This document shows, piece by piece, positions 1-64,000 of a DNA stretch of 64,000 nt. Made by a program: the position numbers and the translations under genes. This stretch comes from Eledone cirrhosa (lineage: Eukaryota). The stretch lies in NCBI GenBank assembly GCA_964016885.1, contig OZ024761.1:22568001-22632000 (forward strand), written 5' to 3'. Within the stretch, counting starts at the first letter, position 1. Each line of letters opens with the position of its first letter. The notes beneath the pieces are model-generated. The model did not search any database. It had not been told where the DNA came from and saw only the letters and a list, made by a program, of their open reading frames with translations.

Positions 1-124
1 TTTGTTGGAAGTCCAACAAGCATAAATGTTTATAACTGATTTAGAGCACTCAACAAGTTACTGGAGTAAATATACAATGATATTAAATAAATGGAAACTG
101 TATTTATAAAACCATATTTATTTT

Positions 125-180
125 ATTATATATATTTCAAGGATACCAAGACAACATTGGTACGCTTTCATCAGATAAAA
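125..180 (-). ncRNA. Minimal type I hammerhead ribozyme motif, family A
   Basis: Minus strand reads TTTTAT-CTGATGA-aagcgTACCAA..TTGGTAtcctt-GAAA-TATATA-TA-ATAAAA. Stems I and II pair; stem III is palindromic. Confidence 0.75.
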
Positions 181-451
181 TACAAAGTTTGTTTTATAAA
201 TAGAGATATACCTATGAAAATCATACCTTATCGGTTGGAAATTCACTGGATATATATATATATATATATATATATACGTATATATGTGTCTATATATATA
301 TATATATAAAGTTGTTAAACAATATTCAATGAGTATGTCAAAGAATGAGTTTTACAGTAGATTGGAAACACTCAACAGAAAATAATTTTCAGGAGTTATT
401 AATATTAAAATATAAGTATTAATAAAATAGATGTTCTTTTGATCAATTACA

Positions 452-503
452 TTTTATTATACATATTTCGGATGTACAACAGTACGTCCTCATCAGACAA
501 AAT
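452..503 (-). ncRNA. Minimal hammerhead motif, family B; inverted copy at 568-612
   Basis: Minus strand reads ATTTTGT-CTGATGA-GGACGTAC-tgtt-GTACATCC-GAAA-TATGTA-TA-ATAAAAT. Confidence 0.75.
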
Positions 504-700
504 ATAATGATACATGACATACCCTGAGATGTTAAATGGTTAAGATTTAATCAATCTACCTTGATTGATGATGAGGACGTACTGTTGTACATCCGAAATA
601 TGTATAATAAAATGTAATTGATCAAAAGAACATCTATTTTATTAATACTTATATTTTAATATATATATATATATATATATCATCATCATCATCAGGTTTA

Positions 701-736
<36 letters not shown>

Positions 737-1224
737 ATATATATATGTATACATATATACACACACAACCTTGAAATTTTTTATTTGTTGTTATCTCATT
801 ACCTGTTATTCATTAACAACAACAACACCAACATCTGCCATCTTGTCTTACAAATATCATCAGTTCCTTAGTTACCATATTCCTATTGTCCCCACCTCTA
901 GTTACCATACCCCCCCCCCACATTGTTACCATATTCGTACAGCACCCCACCCCCCACCCCTAATTACCATATTCCAACAGTCCCCCCCATCCACTATAGA
1001 AATGTTGTTATTCCAACAACTAAGACTGACAGATTACATTGACATGTTTTACAATATATTCCATTTTTCTTATTCTCTCATTCTGTTGTTCTGTTCTGTT
1101 ATTCTCATTCTCTTGTTCTATTGTTCCAGTTGTTTGCAAGAAACTTCTTGTTTGTTTCCTGTTGTTTTTGTATGTTTTTCTCAGCAACAAAACTGTAATA
1201 TGTTGTTTTTTATATGTGTATATA

Positions 1225-1264
<40 letters not shown>

Positions 1265-1294
1265 CACATCTATACATATATACACATATATGTA

Positions 1295-1375
<81 letters not shown>

Positions 1376-3761
1376 ATGCAAGCATGTGTATATATGTGTG
1401 TGAATGTTTGTATGTTTGATTATATGTGTGTGTGTACATATATACACTCACACACACATATATTTATATTTCTTTCTTGTACCCTTCCAGGTATATTTAA
1501 CCCTTTGTACCTTATCTTCTATCCATATAGGGTCCCCAGTTTATTTATTAACCCTTTCTTTATAATCAACACTGTTGTTATTGTTGTTGTTGTTGTTTCT
1601 ACATACAAACAGTTATATTTATTAACTTCTTTTAATTGTCAATAATGTAATAAGTGATTAGCTAACCTACTCATTAATTAATCCATTAATGACATTTCTC
1701 CACAGTTGTTAATATAATCTATATGTACCCAATTTAGTATGGGTTCACACACTGTACCCGAGTGTGTGAACTATTAGGGGACTAAAAGTGCTGGTGACAA
1801 GGGAGGGCATACAGCTGTAAAACGTTGCCTCATAAAGTCCTCCCATGATGTGTATAAAGCTACAAAGTGTTGTAGTTTGCTTGAAGCATTGTGGAATAAG
1901 AAATACAAATGTAAATAAGTTTAAATATTTGGAAGCCCTACAATGCGCGCAAGATTAAAAGTGTCAAGGTAATAGGAGTTATCAAGAATAAAAGGTAAAA
2001 TTCTACTGTCCTCACTCTTTTCTCAGTCTTTTATTCTCTATAACTCCTATTACCTTGGCACTTTTAATCTTGAACGCATTGTCAGGCTTCCATAATATTT
2101 AAATTTATTTAAATTTATATTTCTTCAAATATATATTTTATTTCTTATATTCCGAGAAGCAGGTGTAGAGTTTAGAATAAGTGCACCATGCCCTCGTGTG
2201 TTGTAAGAAGGGACTAAAAGTGTTAGTGGCAGGAAGTATATACAATTGTAAGACATTTCCATCATAAAGGACCCCATGATGAATGTGAATCTGTTACAGC
2301 GACCCCAAGACTAAACTTTGCTGTTGCAGGGAATTTGGTTCTAAAAATATTTGTTGTTGCATGAAGCAGGTACACTTATGTTGTCTGTGAGTCATAAAAG
2401 GAGTCTAAAAGGATTGGTGCCAGGAACGGTATCCAGCTGTAAGAAAACAAATATCTAAAAAAGTATCCCAAGATGTGTAGGAAGCCTAGCATGAGTTCTG
2501 CAAGGTTAACCCTCTTCATCGGCAGAGAAAGTGGCCTTTAACCTCTTCTGTACCGTAGACAAGATAACCCTAACATGTAAGCATTCCAGTGCAATGAACA
2601 AGATAACTCGTCCTAACATGTTTGAACTCGTTTCCAATAGTTCATAACTTCAAAGCTAGATGGGGTTACTAGTTTATTGATGTGATGTTTGTCAGTCATT
2701 CAGGTATGTGTTTTTAATAATTGTTTGTTTAAAAAAATAGTAATTTTACTGGAAAAAAAAAACCCAGTACAGCAACTGTAGCTGTGTAAAGTATACACAG
2801 CAGTCAACAGGTTAAACAGTTGTTATTGTGGGCTGTTGTGGGTATGTTATGTGCATGAATATATATGGTCATGCGATGTGCGTCCATGTATATATTTGAG
2901 CCTGTGTTTGTATATAGTGTAGCATGTATCTGTGTGTGTGTGTGTGTGTGTATATATGGTGACTGTATAGCATGTGTATGTTGATTTGTTTGAATATGTG
3001 GACACAGCTATCAACCAAGGAGTATTGTTTATGTGTGAGTCTAATATATATATAATAAAATACTACATGTTTAGAGTCACTCCATCATTAAATGTTTGTT
3101 TCTATTTATATACTTATAAATCGACAATTCAACATAAATAATTGTGTGTGCATGTATGTATATTAAATACACAGCCACATATATTAGTATATGTGAGTGT
3201 ATATATACATACAAACAGATACACATACATACTTACATGTATTTATATATAAAACAATCAGTTTTCTGTTGGATTTCAAGGTTTTCTTGTGTACATAGGT
3301 TACAGGGCCTTACGTCTCCAGACTTGTTATGGGGCATGTATCATATACTTAACACTGTTGTCTCTCTCCTTAATATCTCAAATAGAATAACCTAACCTTA
3401 ATATATACATTTTATATTATTATTAATAATAATGATATTAATAATAATAATAATATTTTTGTCTGTTTTTGGCTGATTGCTTGCTGCCTTAGTCATATAA
3501 ACCTTTTGTTCTACCCTCATCCAATACTATATATATATATATATATATATATGTATACTTATGTATGTATATATATATATGATTTGCATGTATGCATACA
3601 TATATTTATATATGTATATTTATATGATTTGCATGTATGCATACATATATTTATATATGTATATAAGATTTGCAAGTATGCATACATATATTTATATATG
3701 TATATGTATTATATGCATGTATGTATACATATATTTATATATGTATATATGTATGTCTGTG

Positions 3762-3842
<81 letters not shown>

Positions 3843-4099
3843 ATATATATATATACACACACATGTATGTATATGCTACTTTACCATTCTACCTATTATA
3901 TGTACTAACCCTATTGTGACTGCTGTTGGTATTTTATTGTCATAATCTTCTTTTACTGGTGCTAAAGAATTCTTGTGATTATTTCTTTCTTATTTTTTTG
4001 TTCCTCCCCCCTCTCCCACTTCCACCACCACGGTATGTCACTGGCTGCCATTGGTCTAAAACACCAGGAACCCATCTTGGTTCTATGATACTAACTTGT

Positions 4100-4625
4100 T
4101 TGTTATAAATATAATTTTATGTAAGAACCTTTGTTAAGTTACCTTCCAAATACCATATTAACTATGGGAGAGTTATTTAATTTAAGTCTCTCTCCATGGC
4201 AATGTTATTTTATTGTTATAAATATAATTTTATCTAAGAACCTTTGTCAAGTTACCTTCCAAATACCATATTAACTATGGGAGAGTTATTTAATTTAAGT
4301 CTCTCTCCATGGCAATGTTATTTTATTGTTATAAATATATTTGTATATAAGAACCTTTGTCAAGTTACCTTCCAAATACCATCTTAACTATAGGAGAGTT
4401 ATTTAATTTAAGTCTCTCTCCATGGCAATGTTATTTTATTGTTATAAATATAATTTTATGTAAGAACCTTTGTTAAGTTACCTTCCAAATACCATATTAA
4501 CTATGGGAGAGTTATTTAATTTAAGTCTCTCTCCATGGCAATGTTATTTTATTGTTATAAATTTAATTTTATGTAAGAACCTTTGTTAAGTTACCTTCCA
4601 AATACCATCTTAACTATGGGAAAGT
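4100..4625. repeat. 113-bp tandem repeat, ~4.6 copies
   Basis: Unit starts at 4103, 4216, 4329, 4442 and 4555. Confidence 0.92.
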
Positions 4626-5884
4626 TAAGATAGGTGAGACTCATTGAAATTTTTAGAATAAAATTAGTTTCTGTTGAGAAACGCCACTAAATATCTTACC
4701 TTAGATTTGACCTCTCAATCTCTGAACTCCTTGTATCATACTTCTACACTCACTTTCACTGCCTCAACTGTAACAACACATGTGACACGAGACATACTAA
4801 CTGCACACTCTACCCCCCATGTGTACACAACCACAGCAGCTGTGTGTCTGCATCTATCTGCATCTAAATACATTTCTTTTCATACCAATGACTGCAGCCA
4901 ACTCTGCTGATGTAAAACTATTTTCTCCTCCAAAGTGACAACCACAATCACCTCCCTGCGTGGACTCAGTCACACAGTTTCCATCCCACAAGAAGGTTAA
5001 AAGGCAACAAACCCTTCACAGGATTCAGTTTAACCCTTTACCATTTACATTACTCTATATATACTATTGTATTTTCACAGTAAAGGCTTTACCTCACATA
5101 ATATCTCACATAACATTTACATTACTCTATATATACTATTGTATTTTCACAGTAAAGGCTTTACCTCACATAATATCTCACATAACATTTACATTACTCT
5201 ATATATACTATTATATTTTCACAGTAAAGGCTTTACCTTACATAATATCTCACATAACATTTACATTACTCTATATATACTATTGTATTTTCACAGTAAA
5301 GGCTTTACCTCACATAATATCTCACATAACATTTACATTACTCTATATATACTATTGTATTGTCACAGTAAAGGCTTTACCTTACATAATATCTCACATA
5401 ACATTTACATTACTCTATATATACTATTATATTTTCACAGTAAAGGCTTTACCTCACATAATATCTCACATAATATCAAATCTATGAGATTTTGATGTTA
5501 TTTGTTTATCATAGAAATAGCAGCCAAATTTGATTCAAATTACTTTGCCATATTGAAAAATAATGACAACATTGAGTAATTTAGTCCCAGATAGACTGTG
5601 GTTGATGAAAAAGGGGGAAGTTGTATGGTAGTGCCTTTCATAAGAAATATGGTAACAAGGGTTAAATTAACTGAGAAATAATTGAGATCTGATTTAGGTC
5701 TTTGGCAGCTGTGTACATACCGTCCCCTTTTCCTCTGTATACCCATTACCCACAATGCCACAGCAATTGTTACAACTTCCTCATTTATTTCCCTTTATGA
5801 TTTGAAAAAGCACAATACACACATACATAGACATACACACACATACACACACATACACATACATACTCATACATACTCATATAT

Positions 5885-5918
<34 letters not shown>

Positions 5919-5962
5919 GCCTGGAGAGGGATAGGCTCTGCCAGGCTGAAGGAGTTAAGGAC

Positions 5963-6016
<54 letters not shown>

Positions 6017-6035
6017 GCATATATGCATGTGTGTG

Positions 6036-6071
<36 letters not shown>

Positions 6072-6135
6072 TATACACATACATAAATATATATTTATAT
6101 CTATCTATATATACACACACACATACACATATATA

Positions 6136-6181
<46 letters not shown>

Positions 6182-6381
6182 TACACATACACATATATAC
6201 ATCGTTCAGTTATACTTGTTCAGTGCCCTACCAACCTACTGTTGTTACCTTGCTGTGTTTAATCCATCCTTATTCCGTTTATTGATCCCAATTTTCTTTC
6301 TTTTCTTCTTTGCCTACCTCTGCCTCATCCTCCCCACCCCCCTGTCCATCTTATATATATATATATATGTGGGTATATATG

Positions 6382-6414
<33 letters not shown>

Positions 6415-6457
6415 ATATATATATGTGTCTGTATATATATATATGTGTATATATATA

Positions 6458-6498
<41 letters not shown>

Positions 6499-6633
6499 TA
6501 TATGCATAATTGCGTATATGTACATATATACACATATACATATATATATATTTATATATATATGATGATGATGATGATGATGATGATATATATGTATATA
6601 TATATATATATATATATAAATATATACACACAC

Positions 6634-6718
<85 letters not shown>

Positions 6719-6854
6719 ATGTTTAATATATAAATGGCTTCTACAGGACTAGAACTGTTTCATTTGAAGGAAATCATCAGGAAAGCCGACTGTTATTGGC
6801 TGAGGTATTTTAAGAATAATAAATACCACTGTATCACATATCACAATAACAGTT

Positions 6855-6905
6855 GGCTTACCTGATGATTTCCTTCGAATGAAACAGTTCTAGTCCTGTA
6901 GAAGA
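6855..6905 (+). ncRNA. Minimal hammerhead motif, family C; inverted copy at 6737-6786
   Basis: CTGATGA(6862)-tTTC-cttc-GAAt-GAAAC-agttcta-GTC(6895). Further copies at ~34165-34255 and degenerate ones at 40100-40150 and 40645-40695. Confidence 0.65.
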
Positions 6906-6987
6906 CATTTCTATATTAGATATAATATACTCTGATATGTATTGAGTACCTTACTGTGGTTACCTCCATATATATATATGTATATAT

Positions 6988-7019
<32 letters not shown>

Positions 7020-7118
7020 GTATATGTATATGTATATATATATATATATGTATATGTATATATATATGTATATATATATATGTATATATATATATGTATA
7101 TATATATGTATATATGTT

Positions 7119-7164
<46 letters not shown>

Positions 7165-7238
7165 TATATACATACATATATATGTATATATATATATACA
7201 TACATATATATGTATATATATATATATATACATACATA

Positions 7239-7272
<34 letters not shown>

Positions 7273-7559
7273 CATACATATATATACATTTATATATATA
7301 TATATATATATACATTTATATATATATATATATATATATACATTTATATATATATATATATATATATACATATATACATTTATATATATATATATACATA
7401 TATACATATATATATATACATATATACATATATATATATACATATATATATATAAACCCCCAACCACCTCCATACCTTTGTCGTCAACTTTACCTACCTG
7501 TAAGCCTATCCCATGTTACACACTGCTTTTTTTCCGCTTCGCCTCGTTATATTTTGCAG

Positions 7560-7592
7560 ATTGCACGTTTTTTTCGTTTGAAGACTCAAGGA
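7560..7592 (+). CDS. Candidate 33-nt numb microexon ([11 protein letters not shown])
   Basis: Pyrimidine tract plus tttgcAG, then 33 nt open in phase 0, then GTAAGT donor. Unique sequence between microsatellites. Confidence 0.45.
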
Positions 7593-7602
7593 GTAAGTAC
7601 TC

Positions 7603-7647
<45 letters not shown>

Positions 7648-9458
7648 TGTAACTGCCTGCTTTCCTAGCTGAGCACCTAACAAGTCTGGTACCCTCCCGG
7701 GGTGCAAGGGAGGGAAAGAGACATTGACCAGTCTGTGTGGGCTGGCTGGCTGGGGGAGGGTGTCTAATGTGGGCTAAAGAGTTTTGAAGAATGTGTGTGA
7801 GTGTGTGTGTGTGTGTGTGTGTGAGTGTGTGCTCTAGTGTATGTATGTCTGTGCATGTGTGTTCACATGTGTGTAATATTTGATGTGTGTGAAGCCCCGC
7901 GGTCAAGATTAGACCATTCTACCATGGAAAAGGTTTAAGCTTGACCGTAGGGCTTAGACATTTGAAATGAAACCTACACTCCACTTTCTTTAAAGTGTGG
8001 TGGGTGGGGGTGCTAAGTTAAATAAAGGTCTGACTGGTTTAGTTTTTCTTTAGTAAGATATTATCCACACAAACACACACACACATACATAAACACACAT
8101 TCACATACTCACACACACATAAACACACACACATTCACATTCACATTCACACACACACACATAAACACACACACACATTCACATTCACACACACACACAT
8201 ACTCAAACAGAAGCACACATACTCACACATTCACACACATACACATTCACACACATACATACTCACACACATACTCTCTCACACACACACAAACACAGTT
8301 TCAAACACACACACACACTTACACACACTCAGACACACTCACTGTTGTCTTTCCAGTTGTCACTTTATTTACGCTGTGAGTTCCAATCCTGCTGAGGTCA
8401 ACTTTACCCTTTAACCTCCCAGTGTTGTTAAAATAAAGTACCAGTTATACACTTGGGGGTCGATATAGGCTTTGGCCATGTTCACAAATTGCTGGCCTTG
8501 TGCCTAAAGTGGAGATTAGATTATTATTATTATTATTGGGAGGTGGTGAATCTATGAGATTTTGATATTATTTATTTTGAGAACAATACCTTAACATCAG
8601 TATGAGCAGCCAGTGGATTGGCAGTATCGGTAGAGAGTCGGACACCGCGCGTTGCAGCACAGTTACGGCCCTTTACGGGCTGAGTTCAATTCCCACCGAG
8701 GTTAACTTTGCCTTTCATCTTTACTGGGTCGATAAAGTAAAGTACCAGTAATTCACTGGGGTAATTGCTGGCCTTGTGCCAAAAGTAGAAACAATTATTA
8801 TTTTTATATATTGACAGTGTTGGTGGAGTGTCAGACACCATGCTTAACGGCATCGAGTTATGGCCCTTTGCGTTCTGAAATTAAACCTTGCCGAAGTTAC
8901 CTTTGTCTTTTATTCTTACAGGGTTGATAAAATAAAGTACCAGTAATGCACTGGGGTAATTGCTGGCCTTGTGCCAAAAGTAGAAACATTTATTACAGGG
9001 TTGATAAAATAAAGTACCAGTAATACACTGGGGTAATTGCTGGCCTTGTGCAAAAAGTAGAAACAATTATTACAGGGTTGATAAAATAAAGTACCAGTAA
9101 TACACTGGGGTAATTGCTGGCCTTGTGCAAAAAGTAGAAACAATTATTACAGGGTTGATAAAATAAAGTACCAGTAATACACTGGGGTATTTGCTGGCCT
9201 TGTGCCAAAAGTAGAAACAATTATTATTATTATTGGTGGGTGGCAGTGGTAGGGTTGAGTGGAGTGGAAAGATGGACATGTTCTAATTATCAGTCTTAAC
9301 GAATATATATCTTAACAAGCTTTTAGTGTTTAGCATGTTTCATAATCTATTTTGTAAACTCGTTAACACAAGTGTTTAAATGACAAAATAGTAATTAACA
9401 GATTTTGGCTTTTGTTGTTGTTTGAAATTACTTTAACATGAACTTCTATATACATAAA

Positions 9459-9495
<37 letters not shown>

Positions 9496-9548
9496 GTATA
9501 TATATATATATATATGTATATATATGTATATATATATGTATATGTATA

Positions 9549-9593
<45 letters not shown>

Positions 9594-9660
9594 GTATATG
9601 TACATATATATGTATATGTATATGTACATATATATGTATATATATATGTATATGTACATA

Positions 9661-9733
<73 letters not shown>

Positions 9734-10152
9734 TCAAATCGTAATGGACCAAAATCGCTAAGGTGAAAAAAACACTAACTACAGAAAATAGGGTTTGCTG
9801 GACTCAATTTAAGAACAAATTAAGAAAAATAAATACAAACCAGTATTGTGGTAACTACCATCACCCAGACGCTCTTTGATATAACCGTTTCGCAATATTA
9901 TTTGCGAAGAGGAATACCAATTCCAGGCTCATCAGTGGGTGCTGAAATTAGTATACTCCTCACTTCTACTTCTAAATCAAATAGAAAACTGGAAAGTGCG
10001 TGTATATATAGCGCACATGGTTCTCGAACTTAGCGTGTCGCGTAGACTTACGCCACTAAAAATAGCAGCCGGGTCTACACGACATTTGAAATAGCTCTAC
10101 GAATTAACGGAGCCGAATCTATCATAAGCTTGTATTGAGTTTCTAACTCAAT

Positions 10153-11757
10153 ACAAGCTGTAATATATATATATATGTGGTCAAGCGGTAATATATATAT
10201 ATATATGGTCAAGCTGTAATATATATATATATGTGGTCAAGCTGTAATATATATATATATATGTGGTCAAGCTGTAATATATATATATATGTGGTCAAGC
10301 TGTAATATATATATATATATGGTCAAGCTGTAATATATATATATATGTGGTCAAGCTGTAATATATATATATATATGTGGTCAAGCTGTAATATATATAT
10401 ATATGTGGTCAAGCTGTAATATATATATATATATGGTCAAGCTGTAATATATATATATATGTGGTCAAGCTGTAATATATATATATATATGTGGTCAAGC
10501 TGTAATATATATATATATGTGGTCAAGCTGTAATATATATATATGGTCAAGCTGTAATATATATATATATGTGGTCAAGCTGTAATATATATATATATAT
10601 GGTCAAGCTGTAATATATATATATATATATGTGGTCAAGCTGTAATATATATATATATGTGGTCAAGCTGTAATATATATATATATGTGGTCAAGCTGTA
10701 ATATATATATATATGTGGTCAAGCGGTAATATATATATATATATGGTCAAGCTGTAATATATATATATATGTGGTCAAGCTGTAATATATATATATATAT
10801 GGTCAAGCTGTAATATATATATATATATGGTCAAGCTGTAATATATATATATATGTGGTCAAGCTGTAATATATATATATATATGGTCAAGCTGTAATAT
10901 ATATATATATGTGGTCAAGCTGTAATATATATATATATATGGTCAAGCTGTAATATATATATATATATGGTCAAGCTGTAATATATATATATATGTGGTC
11001 AAGCTGTAATATATATATATATATGGTCAAGCTGTAATATATATATATATGTGGTCAAGCTGTAATATATATATATATATGGTCAAGCTGTAATATATAT
11101 ATATATATGGTCAAGCTGTAATATATATATATATATGGTCAAGCTGTAATATATATATATATGTGGTCAAGCTGTAATATATATATATATGTGGTCAAGC
11201 TGTAATATATATATATATATGGTCAAGCTGTAATATATATATATGGTCAAGCTGTAATATATATATATATGTGGTCAAGCTGTAATATATATATATATAT
11301 GGTCAAGCTGTAATATATATATATATGTGGTCAAGCTGTAATATATATATATATATGGTCAAGCTGTAATATATATATATATATGGTCAAGCTGTAATAT
11401 ATATATATATGTGGTCAAGCTGTAATATATATATATATATGGTCAAGCTGTAATATATATATATATGTGGTCAAGCTGTAATATATATATATATGTGGTC
11501 AAGCTGTAATATATATATATGTGGTCAAGCTGTAATATATATATATATGTGGTCAAGCTGTAATATATATATATATGTGGTCAAGCTGTAATATATATAT
11601 ATATGTGGTCAAGCTGTAATATATATATATATGTGGTCAAGCTGTAATATATATATATATGTGGTCAAGCTGTAATATATATATATATGTGGTCAAGCTG
11701 TAATATATATATGTGGTCAAGCTGTAATATATATATATATATGGTCAAGCTGTAATA
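10153..11757. repeat. Compound minisatellite GGTCAAGCTGTAA(TA)n, >50 units
   Basis: A fixed 13-mer alternates with a variable (TA)n run. Confidence 0.95.
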
Positions 11758-12443
11758 GTGTACATCTGCCTGTCTTGGTGCTAACATACCTGTCATACCT
11801 GAGGTAACGAGAAAACAAATGAAAAGACCTAGGTTTTGAACTCAGATAGAAACCTGTTACATGTTTGTTGTGATTTGAGGGTCATTTAACCCCTTAATAT
11901 TTACATTACTCTATATATACTAGTGTATTCTTTTAGTAAAGGCTTTATCTTACACAGTTATCTCGCATGATATCAAATCTATGAGATTTTGATATTATTT
12001 ATTTTGAGAACAATATCTTAACATCAGTATGAGTGGCCAGTTACAGCTGGTTTGAACAGAAAGAGGTGAGAGAGTTTTCTGGCCGGATATAGCCGGTTTA
12101 AATACTAAAGGGTTAAGCTGTTCTTTCTAGCTGCTGGGTCTGTCCCATTGGTCAAGTCCTACAGGCTCCAGCTGGTCGTGGCCCATGACTAATGTGTCAG
12201 TAACAAACACCATATATCTGTGTATGTGTTTGTGTGAGTTCATTGGCCTGCGCGTCTGTACATATGTGTGTGTTTCTGGCCATGTATGTGTGTGTGTGTG
12301 TATATACATATGTATACATATATATACATATATATATGTATATATACATATACATATATATACATATATATACATATATATATATACATATTATATACAT
12401 ATATATATATATAATGTATGTTTACATGGTCCGTTCAGAGTGA

Positions 12444-12487
<44 letters not shown>

Positions 12488-13806
12488 ACACACACATCTA
12501 AGTGAGTGTATAGTGTATTGAAATACCCTGCAGCTATATTCCTTATTGATCTCTGACAAATCAATGTTCTCTCATCATATGACTGCTTTGAAAAATGTAT
12601 ATAACAAACACACATGCATATACACATGCATATACATATATACATACATATATATATATACATATACACATGCATATACATATATACACATGCTTATACA
12701 TATATACATACACATATATATGTACATATACACATGCATATACACATATACATACACATATACATACATATATATATATACATATACACATGCATATACA
12801 TATATACACATGCTTATACATATATACATACACATATATATGTACATATACACATGCATATACACATATACATACACATATACATACATATATATATATA
12901 CATATACACATGCATATACATATATACACATGCTTATACATATATACATACACATATATATGTACATATACACATGCATATACACATATACATACACATA
13001 TACATACATATATATATATACATATACACATGCATATACATATATTCACATGCATATACATATATACATACACATATATATATATATATACATATACACA
13101 TGCATATATATATATACATACACATATATATACATATGCACATACATATATATACATATACACATGCATATACACATATATATGTATATATACATGCATA
13201 TACGTATATACATACACATATATATATATATACACATGCATATACATATATACATACACATATACATATATATATACATATACATATATACATACACATA
13301 CACATATATATACATATACATATGCATATACATATATACATACACATACACATATATATATACATATACACATGCACATACATATATACATACATATATA
13401 TATATATATACACATGCATATACATATATACATATACACAATCATAAGACCTGCAGCTAGACACTGACTCACACATACACACAGCCTACATCAAAGTCAC
13501 ATACACACACACACATAAACATATATATATATATATACATACATATATACCCCCCCCCCCCCCATTTTAACCACTTCCAAAAATTCAAGATAAATAAAAA
13601 AAAAAATACTGTTAAAAAGAACAAGAAATGTCCCCCTCCCTATCTCCCCTCTTCCCCCTCCCTATCTTCCCTCCTGCCCCTCCTCACTCTCCCCTCCCTT
13701 CCCTCTCCTCTTCCTCCTACCCCCTCTTCCTCCCCTCTCTTCCTTCTACCCCCCTCCCATCTAAGCTACAAGAATACCAAACATTGTTGTCCTTTCTCCC
13801 ATCTAG

Positions 13807-13839
13807 CGCCACGGCAAGAACGATGGCTGCCTTGTAAAG
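13807..13839 (+). CDS. Candidate 33-nt numb microexon (RHGKNDGCLVK)
   Basis: Long pyrimidine tract plus ctAG, then 33 nt open in phase 0, then AAG|GTATGA donor. Confidence 0.4.
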
Positions 13840-14407
13840 GTATGATGAGTCACTTCTTCTGTAGTCTACCTGTGTACCTTACCTGATTCACAATAGCTTT
13901 AGTTTTAGTCTCTACTACTACTACCACTACCACCACCACCACCACCACCACCACCACCACTACCACTGCTGTTGTTAGGCCGAGAGTTTGGTAGAGTCAT
14001 TGGAGCGTTAGATTAACTTTTAGCATCCTGTACTGCATGAAACCACATTAGCGAGGGAGGGTGCGGGGTTTAAAGTACGAAACAACACTACAACTGCATC
14101 CCGTTAAAAGTTAAAGTCTTTTCTCTAATACTGCAAATTTTCATAGCAATTTGTCCACTAGTAACGATTCTAAGAACATTTAACTTAACAAACTGCATAA
14201 AACCACTTTAGCAAGGCATTCTTGAAAACTACAAAACACCACTATGACTGCATCACATAATTAAAGTCTTGACTATAATACTGCAACTTTTCACAAGTAT
14301 CTGTCCATTAGTAAGGAAACTGTAAACATTTGAATTGTCAAACCACGTAAAACCACATTAGTAAGGCATACTTGAAAACTAAAAAACAGCATTCTGACTG
14401 CATTACA

Positions 14408-15365
14408 TTAACCCTTTAACATTCACATTACTCTATATATACTATTGTATTTTCACAGTAAAGGCTTTACCTCACATAATATCTCACATAACATTTACAT
14501 TGCTCTATATATACTATTGTATTTTCACAGTAAAGGCTTTACCTCACATAATATCTCACATAGTATCTCACATAACATTTACATTGCTTTATATATACTA
14601 TTGTATTTTCACAGTAAAGGCTTTACCTCACATAATATCTCACATAACATTTACATTGCTCTATATATACTATTGTATTTTCACAGTAAAGGCTTTACCT
14701 TACATAATATCTCACATAACATTTACATTGCTCTATATATACTATTGTATTTTCACAGTAAAGGCTTTACCTCACATAATATCTCACATAACATTTACAT
14801 TGCTCTATATATACTATTGTATTTTCACAGTAAAGGCTTTACCTCACATAATATCTCACATAGTATCTCACATAACATTTACATTGCTCTATATATACTA
14901 TTGTATTTTCACAGTAAAGGCTTTACCTCACATAATATCTCACATAACATTTACATTGCTCTATATATACTATTGTATTTTCACAGTAAAGGCTTTACCT
15001 CACATAATATCTCACATAACATTTACATTGCTCTATATATACTATTGTATTTTCACAGTAAAGGCTTTACCTCACATAATATCTCACATAACATTTACAT
15101 TACTCTATATATACTATTGTATCTTCACAGTAAAGGCTTTACCTCACATAATATTTCACATAACATTTACATTACTCTATATATACTATTGTATTTTCAC
15201 AGTAAAGGCTTTACCTCACATAATATCAAATCTGCGAGATTTTGATGTTATTTATTTTGAGAACAATACCTTAACATTGGTATGAGTGGCTGATTATGGC
15301 TGGTTTGAACAAAATGTGGTGAAAGAATTCTGGTCGGATACAGCCAGTTATATGCTAAAGGGTTA
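14408..15365 (+). mobile_element. TTAA-flanked piggyBac-like MITE with ~11 internal 72-bp tandem units
   Basis: TTAACCCTTTA...TAAAGGGTTA termini. Same family at 11886-12116 (1 unit), 23974-24325 (3 units) and 5029-5500 (6 units, 3'-truncated). Confidence 0.78.
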
Positions 15366-15986
15366 CATTTAAAGTCTTTACTTTAGTCTAATACTGTACT
15401 GCAAATTGTCACAACTATCTGTCCACTACTAAAGATACTAAATACATTTAAATTAACAAACCTGTTTTTAGATATTTTCTGCTAAATCCTTACAGAATGT
15501 TAAAACTGAAACACTTTGGTATGTGTTCCAGTTTAATGCACTCTGAGTTCAAATCTCGCTCAGGGGTCAATTTTCCTATTCATCCTTTTGGGGTTGATAA
15601 AAAATAGTACCTGAGGACTGATTGGTGGAGGGATCTGGCTCTGTGGATTTTGAGTTCAAATCCTGCCAACTTCTGCCATATCAACAATGGAAACCTTGTC
15701 GCCTTTGTCTCATCTGACAATCAGCTCCTTTCCTTTTTGCTATTACCACAACTACCAGCACTACCTCTACCACCACTAGTACTGCTACTACCACTCACAC
15801 CACCACTACTACTACTGCTACTACTACTACTACTACCACCACTACCACCACCACCACCACTGCTACTACCACTATTACTACTACTCACACTACCACCATC
15901 ACTGTTGTGTTGCTAGTTGCAAGTCCTTGTGTCTCACTCTGTATGTTTTTCACATTCACAAGCACAACACTTAGCATGATAGCTTG

Positions 15987-17040
15987 TACAGTGTTATATA
16001 TACATGTGTGTGTATAAGGACTGTGGTGTACAGTGTTATATATACATGTGTGTGTATAAGGACTGTGGTGTACAGTGTTATATATACATGTGTGTGTGTA
16101 TAAGGACTGTGGTGTACAGTGTTATATATACATGTGTGTGTATAAGGACTGTGGTGTACAGTGTTATATATACATGTGTGTATATATAAGGACTGTGGTG
16201 TACAGTGTTATATATACATGTGTGTGTGTATAAGGACTGTGGTGTACAGTGTTATATATACATGTGTGTGTATATAAGGACTGTGGTGTACAGTGTTATA
16301 TATACATGTGTGTGTATATAAGGACTGTGGTGTACAGTGTTATATATACATGTGTGTGTATAAGGACTGTGGTGTACAGTGTTATATATACATGTGTGTG
16401 TATATAAGGACTGTGGTGTACAGTGTTATATATACATGTGTGTATATAAGAACTGTGGTGTGCAGTGTTATATATATGTGTGTGTATATATAAGGACTGG
16501 TGTACAGTGTTATATATACATGTGTGTATAAGGACTGTGGTGTACAGTGTTATATATACATGTATATATAAGGACTGTTGTGTACAGTGTTATATATACA
16601 TGTGTGTATAAGGACTGTGGTGTACAGTGTTATATATACATGTATATATAAGGACTGTGGTGTACAGTGTTATATATACATGTATATATAAGGACTGTGG
16701 TGTACAGTGTTATATATACATGTGTATATAAGGACTGTGGTGTACAGTGTTATATATACATGTGTATATAAGGACTGTGGTGTACAGTGTTATATATACA
16801 TGTCTGTGTACATATACATGTGTGTCTGTACTTATATATGTGTGTGTCTCTACATATACATGTGTGTCTGTACTTATACATGTGTGTGTCTCTACATATA
16901 CATGTGTGTCTGTACTTATACATGTGTGTGTCTCTACATATACATGTGTGTCTGTACTTATACATGTGTGTGTCTCTACATATACATGTGTGTGTCTCTA
17001 CATATACATGTGTGTGTCTCTACATATACATGTGTGTGTT
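15987..17040. repeat. ~40-44-bp minisatellite grading into a shorter related unit
   Basis: AAGGACTGTGGTGTACAGTGTTATATATACATG(TG/TA)n repeats. Confidence 0.9.
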
Positions 17041-17294
17041 GATGCTATATTACTGTTTAATAATGTATACGTTACAATTCAGCTATGAATAATGTTTTTC
17101 AATCATTGCTGAGGGTGAAAAATAACAGAGAGACACACAGACATAGAGACAGACAGACAGTCACACAGACAGACAGACACATACATAGAGACAGACAGAC
17201 AGGCAGACAGACATATATACAGACAGACACATACATAGAGACAGACACACAGACAGACAGACATATATAGACAGACACACAGACAGACAGACAC

Positions 17295-17325
<31 letters not shown>

Positions 17326-17851
17326 TATATAGACAGACATATATAGACAGACATACAGACAGACAGACACACACATAGAGACAGACACACAGACATACAG
17401 ACAGACAGACACATAGAGACAGACAGACACACACACAGAGACAGACAGACACACACACACATAGAGACACACATAGAGACAGACACACACATAGAGACAC
17501 ACATATAGAGACAGACACAAGTTATTTCACTGGTTTCAGTGGCCATGCTGGGGCACCACATTGATTTAGTTGATCAATCTCTTTTTTTTTTCTATTGAAG
17601 TTACAAGACAGAAATATACTTATGACAGTGATGATGATGATGATGATGTTGACAGTGATGATGATGATGATGATGTTGACAGTGATGTTGACAGTGATGA
17701 TGATGATGATGTTGTTGACAGTGATGTTGACAGTGATGATGATGATGTTAGCGAGGAGTTTGTTATCCTCCTCCTCCTCATTATTGATGTCTGTATTTAT
17801 GCAGTTCTGATTGCGTCTATGTTTGCATGCCAGTATGTATATATGCATATT

Positions 17852-17894
<43 letters not shown>

Positions 17895-18544
17895 CTAAGT
17901 GTGTGTCTGTGTGTGTATGTAAGTGTGTGTATTTGACTGTGTGTGTATGTAAGTGTGTGTATTTGTCTGTGTGTATTTGACTGTGTCTGTGTATGTAAGT
18001 GTGTGTCTGTGTATGTAAGTGTGTGTCTGTGTATGTAAGTGTGTGTGTCTGTGTGTAAGTAAGTGTGTGTATTTGACTCTTTGTGTATGTAAGTGTGTGT
18101 CTGTGTGTATTTGACTGTGTGTATGTAAGTGTGTGTGTCTGTGTGTGTATGTAAGAGTGTGTATTTGACTGTGTGTGTATGTAAGAGTGTGTATTTGACT
18201 GTGTGTATGTAAGAGTGTGTATTTGACTGTGTGTGTATGTAAGTGTGTGTATTTGTCTGTGTGTATGTAAGTGTGTGTATTTGTATGTGTGTGTATGTAA
18301 GAGTGTGTATTTGACTGTGTGTGTATGTAAGAGTGTGTATTTGACTGTGTGTGTATGTAAGAGTGTGTATTTGACTGTGTGTGTATGTAAGAGTGTGTAT
18401 TTGACTGTGTGTCTGTATAAACAAGAAATGGTTCAAGTGAATCAATTTTAACTAAGGATGGTCAGATTTTGGTGACAGGAGGAAGAATCAGCCAGGTGGT
18501 CAGGTGGGTAGAATATCTCTTGACTTGAGCCAGGAGAGGTATTT

Positions 18545-19302
18545 GGTAGAGCACCTGCAGGTGACAGGTGAGGGCCTGGTTTGGTAGAGCACCTGCAGGT
18601 GACAGGTGAGGGCCTGGTTTGGTAGAGCACCTGCAGGTGACAGGTGAGGGCCTGGTTTGGTAGAGCACCTGCAGGTGACAGGTGAGGGCCTGGTTTGGTA
18701 GAGCACCTGCAGGTGACAGGTGAGGGCCTGGTTTGGTAGAGCACCTGCAGGTGAGAGGTGAGGGCCTAGTTTGGTAGAGCACCTGCAGGTGAGAGGTGAG
18801 GGCCTAGTTTGGTAGAGCACCTGCAGGTGAGAGGCGAGGGCCTGGTTTGGTAGAGCACCTGCAGGTGAGAGGCGAGGGCCTGGTTTGGTAGAGCACCTGC
18901 AGGTGACAGATGAGGGCCTAGTTTGGTAGAGCACCTGCAGGTGAGAGGTGAGGGCCTGGTTTAGTAGAGCACCTGCAGGTGACAGGTGAGGGCCTGGTTT
19001 GGTAGAGCACCTGCAGGTGAGAGGTGAGGGCCTGGTTTGGTAGAACACCTGCAGGTGAGAGGTGAGGGCCTGGTTTGGTAGAGCACCTGCAGGTGAGAGG
19101 TGAGGGCCTGGTTTGGTAGAGCACCTGCAGGTGAGAGGTGAGGGCCTGGTTTGGTAGAGCACCTGCAGGTGAGAGGTGAGGGCCTAGTTTGGTAGAGCAC
19201 CTGCAGGTGAGAGGTGAGGGCCTGGTTTGGTAGAGCACCTGCAGGTGACAGGTGAGGGCCTGGTTTGGTAGAGCACCTGAAGGTGAGAGGTGAGGGCCTG
19301 GT
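18545..19302. repeat. 38-bp GC-rich minisatellite, ~20 copies
   Basis: Unit TGGTAGAGCACCTGCAGGTGA(C/G)AGGTGAGGGCCTGGTT. Confidence 0.95.
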
Positions 19303-19520
19303 TGATCTTTTAGGCCAGGAGAGATGAGGTGGAGATACAGAGGTCCAAAATAGTCATTGAGAAGGTCACAATATGTGTGATGAAAGAACTTTGACAATTA
19401 ATAACTGGCCAGTTACATAACCAACCAATAAATGGAATAGTTACGTAATTAGTAATAAAACTGTGAAACTAAACTAGTTGTGTGTGGCAGAACGACTCTC
19501 CCCAAGTAATACCTGTTTTA

Positions 19521-19551
<31 letters not shown>

Positions 19552-19771
19552 CATAGGTATAAGAAAAGAAAGACTCAAGAGCTTTTCATGTTAGTTGCTG
19601 TTCTTATTATTATTATTCTAATTTCTATTGTGTGTTGTTGCAGCTTTACCAAGCACAGCTCTGTGTGAGTTGTTATTATTATTATTTTTGTTATTATTAC
19701 TTTTACTATTATTACCTCAATTAATGAATGGTTTCAGCTTCCACAAAATAATTAGCTTTATTTTTGTTATT

Positions 19772-19806
<35 letters not shown>

Positions 19807-20010
19807 ATGAACATGTATCTGTCTAGCAACTATCTTCCTTTTTCTACTTTCCAAAGAAGGACAACTATCCAAAACCTCAAGAGTCTGTTTTTAACTTCTT
19901 ATAAGCATTACACTAATATTACACTAATATTACATTGTTCACTGTTGTACTTTGGTACTTTAAAAATTGTTTTATTTTTCCATGTTTTCTACTTACCATT
20001 TATATACACG

Positions 20011-20069
<59 letters not shown>

Positions 20070-20143
20070 TCAGGTATAAGCCACCACTTTATTTTATCCT
20101 AACCCCATTTAAAGGCCAATGTTGCTTATCAACACATTTAGAG

Positions 20144-20519
20144 CAGCGGTCGCCAACCTTTTCGACCTCATGGACCACTAAATTCATAATTCTAAATCCC
20201 ACTGACCACTAATATGAATTCTTTTTAAAAGATAAATACATTTGTAAAATACTGATCAGAGAACTTCCATTTTATTAAACAATACTGAAGTGTACGTGTG
20301 TCATATTGTCGATAGGTGATACATATGTGTTAACATTATTTCATGGATGTTAGTTCTTTACTGAGGAGAAACATTTTTTAGGGGGATGGGTTATAAAATA
20401 TATTTTAACCGAATGTTATTTTTGTTTATTAAAAATAAAACATAAGAATTGCAAATAATGTCCAAATTTTTCACTGGACCACCAAAATTTTCTCTTGGAC
20501 CACCAATTGGCGACCTCTG
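20144..20519. mobile_element. hAT (Charlie-like) MITE
   Basis: Termini CAGCGGTCGCCAA / TTGGCGACCTCTG, with imperfect 8-bp TSD atttagag / gtttagat. A related 5' end lies at ~48278. Confidence 0.75.
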
Positions 20520-20771
20520 GTTTAGATGGCTTATATAAACATATAAACCTGTGACCCCATTTTACCAACGTTTTTTTCTTCTCTCTTTTCAGGTCTCATA
20601 TATTCCTCAGCTTATATTTAAGTATATACGGTGTGTGTGTGTATATATATATATTAGGATTGGTGCTCTGAAATAGCGATGTATACATGAATGTATGTAT
20701 AGTATATTTGGCAATATACCGTATGTTTAATTAAAAACACTTAGACGACCATACACTATCAATTTTAGGGG

Positions 20772-20830
20772 AGTGCGTGGCTCTGATGAACGCCAACCAG
20801 CGTGAAACAGACTGTCAGCTTCTCTCCCTT
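20772..20830 (+). ncRNA. Minimal hammerhead ribozyme, family D, intact core
   Basis: GGCT-CTGATGA(20783)-ACGC-caacca-GCGT-GAA-ACAG-a-CTGT-C(20816)-AGCT. All three helices and a GUC cleavage triplet are present. Confidence 0.82.
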
Positions 20831-21059
20831 CTTTCACCGAAAAGAAGTACATGACATAGTCACTACTTTAAAACTGACAGCGAATGGTCTTCTAAGTGTT
20901 TTTAATTAAACATACGGTATATTCCCAAATTCTTTCTTGTGATGAAGGACTAGTGTCCGAAACGTTAAGACCCTCTTCCTGCTATTTCAAGCGTTAACCT
21001 AATATATCCCTTCCTTATACTGTACCGATTGTGTTGTTATTTCTGTTTACCTTTTACAT

Positions 21060-21092
<33 letters not shown>

Positions 21093-21299
21093 AAAATATA
21101 TATATAGGAACGAGTAGGACCCCGACGGCTAATTCTGGACTAAAAAAAAAAAATTCTTTTTTTAGTCCAGAATTAGCCGTCGAAACGGCTTGAGCTCAGC
21201 CGTCGAGGTCCTACTTTTCCTATTACCCACTCTACTACCCTAAGAATTGAGTACTTTGGTGCGTTATGGTCCACCTGGTTCCTTACCACTTTTCCTTCG

Positions 21300-21338
<39 letters not shown>

Positions 21339-21584
21339 AAAACGTCCTACACGAGTGAAAGTATAAGGAAAAAAGATGAAATCGAAAATGCAACTGGAGT
21401 CTTTTTAAGAATATTTATTTGTTTCCTTTACCGGTTTCACTGTTCTTATGCTTTTCAAGAGTATAATTGAGATGGAGGGTTTGTGGTTTTTCTCTGAAAA
21501 CTTAAAAACTGTGAAACCGGTAAAGGAAACAAATAAATATTCTTAAAAAGACTCCAGTTGCATTTTCGATTTCATCTTTTTTCC

Positions 21585-21620
<36 letters not shown>

Positions 21621-21632
21621 ATATATATATAC

Positions 21633-21664
<32 letters not shown>

Positions 21665-21671
21665 GTATGTG

Positions 21672-21702
<31 letters not shown>

Positions 21703-21784
21703 ATGTGTGTATATATATGTGTGTGTGTGTGTCTCTCCATTGTGTGACTGTTTTCATTGTGTCTGAGATCGTTTCTGTTTGCAG

Positions 21785-21974
21785 GGTGAACGTCTGAGCC
21801 ACGCGGTTGGCTGTGCATTTGCTATTTGTTTAGAGCGTAAACAGAAGCGAGACAAAGAATCTGGTGTGAACGTTACCTACAATCAAGACCGTACTATCTT
21901 CACACGCACCGGTTCCTTCCGACAAGCTTCCATCACTGAAAGAATCGCAGACCCTCAGAGTGCTATTCTAGCAG
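21785..21974 (+). CDS. numb: Numb exon: C-terminal helix of the PTB domain and following linker
   Basis: tttgcAG acceptor at 21783-84 and G|GTAACA donor at 21975. Phase 0 in, phase 1 out. Encodes [28 protein letters not shown]...[15 protein letters not shown], the Numb-family PTB end. Confidence 0.96.
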
Positions 21975-22299
21975 GTAACACTCTAAACGGTATCTATATT
22001 TCCTTTCCTACATTTTTTCCATCGTTTTACTAACATGTTTTGTCTTGCTTTCTCTACCATTAACATTTTCACTAACATATATTGAGTACTGCAGTCAACA
22101 AGAGGCTTAAAGCCATTATCTTCCTTGCAAAGCCCCATGAAAGGCTTTATGTTCATTGTGGGGTCCTTTTTTTTAAAGCAATTGGCCAAGTGTTTAGAGT
22201 GTTGGACTCAATATCGTAAGGTGTGTTCAATTTCTAAACCAGGCAACATTTTGTGTCCTTGAGCAAGACACTACATTTCACATTGGTTTTCATGATAGA

Positions 22300-23237
22300 A
22301 CTAGGGGAGCCTATTATTAAGACACCTGAGAAACCTCCTATGAAATGAAACCTCATAAGGGGCCAGCTAGACCCGCAAAGGTGTGGACTGAAACAACAAC
22401 ATGGTAGGACAAGAGGCCTTTATGGTTAAAACGCACAAGAAACCTCCTATGAGATGCAACCTCATAGAAGGCCAGCTACACCTACAAGCATGTGAGCTAT
22501 AATATGATAGGACTTGAAGCCTTTATCATTAAAACACTCAAGAAACTTGCTGTAGTAGACCAGCTAGGCCTCCATAAGTGTGAGATATAACAACATAACA
22601 GGACTTGGGAGGTTCCTTATCATTAAAACACCTGAGAAACATCACAAAGGGCCAGCTAGACCTCCATAGGTGTGAGGTGTAACAACATAACAGGACTTGG
22701 GAGGTTCCTTATCATTAAAACACCTGAGAAACATCACAAAGGGCCAGCTAGACCTCCATAGGTGTGAGGTGTAACAACATAACAGGACTTGGGAGGTTCC
22801 TTATCATTAAAACACCTGAGAAACATCACAAAGGACCAGCTAGGCCTCCATAAGTGTGAGATATAACAACATAACAGGACTTGGGGAGGTTCCTTATCAT
22901 TAAAACACCTGAGAAACATCACAAAGGGCCAGCTAGACCTCCATAGGTGTGAGGTGTAACAACATAACAGGACTTGGGGAGGTTCCTTATCATTAAAACA
23001 CCTGAGAAACATCACAAAGGGCCAGCTAGACCTCCATAAGTGTGAGATATAACAACATAACAGGACTTGGGAGGTTCCTTATCATTAAAACACCTGAGAA
23101 ACATCACAAAGGGCCAGCTAGACCTCCATAGGTGTGAGGTGTAACAACATAACAGGACTTGGGGAGGTTCCTTATCATTAAAACACCTGAGAAACATCAC
23201 AAAGGGCCAGCTAGACCTCCATAGGTGTGAGGTGTAA
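22300..23237. repeat. 92-93-bp tandem repeat, ~7 homogeneous plus ~3 degenerate copies
   Basis: GGACTTGGG recurs at 22601, 22693, 22785, 22877, 22970 and onward. Confidence 0.9.
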
Positions 23238-24879
23238 TTTCATGTCCTTCCATATCCAATGTTTTATGGCCAGATGGTCTTCCAGATCCCAACTATTTTA
23301 ATTACCTTTGACATCAGCAGGGGGCATATGGTGTACCTATTCTAAACTACACGCAGTTTTGCTGGAGACTGAATGAGTTCCCTAACTCCAATAAGGGACA
23401 GCAATGTTGATTATCTTAACCCTATTTCAAATAATTTATGGGGTGATGGGGGAGAAATAAATTTATTATTTGTCAACTAAAATAATAATTTGACTTATGT
23501 TGGAAAATGTAAATTTAAATAGGGACCCTTTAAAATGGGTGGAATTTGTTTTCAAGGGACTTGATTTTGACGAGGCTGGTATCAAAAGAGTCAAAGAAGA
23601 ATTTTAAAGGATCTACTAAAAATTATTATGTATTTCAGAGCAGTGAATTAGCAGAATCTATAGAGTGTCGGAGGACACCATGCTTCGTGGCAGGGAGTTA
23701 TGGCCCTTTACATTCTGAGTTCAAATTCCATCGAGGTTAGCTCTGTCTTTCATCCTTACTGGGTTGATAAAATAAAGTACCAGTAATGTACTGTTGATTT
23801 AATCAACTTTCTCTTCCTTCAAAATTGTTGGCCTTGTGCCTAAAGTAGAAATAATGTATTTCACTACTAAGATAGTAACAAAACATTGTTCTCGTATAAG
23901 ACAATGTTAGAAGATGTAAATACAACAAAATATATAGAGTAATGTAAATGCTAAAGGGTTAAATTGGAAACCTTTAACCCTTTAGCATTTACATTACTCT
24001 ATATATACTATTGTATTTTCACAGTAAAGACTTTACCTCACATAATATCTCACATAACATTTACATTACTCTATATATACTATTGTATTTTCACAGTAAA
24101 GGCTTTACCTCACATAATATCTCACATAACATTTACATTACTCTATATTTACTATTGTATGTTTGTGCTAAAGGCTTTACCTTACATAATATCTCACATA
24201 ATATCGAATCTATGAGATTTTGATATTATTTATTTTGAGAACAATATCTTAACATCAGTATGAGGGGGCCAGTTTCAACAGAGAATTCTTGTTGGATGTG
24301 ACCGGTAAAAATACTAAAGGGTTAAAATGGGTGGAATTTGTGTTCATAGAACCAGATCTGAGTTTGACAGGGGCTGGTATCAAAAGGGTTAAGATGTTTA
24401 ATATTGCTGTCCCCTTTTTTACAAAGTATTTTTGTGTGTTTGGAGGTGTAAATGTTGGTATATTCCACCCTACCCTACCCCAGCTAGTCCCATTGTTATC
24501 ACTTTCCAACAAACCAACCATTTTCTTTCAGTTTTTTGTAAACATCAACTGATGTCAAACTGTTATTGTGTAACCGAACGTTGTGGTTGTATGTATATAT
24601 GTAGGTGTATATGTATGTGTGTAGGTGTATATGTGTGTATATATGTAGGTATGTATGTGTATATGTATGTATATATGTAGGTATGTATATATATATATAT
24701 ATGTATGTATATATGTAGGTGTATATATAGGTATGTATGTGTATATGTATGTATGTATATATATTTATATATATATGTATGTATATATGTAGGTGTATAT
24801 GTGTATTTATATATATATGTATGTATACATGTAGGTGTATATGTAGGTATGTATGTGTATATGTATGTATATATGTAGG

Positions 24880-24920
<41 letters not shown>

Positions 24921-25328
24921 ATGTATATATGTAGGTGTGTGTGTATGTATGTATATATATATAGGTGTGTGTGTGTATATGTATATATGTAGGTATGTAT
25001 GTGTATATGTAGGTATGTATATATATATGTGTGTGTGTATATGTATATATGTAGGTATGTATGTGTATATGTAGGTATGTATGTATATATGTGTGTATGT
25101 ATGTATATATATAGGTGTGTGTGTGTATATGTATATATGTAGGTATGTGTGTGTATATGTAGGTATGTATATATATATATATGTAGGTGTATGTATATGT
25201 ATGTATGTATATATGTAAGTGTGTATGTATGTATATATATATGTAGGTGTGTGTGTGTATATGTATATATGTAGGTGTGTGTATATGAATGAATTTTCAA
25301 TAGATTGGAAGCACTCAATAAATTAATA

Positions 25329-25395
<67 letters not shown>

Positions 25396-25450
25396 GTGTG
25401 TACGAAGTATTAAGTTTCTAAACTGGGAAGACTGAAAGTAGTAATTGATG

Positions 25451-25980
<530 letters not shown>

Positions 25981-26155
25981 TATATATATATATATAATGT
26001 GTGTGTATATATGTATATATATGTGTGTGTATATATGTACACATACATATATATATGTGTGTGTGTCTGTATATATGTATTATATATTTTTGCATTGTAT
26101 GTATATATATATATATATCTTTGTGTCTTTTATATATATATATATCTTTATGTGT

Positions 26156-26197
<42 letters not shown>

Positions 26198-26278
26198 ACA
26201 TCCATCCATCCATGTTACTAATCTTAGTTTCTGCTGCTCTTCCCCACCCCCTTCGGAAACCATTGTTATTTCTCACAG

Positions 26279-26500
26279 AGCCCATTCCAGTGAAGAAAGT
26301 AGAGAACCCTTATGCAGTCCAGAGACCTCATGCCACACACTCATTGCTGCAAAGACAAGGATCTTTCAGGGGATTCGAGAAACTACATGAAACCTCTTCT
26401 CCTTTCAAACGGTCGGTCTCTCTAAGATTGAACGAACTCCCATCAACCTTAAGACGACAGAACGCAGTTCTCGAATCTCCACCTCATGGAGGTGGGAAGT
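26279..26500 (+). CDS. numb: Numb exon: NumbF domain
   Basis: cacAG acceptor and GTAAGT donor at 26501, phase 1-1. Encodes AVQRPHA...LQRQGSFRGF...SPFKRSVSLRLNELPSTLRRQ (NumbF signature). Confidence 0.96.
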
Positions 26501-26649
26501 GTAAGTTGGGCATTTTTTTTATTTCTATTTTTATTTTATTTTATTTTATTTTATTTTATTTTATTTTATTTTATTTTATTTTATTTTATTTTATTTTATT
26601 TTATTTTATTTTATTTTATTTTATACTTTTTTACTTGTTTTTGCAGACA

Positions 26650-27980
26650 TTGGACTGTGACTATGCTGGAAAACCACCTTGATTTAGTTGGGGTTCCTCT
26701 GAAGGGTCTTTGGAGTCACATTACTCAATAGAATACATAGCTCAGAGATCAGAGAGTCACTCCAAGTAGAGCTGCTACTTCTCTGAATTGAGAGATCACA
26801 GCTCTGATACTACAGACATGTGGTTAGAATGTCTGAGGAAAGAATCTCTGAATTGAGAGATCACAGCTCTGATACTATGGACATGTGGTTAGAATGTCTC
26901 AGTAAAGTATCTCTGAATTGAGAGATCACAGCTCTGATACTACAGACATGTGGTTAGAATGTCTCAGGAAAGAATCTCTGAATTGAGAGATCACAGCTCT
27001 GATACTACAGACATGTGGTTAGAATGTCTTGGGAAAGAATCTCTGAATTGAGAGATCACAGCTCTGATACTATGGACATGTGGTTAGAATGTCTGAGGAA
27101 AGAATCTCTGAATTGAGAGATCACAGCTCTGATACTACAGACATGTGGTTAGAATGTCTTGGGAAAGAATCGCTGAATTGAGAGATCACAGCTCTGATAC
27201 TACAGACATGTGGTTAGAATGTCTTGGGAAAGAATCTCTGAATTGAGAGATCACAGCTCTGATACTACAGACATGTGGTTAGAATGTCTTGGGAAAGAAT
27301 CTCTGAACTGAGAGATCACAGCTCTGATACTACAGACATGTGGTTAGAATGTCTGAGGAAAGAATCTCTGAATTGAGAGATCACAGCTCTGATACTACAG
27401 ACATGTGATTAGAATGTCTCAGGAAAGAATCTCTGAATTGAGAGATCACAGCTCTGATACTACAGACATGTGGTTAGAATGTCTGAGGAAAGAATCTCTG
27501 AATTGAGAGATCACAGCTCTGATACTACAGACATGTGGTTAGAATGTCTTGGGAAAGAATCTCTGAATTGAGAGATCACAGCTCTGATACTACAGACATG
27601 TGGTTAGAATGTCTTGGGAAAGAATCTCTGAATTGAGAGATCACAGCTCTGATACTACAGACATGTGGTTAGAATGTCTGAGGAAAGAATCTCTGAATTG
27701 AGAGATCACAGCTCTGATACGACAGACATGTGGTTAGAATGTCTTGGGAAAGAATCGCTGGACAGATTTTACAGGCAAAAACCAACCGGTAGAAGACCCG
27801 AGGGTAGACCTGGGGCAAGATGGTTGGATAACATCCATAAGCTTCACTGGTCTCGCTTGGGGATCCAGCTGGATCAGTTGGAGATGGTTGCTTCTGACAA
27901 GACCTGCTGGGGGGGGGGGGGGGGGGGTTGAGGACTGACCCCAACAACCTTCCCAGGAATAAGTAGAAGAAGAAGAAAAA
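26650..27980 (+). mobile_element. RTE-type LINE 3' end with an internal 65-bp tandem expansion (~15 copies, 26781-27756)
   Basis: The unit translates to IERSQL*YYRHVVRM. It is followed by KPTGRRPEGRPGARWLDNI and a (GAA)n tail. Confidence 0.75.
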
Positions 27981-28043
27981 GAAGTTTTTAATCGACTTCT
28001 ACATCCTTTGTCTCCACTAGCTGATACTTATTTTATCACATAA

Positions 28044-28079
<36 letters not shown>

Positions 28080-28658
28080 TTCCTTTGTGTGATAGCTATG
28101 GCGAAAGAGGTTGTATGGTGGACGAGGTTGAAAGGGCTGAGGTCAGACACCTTTCTCTCCGACCAACAACTGATTCTCTTTTTTCAAATACCACTTTGGA
28201 AGAAGAATCAGGATGGAAAGAGAGGTGCTGTACCCCAGGATGGAGAGAGAGGTGCTGTACCCCAGGATGGAGAGAGAGGTGCTGTACCCCAGCAAGTTTT
28301 ATGAAAGGTGGGTGAAAGTGGTGAGAATGGCCCGAGTGAATGGGCCGTCTCTCTATATCAGCCTGTAGGTTGAGGAAAAGGAGGAGGAGAGGAAAGGAGT
28401 ACAAACTCTTCGTACTCCTGGAGATGAGGGTTGCACATTTTTTCGGGGGTATGTGTTACCCATATGTAATGTCTCCCCCCTGTTGGGGAAAATCGACTAA
28501 TTTTTTAAATTGCATTTGTGATAATAATTTACACGTTTTTATTGTATGTAAACTTCCCCCTTTGTATTTGTCCCCTTCTTTTGTGCCCCTGTGGCTAATA
28601 AATACACATATCTATCTATCTTTCTATCTATCTATCTATGTTGTCTTGTCTTTTACAG

Positions 28659-28910
28659 TGGGTAGTCCCATACCAGAGCTGTCCCCTTCAGATGAAAACC
28701 CAGACTCTGTCGCCCAGATGTGTCAGCAGCTGTCAATGGGTCTGCGTGCTCTCAACACAGATGATCCCTTTGCCAGTGTCCCCCACAGTACACTCCACTC
28801 CCTCCACTGTCCCTCCTCCGGGGTCATCAACACGGGGGCTTCATTCCAACAGAGTCCTACACATATCTTCAGTAACCATGGCAACCAGTCTGTGAACACT
28901 TCCTCGCAAG
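28659..28910 (+). CDS. numb: Numb exon: Pro/Ser-rich region
   Basis: ttttacAG acceptor and AAG|GTAACG donor at 28911, phase 1-1, open frame. Encodes SPIPELSP...DSVAQMCQQLSMGL...DDPF. Confidence 0.9.
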
Positions 28911-29086
28911 GTAACGTCTTCCTCTCTCTCGTGTGTGTGTGTGTGTGTGTGAGTGTGAGTGTGCATGCATGTGTGTGGGCATGTGTGTGTATGTGTATGT
29001 GAGTGAGCATGCTTATGTGTGTATACCTGTATGTGTGCTGTGTGAACATATGGTCAAAAACACATGCATATATGCATGTACAGTGA

Positions 29087-29130
<44 letters not shown>

Positions 29131-29142
29131 ATATATATATAT

Positions 29143-29235
<93 letters not shown>

Positions 29236-29241
<6 letters not shown>

Positions 29242-29525
29242 TAATAAATGGAAACTATATTTATAAAACCATAATTATTTTATTATATATATTTCAAGGG
29301 CGACCAAGCCAATCTTGGTGCGCTTTCATCAGATAAAATACAAAATTTGTTTTATAAATAATAACATAACCATAGAAAACAACCTTGACGGTTGAAAATT
29401 CGCTGGATAGTCAAATTTTGTATTTTATCTGATGAAAGCGCACCAAGATTGGCTTGGTTGCCCTTGAAATATATATAATAAAATAATTATGGTTTTATAA
29501 ATATAGTTTCCATTTATTAATATAT
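29236..29525. mobile_element. Inverted pair of family A hammerhead-bearing Penelope-like termini
   Basis: Arms of ~110 bp with cores at 29292-29332 (-) and 29429-29469 (+), embedded in (TA)n. Single copies at 42264-42304 (-) and 51141-51181 (+). Confidence 0.72.
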
Positions 29526-29600
29526 TGTGTATTTACTCCAGTAATCAGTTATAAACTTTTAAGTTTGTTGGAATCCCAACAAATTAAATATAACTTCTAC

Positions 29601-29636
<36 letters not shown>

Positions 29637-29645
29637 TTTTTTTTT

Positions 29646-29830
29646 TAGAAAGTGAACAACACAATATATAACTACTCCATTACCAAAGGTTTCAGGACCC
29701 CAGACAATTTTAAATCTCATTTCATATTTTCTACTCTGTCTGCTGAATGATCCAGACGTATATTATTATTGTCTGGGATCCAGAAACCTTTGGTAATGGA
29801 GTAGTTATATTTTGTGTTGTTTACTTTCTA
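29646..29830 (+). mobile_element. Inverted-repeat element with degenerate hammerhead, family I
   Basis: CTACTCTGT-CTGcTGA...GAAACC-ttt-GGTA-ATGGAGTAG at 29731-29804, with ~60-bp inverted arms. Confidence 0.5.
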
Positions 29831-30142
29831 ATTAAATAGCTCTGTTCTATATATAGAGCACTCTTTTTTCCTTTGCTTTTTCTTTGGAATTACCTAACAC
29901 ACACACGCACAGAGGAAGTTATAGTTCACTTGAAGCATTGTGTAATGAGGTATAAACGTTTGTATTTGTAAAGCCAAAACAATGCAGGTATGGACATAGA
30001 ATATAAATGCAAATGCAAAAGATATTGTTGACAATTAGTCTTTTACCTTAGATTTATTTAAATGTCCTTAATTTTCGAGATAATATCTCTTCTTCGGAGG
30101 GAAGTAAAGCGGTTAAACCAGTGTTCTAAATAGCTTGCCAGG

Positions 30143-30189
<47 letters not shown>

Positions 30190-30196
<7 letters not shown>

Positions 30197-30395
30197 CGAA
30201 GGAAATGTGGTAAGGAACCAGATGGACCATAACGCACCAAATTACTCAATACTTAGGGTAGTAGAGTGGGTAATAGGAACGAGTAGGACCCCGACGGCTG
30301 AGCTCAAGCCGTTTCGACGGCTAATTCTGAACTAGTCCAGAATTAGTCGTCGAAACGGCTTGAGCTCAGCCGTCGGGGTCCTACTCGTTCCTATA
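30190..30395. mobile_element. Family F palindromic element carrying the 3' half of a hammerhead
   Basis: GAAACGGCT..AGCCGTC-GGGGTCC on both arms; the CTGANGA box is absent. Relatives at 21106-21300, 51545-51590, 54705-54750 and 55475-55625, all abutting (TA)n. Confidence 0.55.
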
Positions 30396-31474
30396 TATAT
30401 ATAGAGAGAGAGAGAGAATAAGGAAATACAAAGTTTAGATGATAAAGTCCTTTATTGCTAAGGCTGTGATACATATTTTGAAGACGACATTGGTTACGCA
30501 ATACAGTGTAGAAGCCAGCGCCATAATAAAGTTACAATGAAGGAGGTAATCCAAAATTGAAGTGACAAGGGAGCAGACAAACAGCGATGTTCGTTAAATG
30601 AATACATGTTGAGTTCTTGAATTAAATTACATCAGTGTTTTTACAATATATATATATATGTGTATATATCATGAATATGTGACCTTAGGTTTTGAGGTCC
30701 AGTTATGGCCACCACTGTCAAGTGGTGAAACTGTTGTAATACTAGACTCTCATCAGGTGCTAGGACAAGATTACAAAAACTCACGGAAAATGGAGTTATT
30801 CCATAGAGAGCTCTTTTTCAAGATCAAGGGAGGCAACTCTCAAGATTTGAATGCTGGGGGTTAGGATCTTTGAAATGTATGTATTTTGTGAGCTAACATT
30901 TTTTTTTTTTTTTTTTTTTTCGTAATTTTAAATAATTGTTTCTACTTTTGGCACAGGCCAGCAATTACCCCAGTGTATTACTGGTACTTTATCTTATCGA
31001 CCCCGTAAGGATGAAAGGCAAAGTCAACCTCGGAGGGATTTGAACTCAGATCGTAAAGGGACATAACTATGCTGGAAAACATGGCGTCCGACCCTCCACC
31101 GATACTGCCAATCCACCGCCCTACCATGGTGTCCGACCCTCTACCGACCCTGCCAATCCACCGCCAATTTAAGTAAATAATACACTCCAAAAACAAAGCT
31201 AACAATAAATCAAACATCTGGTGGATAACACCTTCGGATACCGTCATTAAATAAAGCTAATTAACAAACTAAATGTCTATACTAGATCCAAGACATCCTC
31301 TGGTTCTTCTCCACAGTTTTGTATCTTAACCCCCGGGCTGGTTTCAGGGGTTTCCCCCCCGGGCTAGTTTCAGGGGTTTTGTATTAAAAAGTTTAGCAAT
31401 TTAATTTTCATTGTTGTTGTCGATTTTTGTATTGTTTATGGAGTTGTTTTATTGTTTTTTGTTGTTTGTTTCAG

Positions 31475-32238
31475 TGAACGCCCATAAAGGAAGTGAATTG
31501 AAGGGTTCCGACGGCACAAACCCGTGGGCAACGACAAACAATTGGTCCACGCCACCATCGTCTGCTGCACCGACTGCATCTACGAACCCATTCCTTGCTA
31601 CGAACCCCGCTGTGAACGGCGTGCCTTTTGCTGCCAACGACAGACTACCAAGCAGTGGCAGTGGCCACCTAACCCGCGCCCCGCAGTTGGCACACCTGCG
31701 CAGCCATTCCATAGACACATGCGAACTACTAACCAATGGTCGACAGTCAAACCGCAAGCCAACGCTTCACGAGTTGGCGAACCAACAGCGCAGTTTTCAG
31801 CACCACAGCACCGGCAGCAGCAATAACAACAACAACAACAACAGCAACAACAACAACAACAACAACAACGGCTGGGGTCCAAGCATGGACGCCGCCACCG
31901 CCAGCAATAAAACAACAGTAAGGGCAGCAGCAAGTGGTGGTGGTGGTGGTGGTGGTGGTGGTGGTGTTGCACCTTCAACACAGCTCCACCCGCCATCATC
32001 AGGCAAAGCTTCGGCTGCTGTTACTGCTGTCAGCAGTGGTGGTGGTGGGAGTGGTAACAGCAGGCTGACAGCGATGTCAACGTCTAACAGAAGCTCACAT
32101 GATTCCTCATCCTCTTCTTCGCCGCACATAGACCCGTTTGACGTGGCCTGGGCTGCTAAGGCGGCTAGTCTACAAACCAACCCTTTTCAAGGCCCTCACC
32201 AGCCTGACAAAGAAAAGACTTTCCAAGTACAATTATAG
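31475..32238 (+). CDS. numb: Numb terminal coding exon with DPF/NPF motifs
   Basis: tttcAG acceptor, phase 1. Ends DPFDVAWAAK...TNPFQ...KTFQVQL-TAG, a typical Numb C-terminus. Contains poly-Asn and poly-Gly tracts. Confidence 0.93.
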
Positions 32239-33310
32239 AGAAATAGTTTGAAATTTATTTACCCACCCCGAACCCTCATCCAACCCCACTCCCCCACCAC
32301 CTCCCTTTCTCCCCCGCCCCCCACACCCCATATTTTTATTTTTCAACTTTTTCCGAAAAAAAAATTTTTTTCTTTTTCGTTTTTATTCGGAAAATGATTT
32401 TTTTTTTTTTAAATTTATATATATATATTTTGTTTTTTTTTTTTAAAAAACCAGGTGGGTAAAAAAGAAAAAAATTAAGAAAAAGAAAATCAAATAATTT
32501 TAAAAATATTACACAAGAAAGAAAGAAAGAAGGAAAGAAGCTACTGTTGAGTGAAGAACAGTTTTAACTATTGCTACTCCCCCTCCTCTCTTGTTTGTCT
32601 CTCCCCCCTCCTCTCTTGTTTGTCTTTTATATCTCCCTCCTCTCTGTTTTCTTTGCTGACCCTACTACTACTATCCAGTTCTTAGCCCACTTCTCTCCTC
32701 CCACACTCCTCCCCATCTATTCCTAACTCCTCTCCCCTACTCTCCTCTCATATATTCCCACCACTATTACTACTCTCCTCCCACTACACTCCTCCCATCA
32801 ATTCTTAGCTCCTCCCCCAACTACCCTCTCATATATTCCTAGCCCCCCCCCCCCCCCTACCCTCCTCCCATCTATTTCCTTTGTCTTTCTCTGCCCTCCC
32901 CCTTTCTCTATCTCTCTTACTCTTTTTCATTTTCTTCACACAAATCCAAATCATGTACAAAATAATAATAATAATAATAATAACAACAATAACAATAATA
33001 ATAATAATAATAAAATTATATATAGAAATAAAAATCAATTCTCCATGTTAAACACACAACGGACACAATGTATATGTATGAAATATATATATATGAAATT
33101 CTTGTCTGTTCTCTTTCCTATCTCTCTCCCTCTCTCTCTCTCCCTCTCTCTCTCTCTCTGATAGAGAAAGACAGGGGAGGGGATTGTTGTATAAATTGAT
33201 TCCTTCTCCATTCTGTTTTCTGTCTTCATTTTTAATCATTGATCTTTCCTCCATTGGACCAGTGACTGGTTTAAATATATCTATATATGTATAGGTATGT
33301 ATCTAGCTAT

Positions 33311-33690
33311 CTAGGGCGGGTAAAATTCCCGAGATCCATGGACCAGTTCTCTCCAGCGGTCTCTGTCCCTCATCATCGCTGTCATGTCCTGCGTCTCCAA
33401 CAGACCAGTGTCTGTCCTTAGGACATCAACATACGTTAACCTTGGTCTTCCCCTTCCAGTGTGTCCATGCAGGGACTCCCACAGGAGCACTGAGTGCAGT
33501 GTCAACTCTGGATGTCGGTGAGGATATCCAGCTAACCTCACTCTCCTCTGTGTCACTTTTGTGCTGACTTTTGGGAGGCTCCCATACAGCTCTGAGGTTT
33601 TCATCCTCAGTGTATACTGATTAATGTTCAGAGCCATCCTCAGCATTCTCGTGTAGCACCCATCCACCATCTGAGTGAGTTTCTTGGTGT
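33311..33690 (-). mobile_element. RTE-type LINE 3' end fragment
   Basis: DGCYTRMLRMALNI...RRVRLAGY..RH...LLW...GRGRPRLTYVDVL...DRDRW. Confidence 0.8.
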
Positions 33691-33794
33691 CATATATATA
33701 TATATGTATGTAAAAGGTAAACAGAAATAACAACACAATCGGTACAGTATATGGAAGGGATATATTAGTTTAATGCTTGAAATAGCAGGAAGAG

Positions 33795-33838
33795 GGTCTT
33801 AACGTTTCGGACGCTAGTCCTTCATCAGAAGAAAGAAT
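33795..33838 (-). ncRNA. Minimal hammerhead motif, family E; second copy + strand 20933-20972
   Basis: Minus strand reads TCTT-CTGATGA-aGGAC-tagc-GTCC-GAAACGTT-AAGA. The copy at 20939 has GTGATGA; a truncated copy lies at ~34985-35003. Confidence 0.72.
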
Positions 33839-34252
33839 GAGAAATAAGATAGATTGAGGGGACGGGTGGGGTGGAATAGGAAAAAATGTTTTTAGAGAAA
33901 ACTAACAGGTCCATTCATGTTGACATCTCTTGGAAAGCTGTTAATGCTGGAGTTTTGTGTATGATTTATTTTTTTAGAAAAGTGGAAGATAGAGAGTGTC
34001 TGCTTGAAATGGAAGAAAAACCATTTTGTAAAAAGAGCTATACTTGTGCATGTGCATATGCATGTGTGTGTCTGTGTGATATATATATATATCTTGGGTT
34101 CAATCGGGTTAATCACAGGAAGTAAGGTACTCAATACATAGCAGAGTATAAATATTTAATATAGAAATGGCTTCTACAGGACTAGAACTGTTTCATTCGA
34201 AGGAAAGCTGATGATTTCCTTTGAATGAAACAGTTCTAGTCCTGTAGAAGCC

Positions 34253-34307
<55 letters not shown>

Positions 34308-34761
34308 ATTTATTGATATAATAAACAACAGAATATAATTATTCCATTACTCAAGGTTTCATGGAATTAGAGGCAGTCTTAACAAAAACGTCCAGTTCAC
34401 TCATCTGATGAAATATTTGTTAAGGATATAAGATTTAAAATTAAAAGCTATTAAAAATGAAAGTGAGGCTGAATTAAAATAATGGAAAGGAAAAAATACA
34501 TATTCATAAATGCACATATACATAAAATTAAAATTAAAATATGCATATATAAACAACAGAAGAGCAGGCTTGAAATAATCTTTCAAATATTTAACTATGT
34601 AACTCCGTTCCTGCACCAACCATGAGATACCATATCTACAATGGATGATTTACATGATGTTGAGTGCTTAAACTTATTACATCATGATTTACCAACCAAA
34701 ATGACCAGAGCTATGTCTGATTGATGCTCTGAACTGAGGTTTATGTAGCTTTTTATTGGGA

Positions 34762-34800
<39 letters not shown>

Positions 34801-35419
34801 GTGACAAATGGAGAGATGCTGTGCTGAAAAGGACCCGTCCCACCCTTGCAAGCAAGGAAAAGCAGACGTAAAATGGTGTTAATGATATATGAATCTATGT
34901 AAAAGGTAAACGGAAATAACAAAACAAAGAGCATGGTACATGAAAGAAGTATATTAGTTTAACGCTTGAAATAGCAGGAAGTGAGTCTTAACGTTTCGGA
35001 CAGAAGACAGAGTTAGAAATAGAAGATAAATAAAAAGTAAAGAGTGAGAAGAGGAAAATGAGAAATAAAAAACACATGCATATTCCAATGGCCATCTTGG
35101 AGAGTGATATAGATAGATATATATATATATCAGGATGGATTCAGTTTGAAACTGGTTAGACCATTACTCAACAGAGCACTCAATACTTGGGATAGTAGAG
35201 TATTGTTATATTATTAAGAGTTTGAGTCATGACCCATTTATTTCATGACTACTTTATTTTATCGACCCCGTAAGGATGAAAGGCAAAGTTAACCTCGGCA
35301 GAATTTTATTTCATTTTATTTTAATTTAATTTTATTGTATTTTAATCTAATCTAATTTAGTTTAAGCACAGATTAAAAGTTTAAGCAAACAATATTATGC
35401 TTTCTGTTGTAATAATAAA

Positions 35420-36116
35420 TATTTGCTCTATTTGAAACATTGTGATGGAGATGTCTGCAAAGTGGCAAACTGTCAAAATTCACACGTGATAGCATACAAC
35501 CCCTCCCAAGTTCCTTCAGCTATGCATAGTAAGAATCCGGCTTCCATTATGGTCTTTGGAACTGTTGCAAGTGATGGGAAATTGATGCCTCCTCATCCTA
35601 TTGAAGTGGGTCTTAAAATCAACACAGCAGAGTATCTCAAAATCTGAGAAGTTGTTTTTGCTTTGGATTAGGAAGCATTACGATGCAAGTCAAGTGATGT
35701 TTGTACAGGACTCCAAGCCTACCTGCCCCAGTCTTCAAAGGGAGTGCAAGAAGGTTTGAAGAAGGAATTGCCGATGTTTGTCCCTAAAGATACCTGATCC
35801 TCTAGCTTGCCAGATTTGAATCAGTGTGACTTTTTACTAAGTGGCACAGTTGAAGCAATATCCAATACAACTTCTCACAACTGAAGGTGAAGCAAGCATT
35901 TGATAAAATGATAAAGGAAAAAATAATGAAGGTCGCATCATTTCGTAAATGGATTGAACTGGTAAAGAAAGCAAATGGCGGTCATATTGAACTGAGATAA
36001 GTGATAAACACTCTACAATAAACTGGCATAAACATAAAATTAGCAGTGTTTGATTTTTCCGAGTTATAACCATAGTAAAAATATTTAAATGGTCCCAATT
36101 TACCTGTTACACCCTG
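35420..36116 (+). mobile_element. Tc1/mariner-superfamily transposase remnant with right terminus
   Basis: KNPASIMVFGTVASDGK...GLKINTAEYL, a QD motif and a disrupted *SSSLPDLNQCDF. Ends CACCCTG followed by TA. Confidence 0.75.
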
Positions 36117-37246
36117 TATACTATAAATTTTATGTACAAGTAATTGGTGTCGATTTAATCGGCTTTCCTCTCCCTCAAAATAATAAAAATCATTATTTAA
36201 AATTGTGCCCTGCATTTGTAATGACATTTTCATCCTTTAAAACCTCTACAAATAATACTTTAGTTAATCTGACAACTTTCGGAATAATTTTTGCACCCGT
36301 TTTCGCGATTAAGTAAAGACAGAGTTATCGTTCGTAAGATTTCCGTTCAGAAAATTTTAAGGAACTGATGTCGCTAAATCGTCAACTTATTTACCTGCAC
36401 TGTTGCATCATGGGAGAAGTTAGGGTTAAATTTTATTTTTTTAAGGAAGGCAAGTTTTTAAATTTATTCCCCCGACAACGTGTTTGGTGCTTGATATAAG
36501 TAAATAAATAAAACAATTAATTCCACCCAACACCTCCCTGTAATCTCAACATCAAATTACCGTGGGGGTGAGAGGGGTTAAGGTAAAGCAAGGTCATATG
36601 GAATCGCTACATCGGTGTCCTAATTACTATGGCACCGCTAGGTTTTCAAGGGGCTTTAGCTTTTTATATGTCTTAGAAACGTAGCTAATGAATTTAAAGC
36701 CACTCGCAGACATTCTCCTGCCTCTCATCACAGATATATCTTCTATACCCCCTTTTAAAACAAGGAAAAGGTACATTCAACGATGTAGTTGTGGGTACCG
36801 AGATACTCAAACTACATGGTTGTAGTGCACCTGAGCACTGTACACAATATTTTCATTATTATTATTATTATTATGGTCACTGCAGGAATTCCATTGATTA
36901 CACACATGTAGGGTCATCTTGTCTTGCTCGTTCAAAAATGTCTCTACGTGTTCGCTCCACTTGCTAGAAAGAGCAGCTAAATTTCCTAAGAATTACGAAG
37001 GTGAATTAGCTGTGACACATGTAAATACAATCTTTTATTTTTTATCTGTGAAGGAAGAGATTAACAATAGTTTTACGTTTGATTACATCTAGGTCTTAGT
37101 ATATGTAAATATATGTCGTAGTCGCTCAGGTCTGGTCTGAATATAAGTATATAACAGCTACCTTACACATATATACATGTATGTATATATATATATGTGC
37201 GTGTGCGTGCATATATATATATATAAATGAAAATATAGAAATTATT

Positions 37247-37284
<38 letters not shown>

Positions 37285-37879
37285 ATGCGAAATGTTTACA
37301 CGGTGAACATGATTAAGTTATACACTGGTCTTTAAAACAATGCTGTCTGGGCAAAAGAACAGTTCCCACAGCCTAAATAGGTCCTCTGAGAACCGACTTA
37401 GGTATATTCTAGCGTTGATCAACATCTGTATATATGACTATCTAAAACTACATCTTCGAATGTGTCCTTCATTGTTTTAAAACGTGGCGACCGATAAATA
37501 TTTGGCTGCTATTTCTAGCAGTTTAAACGATAATTCTAATGTCACTTTTGTATGCAGTAGTAAGTAGTATATTCTCTTCAAAATCATTCTTATTTGTGCA
37601 ATAATCGTTGTTGGGGCATGTTTAAGAAGTCAGTCCCAGTCTGGCCTGACCCAGCGGAAGTACGATAGTTGGCTGACTATGAAGGACTGATGCTAGAGCT
37701 GTGAAATCTTGCATGCATTAATTTCAACTCTTCTTATAAACAAATGCATTGTTTCTTTCCAAGTAAACTGACATCTGACTGTTCAAAGAAGACTTCAAAT
37801 GTAAGTAATTGTGACTTCTCTTAAAAATTGACAAAATTTGGCATCGTGGTGTTATCAAGTACCTGCTGAAATGTTGAAA

Positions 37880-38900
37880 GCATCTGGATTGGTGGGACAC
37901 ACTTTGGTCACCCGGATAGTAAACCAAGTCATACAGAATGGGGTCATACCAAATGACTGACGTAGCAGCATCATCATTAATTGCTACAAGGATAAAGGAG
38001 ATGCCCTAGATAGGGGAAACTATAGAGGCATTAAATTAATTGACCAAGTCATGACGGTCACAGAAAAAGTTATAGTGCAACTAATCAGAGAGCGAATTGA
38101 TCTAGCTGAAATGCAGTTTGGGTTTGTGTCAGGTAAAAGTACCACAGATGCTCTTTTCCTTGTACAACAACTACAGGAGAAGTACCTAGCTAAAAGTAAA
38201 CACCTATACTTAGCTTTTGTTGACTTGGAGAAAGCCTTTGACAGAGTCCCCCACTCCATTATCTGGTGGGCTCTTAGAAAACTAGGTGTTGATGAATGGC
38301 TTGTGAGAGCTATACAAGCCATGTATAAAGAAACAGTCAGCAAGGTTAGAATTAACAACGAATATAGTGAAGAATTTAGCGTAAAAGTTGGTGTTCATCA
38401 GCGCTCTGTCCTGAGCCCCCTCCTATTTATTATTTCCCTTCATGTTATAACAAAGCAGTTCAAGACCGGCTGCCCATGGGAACTCCTATATGCAGATGAT
38501 CTAACTCTCATAGCTGAATTGATGGCTGAACTAGAGAAGAAATTCCAAACATGGAAGCATGGCCTAGAATCAAAAGGCCTTAAAGTTAACTTGTCTAAGA
38601 CTAAAGTTCTAGTATGTAGGAAGGAAAATAGGGCACTGGTCCCATCTGGGAAATGGCCATGCTCAGTGTGTAGGAAAGGAGTAGGCAGAAACTCCATTTT
38701 ATGTCCTAAATGCAAAGTATGGGTGCATAAAAGATGTAGTGTAGTGGGATCACAGGTAAGCTAACTAAGAATATAGATTTTATATGTGGCCGGTGCTCAG
38801 GTGCAATAAGTAGCAGCAAGTGCCCACAGGATACTAGCCCATTCCATTGCACAGATGGTTCTATAGAAATAGTGGACACCTTCCGTTACCTGGGTGACGT
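37880..38900 (+). mobile_element. Non-LTR retrotransposon (RTE-like) reverse transcriptase fragment, disrupted
   Basis: QFGF..GKSTTDA, AFVDLEKAFDRV, GVHQRSVLSPLLF and LLYADD motifs, followed by a Cys-rich CSVC...CPKC..WVHKRC segment. In-frame stop upstream and frameshift downstream. Confidence 0.92.
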
Positions 38901-41531
38901 TATCATATCAACATATGTTATCCTCAGTCTTCCTATGTGTCACTGGAAGTACCTGCCTACCAGAGAAGCATTATATATTAAAATAGAAAAATTAGAGCTG
39001 TTTCTCATTTAATATATATACATAGTAATAATAATAAATGTGAAGACCAAAATCCGAAGAGGGCTCGCTAAGGATAAAATATATATCAAATATATAAAAC
39101 CATAGAGCAAATATTTATTAAAATAACAGATTAAAGTTTAAGCAAAGAATCGCTGCTTTCACCCTTAACGGGATCTTCTGAATATCCCATTAAGGGTGAA
39201 AGCAGCGATTCTTTGCTTAAACTTTAATCTGTTATTTTAATAAATATATATATATATATCCTGTTGTTATTGTTATAATCAAATGGTTAGTATCATCATC
39301 ATCATCATCATCATCATTTTACGTCCACTTTTCCCCTGCTTGCAAGGGTGGGACGGGAACTGATTCTGGCTTGATTACAACAGCTGGATGCCCTTCCTAA
39401 CACCAACCTCATTTACAGTGAGTGCTGGGTGCTTTTTTGCCGTGGCACCTCCACAACCACTTTGCAGTGGAATGATAGGGACCCCAGTCCCTATCATCTC
39501 ATTTCTACAGCTGAGTAAACTGGAGCAATGTGAAATAAAGTGACTTGCTCAAGGAAACAACACATCACCCGATCTGAAAATTGAACTCACAACCTTTCGA
39601 TTGCAAGGCCAATGCTCTAACCACTAAGCCATGTGCCTCCATAGTATATGTTAATATATTCTTTTTATTGATTTATATTCACCATTCCTGCCGTAGGTAA
39701 AATGTTCCTCACTCTGGTGGTTTTTAATCCATTATGATCATTAAAGCTTTTTCTCATTTATAAAGTTGTTGTTGTATCATCAGTCTGAGGAGCAGATTGA
39801 TAATGTAGTCGTGTCCATAACTTCTATTAGTGACTTTGAGCCAATCCTCTGTGAAACACATGTAACAGGTTTATACACAATAAAACACTAAATACATGTA
39901 AATGAAACTTCATTTTTATTAATATGCCTCTGGATAGAGTGTTTTGATATCAGCAGCAGTAATTTACTGAATCACCTACCCTATACAGTATATATATATA
40001 TATATATATATATAGGTAAGTTATTCCGGTTGAATCGGAGGTAACCACAGTAATCGGAGGCAACTCAATACATAGCAGAGTATAAAAGTTTTAATATAGA
40101 TGCGATTCTACAGGACTAGAACTGTTTCATTCTTTAGAAATCAAGAGGAATCTGGCTGTCCAAAATAAATGTTGTGGTATTTATATCTTTTCAGGTGGTA
40201 GGAGAGGGTGGGGAGTGGGATGGGTGGAGGTCATTGGTAGAAAGAAAAGGGAATTCTTTAAAAGCTAATTCTTTAAGGGTATAATTTATATTTAGTGCGA
40301 CAAAGGCAGAAAGAATTCTATAAACAAGTTCAAATTGGGGTGCCACTCTTTATTTTTAAGTTTCTCTTAAGCTAACAATGCCTATATTTCAGGTGTCTAT
40401 AAGATGGTTGGGGGTCGGTCATGGTTGATGGATTTAAAGAAACGGGAAATTCTTTAAAAGCTAATTCTTTAAAGCTCTACTTAGAGTGACAAAGGCCAAG
40501 AGAATTCTATAAACCAGTTCAAATATTGGGTACCTATCATTATTGTCATGTTTCTCTTAAGCTATATTTCACCCATCCCACTCCCCACCCTCTCCTACCA
40601 CCTGAAAAGATATAAATACCACAACATTTATTTTGGACAGCCAGATTCCTGATCATTTCTAAAGAATGAAACAGTTCTAGTCCTGTAGAATCTCATCTAT
40701 ATTAAAAATATATATATATACACTGTTGTTGACCTTTCATGGTAGCACCTATACAATAGTTAGAACTCAATGTAATCCGTTAGCAAGTAGTTCAGAGAGA
40801 TCCAGTAATAGTATACAGTTCAGTAACTGCTATAGATCAGTCAATATATCGATATGATCAACCCAACCCTCCGAAACGATCGTAAAACAATGAATGAGGT
40901 ATGTAAAATAACTTGCCTTTGTTATCATTGTTAACTAAAATAATATGTAATATATATATACACACGGCCATTCTCCGTCAATGTTTCCATCTCCAAAATT
41001 TACTAAATCGCCTATATAAAATAAGTTTAATTAAATTTAAAAAATACATGCTGGGGCTCTCATTAAACTTTTACAGTCTTTTTCAAAGAGATATAAAAGG
41101 AAATAGAAAAAGATTAATAGGACACCTTACATGTATCTCCCACACAAGGACAACCTACAAACCAGGATCTCACCATCTCTAGTACTTCCCACTAGGCTAC
41201 CAAGACACCTACAGAAATCTACTGAAAATTCATCATTATAAACCTACTTTCAAAATAAAATAAAATTAATTAAATTATTGGCCCTAGGTGATACTAGCTG
41301 GCCGTAGGAAATCCATTACTTTGATCAGGGTTTGGCTGGCCATAGTTTATGCTGTTAAACTGCTCCAATCACCCTCTCACCTGGCACTGACTCTGGTTTA
41401 ACTGGCTGTAGAGGATCCTACGTGATGTTTACGTCCTTAAACTGCTCCAATCACCCTCTCACCTGGCACTGACTCTGGTTTAACTGGCTGTAGAATATCC
41501 TATGAAATGTACATGCCCTTAAAATTATTGT

Positions 41532-41568
<37 letters not shown>

Positions 41569-43066
41569 CTTCTCCCTGTTGTTTATTAAACTCTAGCTGC
41601 TGTTTGTACCATGACACAGATTTAAGTTACCGGGGTGTTAGTTGAAGCTGGGGTAAACTGATTAAGTTATACCGGTAACTTAATCAGTGTTACACCGGTA
41701 TTTCTCTCACAAATTATTTGACATTCGTTCATAACAGGTAACTTTTCTTTATGCCGTCTGTGTTGGGGTCTAACTGTAGTTTAGCTTGCTAGGGGTCATA
41801 GAACTCGTTGTTAATATCTTTATTGTTATATATATACACACAATATATACACACCTTAATATAAAAGAGAGATATCTTGTTGTGCATCACACATAAACAA
41901 AAGCTGACAATAAAGTGTAAATACAGCAATGAAATAAAGGTTTATTACACAGGAATGTTTATTGATACTCATTTTATAACATCAAAGAAGAACACCCCGG
42001 GTATGTTAACCAAGCTGACTTCTATTTCTAGCAAGTGGGAGACCACCACAAGGGATTCTCTCTGCGTTCGCTGTCAACGATGACCGCAGCCAGCGTCTCT
42101 CTTAAATGGAACGCTGGATTACACACACACATACATAAATACACATACATACATACATAAATACACATACACTTACACACGTACATTTATATATATATAT
42201 ATATACGATATATTAACAAATGGAAACTATATTTATAAAACCATATTTATTTCATTATACATATTTCAAGGACACCAAAGCAAATTAGGGTGCGCTTTCA
42301 TCAGATAAAATATAATATAGATCAGTTTTATAAACAAATATTGACATACCCTTAAAGAATGCGACCATGTCGGTTGGAAGCTCCCTATATATTGTATTTT
42401 CACTTCAAAAATTTGTTGAGTGCTTTATATCAGTTATAAAAATATTTGCTTGTTGTATCCCAACAAATTAAATATAACTTCTACAGATATATATATATTT
42501 ATATATATGGTGGCTGCCAACTCGTTTTCGAGTACGGCCACTACTTTATATCCATGTAGGAGAACCCTTACCGATGCGCTGAACGAGTGTGACTTTTTAC
42601 TCCAGCCAGCGACTTGAAAACTCTGGTACAAACACTACACCTGTGACAATTATTGACACATAGTGCTGGGCCCATGGTACCATGTGATGACAAGTGCAGA
42701 GAGATCTCCAGATATAAAGCAATGCCTGTGCCGTGAAGCTTTTATAGTGAACAAAGGCACTGCACAAAGCCAGTCCCACTCTCTTAACCAAGATGATATT
42801 TACCAAAAAGAAGAACAAGTCAACATCATTGGATACCATCAGGGTTGCAGGTGTTATATCAGAGTTTCCCTTCTCCTAGAATTCTGCCTTGACAAAGGCT
42901 AAGGGGTCATCTCTCCCGGTGATTTTGGATGGCCATTGACTCTTAAGAGCTCCTTTGTCCTTTGACAGGGTTTGTTTTTAGTCCTGCGGGATGTCCAAAG
43001 TCACCCTCCTCACCAAGAAACCTTGGTGGGGTTGCCAGTTTAGTCGCCAACGACCCGACCATGAGT

Positions 43067-43102
<36 letters not shown>

Positions 43103-43801
43103 GGCGTTCCTTACTTTTAGCGGTGTCAAGAATGAAAGTAAATTTATTTTCATTTTCGAACGTCGTGTTTACATTTTGTGTGTGTTTAGATCTAAATTAG
43201 TTACTGAGATTAAAGAGAAAATCAGAGCCTCTGTCGTTTTAACTGATTATATATATATATGTGTGTGTATAGTTGACGGTTGAGAGAAGAGTACTCAATA
43301 CCGAAGTAATCTTGTAATGAGGCTTGCAGAATGGTGAGTCCATCATTGTCGAGATAGAAGAATCCAAATACTTCCATAGAAAGTATCCTCGTAGCCTGTG
43401 GAGACAAGGCCACTGGGTCTTCGGCGCTTTTGAACGCCATTCTGGACGCTGCTGCCTTGTAGAAGTCCCAAATCGAAGCCGTGACACTCTCGTCCCCATC
43501 ATTCAGCAGTGGATTTTGCCAGGCAGCCGCATCACCTCCGATAGTTGGGCTTCCTATTCGGAAATTGAGGAAATTGAAGGTGGGATTTACGTTCATGATG
43601 TTGTGGTGCACGAACGGAACTTTGTAGATCCTGCGGACCCTGATGTGCACACACAGCTCATAGAGAACGCATGGAGCCGGGCAAAGAAGAAGCTTCGTCG
43701 CCAGCATGTTTCGCTCAAACGCACACAAAATGTGAACACGACGTTCGAAAATGAAAATAAATTTATTTTCATTCTTGACACCGCTAAAAGCAAGGAATGC
43801 C
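43103..43801 (+). mobile_element. Merlin (IS1595/ISXO2-like) DNA transposon, internally deleted
   Basis: Inverted termini of ~85 bp (GGCGTTCC...GGAATGCC). Transposase core VEIEESK..RKY...WVFG..ER...TLVPII..WILPGS.I.SD.W..Y...H...FVDP...HTQ.IE..W at ~43345-43705. Confidence 0.88.
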
Positions 43802-43824
43802 AGAGGGACTTACATTATTGACAG

Positions 43825-44015
43825 AGGAGAGGGATTAGCAGTATCGGTAGAGGGTCGGACGCCATGCTTTCCAGCATAGTTACGTCCCTTTACGATCTGA
43901 GTTCAAATCCCGCCGAGGTTGACTTTGCCTTTCATCCTTACGGGGTCGATAAAATAAAGTACCAGTAATGCACTGGGTAATTGCTGGCCTTGTGCCTAAA
44001 GTAGAAATAATTATT
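43825..44015 (+). mobile_element. tRNA-derived SINE family 1 (Nin-like core)
   Basis: A/B boxes (GAGTTCAAATCC), core GCCTTTCATCCTTACGGGGTCGATAAA and an (ATT)n tail. Copies at ~8375, 8610, 8815, 15540, 23640 (+) and 30935, 35255, 49595, 54822 (-). Confidence 0.85.
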
Positions 44016-44189
44016 GACAGAGGAGAGGGACCATATATTATTGACAAAGAAGAGGGACCATACATTATTGACAGAGAAGAGGGGCTATATATTGACAGAG
44101 GAAAGGGACCATATATTATTGACAGAGGAGATAATTATCTATATCTATATATATAATTATATATATATAATATAAAAGATTTGAACTTC

Positions 44190-44340
44190 CAACATCCTTT
44201 TGAGAAACCTGGACCCACTACATCTCTGCAATGACACACACTTTACAGCCAGGTGGAAGATCTACCATCTCATACAGGTCACTATACTTGGAGGCAATCG
44301 TCAAGGAGAAAATGCATTTATTCCCAAGATTCCTCTACCG
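44190..44340 (+). mobile_element. Helitron Pif1-helicase fragment
   Basis: ILLRNLDPLHLCNDT and IQVTILGGNRQGENAFIPKIPL match Helitron helicase motifs (LLRNL...LCNGT; ILTG...G..VFIPRI.L). Confidence 0.7.
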
Positions 44341-44359
44341 AAATTGAGCCCTAGCAATA

Positions 44360-44520
44360 GCTGAGGATTTAACCCTGCGATAGACTGGTGTCCTGTCCAT
44401 AAGTACGAGCTGTAACTGGGGATTTAACCCAGCGATGGACTGGTGTCCTGTCCAGTGGGGGTAGTATTGTACTGTCTGTCAGTCACTTCATGATACGGAA
44501 ACCGGGCTCGAGCAGACTTC
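44360..44520 (+). mobile_element. V-domain-like SINE fragment with duplicated motif
   Basis: Two copies of ACCC(T/A)GCGAT(A/G)GACTGGTGTCCTGTCCA. Confidence 0.5.
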
Positions 44521-45249
44521 ATACTCCAGAAATCCTTAGATATTCTTGTTGGTGATTTATTTATTAGCTGTAGCTTTAATTCATCTGTTTACACCTCTGG
44601 TAATAATTAATAGGTTTTTGTTTCACTTTCGGCGAAATATAGATAAGAAACATTTGTGGCTTTACTACACCCTTAAATTTTAATTTCAGTTATTGAATAT
44701 CTCTAACGTAGTATAATAACTGGAGCTACTAAACTTGTGTTTCCTAACCTGAGTGATTCAACTGTTGGGTGGGTGGTGGGTGATATAGGACTTAAGAAGG
44801 CATTTCAAAATATGATACCTGAAAAATAAATTCAAAGGAGATATGCAAGGAATCTGTATTAAAAAAATAGGAAAACAGGAGGCTAAATGGGAACCAGTAA
44901 CAAACATTTGCCAAATATATTTGGTATACTTTTGAATATTTATTATATAGCTGGGTGGTGGAAAATTATACCATGTGAAAGTGGGCGATGAAGCAAAAAA
45001 AAAAAAAAAGATTGCGAAAGTCCCCTGAACTAAATCCTTTTAACACTTCCTACGGGATTCCCTAGCTGGACACTTTATTTTGAGCTTTGAGTAGAAGTAG
45101 ATGTAGTAAAAACAGGTCCTTAACTGTAAAGACTAACAAGAGTTAAGTTGTATAGACGTAAAATGTTATGGTTTATTCAATCTAAAGAGAAGGAAAAAGG
45201 AATTAAAATCTAGTGAAAAAAAAAATTAACGTTTAAACATAGATATTTC

Positions 45250-46844
45250 AATATATGGTGTTATATAGATATAATTTATTTGTTAAAATAATAATTAAAT
45301 AAAATGTTTCATAAAATCCAACTGGGAATTGAACCTATAACAACACAATGTTAGTTTCAATGTCCAGCACTCCTACCAAATGAGCTACCAGGACAATTAC
45401 TAAACACCTCTTAAAAAATAAGGTATTTAAAGATTTATTTATTTAGTTATTAAAGTATAACTGTCGTAGAATGTAAACATACAGATGTGTACATACTAGA
45501 AGCACAGAGACCAACAGATATATGCATGCTAGACACAGCGGCTGGAGTTTAGTAAACAGTTCGATTTACAATTATTATTATATATATTTATTTATGTAGT
45601 TATATATATATTTATTTATATAGTTATAAGTATAACTGTCGTAGAATGTAAACATACAGATGTGTACATGCTAGAAGCACAGAGACCAACAGATAATTAA
45701 ATTGCAGATATATGCATGCTAGACACAGCGGCTAGAGTTTAGTAAACAAATAAGGAGGACATATATATATAATAATAATTGTAAATCGAACTGTTTACTA
45801 AACTCCAGCCGCTGTTTCTAGCATGCATATATCTGCAATTTAATTTTCTGTTGGTCTCTGTGCTTCTAGCATGTACACATCTGTATGTTTACATTCTGCG
45901 ACAGTTATACTTATAACTATATAAATAAATATATATAATAATAATTGTAAATCGAACTTTAGCTGTAGTACAGCAGTACTATTAGATATATTTGAGTACT
46001 CGATAGATCGAAAGTTAAAAACAAACATTAAATCCACAGTTAACAGCAATAAAGACGACCGAAGACACTAACTATACACACAACAAAATTACGATAGATA
46101 CAGAAAGGTTTATATATATATATAAATATCAATAAAAATTGAATTTGACTGCTATTTCGAGCATAAACTAGAAACCGGAAGTGGACAAAATTGAAAAACT
46201 TCTTCTTTTTCCCCCTCTAACTTTTTAAAAATCGAAATTTTTCTCAAGAAAAAGTTAGAGGGTGAAAAAGAAGAAGTTTTTCAATTTTGTCGACTTCCGG
46301 TTTCTAGTTTATGCTAGAAATAGCAGTCAAATAAATTTATAAATGTGTGTGTGTGTGTGTGTGTATGTGTAAAAAAAAAAAATTTATTTGACTGCTATTT
46401 CTAGCAAAAACTAGAAACCGGAAGTGGACAAAATTGAAAAACTTCTTCTTTTTCACCCTCTAACTTTTTTCTAAACAAAAATCGAAATTTTTCTGAAAAA
46501 AAGTTAGAGGGTGAAAAAGAAGAAGTTTTTCAATTTTGTCCACTTCCGGTTTCTAGTTTTTGCTAGAAATAGCAGTCAAATAAATTTTTTTTTTTTACAC
46601 ATACACACACACACACACACACATTTATAAATTTATTTGACTGCTATTTCTAGCATAAACTAGAAACCGGAAGTGGACAAAATTGAAAAACTTCTTCTTT
46701 TTCACCCTCTAACTTTTTTTCAGAAAAATTTCGATTTTTGTTTAGAAAAAAGTTAGAGGGTGAAAAAGAAGAAGTTTTTCAATTTTGTCCACTTCCGGTT
46801 TCTAGTTTTTGCTAGAAATAGCAGTCAAATAATTTTTTTTTTTT

Positions 46845-46876
<32 letters not shown>

Positions 46877-47790
46877 TTTATAAATTTATTTGACTGCTAT
46901 TTCTAGCATAAACTAGAAACCGGAAGTGGACAAAATTGAAAAACTTCTTCTTTTTCACCCTCTAACTTTTTCTTGAGAAAAATTTCGATTTTTAAAAAGT
47001 TAGAGGGGGAAAAAGAAGAAGTTTTTCAATTTTGTCCACTTCCGGTTTCTAGTTTATGCTCGAAATAGCAGTCAAATTAAATTTTTATTGATATTTATAT
47101 ATATATATAAACCTTTCTGTATCTATCGTAATTTTGTTGTGTGTATAGTTAGTGTCTTCGGTCGTCTTTATTGCTGTTAACTGTGGATTTAATGTTTGTT
47201 TTTAACTTTCGATCTATCGAGTACTCAAATATATCTAATAGTACTGCTGTACTACAGCTAAAGTTCGATTTACAATTATTATTATATATATTTATTTATA
47301 TAGTTATAAGTATAACTGTCGCAGAATGTAAACATACAGATGTGTACATGCTAGAAGCACAGAGACCAACAGAAAATTAAATTGCAGATATATGCATGCT
47401 AGAAACAGCGGCTGGAGTTTAGTAAACAGTTCGATTTACAATTATTATTATATATATATGTCCTCCTTATTTGTTTACTAAACTCTAGCCGCTGTGTCTA
47501 GCATGCATATATCTGCAATTTAATTATCTGTTGGTCTCTGTGCTTCTAGCATGTATACATCTGTATGTTTACATTCTACGACAGTTATACTTATAACTAT
47601 ATAAATAAATCTTTAAATACCTTATTTTTTAACAGGTGTTCAGTAATTGTCCTGGTGGCTCATTTGGTAGGAGTGCTGGACATTGAAGCTAACATTGTGT
47701 AGTTGTAGGTTCAATCCCTAGTTGAGATTATAAAAATAATTTTATTGAATATTATTTTAACAAATACATTATATCTATATAACGCCAAAC
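45250..47790. mobile_element. Foldback-like nested inverted-repeat element (~2.5 kb)
   Basis: Identical ORFs at 45840-46049 (-) and 47171-47380 (+). Four ~190-bp hairpins in the centre. Diverged outer arms contain a tRNA-like segment. Confidence 0.8.
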
Positions 47791-48369
47791 ATAGTGAGTT
47801 CCAATCTGGCTGACATGCAGAATAAGTGAATAAGGTAAGACAATATCGTAGTAGATTAGAATATTACACAGACAGGCACACAAGATTGAGGTAATACGAA
47901 ACCAAGTAGGTCCCCCCTCACACAAATAGAAATGACGTGACCGTTTCAAATGTGATTCGATCACTTTTGAAGCGGTATTTCTTTGCAAATGTCTCTTAGA
48001 AAACAACAATACAATCAAAATAACCAAACAATTCGTTTATAAATATTTTTTTTATTAAGTAGGGAAAGTTTCCATGAGTTACAAAGATGTCAGGTTAACG
48101 ATATATATTTATTACACAGGAACTTATATAGATATGTACATATTCTCCAGGAGGAATTGGTACAACTCTCAATTGGAGCTAGCCCCTGCAAGATCAGCAT
48201 AAATAATGTGGAACCTTGAAATAGTTTTCATGTCTCAGGGAAGCCCCGCATGAAATATATTTTTTCTATCTCTAGAGCAGTGGTTCCCAAACTGTGAGCT
48301 GCAAAAGAATAAGATTACGTTTTAAGATGTGAAAAATACAAAACTGACATTGGTATAAAAGTTCAAATA

Positions 48370-48620
48370 TAGCTGTGGCCACAAACCTGGGCTCAACTGC
48401 CCGCAATGTAGAGGAGAGTAAGATAATCAAATACTGGGGCCTGACAGACTTCTTCCACTCCGTCGAGATCTCTGGTGTCCTTGGTCCCTGCACTGCTGAT
48501 TTCCTCTGTAAAGTAGGGAGGAAAGATGGTGAGAGCCCCGTGAGGAGGGATGACTGTTGCAGTAGGTGTCCCTGGCCATTCTCTGTGGTAACGCTTTTGC
48601 CGTGTTTTCCGCGGGGTGCG
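48370..48620 (+). mobile_element. CRE/R2-group retroelement C-terminal (restriction-like endonuclease) remnant
   Basis: EESKIIKY..L..F..VEISGVLGP.TADFL..VG, then a frameshifted VSLAILCGNA resembling the 'LS.AIQRGNA' terminus. Confidence 0.55.
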
Positions 48621-49473
48621 GCTTCATTCGCCCTCTAACCTGGCATCAACCAGGATTTAGCTGGCCATAGGATATGCTATGTGAAGTATATTATATATCC
48701 TAAAACTGCTTCTAGTGACCAGGATTTAGCTGGTTGTAGGAGATCCATTACTTTAGCCCTCTAGCCTGACATTGACCAGGGTTTGGATGGCCGTAAGAGA
48801 CCCTACGTTAAGTATACAGCCTAAAAATGCTTCTTTTTCCCTCTAATCTGGTACTGACTAAGGTTTATCTGGTCCTAGGAAAGGGTAATGCCGTTACTTT
48901 TGCCCCCTAACCTGGCATTCCAATACTAATTTGAAGCAGAGTAACGTCAAGCTTTGGAGGTTTGGTTAGATAGCAATGAATGGTTCACTTGCAAGTTGTT
49001 GCTATATGAAAGAGATGACAGATCCAACACAACCAAGAGAAGAAATCAGGTATGGATTGAGACGTGCCTCACCTTTGTCCTGTCGTCTGGACAGTCACCA
49101 AAGGATCAACAATTTCAATGGACAACTATAAGTGCACTCCCTAACAACACACACAAAATACGGCACGGCCAGACTTGCCTCATAGCCTGGACGACCCGTC
49201 TGACCCATGCAAGCATCAGACGTCAAACGTTTGACATTTATTAGTAAGTGAAAGACAACGAATATGAATAACAAATGTGAATAATACATAATGGAGACAC
49301 AGTAAAATATATAAAATAGCATCCCAACAGATATGGGAAACTGATTGATGTGTATTAATGGTAAAGTATGGTGCAACAATACATCACTCCTTCCTACAGT
49401 GATGAGGAATTCCAAGTGTAAATCCTGTGTATTTCTGTATAAACAACATTGGTAAATTAAATAAGCATCGTAC

Positions 49474-49519
<46 letters not shown>

Positions 49520-51307
49520 AAATAAGCATTGTACGTATATATATATATTATATACTCGGGGAGGGTCATATTGTTGTAATATTGCCAGAAATAATAATTG
49601 TTTCTACTTTAGGCACAAGGCCAGCAATTACCCAGTACATTACTGGTATTTTATTTTATCGACCCCGTAAGGATGAAAGGCAAAGTTAACCCCGGCGGGA
49701 TTTGAACTCAGATCATAAAGGGACGTAACTCTATGCTTCAAAGCATGGTGTCCGACTAAGGTGAAACAGATCCAACACTACTAAGAGAAGCAAGAAGTCA
49801 GGTATGGATTGAGACGATTTCATATCAAAAACCTAGCAAAACAAATATATACATATATATATTGTTATATTTGGGGAGGGTCATATTGTCATAATATTGC
49901 CAGAAATAATAACAGTACACACGTAATATATTTGTTATAATGATAACATATATATTATATCATTGTTATTTAACGTCCATTCACAACGATGGCGTGGTTG
50001 GACGACTGATCGTAGATCAAGTTTGTATTTTTGGTTTAAAAAATTATAAACAAAGTAAAGGTCAGTAATTCGGAGGAAACATATCTTTAGTATATGTTTT
50101 AGTTATAAATTCTAAAATAACAAAGAATTACTATGGTAAGGGCACCCTGCTGTAGAAACCAGCTACTGTTGGAAGCCCTGCGCTTGTTGTCATGGCACCA
50201 AACCAACCACTTGACAATGTGAAACCGGGCACTTTTGTGACGTCATCAACCCTAACCCCTTCACAGGTTGGGCTGGATATTTTTTGTCGTGTCACCAGCA
50301 CGACCGCCGTGAAGGGTTGGGTCTTTTTGTCATGTTACCTTACAGAGAGGATTCGGTGCCCTTTTGTCATGAACCCGTCATGGCCATCTTTTGTCAATCA
50401 AGGAGATGCTAAAATCATCGGTAGAAGTAGTAATACAGGAAGGAGTCATACCCAATGACTGGCACAGCAGTACAGGGGTAAAGATGATGGTCTAGAATGG
50501 TTTGGACTATTAAATACCTCTTCATATGAACACAATATCCAAAATGTGAGAGTTATTGATAAATGGTGTCTCTAATAAAATGTATGTGTATAGAGAGAAG
50601 GTTTAGTGTCTTAGATAGTCCTAATATACAGCAAATAAAACATTGCATACCTCTTTACATGAACATAATATCCCAAATGATATCTTCGGTGTATGCTGAA
50701 TGTCAACAATTCAATTAAAAAAAAAAAATGAACTCCATAAAGAGGAGGTAATTCAGATGAAGGGAGATAACTCTAATAAAAATTAAAAATAAAAATGGTT
50801 AAGGATTCTTTGCGCTGCCCGAGACACAGAGCAGGATATAGTACCGGTCGCAATTAAGCCAGTGCCCTCCCAACGATTCGATCTTCAGACACATAGAATG
50901 GTCACGCCATCCATAAATAGGCGACGAAGATCGCAACGTTACGTGTAGCGCCACGTATAAGCACAACAGAACTGAGTAAATTAGTTATACTTATATGTAA
51001 AATTTTATATATTTAAAAATATATATATATATATATATATATAAAAGTAAAGAAAGTGAGATAAGACGCCTCAAAATATATTCCGTGAGTTATCTCACTC
51101 TCATTCCGTTTATATATATATATATGTACATGTATTTTATCTGATGAAAGCGTACCAATGTTGTCTTGGTTGTCCTTGAAATATATATAATAAAATAAAT
51201 ATGGTTTTATAAATATAGTTTCCATTTATTTAATATCATTGTATATATATATATATGTATACACATATATATATATAGATAGATGTGTGTATCTATCTAT
51301 CTATCTA

Positions 51308-51346
<39 letters not shown>

Positions 51347-51364
51347 GTATATATATATATATAA

Positions 51365-51435
<71 letters not shown>

Positions 51436-51588
51436 AATAAAGGAGATTGAAACCCTACCACCAATCTATACATAAAGCATGCATAGATACACCAGAACTA
51501 CCCACATGGCCAACTACAGACCAACAATTGTTAGTTCAGCTCTAGCTGTCGAAACGGTCGGAGGTGCTCGGCCGTCAGGGTTCTGACT

Positions 51589-51624
<36 letters not shown>

Positions 51625-51948
51625 GTTTGTATATGTATAATAAAGCCAAAACAATGCAGGTATGGACATAGAATAAAGAATGCAAATGCAAAAGATATTG
51701 TTGACAATTAGTCTTTTACCTTAGATTTATTTAAATGTTCTTAATTTTCGAGATAATATCTCTTCTTCGGAGAGAAGTAAAGCGGTTAAACCAGTGTTCT
51801 AAATAGCTTGCCAAGTCATGCTGACAGGAAATGGTATAGAGTATCTGTTCTATCTCTAATGTCCATACCTGTATTGTTTTGGCTTTATTATACATATACA
51901 AACGTTTATACTTCATTACACAATGCTTCAAGTGAACTATAACCTCCT

Positions 51949-51984
<36 letters not shown>

Positions 51985-51989
<5 letters not shown>

Positions 51990-52330
51990 AAAGGATAACA
52001 AGGACGATTGATTACTACTTCATTACATTTATTGATAGGTGATGCGCATTTCGCCACTGATCAGCTCAACTTTTACCACATAACATGTATTTCATTTTCT
52101 TATAGCATTTTAAAAGGGTCCGTCGAGCCGCTGATTATTGAGTCGGGTAGGATCGATACAGATCGAACCTTGAGCTGATCAGTGGCGAAACGCGCGTCAC
52201 CTATCAATAAATGCAATGAAGGAGTAATCAATCATCCTTGTTATCCTTTCAATATATTACACTCTGTATAGTTCTACACCTAAACATCGAGTGCTCTCCC
52301 GGGTGAACCTGCAGTAACTCCAAGTTACAC
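51985..52330 (+). mobile_element. Inverted-repeat element with degenerate hammerhead, family K
   Basis: Arms 51985-52069 and 52170-52255. Core reads GGGT-ccgtcGA-GCCGCTGATT...GATCAGTGGC-GAAAC-GCGC-GTC-ACCT. (TA)n flanks. Confidence 0.55.
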
Positions 52331-52355
52331 CTCCTGGATATATATATATTCGGGT

Positions 52356-52797
52356 GGAAGCACATGGCTTAGTGGTTAGAGCATTGGTCTTGCAATCGAA
52401 AGGTTGTGAGTTCAATTCTCAGACAGGGTGATGTGTTGTTTCCTTGAGCAAGACACTTTATTTCACATTGCTCCAGTTTACTCAGCTGTAGAAATGAGAT
52501 GATAGGGACTGGGGTCCCTATCATTCCACTGTAAAGTGGTCGTGGAGGTGCCACGGCAAAAAAGCACCCAGCACTCACTGTAAAGTGGTCGTGGAGGTGC
52601 CACGGCAAAAAAGCACCCATCACTCACTGTAAAGTGGTCGTGGAGGTGCCACGGCAAAAAAGCACCCATCACTCACTGTAAATGAGGTTGGTGTTAGGAA
52701 GGGCATCCAGCTGTAGAAATAAAGCCAGAATCAGTTCCTGTCCCACCCTTACAAGCAGGGAAAAGCGGACGTAAAATGATGATGATGATGATGATGA
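52356..52797 (+). mobile_element. tRNA-derived SINE family 2 with (TGA)n tail
   Basis: TGGCTTAGTGGTTAG A-box, GAGTTCAATTC B-box, CCTTGAGCAAGACAC core and an internal 49-bp unit x3. Copies at 39293-39640 (-), 58382-58497 and ~22185-22285. Confidence 0.85.
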
Positions 52798-53045
52798 TAT
52801 ATATATATGTGTGTGTGTGTGTGTGGCCTAGGAGTTAATGTATTAATTTCAAGAATATTCTGTTCTGTTGATGGAATAATTAAAATATTCATTTCATTCC
52901 ATTCTACCAAACTTCAATGAAATTCTGGACTATTTGAATAAATTGTTGAAATGTTTCAAACACACAACCTTTACAGACTACAACTGGAATATGTGGGTTT
53001 TCTTATTGTCTTTGTATAGTGGTATTGCTTCTATAATAATTGTAC

Positions 53046-53084
<39 letters not shown>

Positions 53085-53107
53085 AATACATACATATATA
53101 TATACAT

Positions 53108-53703
53108 GGTGGCTGCCAACTCGTTTTCGAGTACGGCCACTACTTTATATCCATGTAGGAGAACCCCTACCGATGCGCTGAACGAGTGTGACTTTTTAGT
53201 CCAGCCAGCGACTTGAAAACTCTACACTTGTGACAATTATTGACACATAGTGCTGGGCCCATGGTACCATGTGACGACAAGTGCAGAGAGATCTCCAGAT
53301 ATAAAGCAATGCCTGTGCAGTGAAGCTTTTATAGTGAGCAAAGGCACTGCACAAAGCCAGTCCCACTCTCTTAACCAAGATGATATTTACCAAAAAGAAG
53401 AACAAGTCAACATCATTGGATACCATCAGAGTTGCAGGTGTTATATCAGAGTTTTCCTTCTCCTAGAATTCTGCCTTGACAAAGGCTAAGGGGTCATCTC
53501 TCCCGGTGATTTTGGATGGCCATTGACTCTTAAGAGCTCCTTTGCCCTTTGACAGGTTTTGTTTTTAGTCCTGCAGGATGTCCGAAGTCACCCTCCTCAC
53601 CAAGAAACCTTGGTGGGGTTGCCAGTTTAGTCGCCAACGACCCGACCACGAGACAGGTTGTACTGGGATACATGTTACCAGTAGCACCAACTGGTGACCT
53701 GAC
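53108..53703. mobile_element. Dispersed ~590-bp repeat, second copy 42510-43065; resembles an RTE 5' region on the minus strand
   Basis: Two highly similar copies, both starting GGTGGCTGCCAACTCG next to TA-rich microsatellite. The minus strand has AGGAGAAGGAAAACTCTGA. Confidence 0.6.
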
Positions 53704-54032
53704 ATATATATACATAAAACCATATATATACATAAAACCATATATATACACATACAACCATATATATCATCATCATCATCATCGTTTAACGTACATCTTC
53801 TACACTAGCATGGGTCTGGACGGGAATATATATATATATATACAGACACATAAATACATATATATACACACATACATACAGACACACACATACATACACA
53901 CACACATATATATATATATTATTAAAATAACAGATTAAAGTTTAAGCAAAGAATCGCTGCTTTCACCCTTAACGGGATCTTTTGAAGCTTATCGAGCCCT
54001 CTTTGGATTTTAGTCTTCAAATTTATTATTAT

Positions 54033-54091
<59 letters not shown>

Positions 54092-54097
54092 TCAATT

Positions 54098-54135
<38 letters not shown>

Positions 54136-54265
54136 AGAGCTTTTACAATATATAAACAATCATCCGTTATAGACCCAACCAACCAAACAAAAATTTACAT
54201 GAAATTGAAGTGAAATCCAACAGATGCGTGTGTTTTTATTGGCAACATGACCCTCCCAAAGTACA

Positions 54266-54414
<149 letters not shown>

Positions 54415-54488
54415 CCGCTTTTGGCAAATAACACTCTGTATCGCATTTCTTTATACCTCCTCTTTCTATCCTCATTTACAATACTGTA

Positions 54489-54526
<38 letters not shown>

Positions 54527-54582
54527 CACACACATACAAACATATATAATGACTACATCTCGCTTTCAATAATTGCCACATC

Positions 54583-54674
54583 ATCAGTCTGAGGAGCAGA
54601 TCAATAATGGAGTCAGGTACATAACTCCTATGGGTGACCTGCAGCCAATCATCTGCGAAACGCGTGTAACAGAT
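54583..54674 (+). ncRNA. Hammerhead motif with enlarged stem II, family J; second copy 39779-39869
   Basis: ATCAGT-CTGAGGA-GCAGAT...(~50 nt)...ATCTGC-GAAAC-GCGT-GTA-ACAGAT. Confidence 0.7.
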
Positions 54675-54746
54675 CGATAAGCAATAAATATTTTTCATAT
54701 GTAAACGAAACGGCTTGAGCTCTGCCGTCGGGGTCCTACTCGTTCC

Positions 54747-54793
<47 letters not shown>

Positions 54794-55621
54794 TGTGCAG
54801 TGCTGAAACTGAGGAGACTACTAATAATTGTTTCTACTTTTTGGCACAAGGCCAGCAATTACCCCAGTGCATTACTGGTACTTTATTTTATCGACCCCGT
54901 AAGGATGAAAGGCAAAGTTAACTTCGGCGGGATTTGAACTCAGATCATAAAGGGTAACTCTATGCTGCAAATCACGGCATCCGGCCCTCTACCAATACTG
55001 CCAATCCACCACCCTAACACGGCGTCCGGCCCTCTACCAATACTGCCAATCCACCACCCTAACACGGTGTCCGGCCCTCTACCAATACTGCCAATCCACC
55101 ACCCTAACACGGTGTCCGGCCCTCTACCAATACTGCCAATCCACCACCCTAACACGGTGTCCGGCCCTCTACCAATACTGCCAATCCACCACCCTAACAC
55201 GGTGTCCGGCCCTCTACCAATACTGCCAATCCACCACCCTAACACGGTGTCCGACCCTCTACCAATCCACCATCCTAAAGGGAGTACTCTATGCCTCGGG
55301 AGATGTAGAGTAGATATACAGATATGTAAAATCCTGTCTGTGGCACCAAGCAGTCACAGCTTGTGTGTTCAGCAAGCCCCCTCAGGGGTTGAAACCGCTT
55401 GGCTCCACGGTCGGGGTTTTACATATCTCTCGCTCCCTCTCTCTCTCTCTCTCTTTCTAAATATATATATATATAGGAAAAGAGTCAGGACCCCGACGGC
55501 TCAGCTTCGGCCGTTTCAACAACTGGATCCTGATTCTTTTCCTGTTACCCACTCTTCTACCTGAAGTATTGAGTACTCTGGCGCGTCATGGTCCACCTGG
55601 TATCTTACCACACCTTCTTTG

Positions 55622-55702
<81 letters not shown>

Positions 55703-55869
55703 CAAGACACGGTCACCTGACCCAACTTGCCTCAAACAGGACAACCTTTCTAGCCCATGCTAGCGCAGAAAAATGGACGTTCAATGATGATGATGATGAT
55801 GATGAAATCTAGAAGTATGTATGTGCCTGCAAGTATTTGAATGAGTGATGAGTTTGTGTATAGAGGGTA

Positions 55870-56010
55870 AGGGGGAGTGTGGTATTTAGTGAGGAGGGGG
55901 GAGTGTGGTATTTAGTGAGGAAGGGGGAGTGAGGTATTTAGTGAGGAAGGGGGAGTGAGGTATTTAGTGAGGAAGGGGGAGTGAGGTATTTAGTGAGGAA
56001 AGGGGAGGGG
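55870..56010. repeat. ~26-bp G-rich tandem repeat x5
   Basis: GGGGGAGTG(T/A)GGTATTTAGTGAGGA repeats. Confidence 0.85.
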
Positions 56011-56504
56011 TTTGTTAATAAAAGAATTAATCTGTAAAGCTTCCAGGCAAGTTAAAGTGTGCTGTGTTGTATGTGTAGGTACATATATGTATATATGTAT
56101 GTGTGTATATATGTATATATATATATGTGTGTATATATGTATATATATATGTGTGTATATTTATGTATGTGTATATATATATATGTATATATGTGCATGT
56201 ATTTATGTATGTATGTTGTTTATGTGCATATATGTATATATGTGTGTATATTTATGCATATATGTGTATTATATATATATATATATATCTACACACACAT
56301 ATATATATGTGTATGTTTATGTATGTATTTATGAGTATGCACATGTATGTATGTGCGTATGTATATGTGTATGTATATGTGTATGCATGTGTGCATGTAT
56401 GTGTGTATGCATGTGTATATATGTATATGTATGTGTGTGCATGTATGTGCATGTATGTATGTGTGTGTGTGTATAACTAAAGAAGGGGGTAACAGACAGT
56501 CTGC

Positions 56505-56627
56505 TGATCTACAGGTCCGCGGGTAGGGAGTAGGTCACGTGATGGTGGTGTCGGGAGCAATAGTCGACGGCGGGGGAGTGTCAGGTGCTCGTTTTTTTTT
56601 TTTTTTTTTGCTTTTGTTTTCTTCCAG
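56505..56627 (+). promoter_or_regulatory. CpG-rich promoter or 5' region with GTCACGTGA E-box (USF/TFE-type)
   Basis: GTCACGTGA at 56534-56542 and clustered CpGs in a CpG-poor window, directly upstream of the Kozak ATG exon. Confidence 0.45.
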
Positions 56628-56655
56628 TTATGACAACATCACATGATCTACTGCC

Positions 56656-56724
56656 ATGGCGGACCGCGATCAGCACACAGTCCCTCTGGACAATGCTATC
56701 TACCATGGTATAAGCCCTCGCAAG
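56656..56724 (+). CDS. Probable first coding exon of an unidentified gene (MADRDQHTVPLDNAIYHGISPRK)
   Basis: Strong Kozak GCCATGG, 23 open codons, consensus donor AAG|GTAAGC at 56725, locally CpG-rich. No further exon recognised in the window. Confidence 0.55.
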
Positions 56725-58659
56725 GTAAGCATGATCGTTGCTTTTAACCCTTAATGTTGTTAGACGTAGAGGAAAAGCACCAACCTTCGTCTCTCTAATG
56801 ATGTCGGCATACGTTCAATTATATCCAGTTCAACTGTTCAGGTTTCTCTGTCTGGGTGTATATAACCCTCCTACTGAGAAAACTAGGGAGTGTCTGTATT
56901 TAACACACTACACATGTCTTCGTGAGAAATTTAGTAGTAAAAGTTGTTTTTTTTTAATTTTCAGTGTAATTAACTCAAGTGTTTCGTTAGAATTTAGAAG
57001 ATGAAATTAATGTTTATCCTATGATTTTAAAAATATGTTTTGAACGAATATTGCTCTTGTAATCGTCGCAGTATTTAGTTTTCTGTGGTTCACCTCGTAA
57101 CGATAACTCCCTAATATCCGTCTCCGAAACCGGTATAATAAGAAATATTACCCCTAGCTTATTAGTTCCTTAAAAGTGTGAACAGACGTAATATTATGTC
57201 TAATTTGGCCTCTCTCTCTCTTTGTATGTGTGTGTGTTTGTATGTTAACCCAACCTCCCCAGAAATTTAGTTTCTGGGATGTGACTAACCGACCGAGATA
57301 GATCTATTAGTGTGGTACCGCCCCAAACAAACTTCTTGTTTCACTAATCAACACTAATCTTGTCCTTAGTCTTAACTGCGATCTTGTTACAGCTCTCTGT
57401 TAATTGTAAGAAACGACTAACTTATACCGGATGTTCGTCTCGTTTACCTTTCTTTGACTACTATTGAGATATAGCTATGCTTTCAATTGGTGGGGTATAT
57501 CTGGGGTATTGTGGGCAATCTGAGCTAGTAGGGTGCCTTCTGGGGTACTAGGGGGTTATTGATTTCAGTTGGTGGGGTACGACTTTAACTAGTGCGTAAT
57601 TTGGGGTAGTACTCTGTGATTTAAGAGAGATTTGCTTGCTATTTCTCGCATAGTTTATTGGTGGGATATAGTCAACAAGATATACATATACACCCACACA
57701 TTCAATGGTTGGGGTTTGGGACTCACGACTATGATGTCGTCGGTTCGATTCTCAGTCCAGGATCATGTATTGCGTCCTTCATTAAAATATTTCTTTTCAT
57801 TTATCGTCAGTTCAATGTTTTACTTCTACTTCCGACTTATTGTGTGGTGTAGGACATATTTACCAAATTAACACCACAACCAATACCAATACCACTACCA
57901 CCACAATCAACACAATACCACATCACCACAATCAATAACACCACCACCACCACCTGCGACAAGCTAACGTCCCATATACATAATCCTGCAGACACAAACA
58001 CACGCGTACACACAGCCATAAAAACACCTGTGCATACACACACACCCACAAGCACATATACACTTACACACCTGCATACACACTCATATACCCTTATACA
58101 CTCACACACCTCCTGTTTTCTATCAGTTATATCGTAGTTTTTAATGTTGTTTACAATTATTTTTGGGTTTATTTTTAGTAACATATCGATTGTGAAGTTA
58201 GTCTCCGAGTTTCCGAATCGATTAGAAATAAACTATATAGTGTGTCTGGTATATTAGAAATAAGGCTGTCTTTATATATATATATATATATATAGAAAGA
58301 GTAGCGAGTACGATGAAATACTCATGTTGGTACCAATCAAGCACTCTACGCAATAAATATTTTTCATATATATATATATATGGAAGCACATGGCTTGCAA
58401 TAGAAAGGTTGTGAGTTCAATTCTCAGACCGGGTGATGTGCTGTTTCCTTGAGCAAGACACTTTATTTCACATTGCTCCAGTTTACTCAGCTGTAGAAAA
58501 TATTGTTTTTTTTAATGTTTTTTATCTGATTGCATGGTTTGCTCTCTCTGAATAGTTATTTAAATATACACCTTACCTCTAGCGATGCTCAGATAGAGCT
58601 TTTCAAGTCTGAGACTTGAACTCCTTGGCACATTAACGACAACTATGGATCTCCCTAGC

Positions 58660-58975
58660 CTCAGGTCTTGTATCAGGTGACCTGTGAAACTTCACATGCC
58701 ACTTCAGTCCTGCTACAGATCAACACTCTTTGCCACATTCATTACATCTTGCAATACCGTGGAGATCATAGTTCACTGGTTCTCTCTGAACATGGCTGCC
58801 ACTGTGGCTCCTGAGACCAGATTTGCTCGAGTACACCTTTCCACACCAATTCAATGTAGACACTGATCGTTTCATGAAGTACACCTGGGCATAACTTACA
58901 CACATCTCGTGCTCTATGTGTCTGAACAGAGTTTCCCCTCTTAGAAAGATGTTCTGGCAACTGGGGGCCTTTCAC
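58660..58975 (-). mobile_element. Degenerate C2H2 zinc-finger remnant, probably a LINE C-terminus
   Basis: CGKVYSSKSGLRSH..SH and CNECGKEC*...GLKWHVKFH, with stops and frameshifts. Confidence 0.5.
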
Positions 58976-59015
58976 TCCCAGGTAAAAAGAAAAATACTAT
59001 TTGGATGGCATATAT

Positions 59016-59054
<39 letters not shown>

Positions 59055-59481
59055 CACCTCAATTTTACTTCAGAATCTTAAAAACCCCCAACCAAATCCC
59101 TTATTCCAATATTCTAAGATTCTTTTATTTTAATATTTCAGACTTTCCTTGTGAGATGTTTCAATGGTCTTGTTGGTTTCAGTGTTATTGTAAGTCTTCT
59201 TCTTCTTCTTCTTCTTATGGACTACAATGTGGTTGAGAGGAGAGCTAGAAATAGCAGCAGCAGGTTTTTGTGTATTAATTGTGTTTTTTGTTTAATTAAT
59301 TGTAGGTTTCCTTCCTGATATGTTTAATAAGAGGACGTGTTACAGAGAACTCAGCACCGGACTACCTACTGGCATGTAATTTAGTTAGTAAGTATATGTG
59401 TAGATATATATATATATTTGTGTGTGTGTGTATATATATATATGTACATGGGGCTTTGTGGGGCTGAGTATGAGGTGTGTG

Positions 59482-59696
59482 TTCACAAACACACACATAT
59501 ATATATATATTCACAAACACATATATATTCACAAACACATATATATATATATATTCACAAACACACATATATATATATATTCACAAACACACATATATAT
59601 ATTCACAAACACACATATATATATTCACAAACACACATATATATATTCACAAACACACATATATATATTCACAAACACACATATATATATTCACAA

Positions 59697-59728
<32 letters not shown>

Positions 59729-59734
59729 TCACAA

Positions 59735-59766
<32 letters not shown>

Positions 59767-59772
59767 TCACAA

Positions 59773-59804
<32 letters not shown>

Positions 59805-60576
59805 TCACAAACACACATATATATATATATATATTCACAAACACACATATATATATATATATATATATTCACAAACACATATATATATATATATATATTC
59901 AGAAACACATATATATATATATATATTCACAAACACACATATATATATATATATATTCACAAACACACACACATATATATATATATATATTCACAAACAC
60001 ACACACATATATATATATATATATTCACAAACACACACACATATATATATATATATATTCACAAACACACACACATATATATATATATATATTCACAAAC
60101 ACACACACATATATATATATATATATTCACAAACACACACACATATATATATATATATATTCACAAACACACACATATATATATATATATATTCACAAAC
60201 ACACATATATATATATATTCACAAACACATATATATATATATATATATTCACAAACACATATATATATATATATTCACAAACACATATATATATATATAT
60301 ATATTCACAAACACACATATATATATATATATATATTCACAAACACATATATATATATATATATATTCACAAACACACATATATATATATATATTCACAA
60401 ACACACATATATATATTCACAAACACACATATATATATATATATTCACAAACACACATATATATATATATATTCACAAACACACATATATATATATATAT
60501 TCACAAACACACATATATATATATATATATATATATTCACAAACACACATATATATATATATATATATATTCACAA

Positions 60577-60613
<37 letters not shown>

Positions 60614-60616
60614 CAA

Positions 60617-60653
<37 letters not shown>

Positions 60654-60656
60654 CAA

Positions 60657-60695
<39 letters not shown>

Positions 60696-60732
60696 CAAAC
60701 ACACATATATATATATATATATATATTCACAA

Positions 60733-60764
<32 letters not shown>

Positions 60765-60770
60765 TCACAA

Positions 60771-60802
<32 letters not shown>

Positions 60803-60808
60803 TCACAA

Positions 60809-60845
<37 letters not shown>

Positions 60846-61320
60846 CAAACACACATATATATATATATATTCACAAACACACATATATATATATATATAT
60901 TCACAAACACACATATATATATATATATATATTCACAAACACACATATATATATATATATATATATTCACAAACACACATATATATATATATATATATTC
61001 ACAAACACACATATATATATATATATATATTCACAAACACACATATATATATATATTCACAAACACACATATATATATATATATATATTCACAAACACAC
61101 ATATATATATATATATATTCACAAACACACATATATATATATATATATATTCACAAACACACATATATATATATATATATTCACAAACACACATATATAT
61201 ATATATATATATTCACAAACACATATATATATATATATATATTCACAAACACACATATATATATATATTCATTCACAAACACACATATATATATATATTC
61301 ACAAACACACATATATATAT
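59482..61320. repeat. Compound minisatellite TTCACAAACACAC(AT)n
   Basis: 1.8-kb array; the source of the spurious 600+ aa ORFs. Confidence 0.95.
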
Positions 61321-61529
61321 ACACAAATAGACATGTATACACAGACATACATATATATACACACAGAGACATACATATACACACACAAACACATATAGAA
61401 TCATTCACAAGCCTTTCATTGTTTTTCAGTGAGCAGCCTAGTGGCCTGTGCCGTGGTAAGTAAACACATCTGCTCAGATTCCTCCTTTATAGATATGACA
61501 TAGTATGCTTTCTTTTCCAGGTAGTTGTC

Positions 61530-62620
61530 CACTTGCATGTTTTTAGGAAGATTGCTGTGAAACCTTCAAAGCCAGCTGCCGAGTTTGGTCTTATTTCGTC
61601 TATGACTGATATTACATCTTTCACCTTTATATATATAGAGTTGATGGTTGCTATTTCTCTGTGTAATGTAGTTGTGTTAAAGAACTCATCTGGCTTATTT
61701 ATTCGTATGTCACTCATTGGAAGTGTGAAAACACTTTCGTATTGTTCATTCAGTGCCTCACTTATCTCGAGGAGGTCTGTGATCAGTGAGCCACCTTTAT
61801 AGACCAGTGGTTCTATCCCATGGAGTGCCAAGGCGGTCTCTTTTGCAAATTTAAAGAAAGCCTTAAGGTTCGTCTTTGTTTTCTATAGCCCTAGCTTCTC
61901 TTTCTACCCTCTCCTTTTCATGGGAGAGTTTGAGTTCATTATCAGTTTGTGACAGTTCCTGCTTCACATCAGATTCAGTCTTGTTCCTTACTTGTGTATG
62001 TAGCCAGCTTGAGATCTTTGGCCTTATAAGGATTCCCCTGTCTCTGGTAATTATATTCTTGTGTCTGTTGATCTTTCTTTTCAGGGAAAACTTGGAGCAT
62101 ATGATTTGTATAATTTCCTAGCTTCCCCATGCCAACAGGTCCCTTTTTTGTAGAACTTACAGAGTACTTGGGCTTTATTTTCCCCAGGGTCTTCTTCACC
62201 TTATCATTTATCCAGTCATCTCCTGTCTGTTTATTTGCATGTTCCTTCTTATTGGAGCCCGTCCGGTGTTTCTTTAGTTTACCTTTGCTGCAGCGTTTCA
62301 ATGTCCGCAGTGCAGGGCATCTCCCTCTGTGGCTTTCAGAACCTTCCATCGGTTCTTTGTATCTCGTATTTTTTTTCCTTTTGGTGGTCTTTTATCTCCT
62401 CTGTGAAAATATGACTCAGCTGATCCCTATGTGGTACAAGTGAGTAGGCAAGAAAGAATTCATTCTTTTTCTGACGTATGTATGCCAAAGTTCTCAGCCA
62501 CAGCTCAGCAGGGTCTCCTTAATTGTTTGAAAGAGAGCCATTAGCTGGACTCCATGCACTGAGCATCAGTTCAAGTTCCATTAGTTTCAGTGAATTCGGT
62601 TCCCATCTACCTGAGCATTT
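61530..62620 (-). mobile_element. Degenerate CR1/L2-group LINE ORF2 fragment
   Basis: ISEALNEQYESVFT...DVISVIDEIRPNSAAGFEGFTAIFLKTC, matching the endonuclease-RT linker. Broken frames. Confidence 0.7.
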
Positions 62621-64000
62621 GTATGTGTATTGTCTTCAATATTTCAATTTAACTATATTATCAAACAATAAAATTAATATAAAATGAAACAAAGAAAATT
62701 CTATCTGAAAGTAAAAAAAAAACACGAAACGAAAGCAATTTCTGTCTGCAGCCCTCACATATCCTCTGCAGTTGCTGCCCAAGTCTCACTACCATGCAGT
62801 TGCTGCCCAAGTCTCACTACCATGCAGCAGAGAGAAACTTCTGCCATCCTGTTCTTATTCTAGATACTATGACCTCGGAGCATCCTCCTCCCTTGCTAAT
62901 TTGATCAGCTAGATATCGGAAGCTATCAACCACCTCTATAGATCCTACCTGCATTTGAAAAATGCATCATTTATATATATACATACATACATAACTAGAT
63001 TCAAACGACAGACCAATAAAAAAAGAAAAAGTAAAAAATGATTAAAAAAAAAAAAAAACAATCTCAGACTTTTTCCCCAATTTATTTTTGATCTTAAAAG
63101 TTTTTAACAATATTTGAAAAGAAAAAAAATCCAAAATAAATCCTAAATAACAATTTGTTGTTGTTGTTATCTAAAACTTGTGTCCATTGTAGTAGTAGTA
63201 ATAATAATAATAATAATAATAATTCTTTATACAATGTATTACTTCCTTTTTTTTTTTTTTTTGGGGCTTATTCTGTTTGGAAAACCTTGAAATACAGGCT
63301 TGGTGGTACCGAAGTGGAGATTTGGTAAGAATGGTCAATATTTCTTTTAATTTCTAGTTTTTTTGGAATATTTTTTTTAAAAATTCATTTCAAGTTTCAT
63401 TTTTACTTTTATATTGAGAGAGGGGTGGGGGTCCTTTTCCTTTTGCAAAGAGAAATATATAAAATGAAAGAAGGTGTCGTTGCTGGTGGGGGGTGGGGGC
63501 TGCCAGTTATTTCGTTGATATTCTATAGAAATATATTTTTTTAATTTATACTGTAGTATGGACTTGTCCTTGTACAGTCCTATATAATGTGTATGTATGT
63601 ATATCATTATATATATACACACACACACACAAACTATGTTATTCATGTAGAGCATTGTTACAATGTATGTATGTATGTATGTATGTATGTGTGTGTGTAT
63701 AAATACACAGTTTATAATTTTGGTGAATTATAAAAAATCTTGTGAAAGGGGTAGGGAGAGGGAAAATAATAAAATAAAACTCAGAAAAATGTATTTTTGG
63801 TTCTCCTCTCCACCATGACACTTGTAGTTGATTATACCAACTTCCACATTTAATTTTAGCTATAAACACAATACACACACATTGGACCTCCACCAGTTCT
63901 ATCGCCAAGTGTTCTAGTTGTTTGAGTAACAAAACAGCTCATTATTGAGTGGCTGAGCATTCCACAGAAGGCATGTATGTCCATCATCCTTTAAAAAAAT

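What the first reader, a model, noticed from the sequence alone, without database searches (positions are those of the whole stretch)
7560..13839. Two equal-length 33-nt microexon candidates in the numb PTB intron
Seen: 7560-7592 ([11 protein letters not shown]) and 13807-13839 (RHGKNDGCLVK) each have a pyrimidine tract plus AG, a good donor (GTAAGT, GTATGA) and exactly 11 open codons in phase 0, matching the phase-0 acceptor at 21785. Both sit in islands of unique sequence. Established: vertebrate Numb has a basic 11-aa alternative PTB insert that alters membrane association, but at a more N-terminal position. Inference: independently evolved cassette or mutually exclusive microexons inserting 11 aa just before the last PTB helix, possibly neural-specific.
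Basis: partly seen in the sequence, partly recalled or inferred. Interest (0 to 1): 0.7.

Follow-up and report, generated by a model that had tools for sequence, protein, structure and literature searches.

The report
Optional basic inserts in octopus Numb
Two optional 33-base exons in an octopus numb gene, annotated alone or together in a related octopus, lengthen a loop of the protein's binding domain; one adds a positively charged, aromatic patch, with look-alikes at the same site in cuttlefish and bivalves, that likely tunes membrane or partner binding as an unrelated vertebrate exon does.

Summary
Both 33-nt exons are at the stated coordinates, in the 40,130-nt phase-0 intron before the last PTB helix of an octopod numb gene. 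They are very likely real. Octopus sinensis RefSeq isoforms carry A alone, B alone, both and neither, so they are independent cassettes, not mutually exclusive. Exon A (basic, aromatic) is conserved in Argonauta and cuttlefish, and bivalves have an optional basic-aromatic 9-12 aa insert at the same site. Exon B was found only in O. sinensis. Neither is orthologous to vertebrate exon 3, which lies in another intron. Papers call the PTB-long isoform a chordate invention, so this looks like a convergent molluscan counterpart; I found no paper describing it. Function and neural bias are untested, and no junction read for A or B was seen in this species. An earlier scan note describes a microexon in a different octopus PTB protein (Mint); none covers numb. 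Already in automatic annotation; moderately interesting.

The parts
1..21784 (+). 3' part of the 40,130-nt phase-0 numb intron between the beta4-beta7 exon (ends at G000:C22:22549654, upstream of the window; alternative donor 6 nt further adds VS) and the alpha3 exon. A 15-nt microexon (EKSDL) lies in the upstream part at G000:C22:22558350-22558364.
7520..7559 (+). 3' splice site of exon A: pyrimidine tract and CAG; UGC at -36 (before the tract) and -5; nearest upstream AG at -57
7560..7592 (+). Cassette exon A, 33 nt, [11 protein letters not shown] (net +3, two Phe); donor GTAAGT at 7593-7598
   Evidence: identical in O. sinensis and Argonauta, 10/11 in Sepia pharaonis, 9/11 in an unnamed coleoid-like cluster
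13765..13806 (+). 3' splice site of exon B: pyrimidine tract and TAG; no UGC in the 120 nt upstream
13807..13839 (+). Cassette exon B, 33 nt, RHGKNDGCLVK (net +2, no aromatic residue); donor GTATGA at 13840-13845
   Evidence: 10/11 identical in O. sinensis, 7 of 15 listed isoforms of that cluster
21785..21989 (+). Downstream exon: PTB helix alpha3 and start of the NumbF region; donors at 21974/21975 and 21989/21990, the second used in all 7 spliced contigs
26279..26493 (+). numb exon (NumbF); end approximate
28658..28911 (+). numb exon with DPF motif; end approximate
31474..32238 (+). last coding exon of numb with NPF/DPF motifs and stop codon

Best explanation
The two 33-nt segments match independent optional exons of octopod numb that, with a 15-nt microexon and a 6-nt donor shift in the same intron, combine to add 0-29 residues to the loop before the last PTB helix, and exon A likely works as a switchable basic-aromatic patch that would raise binding to acidic membranes or acidic partners, as vertebrate exon 3 does from a different loop. 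Shown: coordinates, phase, splice signals, isoform combinations in O. sinensis annotation, conservation of A across coleoids, complete skipping in a spliced contig of this species, and a different intron from vertebrate exon 3. Predicted: the PTB core still folds with both inserts, which form a low-confidence loop with a short helix. Inferred: inclusion in this species; common ancestry of A and the bivalve inserts; the membrane or partner role; B as a younger, octopodid modifier of loop length and charge.
For: O. sinensis/vulgaris cluster, 15 of 18 members listed: A 9, B 7, A+B 5, A only 4, B only 2, neither 4; 13 distinct forms of the site. Cluster with Sepia pharaonis: A in 5 of 13 spanning sequences (15 of 21 listed); unnamed coleoid-like cluster: 4 of 5; Argonauta: A. 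Conservation exceeds neutral expectation: at 0.3-0.55 substitutions per site, P(A 11/11) <= 0.0009 and P(B >= 10/11) 0.008-0.0001. Scallops, oysters, mussels, Mercenaria and Tegillarca have 9-12 aa inserts of net +4 to +6 with aromatic residues at the same junction, with insert-free isoforms listed for the first four groups. Contig of this species (X19) joins the upstream exon +6 nt straight to 21785; 4 of 7 spliced runs join through EKSDL. AlphaFold model of the A+B isoform: strand 158-165, helix 190-216, inserts between; best Foldseek hits are Numb/NUMBL PTB domains, rmsd 1.7-2.4 A for the top 10. Vertebrate exon 3 is a basic, hydrophobic 11-aa loop that confers plasma-membrane localisation, PI4P preference and LNX1/MDM2 binding (PMC11889595 sections 5, 6).
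Against: No functional data exist for these inserts. They sit at the start of alpha3, which with beta5 forms the peptide groove (PMC6778778), so they could act on cargo binding instead of lipids; I could not measure distances in the model. pLDDT over the inserts is about 50. Inclusion rests on automatic annotation and assembled contigs of other species. B occurs in only 7 of the 410 proteins fetched, all O. sinensis. No gastropod isoform listed has a strongly basic insert, so A and the bivalve inserts may be separate gains; 9-12 residues cannot prove homology. The divergence figure comes from runs of unnamed related species, not from O. sinensis DNA, and assumes that the differences are synonymous.
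Confidence: 0.6

Rival explanations
1. The inserts act on the canonical peptide groove: lengthening the beta7-alpha3 loop shifts helix alpha3 or covers the groove, tuning or blocking NPxY/F cargo binding, with charge being secondary.
For: The site is directly N-terminal to alpha3, which forms the groove with beta5. Inserts of very different chemistry occur here: VS, EKSDL, STEAM, MNETCM, glycine-rich ones, which fits a length effect.
Against: Basic-aromatic make-up recurs in coleoids, several bivalve lineages and a nematomorph. The model keeps alpha3 and the core at pLDDT 73-92.
Confidence: 0.25
2. A is functional, but B is a low-level, weakly constrained octopodid exon with little effect.
For: B was seen only in O. 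sinensis models, 0 of 18 spanning sequences of the two other coleoid clusters, and has no aromatic residue or UGC.
Against: 10 of 11 residues are kept between two species that differ at many synonymous sites (P 0.008-0.0001); B has the best splice score of 1,182 candidates.
Confidence: 0.15
3. A and B are a mutually exclusive pair.
For: Equal length and phase; A-only and B-only isoforms exist.
Against: A+B in 5 of 15 listed isoforms; no homology between them, local alignment matched by 145 of 500 shuffles, no complementary stretch; 6,214 nt apart, so no steric block, and joint inclusion keeps the frame.
Confidence: 0.03
4. The segments are chance splice-like sites, unused in this species.
For: 88 open AG-33nt-GT candidates exist in the intron.
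Against: The same peptides are in transcript-based proteins of other cephalopods; top splice ranks.
Confidence: 0.03

Closest known systems
Chordate NUMB exon 3 (PTB-long / PTBi; human PDB 5NJJ)
   Same: 33 nt, 11 aa, frame-keeping cassette inside the Numb PTB domain; A shares its basic plus Phe make-up.
   Different: Exon 3 follows helix alpha2, at the octopus boundary two exons upstream. A and B lie in the intron matching human Ex5/Ex6, in the beta7-alpha3 loop. Here several optional pieces combine; B is not aromatic; MDM2/LNX1 and lipid binding are untested.
Octopus sinensis RefSeq 'protein numb' isoforms X1-X16
   Same: The same exons, already in automatic annotation: A identical, B 10/11, EKSDL, VS.
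   Different: The window is another octopod (last exon 69% identical); the isoforms carry no description of the inserts.
SRRM3/4 (eMIC)-dependent neural microexons
   Same: The 15-nt EKSDL exon has a branch-point-like CTAAT at -36, a pyrimidine tract, UGC at -14 and no AG for 110 nt, the layout described in 10.1101/2024.09.17.613571 (passages).
   Different: A and B exceed the 3-27 nt definition (abstracts); A has UGC only at -36 and -5, B none; tissue pattern unknown.
Drosophila Numb N-terminal basic-hydrophobic (BH) motif
   Same: Basic and hydrophobic residues used for cortical membrane binding (PMC11889595 section 6).
   Different: It lies outside the PTB domain and is not an alternative exon.

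Membership tests
Chordate NUMB exon 3 (PTB-long) | 33-nt, 11-aa frame-keeping cassette in the PTB domain | tested here: met
Chordate NUMB exon 3 (PTB-long) | Position after helix alpha2, between human Ex2 and Ex4 | tested here: not met
   human insert aligns at the octopus SLKY/QCKG boundary; A and B lie between beta7 and alpha3. Not orthologous.
Chordate NUMB exon 3 (PTB-long) | Basic plus hydrophobic/aromatic make-up | tested here: inconclusive
   A: net +3, two Phe (met); B: net +2, no aromatic (not met)
Chordate NUMB exon 3 (PTB-long) | Confers membrane localisation, PI4P preference, MDM2/LNX1 binding | not testable with these tools
   needs binding and localisation assays
Mutually exclusive exon pair | Equal length and phase | tested here: met
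Mutually exclusive exon pair | Never included together | tested here: not met
   A+B in 5 of 15 listed isoforms
Mutually exclusive exon pair | Homology from tandem duplication, or steric/docking mechanism (features recalled) | tested here: not met
   0/11 aa, 4/33 nt, no complementary stretch; 6,214 nt apart
SRRM3/4 (eMIC) neural microexon | Length 3-27 nt | tested here: not met
   A and B are 33 nt (within a wider, recalled 51-nt definition); EKSDL, 15 nt, meets it
SRRM3/4 (eMIC) neural microexon | UGC between branch point and AG | tested here: inconclusive
   EKSDL yes (-14); A at -36 and -5; B none. The motif is in 74-79% of targets and not strictly needed.
SRRM3/4 (eMIC) neural microexon | Neural-biased, eMIC-dependent inclusion | not testable with these tools
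   runs are contigs without tissue labels

The most novel reading that the evidence does not exclude
Molluscs evolved their own 'PTB-long' Numb: an optional basic-aromatic exon in a different PTB loop, kept since the bivalve-cephalopod split, that gives the same membrane or acidic-partner switch as chordate exon 3, and that coleoids built into a tissue-regulated combinatorial cassette array.
Probability: 0.35. Interest if true: 0.65.

Novelty: new variant of a known kind. Interest (0 to 1): 0.45.

Why it matters
A dedicated study calls the PTB-long isoform a chordate invention (PMC6778778; it sampled one mollusc, Lottia), and a 2025 review places alternatively spliced NUMB in the chordate lineage (PMC11889595 section 3). 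Exon 3 itself stays chordate, but molluscs carry optional inserts of like length and chemistry in another loop of the same domain. If they do the same job, this is a clean case of convergent splice control of Numb targeting, testable by loop swaps in existing mammalian assays, and a candidate control on asymmetric division and endocytosis in cephalopods. The exons are already in automatic annotation, which limits the surprise.

Tried and rejected
Run search: no RNA holder listed on record; 4 of 24 rows hold the whole stretch. Search for short protein fragments holding A+B: 17 candidates, none passed. A separate 6-nt VS microexon: no AG-flanked candidate in the intron, so VS is a donor shift. 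Docking/selector pairing: no complementary hit. Repeat origin: single-copy. Literature: microexon+octopus+numb gave 4 papers, 3 listed, none on this by title; in the one checked 'numb' as a word occurs 0 times; numb+PTB domain+alternative splicing+mollusc 0; numb+alternative splicing+exon+cephalopod 0; numb+isoform+PTB+oyster 0; PMC6778778 main text has no 'mollus', 'octopus' or 'lophotroch'. Most subscription journals are not searched, and the supplementary alignments of PMC6778778 were not read. No complex prediction was run: no specific partner is claimed. No relatives' genomes were available, so intronic conservation of the splice sites is untested.

Full report
Observation. Both segments are as described: 33 nt, open in phase 0, AG before, GTAAGT or GTATGA after. 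The exon at 21785 matches the C-terminal helix of solved Numb PTB domains. The window is G000:C22:22568001-22632000. In 200 kb fetched upstream lie the other PTB exons; the exon before the candidates ends on a complete codon 18,346 nt before the window, giving a 40,130-nt phase-0 intron. With a rough splice matrix from recalled frequencies, B and A are the best 2 of 88 open 33-nt candidates and rank 1 and 3 of 1,182 candidates of 6-51 nt. Both islands are single-copy as far as the search sees.

What they are. A search with the downstream exon listed the best 120 of 3,629 proteins; the best full match is O. sinensis numb isoform X5, 100% identical over 63 aa. Of the 120, 98 span the junction: 67 have no insert, 11 have VS, 20 have a longer insert. 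In the Octopus cluster (15 of 18 members listed: 14 O. sinensis, 1 O. vulgaris) A is in 9, B in 7, both in 5, neither in 4. That RefSeq models rest on spliced reads is my recollection of the pipeline, not a call result. The same isoforms show a five-residue piece (EKSDL) and VS. EKSDL maps to one 15-nt exon with CAG and GTAAGC at G000:C22:22558350-22558364, rank 4 of 1,182. VS comes from a second donor 6 nt into the intron. The order is VS, EKSDL, A, B, giving 0-29 extra residues and 13 distinct forms among the 15 listed.

Transcripts. Only assembled contigs could be laid. Run X19 matches this species and is spliced: it joins the upstream exon plus 6 nt directly to 21785, so full skipping occurs here. 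Four runs of related species join through EKSDL and one through VS. Inclusion of A or B in this species was not observed and is inferred from conservation.

Conservation. A is identical in O. sinensis and Argonauta, 10/11 in the cluster holding Sepia pharaonis (5 of 13 spanning) and 9/11 in an unnamed coleoid-like cluster (4 of 5). B is 10/11 in O. sinensis and was seen in no other of the 410 proteins fetched. Related runs differ from the window at 17-20 of about 206 coding bases; 13-19 differences over 49 synonymous sites give roughly 0.33-0.54 substitutions per site, at which neutral change would keep A intact with P <= 0.0009 and B at 10/11 with P 0.008-0.0001. Scallops, oysters, mussels, Mercenaria and Tegillarca have 9-12 aa basic-aromatic inserts at this junction. 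Gastropods show only VS or short non-basic inserts; the nemertean Lineus has an optional 10-aa insert; the nematomorph Gordionus has a basic 12-aa insert in 7 of 9 isoforms; VS also occurs in bees and a mayfly. The intron is a recurrent site of exon gain in protostomes. One origin for A and the bivalve exon is plausible but unproven.

Not mutually exclusive. Besides co-inclusion, A and B share 0/11 aa and 4/33 nt, their islands align no better than 145 of 500 shuffles, and no complementary stretch was found; they are 6,214 nt apart.

Structure and mechanism. An AlphaFold model of the A+B isoform (32-sequence alignment) keeps the PTB core at pLDDT 73-92, with the inserts (170-191) between the last strand (158-165) and the last helix (190-216) at pLDDT about 50 and a tentative helix over the start of A. 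Foldseek returns Numb and NUMBL PTB structures first. A is net +3 with two Phe, the bivalve inserts +4 to +6, B +2 without aromatics, EKSDL -1. In vertebrates the 11-aa exon 3 forms a flexible basic loop with hydrophobic residues that drives plasma-membrane localisation, PI4P preference and LNX1/MDM2 binding (PMC11889595, sections 5 and 6 read). I infer that A is a switchable patch of the same kind, with EKSDL, VS and B tuning loop length and charge. The main rival is an effect on the peptide groove, since alpha3 lines it. Neither is tested.

Comparison. The human insert in 5NJJ aligns after helix alpha2, where the octopus gene has a different intron. Human Ex5 and Ex6 encode beta4 to alpha3 (PMC6778778), so A and B sit in the intron matching Ex5/Ex6. 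They resemble exon 3 but are not orthologues. Only EKSDL shows the SRRM3/4-type layout.

Papers seen. PMC11889595: abstract and sections 3, 5, 6. PMC6778778: parts 1-4 of 6, the whole main text without supplements. 10.1101/2024.09.17.613571: passages. 10.64898/2026.09.05.749416: passages. Others: search listings only. Four searches found no paper on these mollusc inserts. An earlier scan note on an octopus Mint PTB microexon concerns another gene and was not tested.

Verdict. Real, conserved, combinatorial cassette exons; already in automatic annotation; not mutually exclusive; function and tissue unknown. The convergence with chordate exon 3 is the point worth following. New variant of a known kind, interest 0.45.

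Noticed in passing
G000:C22:22558350-22558364 (L002; 9,650 nt upstream of the window): Third, 15-nt microexon (EKSDL) in the same intron, with UGC at -14 and a 110-nt AG-free zone; present in 4 of 7 spliced contigs and in cuttlefish-cluster proteins; the best candidate here for a neural eMIC-type microexon.
   Followed up: yes
G000:C22:22549655-22549660 (L003): Alternative donor adding VS; the same two residues appear in gastropods, bivalves, nemerteans, bees and a mayfly.
   Followed up: partly
window 21975-21989: Second donor of the downstream exon, adding 15 nt; all 7 spliced contigs use it; O. sinensis isoforms differ by 5 aa in step with it.
   Followed up: partly
window 7584-7592: An AG inside exon A could give a 9-nt exon (TQG), rank 5 of 1,182; no such isoform among the proteins fetched.
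   Followed up: partly
proteins P0062 (Paralvinella) and P0069 (unnamed): 21-22 aa basic-aromatic insert at the position of vertebrate exon 3. P0062 is a prediction with other odd insertions. If real, an annelid gain at the chordate site.
   Followed up: no
proteins P0230, P0350-P0357 (Gordionus): Optional basic 12-aa insert at the same beta7-alpha3 site in a nematomorph, 7 of 9 isoforms.
   Followed up: partly
window 31474-32238: Last numb exon has long Asn and Gly tracts and is 69% identical to O. sinensis, against 92-97% for the three exons before it.
   Followed up: no
window 37961-38764 (+), 33311-33769 (-), 43321-43821 (+), 61487-61882 (+): Open frames that look like LINE reverse-transcriptase fragments and a DDE transposase fragment (names recalled, not searched).
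   Followed up: no
window 59385-61463: About 2 kb of AT-rich tandem repeat giving long open frames in three frames.
   Followed up: no
about 54.4 kb upstream of the window (L007): Upstream coding exon matching the long N-terminus of O. sinensis isoforms; short and long N-termini both occur in cephalopod proteins.
   Followed up: no

What the first reader, a model, noticed from the sequence alone, without database searches (positions are those of the whole stretch)
45250..47790. 2.5-kb palindrome of palindromes
Seen: three levels of symmetry. (i) The whole region folds about ~46608, with near-identical ~1-kb arms (45610-46580 vs 46636-47610) and visibly diverged outer arms (45250-45450 vs 47610-47790). 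(ii) Each arm holds its own hairpin of a ~140-bp unit (45620-45950; 47265-47610), with one extra unit at 45455-45600. (iii) The centre is four ~190-bp hairpins (46144-46331, 46387-46580, 46636-46829, 46889-47076), where H1/H4 and H2/H3 are mutual reverse complements, separated by (GT)nAn spacers. No coding capacity and no clear TSD. Inference: a Foldback-like element built by repeated fold-back replication and homogenised arm to arm; a potential cruciform, fragile site or long-dsRNA source.
Basis: partly seen in the sequence, partly recalled or inferred. Interest (0 to 1): 0.72.

Follow-up and report, generated by a model that had tools for sequence, protein, structure and literature searches.

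The report
Self-copying palindrome inside a duplicated repeat
The 2.5-kb nested palindrome is real and has three sister copies nearby on the same contig; it is likely not a jumping gene but the middle of an older duplicated repeat that likely grew through DNA-copying errors at its hairpins, with the two arms likely overwriting each other since, which is a known kind of mutation rather than a new system.

Summary
Confirmed. The inner arms match at 966 of 975 columns, the outer arms at 180 of 201; H1/H4 and H2/H3 are reverse complements. It is unlikely to be an assembly artefact: three sister copies lie within 3.2 Mb, with 3, 4 and 3 hairpins, and short-word depth in sequencing runs tracks assembly copy number.

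It is not a Foldback transposon. The copies share no ends, and both flanks run on, in the same order, in older relatives that carry single-arm hairpin modules head to head. In some relatives a decayed Helitron gene follows.

Best reading (0.75): a palindrome grown in place by template switching and central deletion, then homogenised arm to arm. A 7-bp deletion and an extra inverted unit occur only in this copy, on both arms; the central loop is flipped between two sisters. Fragility and dsRNA are untested.

The scan has noted similar mechanisms on other DNA of this genome, but not this family. New member of a known kind; interest 0.3.

The parts
44500..45250 (+). Left flank; part of the older host repeat unit, not a target site
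   Evidence: Same module precedes head-to-head single-arm H modules in L101, L102+L045, L103, L107, L108/L109 and occurs in the 6.3-kb tandem unit; shared with L016 from 45002
45251..45450 (-). Outer left arm: inverted copy of the tRNA-like outer right arm
   Evidence: 180/201 to rc(47593-47792); present in L016, absent from L017 and L018
45453..45587 (+). U0, extra U unit with a 15-bp deletion, followed by an inverted copy of the first ~30 bp of the 'mid' repeat
   Evidence: the junction motif occurs 4 times in the genome, 3 here and 1 in L016
45603..45937 (.). Left U hairpin (U1 +, U2 -); the inverted U2 is found only in this copy
   Evidence: 146-nt arms, 97%; absent from L016, L017, L018
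45940..46129 (+). 'mid': internally deleted copy of a dispersed ~250-bp repeat that sits in TA runs
   Evidence: Relatives at 68-82% on many contigs; sharp ends in an alignment of 12
46144..46331 (+). Hairpin H1, with a 7-bp loop deletion shared only with H4
   Evidence: deletion in 2 of 14 hairpins, both in this copy
46332..46386 (+). Spacer S1, (GT)n-An
46387..46580 (+). Hairpin H2; the spacers switch direction across it, so it is the likely original centre
46581..46635 (-). Spacer S2: the present geometric centre, not self-complementary
46636..46829 (-). Hairpin H3, reverse complement of H2
   Evidence: 193/194
46830..46888 (-). Spacer S3
46889..47076 (-). Hairpin H4, reverse complement of H1
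   Evidence: 187/188
47091..47280 (-). 'mid', right arm; carries the variant that sisters L016 and L018 have only on the left arm
47283..47619 (.). Right U hairpin (U3 +, U4 -); U3 is identical to rc(U2)
47593..47792 (+). Outer right arm with a degenerate tRNA-like stretch (about 47648-47722); continues into the flank in relatives
   Evidence: not called as a tRNA by ARAGORN or Rfam; the A/B-box resemblance is by eye
47793..48620 (+). Right flank of the host unit; leads to a decayed Helitron RepHel gene in relatives but not here
48621..48880 (+). Degenerate 82-bp repeat where this copy leaves the RepHel-bearing relatives

Best explanation
The nested palindrome is the remodelled middle of an older, non-coding, locally duplicated repeat unit, and it likely grew in place by template switching at inverted repeats, with the arms likely copying from each other afterwards. 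Shown: older relatives have the same left and right flanks around single-arm H modules set head to head; a related 6.3-kb unit carries a near-perfect 368-bp H hairpin; the four C22 copies carry 190-bp hairpins that lack about 150 central bases. Inferred order: (1) the spacer of a head-to-head H pair was lost, giving the long hairpin; (2) an off-centre deletion left a ~26-nt loop; (3) a larger inverted duplication gave H+ S+ Hc S- H- inside mirror arms; (4) the block was duplicated within about 3 Mb, each copy with different ends; (5) each copy then changed separately, by gain of a ~249-bp unit (right side here, left side in L017), flipping of the central loop (L016 vs L018), an extra inverted U unit here, and arm-to-arm overwriting. 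No function is needed to explain it.
For: Four copies at 19.45, 21.31, 21.755 and 22.61 Mb of contig C22, same orientation, with 3, 4, 3 and 4 hairpins; 14 matches of 88% or more to 'mid' fall in these four loci and the next best is 82% or less. Features found only in this copy and on both arms: the 7-bp loop deletion (2 of 14 hairpins) and the inverted U2/U3 segment (exact match 2 times here, 0 in sisters). The 'mid' variant that L016 and L018 carry only on the left arm is on both arms here. Inner arms differ at 3 of 726 sites, outer arms at 16 of 173 (Fisher p 1e-9). L016 has its own two-base change on both outermost U units. U2 is bounded by copies of the same ~28-bp piece, as template switching requires. 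Same module order in older units on C18, C23-C27. Arm homogenisation and spacer inversion by template switching are described in PMC8604942, stabilising asymmetric deletions in PMC8701086 (passages).
Against: Homogenisation is not uniform: L016's inner arms differ at 7 of 405 sites, more than its left arm differs from this copy (4 of 398), and L017's arms differ at 6 of 382 plus 4 indels. The order of events is reconstructed from four copies in one assembly, and template switching cannot be told from break-induced gene conversion or crossover by sequence. No read spans the structure. One depth point is low: 13.5 where about 26 was expected. The 8-mer near both ends has only a 1.4% chance level. 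What the H module originally was is not settled.
Confidence: 0.75

Rival explanations
1. The palindrome is cargo or 5' region of a non-autonomous Helitron that moved the whole block by rolling-circle transposition; the hairpin modules would act as its end or origin signals.
For: A decayed RepHel follows the right flank in L016 and L018 (PF14214, E 1.6e-22) and in tandem units of 8.2 kb on C23, about 15-16 kb on C24, and on C18 and C1 (Pif1 domain). Helitrons make no TSD, capture sequence and form tandems (PMC7492417 passages).
Against: 0 of 6 dispersed RepHel copies carry H, U, mid or the outer arm within about 6.7-7.4 kb upstream; they share a different upstream sequence. No hairpin-plus-CTRR end was found in 5 regions scanned. 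The four copies have different ends. This copy has no RepHel. The block shared by L016 and L018 contains a Merlin fragment and a satellite, as a passive duplication would.
Confidence: 0.12
2. It is a Foldback (Mutator-type) DNA transposon with long modular terminal inverted repeats and an 8-bp target duplication.
For: Modular arms with tandem subunits and no ORF resemble Tetris and FB (PMC4079207 passages). AAACATAG lies near both ends.
Against: The 8-mer is 8-14 nt outside the left arm and overlaps the right arm's end. Sequence runs through the right 8-mer in 4 of 4 older relatives listed, and 0 of 27 other left-flank copies continue into the right flank (one of the 28 rows is sister L016). 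L018's left arm stops inside 'mid' and L017 has no outer left arm. The four close copies are confined to 3.2 Mb.
Confidence: 0.05
3. The H hairpin began as a head-to-head pair of Penelope-like element ends in TA repeats, and the rest grew around it.
For: The 368-bp hairpin has TA runs on both sides. Inverted truncated copies and microsatellite targets are typical of PLEs (PMC8557442 passages). Earlier notes report many such palindromes in this genome.
Against: No hammerhead core in 6 regions searched, though Naiad PLEs lack it. The 368-bp hairpins have the same centre in 5 of the 6 short copies printed in full (one has internal deletions) and homologous flanks beyond the TA runs, so they descend from one event. 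No RT or GIY-YIG match in the 6.3-kb unit or the flanks. This would explain only the seed.
Confidence: 0.05
4. The core is a fold-back chimera or assembly error.
For: No read or contig spans it. Large near-perfect palindromes are common in this assembly. The three runs that hold most of it may be the source sample, and their library type is not on record.
Against: Four copies with distinct variants and hairpin numbers. The arms differ at fixed sites. Word depth is about 6-7 per assembly copy in 13 of 14 segments, and the segment found only on both arms of this copy has depth 19.8 at mean multiplicity 2.4. RAD reads of another study show a U-to-mid joint like L017's.
Confidence: 0.03

Closest known systems
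Inverted-repeat template switching: arm homogenisation and spacer inversion (PMC8604942, passages); ODIRA inverted triplication (PMC10766183, passages)
   Same: Arms overwritten from each other, flipped central loop, inverted middle copy (U0+, U1+, U2-) bounded by short repeats
   Different: Those papers treat arms of 7-16 bp or kilobase CNVs in yeast; here four nested levels from 28 bp to 1.2 kb, read from paralogues, with no experiment
Conversion-maintained palindromes of primate X and Y chromosomes (PMC8327919, passages)
   Same: Lower arm-to-arm than between-copy divergence (this copy and L018), spacer inversion, rearrangement concentrated at the centre
   Different: Arms are about 1 kb, not 8-140 kb; no genes in the arms; homogenisation incomplete in L016 and L017
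Palindromes stabilised by asymmetric central deletion (review PMC8701086, passages)
   Same: The 190-bp hairpin is the 368-bp near-perfect hairpin minus an off-centre ~150 bp
   Different: Natural and germline-fixed, not a transgene; the event is inferred
Tribolium madens satellites with three levels of dyad symmetry (PMC13081366, passages)
   Same: Palindromic monomers in short arrays that switch direction at a fixed point, with variable copy number on each side
   Different: Only 3-4 monomers and 4 loci; no sign of centromeric scale
Foldback transposons such as Tetris and FB (PMC4079207, passages)
   Same: Long modular inverted arms, tandem subunits, no ORF
   Different: No shared termini, no valid TSD, no empty site; flanks belong to the same older unit
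Helitron / HINE non-autonomous elements (PMC7492417, passages)
   Same: RepHel relic downstream in relatives; tandem arrays; no TSD
   Different: No Helitron ends found; dispersed RepHel copies lack the block; this copy has no RepHel

Membership tests
Foldback transposon | Long modular inverted repeats with tandem subunits around a non-coding middle | tested here: met
Foldback transposon | 8-10-bp target site duplication flush with the termini | tested here: not met
   8-mer is not flush on the left, sequence runs through it in 4 of 4 older relatives on the right, no empty site among 27 other left-flank copies; chance level 1.4%
Foldback transposon | Same termini in different copies, with unrelated flanks | tested here: not met
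   Four copies have different left ends; the right flank is shared
Foldback transposon | Autonomous partner with the same TIR ends | not tested
   No genome-wide transposase search; a Merlin fragment 1.4 kb upstream was not linked to it
Helitron / HINE | RepHel coding sequence in cis | tested here: inconclusive
   Present as a relic in L016, L018 and units on C1, C18, C23, C24; absent from this copy and L017
Helitron / HINE | 3' hairpin followed by CTRR | tested here: not met
   None found in 5 regions scanned on both strands with a simple stem rule
Helitron / HINE | Block is the normal 5' region of the family | tested here: not met
   0 of 6 dispersed RepHel copies carry H, U, mid or outer arm upstream
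Helitron / HINE | subTIR + inverted repeat + microsatellite at one end, subTIR + palindrome at the other | tested here: inconclusive
   A 14-mer recurs in short inverted pairs beside microsatellites in L079, but no matching other end was identified
Head-to-head Penelope-like ends | Inverted arms inserted in TA microsatellite | tested here: met
   368-bp form has TA runs on both sides
Head-to-head Penelope-like ends | Hammerhead ribozyme core | tested here: not met
   0 matches in 6 regions; one PLE clade lacks it
Head-to-head Penelope-like ends | Link to an RT / GIY-YIG frame | tested here: inconclusive
   None in the 6.3-kb unit or the window flanks; not searched genome-wide
Conversion-maintained palindrome | Arms of one copy closer to each other than to paralogous arms | tested here: met
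   This copy 2/398 vs 4-15 to sisters; L018 0/322 vs 3-6; not so in L016 or L017
Conversion-maintained palindrome | Derived changes shared by both arms of one copy | tested here: met
   7-bp deletion, U2/U3, mid variant
Conversion-maintained palindrome | Spacer inversion and instability at the centre | tested here: met
   Central loop minus in L016, plus in L018; 3 or 4 hairpins
Conversion-maintained palindrome | Cruciform formation or breakage in vivo | not testable with these tools
   Only a predicted fold

The most novel reading that the evidence does not exclude
The head-to-head H block is a working cis-element. Its CTTCCGG core and the 14-mer at the arm end are kept across arms that are otherwise well diverged, and the block recurs in hundreds of candidate places, in tandem arrays on the small contigs. 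It would be an origin or end signal that drives amplification of these arrays, folding repeatedly into palindromes and leaving a zone of raised mutation just outside the homogenised arms.
Probability: 0.1. Interest if true: 0.6.

Novelty: new member of a known kind. Interest (0 to 1): 0.3.

Why it matters
Mostly as a worked example. Four sister copies plus older relatives give several states of one palindrome: head-to-head pair, near-perfect hairpin, centrally deleted hairpin, nested mirror with 3 or 4 units, flipped centre, overwritten arms. These are the steps known from yeast, transgenes and sex chromosomes, here in non-coding DNA of a repeat-rich animal genome. If the fivefold higher divergence just outside the core is real mutagenesis, the series would let it be measured. 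It also warns that Foldback-like structure can arise without a transposon.

Tried and rejected
Rfam on 43000-50000: 95 matches at E up to 1, none at its gathering score, mostly generic miRNA hairpins. ARAGORN: no tRNA in the window or in 17 loci; Rfam gathering on 7 loci gave one tRNA piece, away from the hairpin. Pfam on six frames of the 6.3-kb unit and both flanks: only a Merlin-type DDE fragment. H as an independent MITE: rejected, because the flanks beyond the TA runs are homologous between copies. H as promoter of zinc-finger arrays, a lead from earlier notes: no tandem C2H2 array in 96 sequences scanned, only single motifs in 8 frames; the 14 stretches fetched later were not scanned. 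A supposed exon at 50100-50480 is a multi-copy repeat. Expression: no RNA holder listed. Contigs and RAD reads could not span the palindrome, and RAD reads did not cover the features unique to this copy. Literature searches for a description of this repeat or of such palindromes in an octopus genome found none (open-access library only). No supplements were read.

Full report
Observation. The inner arms agree at 966 of 975 columns, the outer arms at 180 of 201, H1 with rc(H4) at 187 of 188 and H2 with rc(H3) at 193 of 194. The core folds at -527 kcal/mol against -96 +/- 6 for 20 shuffles. The longest Met-started frame is 62 codons. The geometric centre lies in a 55-nt spacer that is not self-complementary, and the spacers change direction across H2. 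The window is part of contig C22 of a 3.0-Gb assembly. It is probably an octopus; that rests on my recall of the repeats and on earlier AI notes and was not tested. The locus lies about 13 kb past an exon that ends a Numb gene (NumbF matches at 26197-26679 and 28340-28999; stop at 32238; the likeness of that exon's end to the Numb C-terminus is recalled).

Sister copies. An 84-bp hairpin arm finds clusters at four places on C22, at 19.45, 21.31, 21.755 and 22.61 Mb (40 of 462 candidates scored). 'mid' and U find close matches only there, and a short-loop pattern matches 7 times, all at three of these loci. All four point the same way. Their cores are H+ S+ H+ S- H- (L018), H+ S+ H+ S+ H- S- H- (L017), H+ S+ H- S- H- (L016) and H+ S+ H+ S- H- S- H- (window). 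The simplest common form has three hairpins. The central loop is flipped between L016 and L018, and a ~249-bp unit was gained on opposite sides in L017 and here.

Artefact test. No read or contig spans the structure. Contig word depth follows assembly copy number at about 6-7 per copy in 13 of 14 segments, for example 6 at multiplicity 1.0, 26.6 at 4.5 and 65 at 10.3. One segment is low, 13.5 at 4.0. The segment that matches exactly only on the two arms of this copy has depth 19.8 at mean multiplicity 2.4. These runs may be the source sample and their library type is not on record. RAD reads of another study show a U-to-mid joint like L017's, so the family exists in other individuals, but they do not test this copy's own features.

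Arm-to-arm copying. A 7-bp loop deletion is in H1 and H4 and in none of the other 12 hairpins. The inverted U2/U3 unit is on both arms here and in no sister. Its junction motif occurs 4 times in the genome, 3 here and 1 in L016, and U2 is bounded by copies of the same ~28-bp piece. A three-base 'mid' variant that L016 and L018 carry only on the left arm is on both arms here. Inner arms differ at 3 of 726 sites and outer arms at 16 of 173. Against a tidy picture, L016's inner arms differ at 7 of 405 sites and L017's at 6 of 382 with 4 indels, more than some between-copy pairs.

Origin of the parts. 'mid' is a deleted copy of a dispersed ~250-bp repeat in TA runs. H is a shortened form of a near-perfect 368-bp hairpin that occurs once per unit in 6.3-kb tandem arrays on C22 and in copies on C24; it lacks 18 bp in one arm and about 150 bp off-centre. 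Older relatives have H as a single ~190-240-bp arm. In those relatives the order is left flank, H arms on the minus strand, H arms on the plus strand, tRNA-like piece, right flank, and on C1, C18, C23 and C24 a decayed RepHel gene (PF14214 and PF21530). Window 44500-48620 follows the same order. The palindrome is therefore the remodelled middle of a larger unit whose ancestors already held an inverted H pair.

Not a Foldback. Foldbacks have long modular TIRs and 8-10-bp TSDs (PMC4079207, passages). The structure fits, the ends do not. L018's left arm stops inside 'mid' and L017 lacks the outer left arm. An 8-mer lies near both ends, with a chance level of 1.4%. It is not flush with the left arm, the sequence runs through it in 4 of 4 older relatives on the right, and 0 of 27 other left-flank copies continue into the right flank. 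I leave it as unexplained microhomology.

Helitron and Penelope readings. The RepHel link is real for relatives. But 0 of 6 dispersed RepHel copies have the block upstream, no hairpin-CTRR end was found in 5 regions, and this copy has no RepHel. A Penelope origin of the seed hairpin, suggested by earlier notes, has TA flanks in its favour and no hammerhead core in 6 regions against it (PMC8557442 passages).

Background. Palindromes are common in this assembly: 12 of 24 other stretches (221 kb, chosen by repeat matches or as neighbours, so not random) hold one of 100 bp or more, and two hold ones of 1.9 and 3.9 kb.

Mechanism and status. Shown: anatomy, four copies, copy-specific changes on both arms, collinearity with older units. 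Inferred: spacer loss, off-centre deletion, inverted duplication, local duplication, then slippage, loop flipping and overwriting. These match template-switch homogenisation and spacer inversion (PMC8604942), inverted triplication (PMC10766183), stabilising asymmetric deletions (PMC8701086) and central instability of large palindromes (PMC8327919); I read passages of each, no supplements. Long, near-identical arms with short spacers favour breakage (PMC7999016 passages), so fragility is plausible but untested. Three-level dyad symmetry is described in Tribolium satellites (PMC13081366 passages).

Unexplained. Between L016 and L018 the outer arm and near flank differ at 39 of 690 sites, the RepHel relic at 14 of 1388 (p 2e-9) and the core at about 1.4%. 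Across three copies the edge zone has 35 two-state sites in 464 against 14 in 468 for core and U (p 0.002), spread over all three copies with no single kind of change dominating. Raised mutation beside a breaking palindrome and later conversion between copies both fit.

Verdict. Real, and a new member of a known kind. Searches of the open-access library found no description of this repeat, and the scan's own notes have none for this place or sequence. Interest 0.3.

Noticed in passing
window 26197-32238 (+): Last exons of a Numb gene (NumbF matches; final exon with NPF/DPF motifs, stop at 32238).
   Followed up: partly
window 43076-43818; L016 8767-9384; L049 1444-1959: Merlin / IS1595-type DDE transposase fragment, 95-97% identical between copies; one copy lies inside the block shared by L016 and L018.
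   Followed up: partly
G000 C22 15.12-15.20 Mb and 18.18-18.25 Mb (L019-L022); also about 17.0 and 17.7 Mb: Arrays of a non-coding 6.3-kb unit; in the two arrays read, each unit has one 368-bp hairpin, and these two arrays point in opposite directions about 3 Mb apart.
   Followed up: partly
L079-L080 (C23), L076-L078 and L093-L094 (C24), L081-L082 (C18): Tandem 8-16-kb units with a head-to-head H pair, a tRNA-like piece and a decayed RepHel; near-identical single-arm H copies also recur about every 39 kb on C20 and every 50-130 kb on C25.
   Followed up: partly
L050 4768-8706: 3.9-kb palindrome at 99.3% arm identity, about 9 kb from sister L017; each arm has a frame resembling a GIY-YIG endonuclease of Penelope-like elements (resemblance recalled, not tested).
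   Followed up: no
L031 149-2032: Another nested palindrome, 1.9 kb at 91%, unrelated in sequence to this one.
   Followed up: no
L016 5800-6600 vs L018 5760-6530; window 47595-48160: About fivefold higher divergence just outside the palindrome core than in the RepHel relic further out.
   Followed up: partly
window 45235-45242 and 47787-47794: Direct 8-mer AAACATAG near both ends of the outer arms; not a TSD by the tests made, chance level 1.4%.
   Followed up: yes
L018 4092-4565 and 5274-5673: A 103-bp part of 'mid' is tandemly repeated, 4 times on the left arm and 3 times on the right, with a matching 2-bp deletion in the innermost copy on both arms.
   Followed up: partly
window 41355-41523 and 48621-48880; L098 and L017 1-2540: 82-bp repeat beside the unit; it forms an array of about 10 kb left of sister L017.
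   Followed up: no
H arms in L043, L045, L051, L053, L068, L076, L079, L081, L090, L094 and window: CTTCCGG (reverse of an ETS-type site, recalled) is invariant in 11 of 11 aligned arms, and the 14-mer at the arm end recurs in short inverted pairs.
   Followed up: partly
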